Under the pieces are notes generated by a model, which ran no database searches, was not told the origin of the DNA, and saw only the letters and a list, made by a program, of their open reading frames with translations. A program made the position numbers and the translations under genes. Below, one piece after another: positions 1 to 32,000 of a DNA stretch of 32,000 nucleotides. This DNA comes from Pseudoalteromonas tetraodonis (GTDB lineage Bacteria; Pseudomonadota; Gammaproteobacteria; Enterobacterales; Alteromonadaceae). How positions within the stretch are numbered: position 1 is the first letter of the stretch; each line of letters starts with the position of its first letter. Location: assembly GCF_002310835.1 (NCBI RefSeq), contig NZ_CP011041.1, forward strand, positions 2,220,001 through 2,252,000, written 5' to 3'.

Positions 1-538
1 TTGTTGCCAAATGGACAGCTGATAACATTACTAATCCATTTGAATTAACTAGTATTTGTTCCAACAACTGTAACGGGTATCCTTCACCGTGTCGTTTCAT
101 CGCATGAATTCCACCGTGTACGTAAGAGCTTGAAGCTTTCCAAGTAACATCTCTAAACTCAGTTAGCATTCGAGTAGCTTCAGCTGGTGCTTTGCCATCA
201 ATCTGCTTAATCATTTCGCAATGCGAAGGTAGGCCATTATCAGCATTAGCCGTATTTATAGATAAGTCTTGCATGATCCGATCAACTTTTTTCTCAGAAG
301 CTCCCCAGAGTAGCCATACAGATCTTGTTAAAGCATCAAATTGAAGCCTTAACAGCGATATTGCTGAAGTGCAGTTACCAATCTCCATTAAGTTTTGTAG
401 AGAGTGAGCATGTTCAATTGCAATATCACACATTACCCAACTGCCTAAACATCGTTTACTACTCTTATTCGGGCCAAGAGAAATAATCATGTTTAATTCA
501 TTGAGTAATAAGTTCGAACGTTCTAGAAGTGACTCCAT
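1..538 (-). CDS. hypothetical protein (3' end runs off the window); last visible gene of the R-M/defence operon
   Basis: Hand translation of the minus strand from ATG 538-536 gives MESLLERSNLLLNELNMIISLGPNKSSKRCLGSWVMCDIAIEHAHSLQNLMEIGNCTSAISLLRLQFDALTRSVWLLWGASEKKVDRIMQDLS... It stays open for 179 codons to position 1. It is missing from the ORF track only because its stop lies outside the window. It lies 53 bp downstream of, and co-directional with, 592..1455. No family recognised with confidence. Confidence 0.55.
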   Translation of the reverse strand, partial: MESLLERSNLLLNELNMIISLGPNKSSKRCLGSWVMCDIAIEHAHSLQNLMEIGNCTSAISLLRLQFDALTRSVWLLWGASEKKVDRIMQDLSINTANADNGLPSHCEMIKQIDGKAPAEATRMLTEFRDVTWKASSSYVHGGIHAMKRHGEGYPLQLLEQILVNSNGLVMLSAVHLAT

Positions 539-591
539 TCATTTATCCCGCCTTAAGGCTACTCTATATTGCTCTATTGATTGGTAACTGT

Positions 592-1455
592 TTAAACCCC
601 TCTCATCTGAGAGGTATGTAGCCACAGTTTAAACATCTCTTTGCAAGCTACAGAGTAAGGTTGAGAATCATCAAGGTAATCTTCTTTAATAATTAATAAC
701 TCTTCCTCGATTTCATTGGTAAAGTCTATTCCCTCTTCTTCCTGTCGTTTAAAATATCTTTCTATTCGAAAAAAACAGCGTTGTAGCCCTTTGTAAGTTT
801 TCGCTCTACTTTCGACTAATTCCGGTCTATTTAATCCAAAATATTTGATAGAAGCTTTAGCTTTTAGCCGACTAACGCCGGATTGATTCACAGGCTTTGC
901 GATGGGACGCTCACACACTGGATAAAATGTTAGGTAGTCTGAAGGATTCTCTTCACACGGATTAATAAGTAGCGGGATTTCATTTACTTCACTACCCTGA
1001 ACTCTTAGCGTGTTTGATGTGGGATATATAGGAAAGTGGTCAGATTTACCTAGATTGATTTGATTATTACGTATTAAGTGACCCCTCTTACGGTTACAAT
1101 CTATACAAGACGGTAATAAGTTGCTCCAGTCGGCAGCTAACCACCAGTACCCAGGACTAATCGTTCCTTGTTCTCCTTCTTTTTGAATTCTGGCTTTAGG
1201 TCTGAAGTGCTCAATGTCAGTAGGATGTACATCAAGATAATAACTTTCACAGTAAGCACATTTTTTTTTGAATAAACTATGCAATGCTCTGCTGATGTCA
1301 GCATTCTTATATACTTTAAAGCTGTATGCCTTCTCACCTGGAACATAGTTGTTATAGAATGCTGTTGCTTTTTGTAGCTCTTCACTTGCTGCTGAGTTTT
1401 GGCCGTCACAAGAGCCTGGAACAGCAATTGAGGTACGGTCTCTATATATCATCAA
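592..1455 (-). CDS. stand-alone HNH-type nuclease-like protein (PtuB/TIGR02646-like), paralogous to the N-terminus of the upstream 729-aa protein
   Basis: 287-aa ORF. Cys/His motifs KCAYCE (aa 65-70), IEHFRPK (81-87) and WSNLLPSCIDCNRKRGH (110-126) are typical of HNH/His-Me finger nucleases. Its start overlaps the stop of 1442..3631 by 14 nt. Confidence 0.75.
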   Translation of the reverse strand: MMIYRDRTSIAVPGSCDGQNSAASEELQKATAFYNNYVPGEKAYSFKVYKNADISRALHSLFKKKCAYCESYYLDVHPTDIEHFRPKARIQKEGEQGTISPGYWWLAADWSNLLPSCIDCNRKRGHLIRNNQINLGKSDHFPIYPTSNTLRVQGSEVNEIPLLINPCEENPSDYLTFYPVCERPIAKPVNQSGVSRLKAKASIKYFGLNRPELVESRAKTYKGLQRCFFRIERYFKRQEEEGIDFTNEIEEELLIIKEDYLDDSQPYSVACKEMFKLWLHTSQMRGV

Positions 1456-3631
1456 TCATCCCAAGACTTTTAGCTTTTTCAAATAAAGTTTCAATTGACT
1501 CTTTTGACCACTCCGAGTAATAAAGATCCTTCCTGTGCTCTGCTATTTCTAGATCTATCAGGCGCGTCAACATCCGTTCTCGCTTTGTTAAACCAGTATT
1601 GCTTTTCAACTCCAGTTCTTTGGGGGGGCTGATGTTCTCAATTATTTCTATTGAATTAGAATCACTAGATTCACTAGCAACTCTTTCAAGCTCTTTGTAA
1701 TAGTCTTGAAGGATATCCTCTGTTTCGATGTCCTGAGTTGTTTGCAGCCCAAACATGTCAGATGTGAGTAACTGATCGACAGAAGCACCTTTTAATGAAG
1801 GATAATCTGTTATTGCAACCAGCTCATCATCTTCATCGTGCTTTAGTATCAATAATTCACCTTCATTTAAGCCTCTCAAAATTAAGGGATCATGAGTTGA
1901 AACATAAAAATGAACTAGAGGAAACGCATCTCTAAAAGCTTGCAGTATCTTAAGCCTCCAAGAGGGATGTAAATGAGCATCAAGTTCATCGATTAAAACA
2001 TATGCTTGAGTAGACTCTAGCGAACTTACTCCTTGGTCAACAGAAAGTAAGACATCCAATATATCGCAAACTATAGTAACAACTGTTTTATAACCAGCAC
2101 TTAGAACGTCGAAATTTATGTACTCAAATTCATTATTATTAGTCAGTCTTTTGATTAGTAACTTTTGTTTTTGGTTAATTTCGAACTTGACACCCTCTGA
2201 TCCCAATATTGATTCTAAGATATCAGCTATCGCTAATAAACTGTTGCGATTCTTATGCCTTTTTAAAATGCCTTGAATCCCATTCAGTCTAGCTGTTTCA
2301 TTGAACAATGATTGAATTCGAAAGCCCATTGCATTACTGAGATTATCTTTCAATTGAGATTTGGCTGCTAACCTATACGAACCGTAACTTAGCACGCAAG
2401 GTGAAAAATCAGTTTCACCAAATATAGTAACTCTTTGGTTTTGATTATTTTCACTTCTCGTAATTAATAGCTCATTTGTTAATTCGTTATTGCTAAATGA
2501 TACTTTAATCCGAGCTTCTTTATAATTTCGATGAATTATATCTTTTGCATTGAGTCCAAGACGACTTTTAGCTTTCACACCTAAATTGTTTAACCGTTCA
2601 GCACCTAGTAAAGCTAATGTAATCGCCTGTAGAATAGTTGTTTTTCCTAATCCGTTAGTGCCTAAAAAAGAATAACAAGCCCCTTTACCCTCCAACATAC
2701 GAACATCAGTACGAAAGTTCTTTATTCCTTTAAAACCTTTAATTTCAATACTCGAAATTGAGTGAAACTGATTGATTGGTATGTAATCAAAGTAGACTGA
2801 ATTAAAAGCCTGTAACTCAGCTAAACTTTTTGAGGTCCGTTTAATAACGGATGCAGGTACAACTTGAAGCTTAAGAAAAAATTTAATGCTATCACGCAGT
2901 TCATTGTTCTGTGTTGTCATAGCAAATTTAGCTAACAAACCACTGAATTCGCCTTTTGCTGAAACTAAATCCTCGATTCTACTTTTAATTTCAGCTTTGG
3001 CTCTTGGATCATTTTGATCAACGTACAAATCTGCATAATTGAATAATTCAGTAATCTTACTCAATCTTCTCTCTACTAAATTGAGACGGTTAAGCTTCAA
3101 AACTTTAATTGTTTCCTGACCAATTCTTGTGATTCCTTCGAGCAAACCTCTGTCATTAAGCTCAATGTGCTGAGATGGATCAAAATAACAAGGATCTATC
3201 AAATCTGCTTTTTCTATTTCCCTTAGTTGCTTCAGAGGCATCATAATCTGACCAGGATTAGCTACAGAGAAGTTATTTCCTTTATATTTTGAGCACTCAA
3301 TACAAGATAGGTAAAGGTTCTCCCAATCTAGTGTAAGCCAAGCATAATAAGCATTATCTACTTGCCCATTCTTCCTTCGAGCGCCACCTATTGGACGGAA
3401 ATGTTCAACTACAGATATGCTTTCTTCTACTATCGTTTCACAAAATGCACATTTATGTTCAAATTCGTTGAACAGGTCATATTTTATCTCTTTTAAAACC
3501 CATCCTTTATATTTTGGAGGGCGAACATATTGCTCCTTTGAAAAATATTCTTTTAGTTCTTCGAGGTACTTTTCTTTCTCTAAATTTAATTGGCTATGAT
3601 TAAAATAATCAGTCCTTTGAACATATCTCAT
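1442..3631 (-). CDS. HNH nuclease domain fused to an ABC/SMC-type ATPase (Septu PtuA-like ATPase with an extra N-terminal nuclease module)
   Basis: 729-aa ORF. N-terminal motifs: KCAFCE (60-65), VEHFRP (75-80), WENLYLSCIECSKYKGNNF (103-121). ATPase motifs: Walker A GTNGLGKTT (324-332), signature-like LSAGYK (510-515), Walker B YVLIDELDAHLH (544-555), H-loop STHDP (578-582). Only 34 bp separate it from the hsdM stop. Confidence 0.75.
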   Translation of the reverse strand: MRYVQRTDYFNHSQLNLEKEKYLEELKEYFSKEQYVRPPKYKGWVLKEIKYDLFNEFEHKCAFCETIVEESISVVEHFRPIGGARRKNGQVDNAYYAWLTLDWENLYLSCIECSKYKGNNFSVANPGQIMMPLKQLREIEKADLIDPCYFDPSQHIELNDRGLLEGITRIGQETIKVLKLNRLNLVERRLSKITELFNYADLYVDQNDPRAKAEIKSRIEDLVSAKGEFSGLLAKFAMTTQNNELRDSIKFFLKLQVVPASVIKRTSKSLAELQAFNSVYFDYIPINQFHSISSIEIKGFKGIKNFRTDVRMLEGKGACYSFLGTNGLGKTTILQAITLALLGAERLNNLGVKAKSRLGLNAKDIIHRNYKEARIKVSFSNNELTNELLITRSENNQNQRVTIFGETDFSPCVLSYGSYRLAAKSQLKDNLSNAMGFRIQSLFNETARLNGIQGILKRHKNRNSLLAIADILESILGSEGVKFEINQKQKLLIKRLTNNNEFEYINFDVLSAGYKTVVTIVCDILDVLLSVDQGVSSLESTQAYVLIDELDAHLHPSWRLKILQAFRDAFPLVHFYVSTHDPLILRGLNEGELLILKHDEDDELVAITDYPSLKGASVDQLLTSDMFGLQTTQDIETEDILQDYYKELERVASESSDSNSIEIIENISPPKELELKSNTGLTKRERMLTRLIDLEIAEHRKDLYYSEWSKESIETLFEKAKSLGMIDDI

Positions 3632-3665
3632 TAATACACCCTAAATATCAAACAGAGCTTCTCTG

Positions 3666-5150
3666 CTATGCATTCAACGACACTAATACTTGGCGAAAGC
3701 TGTCTAAGCCAGCTTCCATGTTTTCAATTATCTCTCCTGCTAATACTTCCGGGTCAGGCAGGTTTTCTAAGTCGGTTAGCGATTTATCTTTTAGCCAGAA
3801 AATATCTAAGCTAGTTTTATCACGCGCTAAAATTTCTTCGTGAGTGTATTTGCGCCAACGGCCTTCAGGGTTTGTTTCTTCGTTCCATGTTTCTGTTCGG
3901 TCATGTCTGTTCTCAGGGTTATAACAATCAACAAACTCTTGAAGGTCAGCCATTGTCATTGGCTTTTTCTTCAGCGTGTGATGAACATTGGTGCGATAAT
4001 CGAAGAACCAGATGTCTTTTGTCCATGCGTCTTTTTGTGCAGGCTTGTTGTCGAAGAATAAAACGTTCGCCTTTACGCCATTTGCGTAGAAGATACCTGT
4101 TGGTAGACGTAATATAGTATGAAGCTCAGTGCTCTCCATCAATCTTTTACGGACTGTTTCACCCGCTCCACCTTCAAACAAAACGTTGTCTGGTAAAACC
4201 ACTGCGGCGCGACCAGTTGTGTTTAACATACTGCGAATATGCTGAACGAAGTTAACCTGTTTGTTTGAGGTAGTCGCCCAGAAGTCTTGTCGGTTGTAGG
4301 TTAAATCGTCTTTTTCTTGTTCACCTTCTTCATTGGTAAACGTCATGCTACTTTTCTTACCGAACGGAGGGTTTGCAAGAACCATGTCTACTGTGCGTGA
4401 AGGCTGAGAAATCAATGAGTCATCACCGCTAACCAAGCTTTCACCGTCAATTTCACCAATGTTATGTAAAAACATGTTCATTAAACATAGACGGCGAGTA
4501 TTGGCGACAATTTCGTTGCCAAAGAAAGTTTCATTTTTAAGAAATGCTTTTTGCTGTTTATCTAATTTGTAATTATTAGGATCAGTTATGAAATCATACG
4601 CATGTAAGAAAAATCCGCCCGTACCACATGCCGGATCAGCTATAGTTTGATTTGGCGCTGGTCTCATACATAAAACTATCGTTTTGATTAGATCGCGAGG
4701 CGTAAAGTATTGGCCTGCGCCAGATTTAGTATCTTCAGCGTTTTTTTCCAACAAGCCTTCATAGATGGTGCCTTTAGTGTCAGACCCCATCATCACCCAA
4801 TTAACATCATCAACCATTTCAACTAATCGCTTTAGTTTTGACGGATCTTGGATGTAGTTTTGGGCCTTTGTAAATATTTGCCCCAACATGCCAGGCTTTT
4901 TAGCAAGCTCTCTCAGTGTAGTGACATAATGCACTTCAAGATCTGAGCCTGTTTCATTTTTAAGGCTCTGCCAGTTGTACTCTTCAGGTATACCTACATC
5001 TCGGCTATAAGGTGGTTTACTATACTCATCTGCCATTTTAAGGAAGATCAAGTAAGTCAATTGAGTAAGGTAGTCACCGTAACCGACACCATCGTCACGT
5101 AAGGTGGTACAAAAACTCCAAACTTTAGATACTATGCTTTGTGTGTTCAT
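3666..5150 (-). CDS. hsdM: type I restriction-modification system, N6-adenine DNA methyltransferase subunit M
   Basis: 494-aa ORF with AdoMet motif I DPACGTGGF and catalytic motif IV NPPFG. It has an HsdM-type N-terminus (SKVWSFCTTLRDDG) and sits next to hsdS and hsdR. Confidence 0.93.
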   Translation of the reverse strand: MNTQSIVSKVWSFCTTLRDDGVGYGDYLTQLTYLIFLKMADEYSKPPYSRDVGIPEEYNWQSLKNETGSDLEVHYVTTLRELAKKPGMLGQIFTKAQNYIQDPSKLKRLVEMVDDVNWVMMGSDTKGTIYEGLLEKNAEDTKSGAGQYFTPRDLIKTIVLCMRPAPNQTIADPACGTGGFFLHAYDFITDPNNYKLDKQQKAFLKNETFFGNEIVANTRRLCLMNMFLHNIGEIDGESLVSGDDSLISQPSRTVDMVLANPPFGKKSSMTFTNEEGEQEKDDLTYNRQDFWATTSNKQVNFVQHIRSMLNTTGRAAVVLPDNVLFEGGAGETVRKRLMESTELHTILRLPTGIFYANGVKANVLFFDNKPAQKDAWTKDIWFFDYRTNVHHTLKKKPMTMADLQEFVDCYNPENRHDRTETWNEETNPEGRWRKYTHEEILARDKTSLDIFWLKDKSLTDLENLPDPEVLAGEIIENMEAGLDSFRQVLVSLNA

Positions 5151-5226
5151 TCTTTTTCACTTAATTATTTTTTTGGGATAGTCGTTTATCTACAAATACT
5201 GATGCTCAGCTTCAACTATCGGAATA

Positions 5227-6777
5227 TTATATTTTTGCTTTTTTAGCCGCCGTTTTCGCTTTGCTGGCAGCTGCCTTTTCTGCTTTCTTTTTCTCAGCTA
5301 GTTCTGCTTTTTCAATCGCTATTTTCTTTAATAGCTCGCTAGCTGGATCATCATTTGGGTCTTGAGAGACTAGTTGCCCTGAGAATGCTTTCTTTAGAAT
5401 TGATTGCCTTAAAATGTCAGATTTTTTCAGGTTAATTTCAATATTGGTTAGTTCGTGTTCGACGACGGTTAACTTTTGTTCGAGAATATCTGCAATTTGA
5501 TTTTGCTCGTTGATACAACAAATGGGAACTGGTGTCATCCCAACATCAGTCTGGTTTATACTTGCTTGATTTACAGCATGTTTTGCATTGTCGCAAATAC
5601 GGTTTTTACCTGAAAAACTGGAAAGGTAAGACGTTAAGAAACTTCCTTTTAGAAAGTCATTTAGTACCTTAAACTTCATTATGTTGCTTTCAAAAACTAT
5701 TGGTTCATCAAGCTCTGGTATCTCACAACACTTACCTAAATACTCAATACTATTAACTCTATTAACTAGTATATCGTTAGGTTCAAGAACGTAGGTATTC
5801 AGCTCTTCCTTAGTAAGAGTTAGCCTTTTAAAGCCACCTTTCTTTACCAAACTTCCATCATAGAAATCATCAATTCGTACTATATAGTTACCTTGACCAT
5901 AGTCACTACTTGGCTTGTAAATACCGTTTTGAGCTGAACCGTTAATCAAGTTACCTAATCTAATCCACTGCCAGCTCTCTGGTAATGTAGGAAGAGCATC
6001 GATATCTTTATCTTCAAGAGAAGGAAATATCTTATGTTTTTTGGGCTTTGTTGGTTTTTTACCCTCTTTACCTTCAGTTTCCCATTCTACAACTTCTTTT
6101 TTCCAGTCTTCAAGTTGCTGTTGGTAACGAGCTTCGCGCTCTTGTTGAATGTGCTGGAGAAGCTGTTCCGGCGATTCAAGCTTGTCAGCATTATCCTTCC
6201 GCCATTCTTCGGTTAATTTGCCTTCAAAAGCATGTTTTAACAACGCTTGGCGATAAACAGCAAGTTGGGCCTTAGCGGTTTTTAGACTTTCAATTCCTTT
6301 ATCTAATTCAGAGAATAGCTCTTCTATTTTTTCAACAATACGGATTTGTTCATTTTCTGGTGGAATGCCAATAAGCTCTTTTGCAACCCACTGGTAATGT
6401 CGTGCATACCCTTTATCTTTGATTGATATCGCTAGATATTGGGTGAAATAAAATAAAAGCTTCGGTGTAATTGCTCCACTAGGCTGAAGAACTTTTACGC
6501 CATCAGCTCCGGCCACAAAGGGGTTATTGATTGATTTAACAGCCCTAGTGTGATCTCCAAAAACCAAGATAGGGAAGTTTGCATCTATGACTTTTTCTTC
6601 ATCGTTACAATACCCACTACAATCTTCTTTACCTTGATCTATAACTGGATATTTCCCTGATACTTCATACTGTTTCTGATTAACTTTTTTCCCATTTGTA
6701 GAAATAGTTGTAACTATATTTGCATAGTCATCTATCTCCCAACCAACAGGTAAGTTATTTTTATTTAAGTCACTCAC
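5227..6777 (-). CDS. hsdS: type I restriction-modification system specificity subunit S
   Basis: 516-aa ORF with two target-recognition halves, each opening with LPxGWE/LPESWQW. These are separated by conserved helical spacers (IVEKIEELFSELDKGIESLK... and IADILEQKLTVVEHEL...). Apparent GTG start sharing one nt with the hsdR stop. Confidence 0.88.
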   Translation of the reverse strand: MSDLNKNNLPVGWEIDDYANIVTTISTNGKKVNQKQYEVSGKYPVIDQGKEDCSGYCNDEEKVIDANFPILVFGDHTRAVKSINNPFVAGADGVKVLQPSGAITPKLLFYFTQYLAISIKDKGYARHYQWVAKELIGIPPENEQIRIVEKIEELFSELDKGIESLKTAKAQLAVYRQALLKHAFEGKLTEEWRKDNADKLESPEQLLQHIQQEREARYQQQLEDWKKEVVEWETEGKEGKKPTKPKKHKIFPSLEDKDIDALPTLPESWQWIRLGNLINGSAQNGIYKPSSDYGQGNYIVRIDDFYDGSLVKKGGFKRLTLTKEELNTYVLEPNDILVNRVNSIEYLGKCCEIPELDEPIVFESNIMKFKVLNDFLKGSFLTSYLSSFSGKNRICDNAKHAVNQASINQTDVGMTPVPICCINEQNQIADILEQKLTVVEHELTNIEINLKKSDILRQSILKKAFSGQLVSQDPNDDPASELLKKIAIEKAELAEKKKAEKAAASKAKTAAKKAKI

Positions 6778-9617
6778 TAAGCTACTAACTCACTATTTAA
6801 TTCATCTATAATTTTATTCATATCATCACCAAAGAGTTGATACATCTTGCCTAAACCACCTTGTGCATCAAATGGTGACATTTCCAGATCATCTAATTCA
6901 AAATGGAATGAATTAACAAAGTGTTCACGGATCATATGTAGCCACGCCATTTGTTCTTTAGTGAACTTTTGGTTGCTACCTGAGTGGTGCTTCATGATCC
7001 ACGTTTGGAAATTCTTGCTGACGGTGGTATTAAAGGTCGAGAGTTTATCATCAATGCCTACTACACGGCGAATTAATGCGACTAAAGCGGTTAACTCATT
7101 AATTGGCTTATTACCCTGTTCTTTTTTATTGTCAGGGTCTTCGAGTAATTCATACGCTTGCCATACATTTAGTGGGGCTAGTTTAGGTTTATCTGATTTG
7201 AGTTTTTCGAGCACCTCTTTGACCATATCAAAGGTAATTTCACGACGACGGTGTGGCTGGTCGTAGAATATTTCCAACGCGGTAATCTCATCTTTGTTTT
7301 GCTCTAGGTATTCAACAAAATCTTTGCAGATATCAGATGCTTGTTCGGTTGTCGCTTTTTCCCAATCAGCTATTTGCACTTCATCGATGTTGTCATGATC
7401 TATCTTTTGGTCTTTATCTCGGCGTATGGTATCGATAAGCTCAATTAACTCTCCGTTAAATACATTGGCGGCTTTACTTACCATCTCAGCTTGGGCTTTG
7501 TTGCGATTATCTTCGCCTGGGTCTGTGCCTTTTGGCTGTTTTGCCAGTATTAACGCTTGCTCTTCTACTTTGTCGCCATCAATAGCCGAGAATAAATCAA
7601 CTACCATTTGAGTAATTGAGACACCACCTGATACCTTTTCAATTCTCTTTTTATCGTCGGCATCTAGCTGCTTGTTCAATCGTGCTAACCTGCCAGCAAG
7701 TGAACTTACAGAGTCAGTATCACTAGCCCCCATCATGATGCCCATAGCCAAATCTTTGAGTGGTACAGATGGTTTAGTGATTAAAGGCTGACTCGCTGTT
7801 TTAAGTGATTTAGTAACACCAATTGCATCAACAATAACATAGTGCGTTTTTGCAGACTTTGCATCTGGCGTTACCTTGATTAATTCATCATGGTCAAAAG
7901 TACGTGTTCCGCGACCTTTCATTTGCTCGAAATAGTTTCGACTTTTAACATCTCTCATGAACACAAGGCACTCAAGTGGTTTTATATCTGTACCTGTTGC
8001 TATCATATCAACGGTTACTGCAATGCGAGGTTCGTATAGATTTCTGAAGCTGGAGAGTACCGATTTAGGATCTTCACCTTGCTCGATTACATTACCTTCT
8101 TTATCTGTTTTGTCTTTCTTTACACGGTAGGTGATTTTTTTACAGAAAGAGTTACCTTCGTCAAACTCTTCTCGAACCGTTTGAATAATATCGTCAGCAT
8201 GGCTGTCGGTTTTTGCAAAGATTAATGTTTTTGGCACATGTTCTCTATCAGGGAAAATGACAGGTAAACTCTCTTTGAAGGTTTTGATGACTGTACGAAT
8301 TTGACTAGGGTTTACGATATCTTTATCAAGCTGTTTTGCACTGTACTTTTCATCTTCATCTTGTTGCTCCCAGCGTTTTTTACGTGTCACACGTTCTCGG
8401 TGCTCAACTTGCTGCTTAGCTTGTAACGTTTCACCTTCTTTGGTAATTCTGGTTTGAATGGTAAAAACTTCATTACCTACGTTAACACCATCAGCAACAG
8501 CTTTTTCGTGGCTATAGTCACTGACAATGTTTTGCTTAAAGAAACCATAAGTGCGGTTATCGGGGGTTGCTGTTAAGCCAATCAGGAAAGCATCAAAGTA
8601 ATCTAATACTTGCTGCCATAAGTTATAGATTGAGCGGTGACATTCATCGATAAAAATGAAATCAAAATGCTCTATAGGTACTTTGGGGTTGTAAACAACA
8701 GGAACTGGCTCTTTAGGCTTGGTAAGTTGTTCAGCGGGGTTTTGCTCTTCTAATGTTTCGTCTAACTCTTCATCTTTTAAAATGGAGTACATTCGCTGGA
8801 TGGTACTGATACACACCTCAGCATCTTTAGGCACAAACTTTGACTTTAAGCGCTGTACGACATGCAGTTCGGTAAACTTACGGGTGTCGTCACTTGGCGT
8901 AAAGTTGAGCATTTCTTGCTCAGCTTGCTCACCCAAGTTTTTAGTATCCACTAAAAAGAGAATACGCTTACCCTTGGCATGTTTAAGAATGCGATACATG
9001 GATGTAATAGCGGTATAAGTTTTACCAGCGCCAGTTGCCATTTGGATAAGCGCTCTCGGCCTCGCTTTTTGAAGCGAGTCTTCAAGGTTTGTTATTGCTG
9101 TTTCTTGGCAATCACGCAGCCCTAAATCTTTTGCAGGTAGCTTTGCTGGATTTAACGGTGGAATATCTTGAAGACGAGCACGAAGAGAGTTTCCTTGTTC
9201 AACCCATGCTTTTAGCGTTTCAGGTCTATGAAAACTAAAAACTTCACGGGAGCGAGGCTTAGGATCTCTGCCATCTGTAAAACGTGTAATAACACCTGTA
9301 CTTTCATATAAAAAAGGAAGAGGTTCACTATTGTTGACCCATTTAAGCTTTGCGTTAGCGTAGCCTTCGGTTTGGTCTTCAACGGCAGTGATTTTCTCAC
9401 CTGCTTCTTCTCGTTTAGCTTCGATAACCCCAACGGCTTTTTTATCAACAAAAAGAACATAATCGGCGGGGCCTACATCTGTCTGGTATTCACGAATAGC
9501 TTGACCGATACCGTCATTCAAGTTAATTTTGGTTTTATCTTGAACAGTCCAACCTGCAAGTTTTAGCATTTCATCGATTTTATCGCGTGCTATTTGTTCT
9601 GCGTTTTGATTTACCAA
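6777..9617 (-). CDS. hsdR: type I restriction enzyme R subunit (helicase/endonuclease), EcoEI-like C-terminal region
   Basis: 946-aa ORF. HsdR-type N-terminus (ARDKIDEMLKLAGW). SF2 helicase motifs MATGAGKT, DECHRS, TATP and QMKGRGTR. Contiguous with hsdS and hsdM. Confidence 0.93.
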   Translation of the reverse strand: MVNQNAEQIARDKIDEMLKLAGWTVQDKTKINLNDGIGQAIREYQTDVGPADYVLFVDKKAVGVIEAKREEAGEKITAVEDQTEGYANAKLKWVNNSEPLPFLYESTGVITRFTDGRDPKPRSREVFSFHRPETLKAWVEQGNSLRARLQDIPPLNPAKLPAKDLGLRDCQETAITNLEDSLQKARPRALIQMATGAGKTYTAITSMYRILKHAKGKRILFLVDTKNLGEQAEQEMLNFTPSDDTRKFTELHVVQRLKSKFVPKDAEVCISTIQRMYSILKDEELDETLEEQNPAEQLTKPKEPVPVVYNPKVPIEHFDFIFIDECHRSIYNLWQQVLDYFDAFLIGLTATPDNRTYGFFKQNIVSDYSHEKAVADGVNVGNEVFTIQTRITKEGETLQAKQQVEHRERVTRKKRWEQQDEDEKYSAKQLDKDIVNPSQIRTVIKTFKESLPVIFPDREHVPKTLIFAKTDSHADDIIQTVREEFDEGNSFCKKITYRVKKDKTDKEGNVIEQGEDPKSVLSSFRNLYEPRIAVTVDMIATGTDIKPLECLVFMRDVKSRNYFEQMKGRGTRTFDHDELIKVTPDAKSAKTHYVIVDAIGVTKSLKTASQPLITKPSVPLKDLAMGIMMGASDTDSVSSLAGRLARLNKQLDADDKKRIEKVSGGVSITQMVVDLFSAIDGDKVEEQALILAKQPKGTDPGEDNRNKAQAEMVSKAANVFNGELIELIDTIRRDKDQKIDHDNIDEVQIADWEKATTEQASDICKDFVEYLEQNKDEITALEIFYDQPHRRREITFDMVKEVLEKLKSDKPKLAPLNVWQAYELLEDPDNKKEQGNKPINELTALVALIRRVVGIDDKLSTFNTTVSKNFQTWIMKHHSGSNQKFTKEQMAWLHMIREHFVNSFHFELDDLEMSPFDAQGGLGKMYQLFGDDMNKIIDELNSELVA

Positions 9618-9628
9618 CTTTACTCTCC

Positions 9629-10573
9629 CTAGTTTTGTTCAAAGCTTAGCTTTATTAATTGCTTTGCTATATCCAGCTCTTCAATATTTCGGACGATAAC
9701 CTCTAGATCACCAGTTCCCCAATGCCCTTTACCTCTAACATCACTGACGATACCATTTTTAAGCTCTACCGATTCAGGATTTAAGTTTAAATAAATTCTC
9801 AATGAAGGGTCTTGTAAAGGTGCCCATACTTGAACGCTCGCGAAATTTTTGATTTTCTTCAGTGCTGTGTAGAACTTTAGTTCCTTGCGTTGCACGTCGT
9901 CACCGAGTGATAAGCCAAATTCACAAATATGCTCATAAAGCTTTAAAAGGTCTTCACTAGCGGCAGCGATTCGATTCTGATGGTAATCCTTCCGTTCTTT
10001 TTTTGAAGTTTCTTGAACTGTCTTTTCCTGTAGTGCGGCAGCTGCGGGGTTAGAAAAGTAACGGTTAGATGAGTGGCTGTTTACCAATTCTAATAAAAAC
10101 AAATCTTCTCCGAAATATTTGTATCTCATCAGCTCAATGTTTTTATCAATTTGTTTTATCGCGTGCTCATCATACTTGGTGAAGTCAGTAGCGATACAAA
10201 TTAAACGTGCACCTTCCCATTCAAGATTGTCAGCAGCTTCACTGCTGAGCTTGTCCATTACGAGTAACTTAAATTCAGCCTTATGATCAATAAGCCAATC
10301 ATAATAAAACAGTCCTTGATTAATTACATTTTCATTGGTGTGCCGTTTGTATTCTATGATAACTGGACAGCCATTTTCATCTACACCAAGTGAATCAATT
10401 CTGCCACCGTTTGAGGTAGTAAATTCTGAAGCAAGGAACTTTACATTCAGGAAGGTTTCCATTTGTGACTCAACGAGCTGCTGCAAGTCTTTTTCAAGCT
10501 TAGCTTGTGCTCGCACTAGCTCTAGTGCAGTTCCTTTTGCTTGGTCTAGTTTGAATAACTTTATATCGCTCAT
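9629..10573 (-). CDS. PD-(D/E)xK nuclease-fold protein, NucS/DUF91-like N-terminus with a DUF5655-like C-terminal half
   Basis: 314-aa ORF. GRIDSLGVDENGCPVIIEYKR matches the D...(E)xK restriction-endonuclease-like core. It is the first gene of the operon, 11 bp upstream of hsdR. Confidence 0.6.
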   Translation of the reverse strand: MSDIKLFKLDQAKGTALELVRAQAKLEKDLQQLVESQMETFLNVKFLASEFTTSNGGRIDSLGVDENGCPVIIEYKRHTNENVINQGLFYYDWLIDHKAEFKLLVMDKLSSEAADNLEWEGARLICIATDFTKYDEHAIKQIDKNIELMRYKYFGEDLFLLELVNSHSSNRYFSNPAAAALQEKTVQETSKKERKDYHQNRIAAASEDLLKLYEHICEFGLSLGDDVQRKELKFYTALKKIKNFASVQVWAPLQDPSLRIYLNLNPESVELKNGIVSDVRGKGHWGTGDLEVIVRNIEELDIAKQLIKLSFEQN

Positions 10574-10821
10574 TTGCGTCCTGCATAAAAACTTCCAGAA
10601 ATTAGAGTCTTAATATAAATAAAATGGATATAAAATTCACTAATAAATTACTATTCATCTGATCTTGCTATAAAAAACTGCCAAGTTTTTAACACACAGG
10701 TTAACGTGTAACCTCAATATTTAGATTTTGAAAAAATTGCGCCACTTGATTCCTGTTCCGAAACTCAGGTTTAATCGATTATTGCCTACGAAGTTGATTC
10801 ACAACTAACTAGGAGAACATT

Positions 10822-10977
10822 ATGACTTCAAAAGTAAATGCAAAGCCATCAACACCAATAACACCACAAGCGGCACAACGAATTCAAAGCGCTACAGCTA
10901 GAGCAAATGGCGGCAGTGTGCCTAAAGGCAGTTTTGCGGCACGAGCAACTAGTAGCGCCGCAAAAAATAGTAAATAA
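10822..10977 (+). CDS. small (51 aa) basic Ala/Ser-rich protein of unknown function
   Basis: Hand-found ORF, not in the track: MTSKVNAKPSTPITPQAAQRIQSATARANGGSVPKGSFAARATSSAAKNSK. It has a strong SD (AGGAGA) 5 nt upstream of ATG 10822 and stop TAA at 10975-10977, followed by a GC hairpin. The motif loosely recalls seed-maturation-protein-like repeats; that is recollection only. Confidence 0.55.
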   Translation: MTSKVNAKPSTPITPQAAQRIQSATARANGGSVPKGSFAARATSSAAKNSK

Positions 10978-10981
10978 TGGC

Positions 10982-11003
10982 GAGGGGCATTGCCCCTCTT
11001 TCA
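10982..11003 (+). terminator. GC-rich hairpin after the 51-aa ORF (weak intrinsic terminator/attenuator)
   Basis: GAGGGGC-ATT-GCCCCTC (10982-10998) followed by only TTT, so probably leaky. Confidence 0.4.
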
Positions 11004-11029
11004 AAAGGAATTTTTTAGGGTTTAAATTA

Positions 11030-12376
11030 ATGACGACTATCAATGAGTCTTATCCAAACATTGGGTATGTTTTAAATCGTCTGGCTGATATTGCCGACAC
11101 CAAGTCATTGGCTACTAAGGGAAAGAGCCGTTTTCGCAAGGAAGAAGACTTAGCATCCAGAAAGTCTATAGATCCAACACTGATTGGAGAGTCAGTGCGA
11201 CACTTATTTTATGAACCAATCTCCGAAGTCGTTACAGATAGTTTCGCACAGTTTTTCTCCGACAGTATTTGGATGGGGTTAAATAACTACGTCGAGATCA
11301 TTAAGCGTGTGCCAATGGAAGGAGTAGCACAAGAAAAAGTTGCTTATATGCTAAATAAGCACCTAGTAGTTGAAACACTTGCCAGTATCATTTGGAAAGT
11401 AGGCGTTAATCAAATGCCAACCAATACAGTGCCTAGCTTTTATTGTGATAATTACCCTATCAAAGCCCTAATCGCTTTTTATGAAAGCCAACAAACACTT
11501 CCTGAAAACGATATAAAGCGATTCTTTGAAGGCACTGACAGGACAGTTCGAAAATGGCGAAGTGGTGAAGAACTTCCTAATATAGGTAACCTAACTCTGC
11601 TGGCTCAGTGGACATCGTTATCAAATTCAGATGCAATTGATGAAGATAAGGAAACCTTGTTTTTGACAAGGTTCATAGATTCATTTCATAGAAAAACACA
11701 CCATCAATTTGTAAACGATTTAAAAGATGCTGTCGTTTGGCGGTTGCAGCATAATCAAGAGCCTACATTAGATTTTGGGCAAGTATTTCATCAGTTTTAT
11801 ATCAATGAGATAACCTCAGCGAATCTATATAAACTATCTGCTGAAGGTAATGAGCTACACAAGTTGTTAAGACGCTCTTCAACTAAACCTCTGGGCAGCC
11901 TTGTTGATTATTCAGCACGCTTAGCTTCCTTACAAAAATCTATTGAAGAGCATAACCTGAATGATGAGTTGCAATATCATCAAGACTGGCTCAAGGGACG
12001 ATTACTGTTACTAAGTGGTGAAATAGAAAAAGCACTTGAACACTATGTTAGTGCTGTAGAGTCCTCACTGTATAAATCAGGTGAAAACATTCGTAATTTA
12101 TTAAAAGAAGCGCTAGCCGTTGCCGCAATCCAAAGCAAGCCTCACAAACCAACCTTAAAGAAACTAAAAAGCCGAGCATTAACGTTTTGTCCCAAAATCA
12201 TAGAACCTCACCTTAGAGCGTTGCCAGTAAAGATTGGCAATGAAGATATTGAAGACTGGAAATTATGGTTTGTAATGCGCTTTCCAAAATCGGGGTGGTT
12301 TGATGAAGGAAAGTCATTACTTATGCAGCGGATGGAAGAACTTGAGCTTAAGGAAATAGCAGAAAAATGTGGATGA
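11030..12376 (+). CDS. hypothetical protein with an internal HTH-like segment and helical-repeat C-terminus
   Basis: The track ORF 10907..12376 was trimmed to the internal ATG at 11030 (MTTINESYPNIGY...), because the upstream part overlaps the 51-aa gene and its hairpin. DRTVRKWRSGEELPNIGNLTLLAQW looks like an XRE-type HTH. No catalytic motif seen. Confidence 0.6.
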   Translation: MTTINESYPNIGYVLNRLADIADTKSLATKGKSRFRKEEDLASRKSIDPTLIGESVRHLFYEPISEVVTDSFAQFFSDSIWMGLNNYVEIIKRVPMEGVAQEKVAYMLNKHLVVETLASIIWKVGVNQMPTNTVPSFYCDNYPIKALIAFYESQQTLPENDIKRFFEGTDRTVRKWRSGEELPNIGNLTLLAQWTSLSNSDAIDEDKETLFLTRFIDSFHRKTHHQFVNDLKDAVVWRLQHNQEPTLDFGQVFHQFYINEITSANLYKLSAEGNELHKLLRRSSTKPLGSLVDYSARLASLQKSIEEHNLNDELQYHQDWLKGRLLLLSGEIEKALEHYVSAVESSLYKSGENIRNLLKEALAVAAIQSKPHKPTLKKLKSRALTFCPKIIEPHLRALPVKIGNEDIEDWKLWFVMRFPKSGWFDEGKSLLMQRMEELELKEIAEKCG

Positions 12377-12521
12377 AACGTTTTTAACTAGCGTTGCAAT
12401 ATGTGGTAGCAAAAACTTCGCTAAACGTCTGAGGTTGGTGAAACTAAAACCCGCAAAGAGCGATTAATTCCCCTTACAGGGTCTCTAAATATTGTTGAGG
12501 TCATCATAAAAGGAGAAGCAA

Positions 12522-12773
12522 TTGAAAGACACTCAACAAAACCGATTTGGCGTAAGTTATGGGCTGCACGTGATCAGTCACTGGCTCACCGAGTTAGGTC
12601 GCGTATTTATCTTTGCGACAACCGCAGCAATTATACTGTCATTTGTTAATCAAGAAGGGCTATCAACCTTCCGTATAATATTGGCACTAGTATTTGGTGG
12701 CGCAATGATGTTAGTCGGCATAGCATTGGAGCATTGGCTATTTAAACAGAAGTTTGAATCGCTAAACCTATAA
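12522..12773 (+). CDS. small membrane protein (two predicted TM helices)
   Basis: 83-aa ORF with a TTG start preceded by AAGGAGAA. Hydrophobic stretches VFIFATTAAIILSFV and IILALVFGGAMMLVGIAL. Followed by a strong terminator. Confidence 0.55.
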   Translation: MKDTQQNRFGVSYGLHVISHWLTELGRVFIFATTAAIILSFVNQEGLSTFRIILALVFGGAMMLVGIALEHWLFKQKFESLNL

Positions 12774-12791
12774 CGTGCACATTAAAATATT

Positions 12792-12821
12792 AAGCACTGC
12801 CCATGCAGTGCTTATTTTTTT
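12792..12821. terminator. bidirectional intrinsic terminator between convergent genes
   Basis: AAGCACTGC-CCAT-GCAGTGCTT (12792-12813) followed by ATTTTTTTT. It overlaps the stop codon of the minus-strand gene 12812..13348. Confidence 0.8.
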
Positions 12822-13348
12822 GATTCTTTAAACTCTTTGCGAAAAGCACCTGGCAGCATGTGCTCCTGTATCAGTATGTTTTCTCGTATAAAGCTAATTT
12901 TATCAGTTTCAGTGAGCCTAGCTTTAAAAGAATGCTCTAGTAAAAAGAGTGGCATCAGTTCATGGCGTTTAAGCTTTTTATAAGCTGCTCTTCCTACATC
13001 AACTCTTTGAATAAAGGCTTCAAGGGCGTATTCGACAATCATTTCTTTTGAAACGCGATATTGTTTGCACCACCCACCCAAGTCATCAACTAAACTCTGC
13101 GGCATTCTAATTGAGTAGGGCTGGTTCACTCCCTCTTGGTCTAAAGTTTTCTTTTTCTGCTTAAACCATGCGGCAACCATTGGTGAGTTTGGCCTTAGCT
13201 GGTAATAGTTACGTTTAAAGAAATCAAGTTCGTGTTGCACTAAAAAGCCCCCCCAATCAGCATGTTTAATACACAATATATTGGCTATTTCTGTGTATTT
13301 GTCTGAAGTTTTTCTATTTATTTTAAATTTTCTTGAAGATTCTGACAT
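12812..13348 (-). CDS. hypothetical protein with a ribbon-helix-helix-like segment
   Basis: 178-aa ORF. YSIRMPQSLVDDLGGWCKQYRVSKEMIVEYALEAFIQ fits the strand-helix-helix pattern of CopG/Arc-type RHH. A perfect palindrome lies 15 bp upstream of its start. Confidence 0.5.
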   Translation of the reverse strand: MSESSRKFKINRKTSDKYTEIANILCIKHADWGGFLVQHELDFFKRNYYQLRPNSPMVAAWFKQKKKTLDQEGVNQPYSIRMPQSLVDDLGGWCKQYRVSKEMIVEYALEAFIQRVDVGRAAYKKLKRHELMPLFLLEHSFKARLTETDKISFIRENILIQEHMLPGAFRKEFKESKK

Positions 13349-13362
13349 ATCTATACCAGCAC

Positions 13363-13380
13363 TTACGTCAATTGACGTAA
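13363..13380. promoter_or_regulatory. perfect 18-bp palindrome TTACGTCAATTGACGTAA, candidate operator
   Basis: The sequence is its own reverse complement. It lies between the start of 12812..13348 (minus strand) and the proposed transposon terminus. Confidence 0.5.
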
Positions 13381-13385
13381 AAAGT

Positions 13386-13512
13386 TGTTATAACTATTTA
13401 TTTTGAAATAGTTTTCAAACAAACGTGAAAAAACGGCACTATTTCGTAAAGCGAAGTAGGTAAGCCGTAAAAAAAGCATTTAAAACGACAAAAGAGTACC
13501 ATTTAAAAAATC
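13386..13512. repeat. tnsA-proximal cluster of TnsB-binding-site-like repeats (tentative Tn7-like right end)
   Basis: TGTTATAAC... begins at 13386. GAAATAGTTTTCAAAC (13405-13420) resembles the terminal repeat of the other end in inverted orientation. GTGAAAAAACGGCACTATTTCG (13425-13446), CGTAAAAAAAGCATTTAAAACG (13466-13487) and ACAAAAGAGTACCATTTAAAAA (13488-13509) resemble the AAAAAAGCACTATT repeat but in direct orientation relative to the far end. Confidence 0.45.
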
Positions 13513-13784
13513 TTTTTAAAACATAACTAATTTTTACCCCTCTTTATTATCAATTAGTTACACAAAGTTGCTGTATAAAAATAAGACTATATTCGAGTAT
13601 TTACTATACAGCTTTACAAGTAGTTCATACCTTTTTTAAAGTGCTGAAAAAGAGAGAGGTTTGATGACTATTTCATCCATTTATCAACTTGATATTTATA
13701 CAAGCCCAACCTTTAATTATAGCTAAGATTGATTTTTAGCCAAAAAATCTTGGGCATTTTCAACTAAATTTTTTTGAGGCGAAC

Positions 13785-14384
13785 ATGAAGGGTAAAAAAA
13801 AATTCAACAAACACCGTTCAAAACACACCATTAACTTTTACAGTGCTAAAAATGGTTGTCATATCTGGTGTGAGTCGTTTCTCGAACGCAAATACGGGAT
13901 AACGCTCGAATTTGAAGAGTCTATCCATCAATATGCTTCCCAACCAGAATCATTTAGTGTGTATGGAAGACGTTATACTCCTGACTTTTTGGTGGAATAT
14001 AAATCCGGCCATGCCGAATATGTAGAAATCAAACACACCCACTATATGAATGATGAATTCTTTGAGCGCCACTTCCTCAGGAAACGAGTCATTTATATGT
14101 TAACAGGGCTTGAACTGGTGCTGAGGAGTGAGCTTGATGTTGACAGCATTGAGGTAGAAAACTACGAACTACTCATGGGCTACAAGACTCTTGACGTCAA
14201 TCATTTACAGCCCGTTATCTGTAACTTACCAAAAAGAACAAAACTGTCTCGACTTGAAAAGTTAGTATCTAATTTGCCTGGTGGCTCACGAGCGCACGCT
14301 TGGTCACTCGTCGCACAACAACACTTTTATTTTGACACGTCAAAGCCTTTTAACGCAGAAACAACATTGATGAGGAAGAAGTAA
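13785..14384 (+). CDS. tnsA: Tn7-like transposase subunit TnsA (restriction-endonuclease fold)
   Basis: 199-aa ORF with an E...D...ExK pattern (SFLERKY ... YTPDFLVEY ... YVEIKHT). Located directly upstream of the DDE transposase. Confidence 0.85.
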   Translation: MKGKKKFNKHRSKHTINFYSAKNGCHIWCESFLERKYGITLEFEESIHQYASQPESFSVYGRRYTPDFLVEYKSGHAEYVEIKHTHYMNDEFFERHFLRKRVIYMLTGLELVLRSELDVDSIEVENYELLMGYKTLDVNHLQPVICNLPKRTKLSRLEKLVSNLPGGSRAHAWSLVAQQHFYFDTSKPFNAETTLMRKK

Positions 14385-16384
14385 TGTATCAGCCACCTGT
14401 GGTCGGTGACACCTTCATCGATATTGAACAGCGTAAATTTAATCTAGCATATTATGATGAGCTGCAAGCATTACTAAACCCTGACTCGATGTTAGGTTCG
14501 GAAATTGGCTTGCACTTAACTCAAGATGACTTTCGCTCGAAAATAGACAGCGGTGAATTACGACCAGCATACGCCATAACACACGAAAATAACGAGCTGA
14601 CAGCATCACAAAAAAAAGAACTGAAAAAGCGAGAGCCTTACATTACCGAGTTAGCAACATTGGTGCATGATGGCTATAAACCTACAGTTGACGAGACCAT
14701 CGATAAGCTCAAACAGATTGTTCATGACAAGTACCACATCGGCACCGAAAAACACGGTAATAGCACTATTGCACGTTGGTGGAAACAATATCGAGAAGCA
14801 GAATTTAATCTCAAAAAGTCAATTGCTCCGAGAAAAAGCCAACCCAAGCGAACCAATGCGGCCACGGAAAACTTCCTCAACCGATTTTTTACTGACACTT
14901 GGGTAAAAGGCAACATTGAAAACATTGCGAGAGGCTACTCAAGTTATTCTAAAGCAGTTTTAAAAGCTCAGACGCAAAATGACGCTATTGAACAGGTTAG
15001 CGAACGAACGTTTAGCAGACGCATTGAAGGACTTAATGCATTTAATATCATTTTAAACTCTGGAAACTACAGCGAAGTTAAAAAAGCACTACGTACATTA
15101 TCCAAGAAAATAAAAACCACTCATGTGCTTGAGCGAGTAGAAATGGACCGGATGTCACTTAACTTGGCTCTTATTGACGAAGAAGGTAAACCAACGGGCA
15201 ACGTCAGCATCTATATTGCTATTGACTGCCACTCACGCTACCCGCTGAGTGTTACATTCGAGCTGGGCACCTCTGAGGATACGGAAGGGGTTGTTCGATC
15301 ATTTAAGCGTATTTTTGAGTCAACCAGTGACCAGCTAAACGCTTGTGGTATTCCTTTTAAAATTATTGTGGATAATGGCAGTGGCTATAAAGCTGAGCAG
15401 TTCAAACAAATAACCCAACGCTTAGGGTGTGAGTTAATCAAAGCTCCATCGAATGAACCTTGGCGAAAACCTTTTGTTGAGTCTTTCAACAATACGTTGC
15501 GGGAAGAATTCTTTAAAGGAGGCGAATTTAAATTACCTGATGGAACAATAACCATAGGTCTTCCAGGTTATAAAGACAAACGCACCCACAAAACAAGTAA
15601 GCCGTCGTCTGAAGAAACCATTAAAAAAGCCGCTTCCTTGCCTGTCGAGGAGTTTGCCTCGCTACTGCATGATTACCTCGTTCACTATGTAAACTCAAAG
15701 CACTCAAGCCTCAACAACAAAACACCACAACAAGTATGGAACGAGTCAATTGCTCTAAAGCCTCTCATTCCTGTCAATAAAGAACTGCTCAGTGCTGCTT
15801 GCCATTATATAGAGCACAACCCTTCATTAAGCCAGCGAGGTACAGTTCAGGTCAACAAGCAGGTTTTCGCGGATGACCGTATAAAGCAATGCTATCTAGA
15901 TGCAAAAACTCTCGATAAAAACCAAGATATGACGGTTACTGTGAAATCTGACCCAGATGATGGCCGTTGGGTAACAGTCATCGCAGACTTCCCATGTTAT
16001 GACCACCCTAAAGTATTCGATTTTGTAGAAAACCGAAAGCTATCTGGAAATGAATTGGAGTACCCACTGTCATTTGAAGAACTTAACACAACATCAGGGA
16101 CGCCTGAACGGCGAGATATATTCAGTCGTAAAATTGCAAAGTTAGTTAAGCAAAGGACAAGATCACTTGGCAGTGGCAAGCCAGTTGCTACTGCAAAAGA
16201 AAACTTATCTAAGGGACTATCTACGGCAGAGCGCATTAAGCGAAGTAATCAGAGTTATGCATACAAACCTATCAAAAAGTCGAAGAAGTCCAAAGAGGAT
16301 AATACACCCTCAGATAAAGGAAATATTAAGCGAAAAGTAAGCCCTAATCGCAACGAAGCTCAGCTTGGTTTATGGCAGGACTAG
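14384..16384 (+). CDS. tnsB: Tn7-like DDE transposase TnsB (rve integrase core)
   Basis: 666-aa ORF with a DDE-type core: VEMDRMSLNL, IVDNGSGYKAEQF, NEPWRKPFVESFNNTLREEFF. Basic C-terminal tail. Confidence 0.88.
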   Translation: MYQPPVVGDTFIDIEQRKFNLAYYDELQALLNPDSMLGSEIGLHLTQDDFRSKIDSGELRPAYAITHENNELTASQKKELKKREPYITELATLVHDGYKPTVDETIDKLKQIVHDKYHIGTEKHGNSTIARWWKQYREAEFNLKKSIAPRKSQPKRTNAATENFLNRFFTDTWVKGNIENIARGYSSYSKAVLKAQTQNDAIEQVSERTFSRRIEGLNAFNIILNSGNYSEVKKALRTLSKKIKTTHVLERVEMDRMSLNLALIDEEGKPTGNVSIYIAIDCHSRYPLSVTFELGTSEDTEGVVRSFKRIFESTSDQLNACGIPFKIIVDNGSGYKAEQFKQITQRLGCELIKAPSNEPWRKPFVESFNNTLREEFFKGGEFKLPDGTITIGLPGYKDKRTHKTSKPSSEETIKKAASLPVEEFASLLHDYLVHYVNSKHSSLNNKTPQQVWNESIALKPLIPVNKELLSAACHYIEHNPSLSQRGTVQVNKQVFADDRIKQCYLDAKTLDKNQDMTVTVKSDPDDGRWVTVIADFPCYDHPKVFDFVENRKLSGNELEYPLSFEELNTTSGTPERRDIFSRKIAKLVKQRTRSLGSGKPVATAKENLSKGLSTAERIKRSNQSYAYKPIKKSKKSKEDNTPSDKGNIKRKVSPNRNEAQLGLWQD

Positions 16385-16387
16385 CCA

Positions 16388-17266
16388 ATGTTTAGCCACC
16401 CAAGTCTGAGCAAGTGCCTTGAACTAATAGACCAAGTTCATCAGCAAAGTTTTGGTAAAAATTATGGATTACTTTTAACAGGTCTAAGTGGTGTTGGTAA
16501 AACGTGTTTAGCCAAGACATATCTAGCACGTTTTCCAACTTTATGTACTCCCGAAGTAACCTACTATCCGGTCATTTATGTAAAGTTAACGGAGACTAAA
16601 ACAGCTACTGATTTTCTTATACAGGTCGTTAAAGCTCTCACTTCAGTCATAGGTAAAAATGCCAATAAAGCTCATATCGTTCAAGACAGGCTTGCCGTTT
16701 TACTTGCCGCGCATCGCGTACAACTGATCATTATCGATGAAGTACAGGAATGTTTGACGGATATCGACGGAATCACTAGTCAGCGAATGGCAAAGCAAAT
16801 AGCAGCGCTGCTAGATAACAACCCAAAAGTTTCACTTATTTTAATGGGAACGCCAGTCGCCAGCCGATTGTTAAAGCTTAAATATGGCAAATCAACGCAC
16901 AGATTAAAAGGTGAGGAGCAACTGAGCCGCCGTTTCCTATCTGAACAAAAGCTTTACATAATCCCTTCTCGCTGCGAGTGCTGGCTTTTGTGCTGTAATT
17001 ACTTTGCCACCGAATTTCGATTTCCGCCATTCACTCTAGACGACAAACCTATACTTAATCGTTTGCATGTCGCAACCGACGGCAGAATTGGGCTGTTAAC
17101 GAAGCTTTTTGCTATAGCTTCAACCAGTGAGCGTAAGAATCTGTTGGCTAAGCTTGAAGATGCTTACCTGTTGGGAATTAATTCATCTGCTTACAATCCT
17201 TTTGACACACTTGCCCTAACTGATAATGACATCGTTGGGATTTTAGATTCGAGGGAATTTGATTAA
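16388..17266 (+). CDS. tnsC: AAA+ ATPase TnsC/TniB family (short, TniB-sized)
   Basis: 292-aa ORF with Walker A GLSGVGKT and Walker B LIIIDEVQ. Positioned between tnsB and tniQ. Confidence 0.85.
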   Translation: MFSHPSLSKCLELIDQVHQQSFGKNYGLLLTGLSGVGKTCLAKTYLARFPTLCTPEVTYYPVIYVKLTETKTATDFLIQVVKALTSVIGKNANKAHIVQDRLAVLLAAHRVQLIIIDEVQECLTDIDGITSQRMAKQIAALLDNNPKVSLILMGTPVASRLLKLKYGKSTHRLKGEEQLSRRFLSEQKLYIIPSRCECWLLCCNYFATEFRFPPFTLDDKPILNRLHVATDGRIGLLTKLFAIASTSERKNLLAKLEDAYLLGINSSAYNPFDTLALTDNDIVGILDSREFD

Positions 17267-18252
17267 TGTTATCGGTAATGCCTAAACGAATCGCAGATGA
17301 AAGTCTAGCAAGCTACCTATTACGCTTGAGCCTTCGAAATGGGTTCACCTCACCGCTCGAATGGCTTGATAAACCAATGTGGAGTGCGGTTACAAAAAAT
17401 ACAATTAGCATTAAACAACGACAGCTATTAAGTGAACTCGTACCCTGTGCTATGAGCACTAGCGACTTAAGCTTAGCACCAAAGCACTCCATACTATTTC
17501 TAGATTGTCACACTGATATGCCTCGTATTTGTCCCTATTGTGTAAAGGGCAAAGGATATCTAAAAGAAAAGTGGCGAAACATTGGTAATTTATCATGTGA
17601 GCTGCACGGTTGTGTGCTCTGCGATAGCTGTCAAGAATGTGGTGAACAACTCATTTGGTCACCTTTATTATTACAAGGTACTTGCACCAACGAGTTGTGT
17701 TTGTGCCCAATAAAAAGCTATCCGATATCTAGCCAAATAAACGAATTATTCATAGATGAAATCTGCGATTGCTTGCTAGCTAGCTTGTTTATTCAAAATC
17801 CTTACACAACTGTTTTACCCATTTACCATCATCCATCGGCATGCAACTTCAACAGCGCATTAGAGCAGGGCTTCAACTTCCTCAATGGCAAAAAAGTATA
17901 TGACCAATTTATAGAACGATTAGGTGATGCAACTAGTCCTTTTTCTCAACTTCCAGAAAAATTTCAATTCTTTCCGTTAACACTACTAATACGACACCTC
18001 AATGCAGCATGGCCTATAAATAATTGCTGCGTTAGCTTTCTCCAAACACCACAAGTATCCTCCAGCTCAAATCGACATATAGAATCATTTATCGTTACTT
18101 TTGATAGTGCGATTAAACTTCTTGGCATTACAAAAAAACAGATATTTCACACTTTACCTGAACTCTCTGCTAAAAAAGTTATACCGCAAAATCAGCAAAT
18201 AGATATTGCGGCAATAATTAATCGAACCACTATTTCTGTGGCCGATATGTAA
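17266..18252 (+). CDS. tniQ: TniQ/TnsD-family target-selection protein (short form)
   Basis: 328-aa ORF. N-terminus PKRIADESLASYLLRLSLRNGF is the typical TniQ signature. Cys clusters CPYCV...CELHGC...CQECG suggest Zn fingers. Confidence 0.8.
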   Translation: MLSVMPKRIADESLASYLLRLSLRNGFTSPLEWLDKPMWSAVTKNTISIKQRQLLSELVPCAMSTSDLSLAPKHSILFLDCHTDMPRICPYCVKGKGYLKEKWRNIGNLSCELHGCVLCDSCQECGEQLIWSPLLLQGTCTNELCLCPIKSYPISSQINELFIDEICDCLLASLFIQNPYTTVLPIYHHPSACNFNSALEQGFNFLNGKKVYDQFIERLGDATSPFSQLPEKFQFFPLTLLIRHLNAAWPINNCCVSFLQTPQVSSSSNRHIESFIVTFDSAIKLLGITKKQIFHTLPELSAKKVIPQNQQIDIAAIINRTTISVADM

Positions 18253-18254
18253 CT

Positions 18255-18443
18255 CCAAAAAGTGCCTTTTTAGAATTTCAGGTGATCATCAGCATCAATG
18301 AGAAAAGCACAATCAGACGGGTCATTTATTGGGTACCCGTAATAGTGGAAAAAAGCACTATTAGTGACAATTTCCGACACTATATTGTAAAAAAGCACTA
18401 TTATGATTTCCGTGGATTGTTGAAAAGTTATTCGATCTGGACA
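18255..18443. repeat. tniQ-distal transposon end: spaced array of TnsB-binding-site-like repeats ending ...CTGGACA
   Basis: The exact 15-mer AAAAAAGCACTATTA occurs at 18349-18363 and 18389-18403, 40 bp apart. Degenerate copies are CCAAAAAGTGCC (18255-18266), GAGAAAAGCACAATCAG (18300-18316) and GTTGAAAAGTTATTCG (18419-18434). The array ends ACA at 18441-18443, which is a TGT terminus on the other strand. Confidence 0.75.
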
Positions 18444-18939
18444 AGGAAACTGCAATCTTCATGATACTGGTTTGATTTCTCCACATTTTTCAAGATAACA
18501 AATTGATGTGTGATTTATTTTAAATATCAGCATTTTAGGTATTTCCTTGTTAAGCCGAATGGGTTGATTAATTCAACTTGAAGGTAACCATTCTTTAGGT
18601 AGGCTGAAACCCGCCTTAGGTTCTCTATTTCTATGCACGCCCCCACCATTTTTACTCTAGCTCCAGTATAGTTTGCTCATCTAGCTCATATTTGTTACTA
18701 ATACAGAGGCAATGAAGTTGAACACACAATTACGTTTGACGTTATTGTGTAGTAAACGAACCCTAACCAGTACACTGGTAGGGTTACATACAGGGACTAT
18801 ATTATGAGATTTTTGCAAACAATTCTTACTCGCAGCGGCAGCCAATTTTTCACTGCTCACGTGCGACTAAGTAAGCTACTAGATGCCACTGACTGAGATT
18901 CTCAATCCGAAAGTCAATTACCATCACAATTCTAAACAC

Positions 18940-19596
18940 CTAGCCTTGTACAGATAGAGCAGTTTTAAAAAGTAATTCACCTTTAACTCGGTTAAATGTG
19001 AGCTGCTTAAAGTGCTCAAAGCCTTGTGATTTAAAAAATTGCGTATGTTCGTCACGAGTCACAAATACCGCTATACCAGAGGACTCAGGATTGTCATGTA
19101 ATAAACCATCTAAGCCTTTAAGTAATTGGCGGCCAAACCCTTGACCATGAAAATGTGGGTCAACGGCGATAAACGCTAAAAAGTAGTAATTGCCTTGCGG
19201 CTTTAGTGCATCACGAATAGTTTTTTCTTTTTCAATTAATTGATTCGTTTGCAAATAACCGGCACTTAACATCAACTTTAATCGCCAATGCCAATAACGC
19301 TCTGCTTGAAGTTGGCTACTTGACTCAAATACACAAGCAACTGCTTTTAACTTATCGTTACGGTAAAGGCCAATTAAAGGCTGTTTTTCTTGCCAAAAGC
19401 TACTGAGCTCTTCGCGAATAAGCGCACGGAGTTTTTTTTCATAGTCCAGAGGGCTTTTTTCGTTATACCCTAGCAGAGTTTGTAAAATAGGGTCATTTTG
19501 GTAGGCCTGATATATAAGGCTTGCAGCGGTACTGATATCTTCTGGTGCAATATGTTGCACGCTAAACGTGTCTGTGGATTCTGCTGTGGCTGTCAT
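18940..19596 (-). CDS. GNAT-family N-acetyltransferase
   Basis: 218-aa ORF with acetyl-CoA binding motif A-like VDPHFHGQGFGRQLL. Confidence 0.7.
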   Translation of the reverse strand: MTATAESTDTFSVQHIAPEDISTAASLIYQAYQNDPILQTLLGYNEKSPLDYEKKLRALIREELSSFWQEKQPLIGLYRNDKLKAVACVFESSSQLQAERYWHWRLKLMLSAGYLQTNQLIEKEKTIRDALKPQGNYYFLAFIAVDPHFHGQGFGRQLLKGLDGLLHDNPESSGIAVFVTRDEHTQFFKSQGFEHFKQLTFNRVKGELLFKTALSVQG

Positions 19597-19891
19597 TTTA
19601 TTTCCTTTATTATTTTATACCCTTTGTCATTACGCCGCGTAACTTGTTTGGGATTAATTTTGAACTACAACGATGACCAAATGCTCATATAACTATATAC
19701 CTAAGTGGGGCAAATAAGCGAATTTACATTTTAGTTAGTACGCTCATCCACTGCATTGAGTCAGATCATGCTTTAGCGACTTACTACTGAGTAAATAAAG
19801 CGTAAATTCAGTAAGGGTTAAACTGGCTAGATATATCATTCCCCCCTAGAGTTAATAAGTATTAAGTATTAATTCATTAAGGAGCACGATT

Positions 19892-20128
19892 ATGGATACG
19901 ACTAAGCACGACATAAATACATTGTTCGCACAATTAGGGTTACCTAATACAGAAGCAGAAATAGATGCATTTATTGCATCGCATGCCATTTCGGATACCA
20001 CATTATTGCAAGATGCTCCCTTTTGGGATGAAGCCCAACAACACTTTATTGCTGAATCGCTGGCGGTTGATGGCGATTGGAGTGAGGTAATTGACGAACT
20101 CGACTCTCGCCTTCGTCAAAATAATTAA
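19892..20128 (+). CDS. DUF2789-family small protein
   Basis: 78-aa ORF preceded by SD AAGGAG. The pattern LFAQLGLPNTEAEIDAFIASH...APFWDEAQQHFI...DWSEVIDELDSRL matches my recollection of DUF2789. Confidence 0.6.
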   Translation: MDTTKHDINTLFAQLGLPNTEAEIDAFIASHAISDTTLLQDAPFWDEAQQHFIAESLAVDGDWSEVIDELDSRLRQNN

Positions 20129-20174
20129 ATCGCACATTTTAATGTGTCTGAGCCACTTTATTGTTACCATACCT

Positions 20175-20210
20175 GCTCGCAACTTCCATGTTGCGAGCTT
20201 ACTTTATTAA
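20175..20210 (+). terminator. intrinsic terminator after the DUF2789 gene
   Basis: GCTCGCAAC-TTCCAT-GTTGCGAGC (20175-20198) followed by TTACTTTATT. Confidence 0.65.
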
Positions 20211-20225
20211 AGAGTTATAAATCGA

Positions 20226-20492
20226 ATGAATGCTGCTGTATTTGAAGCTATTAAAGTCCTTCTTGATGAAGGCAAAGTCCCCACTGTTGCACTAACTAAA
20301 AGCCGTTTAGTAAAACCACTTCCTATGCCGGTTATTATTGCAGCAGTGAGTCAATATAAAAATAATCCCGATTCAATTTATAATTTAATGAAAACACCCG
20401 AGCAAGCAAGTAACTCAGATCCTAAAAACACTCAGTTAGATAGAATTGAGCAAAAACTTGACCGATTACTTGCTTTGCTAGAGCAAAAATAA
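20226..20492 (+). CDS. hypothetical small protein
   Basis: 88-aa ORF, 13 bp upstream of and co-directional with the Zn-ribbon gene. No motif recognised. Confidence 0.5.
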   Translation: MNAAVFEAIKVLLDEGKVPTVALTKSRLVKPLPMPVIIAAVSQYKNNPDSIYNLMKTPEQASNSDPKNTQLDRIEQKLDRLLALLEQK

Positions 20493-20505
20493 TTTGAGAC
20501 TATAA

Positions 20506-21279
20506 ATGTTTGTTGTTGATTTAACATTTGATTGCTACCAAGACACAACCCTAGAGCAAGCCGAGCAGGCAATAAACCGCTTAGTGAATGCATTACGCTT
20601 TAATGGCCAAATCATTGGAGAGGAATTTCCAACGGTTTTAAAAGATGGCTATTTTATTACTCGTGTAATGTGCCCGACCGAAGACGCCATGCACCCACTT
20701 AATAACAGTGCGTTTGTTAAACACAGTGTTGAAAAGCTTCATGGCGCTGGTTTGCTTGCTCCCAAAGTAAAGGTCATCGGTCAAGATATTCACTCCAATG
20801 GCGCCGATGGCTGTAAAGAGCCATCAAGCTATATTTTATACACCACCTATGTGCATACATGTAGCCCACTGTATTGTGGCGATGACTTTTTACCCGTGCC
20901 GCTATTTAAGATTCCTGCGATTGCTAATGGTGACTATAAAACACTAATTAAATGGCAAGAAGATTGGCAAGCGTGCGATCAAATTCAAATTAATGGTGCA
21001 ACACGCTGTGAATTTCCAGCGCTTGAAGAAATAGCCAGCACCCAAAGTGATTTATACCGCCGTGGTAAAGATATAACTAAACGGATTAGTTTTTTAACTA
21101 AAAAGCCTGTTTACTATTATTTATACCGTGTAGGGGGGGTTGATAAAGCCTCTGAACTTGAGCGTAAATGCCCGAGTTGCCATGGTGAATGGAAATTACC
21201 CGAGCCATGGTTTGGCTTGTTTGATTTTAGGTGTGAACCGTGTGGTTTAGTCTCTAATATTTCGTGGGATTTTCAATAA
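20506..21279 (+). CDS. Zn-ribbon-containing protein (DUF2310/COG3529-like)
   Basis: 257-aa ORF. The C-terminal CPSCHGEW...FRCEPCG forms a CxxC...CxxC ribbon. Family name is from recollection. Confidence 0.5.
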   Translation: MFVVDLTFDCYQDTTLEQAEQAINRLVNALRFNGQIIGEEFPTVLKDGYFITRVMCPTEDAMHPLNNSAFVKHSVEKLHGAGLLAPKVKVIGQDIHSNGADGCKEPSSYILYTTYVHTCSPLYCGDDFLPVPLFKIPAIANGDYKTLIKWQEDWQACDQIQINGATRCEFPALEEIASTQSDLYRRGKDITKRISFLTKKPVYYYLYRVGGVDKASELERKCPSCHGEWKLPEPWFGLFDFRCEPCGLVSNISWDFQ

Positions 21280-21335
21280 ATCCCACGCTTAAGGTGCTAT
21301 GTCTAAAAACATCACACCTTAAAACTACCTTATAA

Positions 21336-21875
21336 TTATACTGTCAACGATGCTATAAATTCACTGAGGTTTTTGGCAAGTACATGATGTGGCTTTTTAC
21401 CTACATACTCTAAGCACACCTCACCTGTTTCTACTAATACGGTAACAAGCAAATCGTCTTGGTCGGTTAACCCAATAAATACACTTGGCGCTTGTTTGAG
21501 TTTACGTTTCATTAAAACATGGCCAGTGATATTTTGTTGCAGTAGGTCAAAATCATCTTCATTCCATGCTTGTAATAATTCCACTTGATGTCCGTCAATA
21601 TTGGCTACAACACTGCCAGCAAACATATGACCATAAAATTGACTCAACGCCTCTGGAAACTCAAGCTCCAATGCGTTAGCGAGATCGGTTAATGAACCTG
21701 TAGGCTCTCTAACTATCGCTTGCCATTGGATCATGCCATGTTCATCGGCGCTACCTATTTCACATGGGCTTGGCCATTGCTCATCGTGGACGATTAATGG
21801 GCGCTTTTGTGTATTAGTAATCGTTTGTTCGCTAAATTTTTCGTGAAGTTGAGCTAATTGCATTGCAACAGACAT
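21336..21875 (-). CDS. syd: SecY-interacting protein Syd
   Basis: Collinear by eye with E. coli Syd (WPSPCEI..., FAGS...LLQAWNEDDFDLLQQNITGHVLMKRKLK..., NLSEFI). The start was moved to the internal Met MSVAMQLAQL (21875), giving about 180 aa. Divergent from queF, as in enterobacteria. Confidence 0.8.
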   Translation of the reverse strand: MSVAMQLAQLHEKFSEQTITNTQKRPLIVHDEQWPSPCEIGSADEHGMIQWQAIVREPTGSLTDLANALELEFPEALSQFYGHMFAGSVVANIDGHQVELLQAWNEDDFDLLQQNITGHVLMKRKLKQAPSVFIGLTDQDDLLVTVLVETGEVCLEYVGKKPHHVLAKNLSEFIASLTV

Positions 21876-21934
21876 ACTGTGAAACTCATTTAATTTATAT
21901 ATAATGCATCCATTGTAACTATTTAAGAGCAAAC

Positions 21935-22780
21935 ATGACAGATTACAGCAATTCTCCCGATCTTAAAGGCAGCGTACTTGGTCAATCTACTGAGTATGTC
22001 GATCAATACACGCCCAGCTTGCTTTTTCCTATTGCTCGCAAGCTTAATCGCGATTCATTAAGTATTGATGAAACTGCGCTGCCGTTTAAAGGCCAAGACA
22101 TATGGACAGGTTACGAACTGTCTTGGTTAAATACTAAAGGTAAGCCTCAAGTTGCGGTGGCATTGTTTACTTTCGAATGTCAAAGTAGTCATATTATTGA
22201 ATCAAAGTCGTTTAAGCTTTATTTAAACAGCTTTAATCAAAGCCGTTTTGGGAGTATTGAAATTGTTAAACAACATTTAATTGACGACTTATCCAATGCG
22301 GTAAACAGCCCTGTAAAGGTAACCTTATACAGCGCTGATGACTACAATTGTATTCCTTGCACACCGCTTCCAGGTGAGTGTATTGATGAGTTAGATATTG
22401 AGATAGATAACTACCATATTGATGCCCATTCACTTAAATCACAAAGCAATAAAATAGTCACCGAAACTTTGCATAGCCACTTGCTTAAGTCTAACTGTTT
22501 AATTACTTCACAACCGGATTGGGCGAGTATTATTATTCGCTATACCGGTGAGCAAGTTTGTCGTGAGTCATTATTACGCTATTTAATTTCATTTAGAACT
22601 CACAATGAGTTTCATGAGCAATGTGTGGAACGTATTTACAGCGACTTAACCACTCAACTCCATATTAAAGAACTTGAAGTATACGCTCGTTATACGCGCC
22701 GTGGTGGGCTTGATATAAACCCATATCGCTCAACACATTATAACGAAACCCCATTTTCGGTAAAAATAAACCGTCAATAA
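21935..22780 (+). CDS. queF: NADPH-dependent 7-cyano-7-deazaguanine (preQ0) reductase, two-domain type
   Basis: 281-aa ORF with YqcD-like length. Motifs [16 protein letters not shown] and HEFHEQC are characteristic of QueF. Confidence 0.88.
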
Positions 22781-22798
22781 GTGTCGCGTTACCTTAAC

Positions 22799-22826
22799 AA
22801 AAAAGGAGCCTGAGGCTCCTTTTTTA
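22799..22826. terminator. bidirectional intrinsic terminator between queF and the PPIase gene
   Basis: AAAAAA-GGAGCC-TGA-GGCTCC-TTTTTT. It overlaps the stop of 22824..23708. Confidence 0.85.
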
Positions 22827-23708
22827 GTCATTAAGTTGCTTAGTTGGCACCGCCATGCCACACACATCAATATAATTATGGCTGTACGCAAACCATTCTT
22901 CGCTGCGGTTACCCCTAGCAATAATTAATTGTTTGAATGAATCAGAGTCTGTTTTCATTACTTTAAATTGGCTGCTATCGTCTGCTACATCCGCTAATAC
23001 TTGTAGATCAGTAATGGGGTTAAACTCGGTATTCTCAGTTGGCGTTCGCACTAGCTGATGAAAATGTGCCATGCCTTTAAGCACCCGACCAAACACGGTA
23101 ATATTTTTGTCTAAATAACGCGGCCCTTGACCTATGGTGACAAAAAACTCACTGCTGGCACTGTTTATATCGTTATCGCGCGCCATTGCAAATATGCCAT
23201 GACAATGGACTTGCCACGTTTGTGTATGCGCTTGGTTTTGTGCAACCGCAAAGCCACCTAAAAACCCCGTTACGGGTGCATAACCATCACTGCCCATCTC
23301 GGTTATTGAAAGTGGCTCAGTGGTGGTTAAATAAAATTCCGCTGGCACCGTGTTATCTTTAGTTTTGGCTAACTTTTTACCCGTACTATCGCCACCTTGA
23401 GCTACAAACCCTTCAACAAAACGGTAAATGTGAGTACCTTGATAAAAGCCTTGTCTTGCCAGTTTTTTAATATTCGCAGTGTGTTTAGGCGCAAGTTTGG
23501 GGTTAAGCTCAATATATGCGGCGCCTGTGGGCAGGGTTAACTTTAGAATATTCTCTGATTCGACCCATCGCCATTCATCATCTTTAGCCGCCGCAATAAT
23601 CTCACTGCTTGTTAGCTTTTTAGCCGATGAGGCTGGTGATTGAGTACTGTGCTGGGCACACCCACCTAACAAGGCCGACACTAAAAGGGTCACTACACAC
23701 TTTTTCAT
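22824..23708 (-). CDS. cyclophilin-type peptidyl-prolyl cis-trans isomerase, lipoprotein
   Basis: 294-aa ORF. Lipobox LLGGC at the N-terminus. Cyclophilin motifs YRFVEGFVAQGGD and FAMARDNDINSASSEFFVTIG. Confidence 0.8.
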   Translation of the reverse strand: MKKCVVTLLVSALLGGCAQHSTQSPASSAKKLTSSEIIAAAKDDEWRWVESENILKLTLPTGAAYIELNPKLAPKHTANIKKLARQGFYQGTHIYRFVEGFVAQGGDSTGKKLAKTKDNTVPAEFYLTTTEPLSITEMGSDGYAPVTGFLGGFAVAQNQAHTQTWQVHCHGIFAMARDNDINSASSEFFVTIGQGPRYLDKNITVFGRVLKGMAHFHQLVRTPTENTEFNPITDLQVLADVADDSSQFKVMKTDSDSFKQLIIARGNRSEEWFAYSHNYIDVCGMAVPTKQLND

Positions 23709-23733
23709 ACCTTTCCTTTTTATTGTTATCTAT

Positions 23734-24001
23734 TAGGGTCTGTTGACCTTTCAAGGTTAAATTTGCAGCAGCCTGTTTGGTATTTAGGCAAGGCAGAGCC
23801 TATGTGGTGTGGTTATTCCCCATAAATAGGCGATAACGCAGCATCAATGCCAAACAGGCGCTGCCCTTCGGGTTCTGCCTAGGGGCAATTTACTCTTTGT
23901 TACTCGGTTTTTACTTAGCCCACTAGGTTACAAACCTCGCGCCGCGATTAAACCGCCCCTAGTTTGAACAAATTTTAATCCGCAAAGGTCAACAGACCCT
24001 A
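23734..24001. mobile_element. MITE-like element with about 18-bp perfect (about 30-bp imperfect) terminal inverted repeats and TA flanks
   Basis: The left end TAGGGTCTGTTGACCTTT (23734-23751) is the exact reverse complement of the right end AAAGGTCAACAGACCCTA (23984-24001). The interior contains further long stem pairs (CCTGTTTGG/CCAAACAGG, CTAGGGGC/GCCCCTAG). No ORF. Confidence 0.75.
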
Positions 24002-27000
24002 GTCCCAATCAAACTTATACAGTATGTCTACGTTTTGGTATAAGCCACTGGTTATTTCTATGTATAGTTTAGAGAGTAACTGGTAGCGCACAGCCACTTC
24101 ACTGAGTGAGTCGAACACCCCGACACTGTACTTAACCTGTAAGCTTGGGGCTATATAACCCGATATTTCTACTTTTGTTTGTTCACCACTGCCTTTAGAG
24201 CTTAAGCTTACATCAGATAAACCAAAGGTTTCACCCACCTTAGAAACCACTCCCTCACTGCGACTCACACCTTGCGAAAGTAATAGCTGAGTTAACATAG
24301 CATCTGTAGAGCTGTCGCCCTCTCCTAATGGTTGCCCATTGAGTAAATAGGCTAAGGCTTGGGCTTGATCCATCGCAGGCTCAGAAAATACTTTTAACGT
24401 AGGTTGCTCAACACTGCCGGTTAAAGTCACCCCGGCAATCACACCATCAGCGGTATTATCTGGGTTACGAATCGCTTTAATGTTGAGATACGGTTTGTCG
24501 ATTGCGCCACTAAAACCTACTTGCCCTGTTCTAATTATCAAGTCTTGCCCGAAGGCTAAATACGTCCCTTCTATTAAATTAAGCTCTCCGGTTGCAATAA
24601 TTGGCGTACCTTGGCTCATTTTAAGCGCTAAATCACCAGTTACTTTAGACTTGAGTCCAAACGATTCGACTTTTACATCATTTTTTACTGTTACTTTTAA
24701 GTCTACATCATAATCAAAAGGGACTTTTTTAGCCGCTTGTGTTTTTTGATCAATAATTATTTCATCATCGCTTACTTGCACCGCGCCCTCGGGCAGCTCT
24801 TCAATTTCTATACGTCCATAAGGCACAACCACTTCACCGACAAGGTTAAGCGCGTTATCTGCTATGCCGATTTTTAGATCGGGTGATACTTTAAATATCA
24901 CACCCTGCTGCGCTCTAACAAAAAACTCATTGCCAACAACTGCAACATTAACCGCGGGTTGCTCACCTTGCCAATCAACATCACCGGTAAGTTTAACTTG
25001 CCCGCCTTGAGGATCACTTAAGTTACCTTTAATCGTTGCCGTGGTTTTATTAAATAAAATATGTATATTAGAGTCTTTAAGTGCAACGGGTAATTGCTCT
25101 CCCTCTAAATTAATGTCTGCTATATTAAGCTCACCATCTAACTGAGGATCTTTGAGCGTTCCTGCTAATGTAACCTGTCCGCTGATTGCCCCTTTAAGTT
25201 GCTCAAGCGTATCTAAAAATGGCTGAATGTCTGAGAGTAAAATTTTATCTATATTAACGTTACCAGAGAGTGTTTGTGTATTTTGAATGTCGTCAATATT
25301 TATATCGGTAGCTATTTTACCTAACACACTGGATGCCAAGTTAGCTTCAATTTTACCAACCTGCGAATCTGAAAAAGCACGAATACTGAGTGTTTCTATT
25401 GGGAGTTTAAATCGATCCTCTTCTGAGGTTAGCACTGCATTTAATCCATTAGAATTTACATTGGCTCTGAGTGTTTTAAGTGCACCTGACTGCCAATTAG
25501 CAGCAAAATCACCTGTTAAGTCTCCGCGTGTGCGAATATTATCTGGTAATAAGTGCTTAAGCTCTGCAAGTGAGAGGTTAGCAAGCTTTGCATTAAACTG
25601 CCCTAGCGCTTTTGTTTGCGACAAGGTATCTATACACAACTTACTTTGAGCTGATTGCCAACAATGAGCGCTCACATCAAAATCCCCGTTTTGTGTATTC
25701 ACCATAACGGATATTTTTTTAGTATTATTAAAACTCAGCTTTTTATCACTAAGGGTTATGTCACTTAGCTCACCATTCCAAATGGCATTTTTCATTTTGC
25801 CATTAAGCTCAAGTTCCACCGCGCCTTTTTCGGCATCAATCGACGCGCTAAGTTGATGATCTGTTTTATCACCACTGGCAGCTATGTTTATATTATTAAT
25901 TTGCTGCCCAGCGACCAGTGCAGATGCAACATTAACACTGAGATCAGTTTGCCAATCAGCGGCCGTATCTAGTTGAGATTTTATAGCAAGTTTATTAATG
26001 TTTATCTCATTAAAAATAAAACGATCTAGTATGACGGCTAAGTTAACCGAAGGGGTTAATCTGTTGCCGCGTACTTTTAAATCCGCTTTACCGTTAGCAA
26101 TAAAAGGAAGATTAGCCTGCTCATCACTATTAAGCGTGATATCACCGTCAACTTGCCATGTATCATCTACCTGCCCATTCAAAGTTAACTTGTTAGCACC
26201 ACTACTTAAATAAAAACTATCGATATCCGCTTTTAATTGATTATCTAACTTAAAGTTTGCAGCAAACTCTAAGGGAACGTTGTTTAAAAAGCCAGCTAGC
26301 TTAGTATTGTTCATTTGTAGCTGCCAGGTATCGACTTGGGCGTTAAATACGCCTTTAAACGTCCCTGAAACATCACTGGTTAGGGCATCGGTTAAGTATT
26401 GCGCTTTTAAATTTGATAAAACGCCGGTAAAGTCCGCTTTAATTCCCTGTTGCCAATCAAGCTGTGCTTGAATATTCGCAGCGCTATCGTTAGTTTTTAA
26501 AGCAAGCGTTTCAAGCGTTGCCTTGGTTAGTGTGCCTTTTAGCTGAGCATTTAAATCTACACTTGGATAAGCATCTAGCTGAGTATTACCCGTTAAACTT
26601 AATTCATAGTCGTTAGCATTACCTTGGGCACTTAAATTGATGTTTTTAACCTTTAGCTCATTATTTTGTGTATTAATAAGCCATTGATTAATTTTGCCAT
26701 TAACACTAAAGGGATAGTTTTTCTGTTTGAGGTTGGCTGTTGCTCTCAAATTTAAAGGAAATAATCCTGTGGTATCAAGCGCAATGTTAAGCTTGGCTAG
26801 ATCACCATTTATATCAAGAGTAGCTCCGTGTTCATTCCCTTTTAAGCTAATGTTGCCGTTAATAGGCATAGCCCCTTCCAGTGTTGCATCAAGCTGAGTA
26901 TTTAACTGCCACTGCTGATAACCTGCCGATAGTGACTGTACTTTAATAGTGGCATCTTCTACGCTCATTTGCAGGGCAATATCATCAATTGAATAGTGTT

Positions 27001-27685
27001 GCTCGCCCTGATTTATTGTCACGTTGGTGATATTGAACTGCTCAACATTGATGTTAAGTGGCGAGATAAAATAGATATTGGGTAAAGCTGGTAATTCCTT
27101 AATAGCTGTTGTTGTTTGTTGATTAGCCGCTGCTTGTTGAGCTGCGGTTTGCTCTTTTAATACCACATTAATACGAGGAATGGTTAAGCGTTTAATTGTA
27201 ACATCAGACCCTTCAGCCTTTGCCGACAATTGCAGAGTGTTAAGTGTTACATTTGCACTTGAATGATTTAAAATAAATTCATCAATAGCTAGATTTTTTA
27301 ATGCAATATTAAAGGGTAAGGTTATTTTTTCTACTGCTTCGGTTGGCGTATCGTCTTTATTTTCAGCGCTTTTTGGCAAGGTTAATTTAATCGACTTAGC
27401 GCTTAAATTATCAATACAAATACCATCACATTGCCACCAAAATAAATCTATCTTTAGTTGCTGTGCATTAACGCTTAAGCCATTTTGGTCAAACTGTAAG
27501 TTAAATGCGTCATTGTATAAAAATCGGCCATTTTTTATTTCAATGGTTAATCCATCAACCAATTTATTCGCTGTATAAGCAAGCAATTGATTACCAGGGG
27601 CGGTAAACAAAACGCAAAACAGTGTAACTAACAGCGTTGCTAAAACGGCGCTAATTATCGCCGTTACTTTTTTAAATACTGACAT
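23999..27685 (-). CDS. tamB: translocation and assembly module inner-membrane subunit TamB
   Basis: 1228-aa ORF with an N-terminal signal-anchor and a long beta-rich repetitive body. The C-terminal DUF490-like region ends ...VDILYKFDWD. Immediately downstream of, and overlapping, tamA. Confidence 0.88.
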   Translation of the reverse strand: MSVFKKVTAIISAVLATLLVTLFCVLFTAPGNQLLAYTANKLVDGLTIEIKNGRFLYNDAFNLQFDQNGLSVNAQQLKIDLFWWQCDGICIDNLSAKSIKLTLPKSAENKDDTPTEAVEKITLPFNIALKNLAIDEFILNHSSANVTLNTLQLSAKAEGSDVTIKRLTIPRINVVLKEQTAAQQAAANQQTTTAIKELPALPNIYFISPLNINVEQFNITNVTINQGEQHYSIDDIALQMSVEDATIKVQSLSAGYQQWQLNTQLDATLEGAMPINGNISLKGNEHGATLDINGDLAKLNIALDTTGLFPLNLRATANLKQKNYPFSVNGKINQWLINTQNNELKVKNINLSAQGNANDYELSLTGNTQLDAYPSVDLNAQLKGTLTKATLETLALKTNDSAANIQAQLDWQQGIKADFTGVLSNLKAQYLTDALTSDVSGTFKGVFNAQVDTWQLQMNNTKLAGFLNNVPLEFAANFKLDNQLKADIDSFYLSSGANKLTLNGQVDDTWQVDGDITLNSDEQANLPFIANGKADLKVRGNRLTPSVNLAVILDRFIFNEININKLAIKSQLDTAADWQTDLSVNVASALVAGQQINNINIAASGDKTDHQLSASIDAEKGAVELELNGKMKNAIWNGELSDITLSDKKLSFNNTKKISVMVNTQNGDFDVSAHCWQSAQSKLCIDTLSQTKALGQFNAKLANLSLAELKHLLPDNIRTRGDLTGDFAANWQSGALKTLRANVNSNGLNAVLTSEEDRFKLPIETLSIRAFSDSQVGKIEANLASSVLGKIATDINIDDIQNTQTLSGNVNIDKILLSDIQPFLDTLEQLKGAISGQVTLAGTLKDPQLDGELNIADINLEGEQLPVALKDSNIHILFNKTTATIKGNLSDPQGGQVKLTGDVDWQGEQPAVNVAVVGNEFFVRAQQGVIFKVSPDLKIGIADNALNLVGEVVVPYGRIEIEELPEGAVQVSDDEIIIDQKTQAAKKVPFDYDVDLKVTVKNDVKVESFGLKSKVTGDLALKMSQGTPIIATGELNLIEGTYLAFGQDLIIRTGQVGFSGAIDKPYLNIKAIRNPDNTADGVIAGVTLTGSVEQPTLKVFSEPAMDQAQALAYLLNGQPLGEGDSSTDAMLTQLLLSQGVSRSEGVVSKVGETFGLSDVSLSSKGSGEQTKVEISGYIAPSLQVKYSVGVFDSLSEVAVRYQLLSKLYIEITSGLYQNVDILYKFDWD

Positions 27686-29412
27686 TAAATTTCAGGCCCT
27701 ATGGTAATACTTAAACGGGTACTTTTACTTTCTTTTGTGAGCCCCCACGCGTGATCAACTCTTATCGGACCAACCGGTGTTAAATAACGAAAACCAAATC
27801 CTGCACCTACTTCAAATTGTTCTGAAAAATCATTGGTTGCGGTCCCCCCATCAACAAACAGCGCAGCTCGCCAATTTTTAGCAAATTGGTAGTTGTATTC
27901 AACGGTACTCGCTAATAAATATTTACCACCAATACGCTCACCCTGCTCGTTTTGCGGAGAAATCGACTGATAAGCAAAACCCCTGACACTTTGATCGCCA
28001 CCGGCATAAAATCGCAAAGAAAATGGCACATTATTTATATCATTAACAATCATTGCGCCCACGTTTGCTTTTAAAAAGATCAGATGGCGGTCAAGGTAAG
28101 TACGTAACCAAGCATGCTGTAATTGAACTCTAACCAAATTGGTACTTGAGAGTAAGCTATCGAGTCCAAACTCAGCTGAAATAGACCACTGCTCCCCCCA
28201 ATAAGGTGTGGTGCCACCCTTTGATTGTTTACGCGCATAACTGATCCCAGGCATTAACATTTCAGTTGTTTTTTCTTCGTCATCCCCTATGCGGTAGGTT
28301 TCTTGCTCGCGCCTTAAAAAAGCCGTTCGTACCCATTTATGCTCAGTTAACCACTGGCGCTGTAACTGACCTGTTAGTATTTCACTGTAGGTTTCATTGG
28401 TTAATTCATCTTCCAACTTATAACCGACAGAAAAGCGCCATAAATCATCGTTCGGATCATTCACCGGCACGGTGTAAGCCATGGAAATATCTTGCTGTTT
28501 TTGAGAAACATTTAAATTGCTTTCAAGATAGTGCCCGTTATCGGTGATCCATGGTTTACTCCATTTAAAACGTACTTTCGGCCCTAAATCTGTACTAAAG
28601 CCACCACCAATTTCATAACTATTTTCTGGTTTATGTAACACATCCACTTTTATAGGAACTTGCTTGTTTTTTCTCGCTGTAATATCGGCGTAAACACGCA
28701 CGCTCTTAAAATAAGGGGTACTTGATAAATCAAGATTATAATCGGCAATATAGGATGCTTTGTACGACTGACCCATTTTAAATGGCGCCAAAGAGCGGAT
28801 ATATTTTTCGGCTGGAGTATTTCTGGCAATTAAAATATCACCAAATTGATAACGAACTCCGCTATCAATAGTAAAAGTAATGGTTGCGCTGTGTTTTTGG
28901 AGTGATACTTCAAATTTTCTAACAGGCCATTTTGCATCGAAATATCCATACTCTAGCAATACTGACTCTATTTTTTTATGCGCGCTGCTATAAACCCCAT
29001 GATTTAAAATATCACCTTGTTTTAAATTAAGATTTTCAATCGTTTTTTGAACGAACGGATCCTGTTTTGCTTCACCATTAACCGTTATATTAAGTGACTC
29101 AATACGTGTGGCTGGGCCTCGCTCTATATTTACAACAAGTTCGCGCTCGTCTTTATCAAAATCAATATTTACTACTGGACTATAATAACCTAAGGCTTTG
29201 ATACTGTTCTCAACTTGCGTTTTTGCATACCGACGAAGTGTACGGGTTGGTTTTTCACCAACAAGTTGTTTTAAATAAAGTGCAACGTTATTTTCTAAGT
29301 CGCCACTGATCCCTTTAATTTCATAATCTTCAATTATATTTTCAGAGGCAATAGAAGACAGGCTTACTAACAAGCAAAAAAAACAAAAAAACTTTAAAAG
29401 CTGATTGAACAA
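27685..29412 (-). CDS. tamA: translocation and assembly module outer-membrane subunit TamA (Omp85 family)
   Basis: 575-aa ORF with a signal peptide and POTRA-like N-terminal repeats. The C-terminal beta-barrel ends with the aromatic-rich GFGFRYLTPVGPIRVDHAW motif. Confidence 0.88.
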   Translation of the reverse strand: MFNQLLKFFCFFCLLVSLSSIASENIIEDYEIKGISGDLENNVALYLKQLVGEKPTRTLRRYAKTQVENSIKALGYYSPVVNIDFDKDERELVVNIERGPATRIESLNITVNGEAKQDPFVQKTIENLNLKQGDILNHGVYSSAHKKIESVLLEYGYFDAKWPVRKFEVSLQKHSATITFTIDSGVRYQFGDILIARNTPAEKYIRSLAPFKMGQSYKASYIADYNLDLSSTPYFKSVRVYADITARKNKQVPIKVDVLHKPENSYEIGGGFSTDLGPKVRFKWSKPWITDNGHYLESNLNVSQKQQDISMAYTVPVNDPNDDLWRFSVGYKLEDELTNETYSEILTGQLQRQWLTEHKWVRTAFLRREQETYRIGDDEEKTTEMLMPGISYARKQSKGGTTPYWGEQWSISAEFGLDSLLSSTNLVRVQLQHAWLRTYLDRHLIFLKANVGAMIVNDINNVPFSLRFYAGGDQSVRGFAYQSISPQNEQGERIGGKYLLASTVEYNYQFAKNWRAALFVDGGTATNDFSEQFEVGAGFGFRYLTPVGPIRVDHAWGLTKESKSTRLSITIGPEI

Positions 29413-29592
29413 GTAAATATCCTTACTGTGGTATCCATAAAATAAACCGCTAGACAGAGATATACTACCATAGCCACAATGAGCCTAACATTAACTTAAT
29501 CGCAATTAACACTCAAAGATGCAGTCAAAATTTAGTACGCGTTAACGGTTTATTTTGGTTACAATAGCTATAACGAGTACAAAATAAAATTA

Positions 29593-29937
29593 ATGAGTTT
29601 TTTAATGCAATTCCCTGATGATGACAATGGCCAGCTACTTGCTGAAATTTCCGCCGCTGGTGTAGATTTAAGTAAAATGCAACAAATTGATTTTTACATT
29701 TTATTTGAACAACAGGTTGATGCCGAAAAATTTGCAACTGAGATTGTAAACGATGCATTAGTGCAAACTGCTGATGTTGAAAAATGCAAAGATACCGGCG
29801 TTTGGGAAGTAATTGCCCATGTACAAATGGTGCCTGAACATGCACTGTTAGGCCAAGCAGAACAATACATTGAAAGCATAGCGAACAGCTTTAATGGCTA
29901 TGGTGATGGTTGGGGATTAGACGCAGAAGAGGCATAA
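29593..29937 (+). CDS. RraB-family (regulator of ribonuclease activity B-like) acidic protein
   Basis: 114-aa acidic ORF. IDFYILFEQQVDAEKFA...WEVIAHVQMVP...NGYGDGWG matches the RraB domain pattern. The antisense ORFs 29525..29845 and 29694..29879 were rejected. Confidence 0.65.
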   Translation: MSFLMQFPDDDNGQLLAEISAAGVDLSKMQQIDFYILFEQQVDAEKFATEIVNDALVQTADVEKCKDTGVWEVIAHVQMVPEHALLGQAEQYIESIANSFNGYGDGWGLDAEEA

Positions 29938-29973
29938 TCCCTAATTTAAATGATGAATGATATCCAGCTTAGT

Positions 29974-31728
29974 CTATCGACTTAGCTGGTTTGCTTTTCT
30001 GAAGCTGCCTTTATAATCAAAAAGTTTATCTGCTACTTTCCAGCCATATTTCTTACTTTTTCGCGCAATCACAAAATCCGGTGGTATTAAATCAAACTGC
30101 GCTTTTATAACTTGCTCTGCACTGGTAAATTCAATGGGGGATTGGCCCAGACTTACACGCTTACCAAACTGCTGATGAAAGTAATACCGAGCACCTTTGT
30201 TTGATAAATCAAAAATTTCATCACAACTGGCTCCGTCTTCATCAAAATAAGTAATTTTTAACAATTGCTCTTTAAGTTTTACCACACTCAAGCCGCTACA
30301 ACGTAGGACTAATGCATCTTTAAGGTTTAACGCATTGCGCAGCTTATCATCTGGGTCGGCCATCACAGCATTACAATCATGGCATTTTCGAGCAGCTATA
30401 TCATTTTGTGCGCCGCACTGCTCACACTCTTTAAAACGAAAGCGGTAATCGCATTGCTCGCTTAAACCGTTATCATCTTCTAGCAAACCTTTACAACGCC
30501 TGCCGAAGTGCTCGATTACTTTGCCATCAGCATCTGTTTTGCCCCAAAATATATTGGCAAAGCCACACCCAGGACACAGCACTTGCACGGGTTCATTATC
30601 GCTATCGCCTTTTTTATCTCCCACTTCTGGGTAGAATAAATCAAAGCCATTGCCCGCATAGTCAATCACTAAACAATCATCTTTACCCTCAGCCAACCTC
30701 AAGCCTCTACCGACAATTTGCTGGTATAAACTTACCGACTCTGTGGGCCGTAAAATAGCAATAAAATCAACATGGGGGGCATCAAAGCCGGTAGTAAGAA
30801 CCGATATATTCACTAAATACTTTAATTTTTTAGCTTTAAATTGTTTAATTATTTTATCGCGTTCGCTATTTGGCGTATCCCCCGTGATCAGCGCACTGTG
30901 ATCCTCTGGTAGATAAGTCATTATCTCTTGTGCATGCATAACCGTAGCTGCAAAAATCATCACGCCGTAACGATTTTCACTGTATTGTATAACCTGTTGT
31001 AAAATTGTTTGAGTTGCACGGGTCGATTTTTTTAACAGCGCATTCATATCCTCATTGCTATATTGCCCAAATGCATTGCTAGTTAAAGATGAAAAATCAT
31101 AATGGCTAATTGCAGCATCAACCTCTTTAGGGGGCGTTAAATAGTTATGCTTGATCATATAGCGCAAAGGTAATTCAAAAATACAGTGTTTGAATGGACT
31201 CTCTTTATTGCCTCTTACAAACCCATGGTAATGATGCTGATAAATCCAGCCTAACCCAAGGCGGTAAGGCGTTGCTGTTAAGCCTAATACTTTTAATTCA
31301 GGGTTGTGAAATTTAAGTGCATTAATAACCTTACCGTATTGGCTTTTCTTTTCGCCATTTACTCTGTGACACTCATCAATAATAAGTAGTGAGTAGTGCT
31401 CATTAAGTTTGTCTAAATTACGTGATAACGACTGCACACTCGCAAAAGTGACCTGATGGGTTAACGACTTCTCTTTTAATCCTGCGGAAAATATACTCGC
31501 CTCAAGACCAAAGCTTTTATACTTTTGAGCATTTTGCTCAACTAATTCTTTTACGTGCGCCAACACCAATATTTTTTGTTTAGCAATACGCGCAAGCTCA
31601 GCTATCACTAAACTTTTACCCGCACCTGTAGGCAGCACAATGACAGCAGGATCATTGGTTTTTCTAAAGTGTAAAACGGTGCGTTCAACCGCCTCTTGCT
31701 GATAGGGTCTAAGGGTGTAGGTCATCAA
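29974..31728 (-). CDS. radD: SF2 DNA repair helicase RadD (YejH)
   Basis: 584-aa ORF. Motifs [25 protein letters not shown] and QIVGRGLR, plus C-terminal Cys-rich Zn fingers (CPGCG...CEQCG...CHDC). Length matches E. coli RadD. Confidence 0.85.
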
Positions 31729-31867
31729 AGGTAAGAATTCTTAATCTAATTAATGGTTATGTTTTAGGAAGACAGCTTTATTTCACATTTGTTTAAATAA
31801 TTTATATTCATAAACTAATATTCAAACTGTTTATAAATTTAGAGAACTATATTATGTATAAATATAA

Positions 31868-31903
31868 AAAAATACCCTTAATCAAAATGATTAAGGGTAT
31901 TTA
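31868..31903. terminator. perfect 13-bp-stem hairpin, probable terminator for a minus-strand gene beyond the window
   Basis: AATACCCTTAATC-AAAAT-GATTAAGGGTATT is flanked by an A-run on the plus strand, which is a T-run on the minus strand. Confidence 0.5.
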
Positions 31904-32000
31904 ATTACATACTTAACTTATCTGCAATTCTAAGAAACTCTATTAGTATAAAAATATTATATTAATAGGTAATAGCTTTAAAATTTGTAAGTAGCTTGTA

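What the first reader, a model, noticed from the sequence alone, without database searches (positions are those of the whole stretch)
592..3631. Septu-like nuclease/ATPase pair with a duplicated HNH module, wired to the 3' end of a type I R-M operon
Seen in the sequence: the 729-aa protein carries an N-terminal Cys/His nuclease module (KCAFCE...VEHFRP...WENLYLSCIECSKYKG). This is followed by a complete ABC/SMC-type ATPase (GTNGLGKTT, LSAGYK, YVLIDELDAHLH, STHDP). The next gene overlaps it by 14 nt. Its first ~200 aa are a clear paralogue of that N-terminus. Matching pairs are KCAYCE/KCAFCE, IEHFRPK/VEHFRPI, WSNLLPSCIDCNRKRG/WENLYLSCIECSKYKG, LINPCEENPSDY/LIDPCYFDPSQH and LNRPELVESR/LNRLNLVERR.
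Established knowledge: an AAA_15/21-type ATPase plus an HNH nuclease is the Septu (PtuA/PtuB) defence architecture. ATPase-effector genes embedded in type I R-M loci (PrrC, RloC) act as a second line when restriction is blocked.
Inference: a nuclease-ATPase fusion plus a second free copy of the same nuclease is not the canonical Septu layout. The module starts only 34 bp after hsdM, so it is probably co-transcribed with hsdRSM. This is my best candidate for an undescribed or variant defence system.
Basis: partly seen in the sequence, partly recalled or inferred. Interest (0 to 1): 0.85.

Follow-up and report, generated by a model that had tools for sequence, protein, structure and literature searches.

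The report
Septu defence pair with PtuB-like fusion
This is a Septu anti-phage gene pair (PtuA ATPase plus PtuB nuclease) of a common but unstudied subtype, in which PtuA carries an extra, often inactivated, copy of PtuB at its front end; its position behind a restriction-modification operon is a local trait of one bacterial lineage.

Summary
The sequence observation is correct. The minus strand encodes a 729-aa protein (1442-3631), made of a Cys4/His module plus a complete ABC ATPase. A 286/287-aa paralogue of that module (592-1452/1455) overlaps it, and the pair starts 34 bp after hsdM.

It is not an undescribed system. Full-length PADLOC PtuA1 profiles cover the whole fusion (E 2e-136), and the small protein is PtuB1 (E 6e-70).

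The layout is common:
- All 80 species-level genomes examined, from at least seven phyla, have the fused PtuA followed at once by a free PtuB.
- 886 cluster representatives match at E<=1e-30.

The N-terminal module is predicted to be a whole PtuB fold. Free PtuB keeps the catalytic motif in 80 of 81 cases. The fused copy keeps the zinc cysteines but the full motif in only 14 of 81; here it reads E76-H77-N105-S114. The fused copy is therefore probably a regulatory or recognition pseudo-nuclease, and free PtuB is the effector.

hsdM adjacency occurs in 1 of 75 nearest upstream genes family-wide, but is stable in the close Pseudoalteromonas clade. There the N-domain and the PtuA C-terminus plus PtuB are swapped independently.

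Verdict: a known kind (Septu type I) in a catalogued but uncharacterised sub-architecture. Interest is modest.

The parts
1442..3631 (-). ptuA, fused form (729 aa): PtuB-like N-terminal module plus ABC/OLD-type ATPase plus C-terminal domain
   Evidence: ORF. PADLOC PtuA1 PDLC00292: residues 6-702 against profile 6-694 of 726, E 2e-136. Pfam AAA_15, AAA_21 and AAA_23 above cut-off. Best Foldseek matches are E. coli Septu PtuA 8eea/8ee4 and retron PtuA chains, E about 1e-15.
2882..3631 (-). N-terminal PtuB-like module (aa 1-250): Cys4 zinc site C61/C64/C110/C113, E76-H77, N105, and S114 in place of the helix Asn
   Evidence: NCBIfam PtuB residues 19-225, E 1e-16. PADLOC PtuB1 PDLC00339 E 6.5e-35. 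BLASTP to the free PtuB E 2e-15. AF2 model of residues 1-285: pLDDT 81, pTM 0.78. The top 9 Foldseek hits are all PtuB chains, target-normalised TM-score 0.55-0.67. Residue statistics.
2762..2881 (-). Linker (aa 251-290) between the PtuB-like module and the ATPase
   Evidence: pLDDT below 50 at 270-288 and at 254-285. It is the least conserved segment among close relatives.
1832..2761 (-). ABC ATPase core (aa 291-600): Walker A K330, signature LSAGYK, Walker B D548-E549, H-loop H580
   Evidence: Translation. These residues are invariant in alignment A1. Pfam and NCBIfam matches. phmmer to PDB PtuA 8ee4 and 9n69.
1445..1831 (-). PtuA C-terminal domain (aa 601-729). It diverges together with PtuB among close relatives.
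   Evidence: Identity to P. marina: 73% here and 50% in PtuB, against 96-98% in the rest of PtuA. In solved Septu, the PtuA C-terminal domains hold PtuB (PMC12065111).
592..1452 (-). ptuB (286 aa from ATG 1452; 287 aa if TTG 1455): free HNH nuclease with the full catalytic motif
   Evidence: PADLOC PtuB1 PDLC00319 E 6e-70. NCBIfam PtuB E 1e-15; TIGR02646 48.5 bits against cut-off 52.15. A family profile hits PDB PtuB chains, E 4e-17. E81, H82, N111, C116, C119 and N120 are invariant in 40 partners.
3632..3665 (-). 34-nt hsdM-ptuA spacer, with a weak hairpin (3651-3667) that overlaps the hsdM stop codon
   Evidence: Sequence. Terminator-like site with 7 pairs (3 G-C) and a T-poor tail; no promoter-like site within about 360 nt upstream. 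The spacer is conserved in L081 and L001 but not in L083.
3666..9617 (-). Type I R-M genes hsdR (6777-9617), hsdS (5227-6777) and hsdM (3666-5150). They are neighbours, not part of the Septu family definition.
   Evidence: Pfam EcoEI_R_C/ResIII, Methylase_S, N6_Mtase/HsdM_N. HsdM is 94-98% identical in relatives whose PtuA is only 71-93% identical.
1..538 (-). Partial DUF6988 gene (PADLOC candidate PDC-S52), 53 nt downstream of ptuB. It runs off the window.
   Evidence: Pfam PF22491 E 7e-58. PADLOC PDC-S52 E 3e-68. It follows ptuB in L001, L081, L083 and L084. The DUF6988 domain is reported as validated in defence (PMC13092281).

Best explanation
Genes 592-3631 are a type I Septu anti-phage system (ptuA-ptuB). 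They belong to a widespread subfamily in which PtuA carries a complete paralogue of PtuB at its N-terminus.

Shown here:
- Both proteins are homologues of PtuA and PtuB by profile and by predicted fold.
- The two genes overlap.
- The same fused-PtuA plus free-PtuB pair occurs in all 80 fused-family genomes examined.
- Free PtuB keeps its catalytic residues almost without exception. The fused copy keeps only its zinc-binding cysteines and fold-defining residues in most lineages.

Inferred, by analogy with solved Septu and retron I-A complexes:
- PtuA forms ATP-bound dimers or higher oligomers whose C-terminal domains hold PtuB.
- Infection changes the ATPase state or exposes PtuB.
- PtuB then cuts nucleic acid (tRNA-Tyr or DNA in characterised relatives) and stops phage growth.
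- The fused PtuB-like module is most likely a non-catalytic or weakly catalytic regulatory or recognition domain. It could be an in-built PtuB mimic that docks on PtuA, pairs with PtuB, or binds the trigger or substrate. It is probably not a second effector.
- Its rapid exchange between close relatives fits a specificity role.

Position behind hsdRSM: this is a stable arrangement within one Pseudoalteromonas lineage and may allow read-through transcription. It is not a property of the family.
For: Identity:
- PADLOC PtuA1 E 2e-136, covering residues 6-702. PtuB1 E 6e-70.
- NCBIfam PtuA and PtuB hits on the expected segments.
- Foldseek: the full-length model matches PtuA 8eea/8ee4 at E about 1e-15. 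The N-terminal model matches nine PtuB chains at E 2e-7 to 4e-5.
- No reverse transcriptase among the neighbours and no Rfam family in the window. This makes it type I rather than the retron type.

Prevalence:
- 80 of 80 loci have a free PtuB directly downstream on the same strand, mostly with a 4-nt overlap.
- 886 representatives of 50% clusters match at E<=1e-30. The best 150 are nearly all 620-940 aa and cover both modules.

Catalytic decay of the fused copy:
- Free PtuB has [VI]EH[FY]RP plus C-N in 80 of 81.
- The fused copy has His at the canonical position in 46 of 81, and His together with the helix Asn/His in 14 of 81. Its four zinc cysteines are kept in 78-80 of 81.
- Each paralogue's nearest neighbour is of its own kind in 80 of 81 cases. 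This indicates one old duplication and fusion.

Mosaicism: identity to the window for N-domain / ATPase / C-terminus / PtuB is 98/96/73/50% in P. marina and 60/92/80/86% in L089, while HsdM stays at 98%.

Published mechanism of relatives:
- PtuA hexamer with PtuB held by PtuA C-terminal domains (PMC12065111).
- Septu cleaves the tRNA-Tyr variable loop, and both the Walker and the HNH motifs are needed (PMC13096335).
- Different Septu variants are escaped through different phage genes (10.1101/2022.08.27.505566).
Against: - In this window the fused copy keeps both residues of the published PtuB 'catalytic dyad' (H77 and N105, equivalent to Ec78 H57 and N73). Only the Asn after the second CxxC is replaced (S114). 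Residual nuclease activity here cannot be excluded.
- The role proposed for the N-domain is an inference. No complex model or experiment was possible.
- NCBIfam equivalog cut-offs for the retron-Ec78 PtuA and PtuB are not reached, and TIGR02646 falls just short.
- No phage phenotype is known for any member of the fused subfamily that I could find.
- The residue counts depend on a MAFFT alignment and on mechanically called ORFs.
Confidence: 0.7

Rival explanations
1. Dual-nuclease Septu. In this lineage the fused HNH is catalytically active. It works with free PtuB as a two-site nuclease, for example with each site cutting one strand or one site of the target.
For: E76, H77 and N105 are retained here and in the close clade. 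They correspond to the dyad H57/N73 that is required in Ec78 PtuB. 14 of 81 fused copies keep the complete motif.
Against: S114 replaces the Asn that is present in 80 of 81 free PtuBs. From established knowledge of the beta-beta-alpha-metal fold, this position is the helix metal ligand in HNH nucleases. 67 of 81 fused copies lack at least one motif residue, yet every one of them keeps a free PtuB. The fused copies are also less conserved: mean identity is 35% among them against 43% among free PtuBs.
Confidence: 0.2
2. R-M-coupled fail-safe, like PrrC/EcoprrI. ptuAB is transcribed with hsdRSM and is held in check by, or senses the inactivation of, the type I enzyme. It fires when a phage blocks restriction.
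For: - The gap is 34 nt, with no promoter-like site nearby.
- hsdM lies directly upstream in the window, L001, L081/82, L089 and L090.
- About 250 bp of the hsdM 3' end persist upstream of ptuA in L083, where hsdM itself is gone.
- A 59%-identical relative follows an unrelated type I HsdR.
Against: - Across the family, only 1 of 75 nearest upstream genes is an N6 methylase, and only 1 of 80 loci has an HsdM/HsdS homologue within 8 kb.
- No neighbour family recurs in more than 6 of 80 loci.
- ptuA and ptuB alleles are swapped independently of a 94-98% identical hsdM.
- A Septu system works alone in a heterologous host (PMC13096335).
- A weak hairpin sits at the hsdM stop codon.
- Type I R-M genes are common neighbours in defence islands in any case.
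Confidence: 0.12
3. Three-gene system. The DUF6988 (PDC-S52) gene 53 nt downstream is a third component of this Septu variant.
For: It travels with ptuAB in L001, L081 and L083, the last in a different upstream context. It is co-directional with a short gap.
Against: It is absent after ptuB in L085-87 and L090 and in 79 of 80 family loci. It stays intact in P. espejiana, where ptuAB has decayed. PADLOC lists it as a separate single-gene candidate, and the DUF6988 domain is reported as newly validated in defence, in a validated transcription unit of a DefensePredictor screen.
Confidence: 0.1

Closest known systems
Septu type I (PtuA/PtuB), e.g. E. coli Septu (PDB 8EE4/8EE7/8EEA) and Septu Ec-B88
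   Same: An ABC/OLD-type ATPase followed by a TIGR02646-like HNH protein in an overlapping two-gene operon. PADLOC PtuA1 and PtuB1 profiles match, and the folds match. No reverse transcriptase is present.
   Different: The characterised PtuA proteins are about 465 aa and begin with the ATPase (Walker A K43 in Ec-B88). Here about 290 aa comprising a PtuB paralogue and a linker precede the ATPase. The partner PtuB is longer (286 aa against 215-243 aa).
Retron I-A / Septu type II effector PtuAB (Retron-Eco7/Ec78, Ec83)
   Same: These are the closest solved PtuB structures to both HNH modules. The PtuB dyad H57/N73 aligns with H77/N105 in the fused copy and H82/N111 in the free copy.
   Different: No reverse transcriptase or msr/msd RNA is present. 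The NCBIfam equivalog cut-offs are far from met (106.7 against 500 bits, and 57.9 against 150 bits). The retron PtuA has no PtuB-like N-terminus.
OLD-family ATPase-nuclease fusions (P2 Old, GajA of Gabija)
   Same: One polypeptide combines an ABC ATPase with a nuclease-type domain, and the ATPase is thought to gate the nuclease.
   Different: In those proteins the nuclease is a C-terminal Toprim domain. Here it is an N-terminal HNH-type PtuB paralogue, often without catalytic residues, and a separate nuclease gene is always kept. There are no Toprim hits.
PrrC / RloC anticodon nucleases linked to type I R-M
   Same: An ABC-type ATPase is coupled to a nuclease next to hsd genes. The tRNA-cleaving outcome is plausible, because Septu relatives cut tRNA-Tyr.
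   Different: PrrC and RloC carry a C-terminal anticodon-nuclease domain in a single protein, and prrC sits inside the hsd cluster (from my own knowledge, not tested here). In this window an HNH two-gene module sits after hsdM, and the linkage is confined to one lineage.

Membership tests
Septu type I | PtuA: ABC/OLD-type ATPase with Walker A, signature, Walker B and H-loop | tested here: met
   Motifs are present in the translation and invariant in A1. Pfam AAA_15, AAA_21 and AAA_23 are above cut-off. PADLOC PtuA1 E 2e-136. The fold matches PtuA 8eea/8ee4.
Septu type I | PtuB: HNH (TIGR02646-like) nuclease with intact catalytic His/Asn | tested here: met
   PADLOC PtuB1 E 6e-70. E81, H82, N111 and N120 are invariant among 40 partners. 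A profile hits PDB PtuB chains at E 4e-17. TIGR02646 itself scores 48.5 bits, just under its 52.15 cut-off.
Septu type I | ptuA followed directly by a co-directional ptuB | tested here: met
   The overlap is 11 or 14 nt. The same order is seen in 80 of 80 related loci.
Septu type I | No associated reverse transcriptase or retron RNA (separates type I from type II / retron I-A) | tested here: met
   No RT domain in any neighbouring ORF. No Rfam family in the window.
Septu type I | Protects against phage; requires the ATPase and HNH motifs | not testable with these tools
   This needs cloning and phage challenge. It has been shown for relatives only (PMC13096335).
Retron Ec78-type PtuA/PtuB equivalogs (NCBIfam NF041760 / NF041761) | Score at or above the curated equivalog cut-off | tested here: not met
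   PtuA scores 106.7 bits against 500. The PtuB model scores 61.2 bits (fused N-domain) and 57.9 bits (free PtuB) against 150.
OLD / Gabija GajA | C-terminal Toprim nuclease domain fused to the ATPase | tested here: not met
   No Toprim match in Pfam, NCBIfam or PADLOC.
PrrC/RloC-type R-M-linked anticodon nuclease | Single protein with an ABC ATPase plus a C-terminal anticodon nuclease; functional dependence on the linked type I enzyme | tested here: not met
   The architecture differs: N-terminal HNH-type module, separate PtuB, no PrrC/RloC hit among the listed best PADLOC matches or in NCBIfam. Functional dependence is not testable. Adjacency to hsdM occurs in 1 of 75 family loci.

The most novel reading that the evidence does not exclude
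The fused PtuB paralogue may be a pseudo-nuclease that defines a mechanistically distinct Septu subtype. It could act as a built-in decoy or partner for PtuB on the PtuA scaffold, or as the module that recognises the phage trigger or the target. That would explain why it is swapped between near-identical ATPase cores. In Pseudoalteromonas the cassette may additionally be expressed from the hsd operon as a back-up to type I restriction.
Probability: 0.25. Interest if true: 0.55.

Novelty: new member of a known kind. Interest (0 to 1): 0.3.

Why it matters
As a locus it is ordinary. Standard defence-system finders would call it Septu type I next to a type I R-M system in a defence island.

Two points go beyond that:

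- All structural and biochemical work on Septu and retron I-A has used unfused PtuA. Yet a large, phylum-spanning branch carries a PtuB paralogue on PtuA whose catalytic residues have mostly decayed, while the free PtuB stays intact. This natural fusion supports the PtuA-PtuB partnership. It also offers a way to study how the nuclease is held in check or how targets and triggers are recognised.

- Among close relatives, the N-domain and the unit formed by the PtuA C-terminus plus PtuB are exchanged independently. This marks them as the likely specificity and interface modules.

Neither point overturns current understanding.

Tried and rejected
1. hsdM adjacency as a family trait. phmmer with the window HsdM, HsdS and HsdR against all ORFs of 80 loci found homologues of HsdM/HsdS only in L001. 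Pfam on 75 nearest upstream ORFs found N6_Mtase once. Rejected as a family trait; kept as a lineage trait.

2. A conserved third gene. All-against-all BLASTP of 606 neighbouring ORFs found no family in more than 6 of 80 loci.

3. Retron or type II Septu. There is no reverse transcriptase and no Rfam hit.

4. OLD or Gabija. There is no Toprim domain.

5. The Cys/His module as a bare zinc finger. Rejected: profile matches and the predicted fold cover the whole PtuB, including its C-terminal domain.

6. Recent tandem duplication of ptuB. Rejected: fused domains group with fused domains and free copies with free copies, in 80 of 81 cases each.

7. Literature. No paper in the held library describes an HNH- or PtuB-fused PtuA. 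Doron 2018 and Li 2024 are not held. A supplement that lists the founding Bacillus Septu clones gives no sequences. I therefore could not tell whether those founding systems are of the fused type. Bacillus and Priestia plasmids do carry fused homologues.

8. Tn7-like ends. The repeat search gave only short candidate sites, so the element boundaries remain unresolved.

9. Promoter and terminator scan. The counts are no higher than in shuffled sequence, so the scan is uninformative on co-transcription.
Full report
**Observation.** The minus strand carries a run of co-directional genes with short gaps:

| Gene | Coordinates | Note |
|---|---|---|
| DUF5655 protein (PADLOC candidate PDC-S18) | 9629-10573 | precedes hsdR by 11 bp |
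| hsdR | 6777-9617 | type I R-M |
| hsdS | 5227-6777 | type I R-M |
| hsdM | 3666-5150 | type I R-M |
| 729-aa ORF | 1442-3631 | the fusion |
| 286/287-aa ORF | 592-1452/1455 | the free copy |
| DUF6988 gene (PDC-S52) | 538 down to 1 | partial, runs off the window |

The gap between hsdM and the 729-aa ORF is 34 nt. The two ORFs overlap by 14 nt from the TTG, or by 11 nt from the ATG that is the second codon. The ATG is the likelier start. The N-terminus of the large protein and the small protein are paralogues: 28% identity over 166 aa, E 2e-15.

**What it is.** PADLOC places both proteins in Septu type I.
- The 729-aa protein matches three PtuA1 profiles of 726-773 positions from end to end. 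The best is PDLC00292, with residues 6-702 against profile 6-694, E 2e-136.
- The small protein matches PtuB1 (E 6e-70). It also matches the N-terminal part of those same PtuA1 profiles. The fused architecture is therefore already built into the reference models.
- NCBIfam sees PtuA on residues 459-659 and PtuB on residues 19-225 of the large protein, but far below the retron-Ec78 equivalog cut-offs. TIGR02646 falls just short for the free copy.
- Pfam sees only the ATPase.
- There is no reverse transcriptase nearby and no Rfam family in the window. This makes it type I rather than the retron form.

**Structure.**
- An AF2 model of the whole protein (pLDDT 72.6) best matches E. coli Septu PtuA and retron PtuA chains, E about 1e-15.
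- A model of residues 1-285 (pLDDT 81, pTM 0.78) has the beta-beta-alpha arrangement: strand 73-77 ending at H77, strand 106-110, helix 111-117.
- Its nine best PDB matches are all PtuB chains, aligned over nearly their whole length (target-normalised TM-score 0.55-0.67). Cas9 entries follow only at E>0.01.
- The N-terminal module is therefore a complete PtuB-like unit, not a bare zinc finger.
- Solved PtuA proteins (465 aa and about 550 aa) have no such module.

**How common the layout is.**
- A scan of one genome per species returned 80 loci from Pseudomonadota, Bacteroidota, Actinomycetota, Acidobacteriota, Cyanobacteria, Verrucomicrobiota and others. Their matches cover both modules.
- In all 80, a PtuB homologue of about 270-360 aa lies directly downstream on the same strand, usually with a 4-nt overlap.
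- An exhaustive search of 1.84 billion cluster representatives gave 886 hits at E<=1e-30. The best 150 are nearly all 620-940 aa and span both modules.
- Thirty-four plasmids, including Bacillus, Priestia and Rhizobium plasmids, carry homologues annotated only as 'AAA family ATPase'.

**Which copy is the nuclease.** I aligned 81 fused modules with their 81 partners.

| Feature | Free PtuB | Fused copy |
|---|---|---|
| Zinc cysteines, each of the four | 80-81 of 81 | 78-80 of 81 |
| R79-P80 and W103-x-N105 equivalents | kept | kept |
| His at the canonical position | 80 of 81 | 46 of 81 (Arg in 21) |
| Asn after the second CxxC | 80 of 81 | 21 of 81 |
| His plus helix Asn/His together | 80 of 81 | 14 of 81 |

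Free PtuB also has [VI]EH[FYW]RP in essentially every case. Each kind is most similar to its own kind in 80 of 81 cases, so the duplication and fusion is old and happened once. The fused copies are less conserved: 35% mean identity against 43%.

The published Ec78 PtuB dyad H57/N73 aligns with the His of EHFRP and the Asn of W-x-N. In this window the fused copy keeps both of these (H77, N105). It has Ser114 where free PtuBs have Asn. From established knowledge of HNH nucleases, such as N863 of Cas9, this position is the helix metal ligand. Activity of the fused copy in this particular protein is therefore uncertain. Across the family it is clearly dispensable, whereas a free PtuB is never dispensed with.

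**Likely mechanism.** In solved Septu, PtuA oligomers hold PtuB between PtuA C-terminal domains, and the ATPase state controls the nuclease. [quoted passage not shown] Different Septu variants are escaped through different phage genes. I infer the same core mechanism here, with free PtuB as the effector. I infer that the fused PtuB-like module is a regulatory or recognition domain. This last step is inference only.

**The link to type I R-M.**
- Family-wide it is absent. HsdM/HsdS homologues occur within 8 kb in 1 of 80 loci. N6_Mtase appears in 1 of 75 nearest upstream genes. No neighbour family recurs in more than 6 of 80 loci.
- Within the close Pseudoalteromonas clade it is stable. hsdM lies 31-35 nt upstream of ptuA in relatives whose PtuA is 71-93% identical.
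- One relative (L083, 78%) has lost hsdM but keeps about 250 bp of its 3' end in front of ptuA.
- A 59% relative follows an unrelated HsdR.
- The consensus scan found no promoter-like site near the junction and only a weak hairpin at the hsdM stop codon. Its site counts do not exceed those in shuffled sequence.
- Co-transcription is plausible but untested. PrrC-like coupling is unsupported.

**Mosaicism.** HsdM is 94-98% identical among these relatives. Identity of the Septu parts to the window is as follows.

| Relative | N-domain | ATPase | PtuA C-terminus | PtuB |
|---|---|---|---|---|
| P. marina (L081) | 98% | 96% | 73% | 50% |
| L089 | 60% | 92% | 80% | 86% |
| L090 | 69% | 78% | 60% | 77% |

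Against P. marina, nucleotide identity is high through most of ptuA. It declines from about position 2060, falls to 72-76% by about 1770-1620, and is lower still in ptuB. The N-terminal module, and the unit formed by the PtuA C-terminus plus PtuB, are thus exchanged separately from the ATPase core. This fits an interface that co-evolves with PtuB and an N-domain with a specificity role.

**Verdict.** The interpretation as an undescribed system is not supported. This is a Septu type I pair of a catalogued, widespread, but experimentally uncharacterised sub-architecture, sitting in a defence island. I found no paper describing the fusion. Two key papers are not held, and I could not establish whether the founding Bacillus systems are of the fused type.

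Noticed in passing
window 1-538 (-); L081 13230-13748; L083 11138-11758; L084 11086-11604: A DUF6988 gene (PADLOC candidate PDC-S52, E 3e-68) lies 53 nt after ptuB. It travels with ptuAB in several Pseudoalteromonas relatives. In P. espejiana it stays intact although ptuAB and the hsd genes are fragmented. A 2026 paper lists DUF6988 among domains newly validated in defence.
   Followed up: partly
window 9629-10573 (-): A 314-aa DUF5655 protein matches PADLOC candidate PDC-S18 (E 2e-130). It sits 11 bp upstream of hsdR, and a 314-aa gene occupies the same position 11 bp upstream of hsdR in L081 and L089. It may be a further member of the same defence island or operon.
   Followed up: partly
window 592-3631 compared with L081, L089, L090, L083: There is domain-level mosaicism. 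The PtuB-like N-domain, and the PtuA C-terminus plus PtuB, differ by up to 40-50% between relatives whose ATPase core (92-96%) and hsdM (98%) are nearly identical. Against P. marina, nucleotide identity declines from about window 2060 and is 72-76% by about 1770-1620.
   Followed up: yes
L083 7777-8000, compared with window 3632-3866: A relative that lacks hsdM keeps about 250 bp homologous to the hsdM 3' end directly upstream of ptuA. It lies next to a Dcm / Z1 / DUF4420 / AIPR cluster. This is either a recent deletion scar or a retained regulatory region for ptuAB.
   Followed up: partly
window 13785-18252 (+), repeats at 13430-13443, 18342-18363 and 18382-18403: A Tn7-like transposition module is present: a TnsA-like protein, an rve-family TnsB, a TniB/AAA_22 TnsC, and TniQ. 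Candidate 22-nt end repeats lie just after tniQ. The whole region lies between syd/queF on one side and, in P. marina, DUF3301/DUF446/pseudouridine synthase genes on the other. This suggests an insertion hotspot. The element boundaries are unresolved.
   Followed up: partly
L058 10767-12665 and about 5 other loci; L017/L077/L078 3663-8004: In other phyla the fused ptuAB has recurrent lineage-specific neighbours. One is a patatin-like phospholipase gene next to the pair in about 6 loci, mostly directly after ptuB (e.g. L058). The other, in 4-5 mostly Flavobacteriia loci (e.g. Flavobacterium, Chryseobacterium, Confluentibacter), is an N6/N4 methylase, a DUF87 (HerA-like) ATPase and a 446-aa unknown protein directly upstream.
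   Followed up: partly
L088 (B. mycoides plasmid p37) 2044-6761: A Bacillus plasmid carries a fused PtuA (690 aa, annotated 'AAA family ATPase') and a 289-aa 'hypothetical protein', behind a dcm methylase. Because Septu was first defined in Bacillus, the founding systems may themselves be of the fused type.
   Followed up: no
window 29974-31728 (-): A 584-aa SF2 helicase (ResIII plus Helicase_C) gives weak PADLOC hits to type IV restriction and PbeA models. Its setting among housekeeping genes (tamA/tamB, rraB) suggests a chromosomal repair helicase rather than a defence gene.
   Followed up: no
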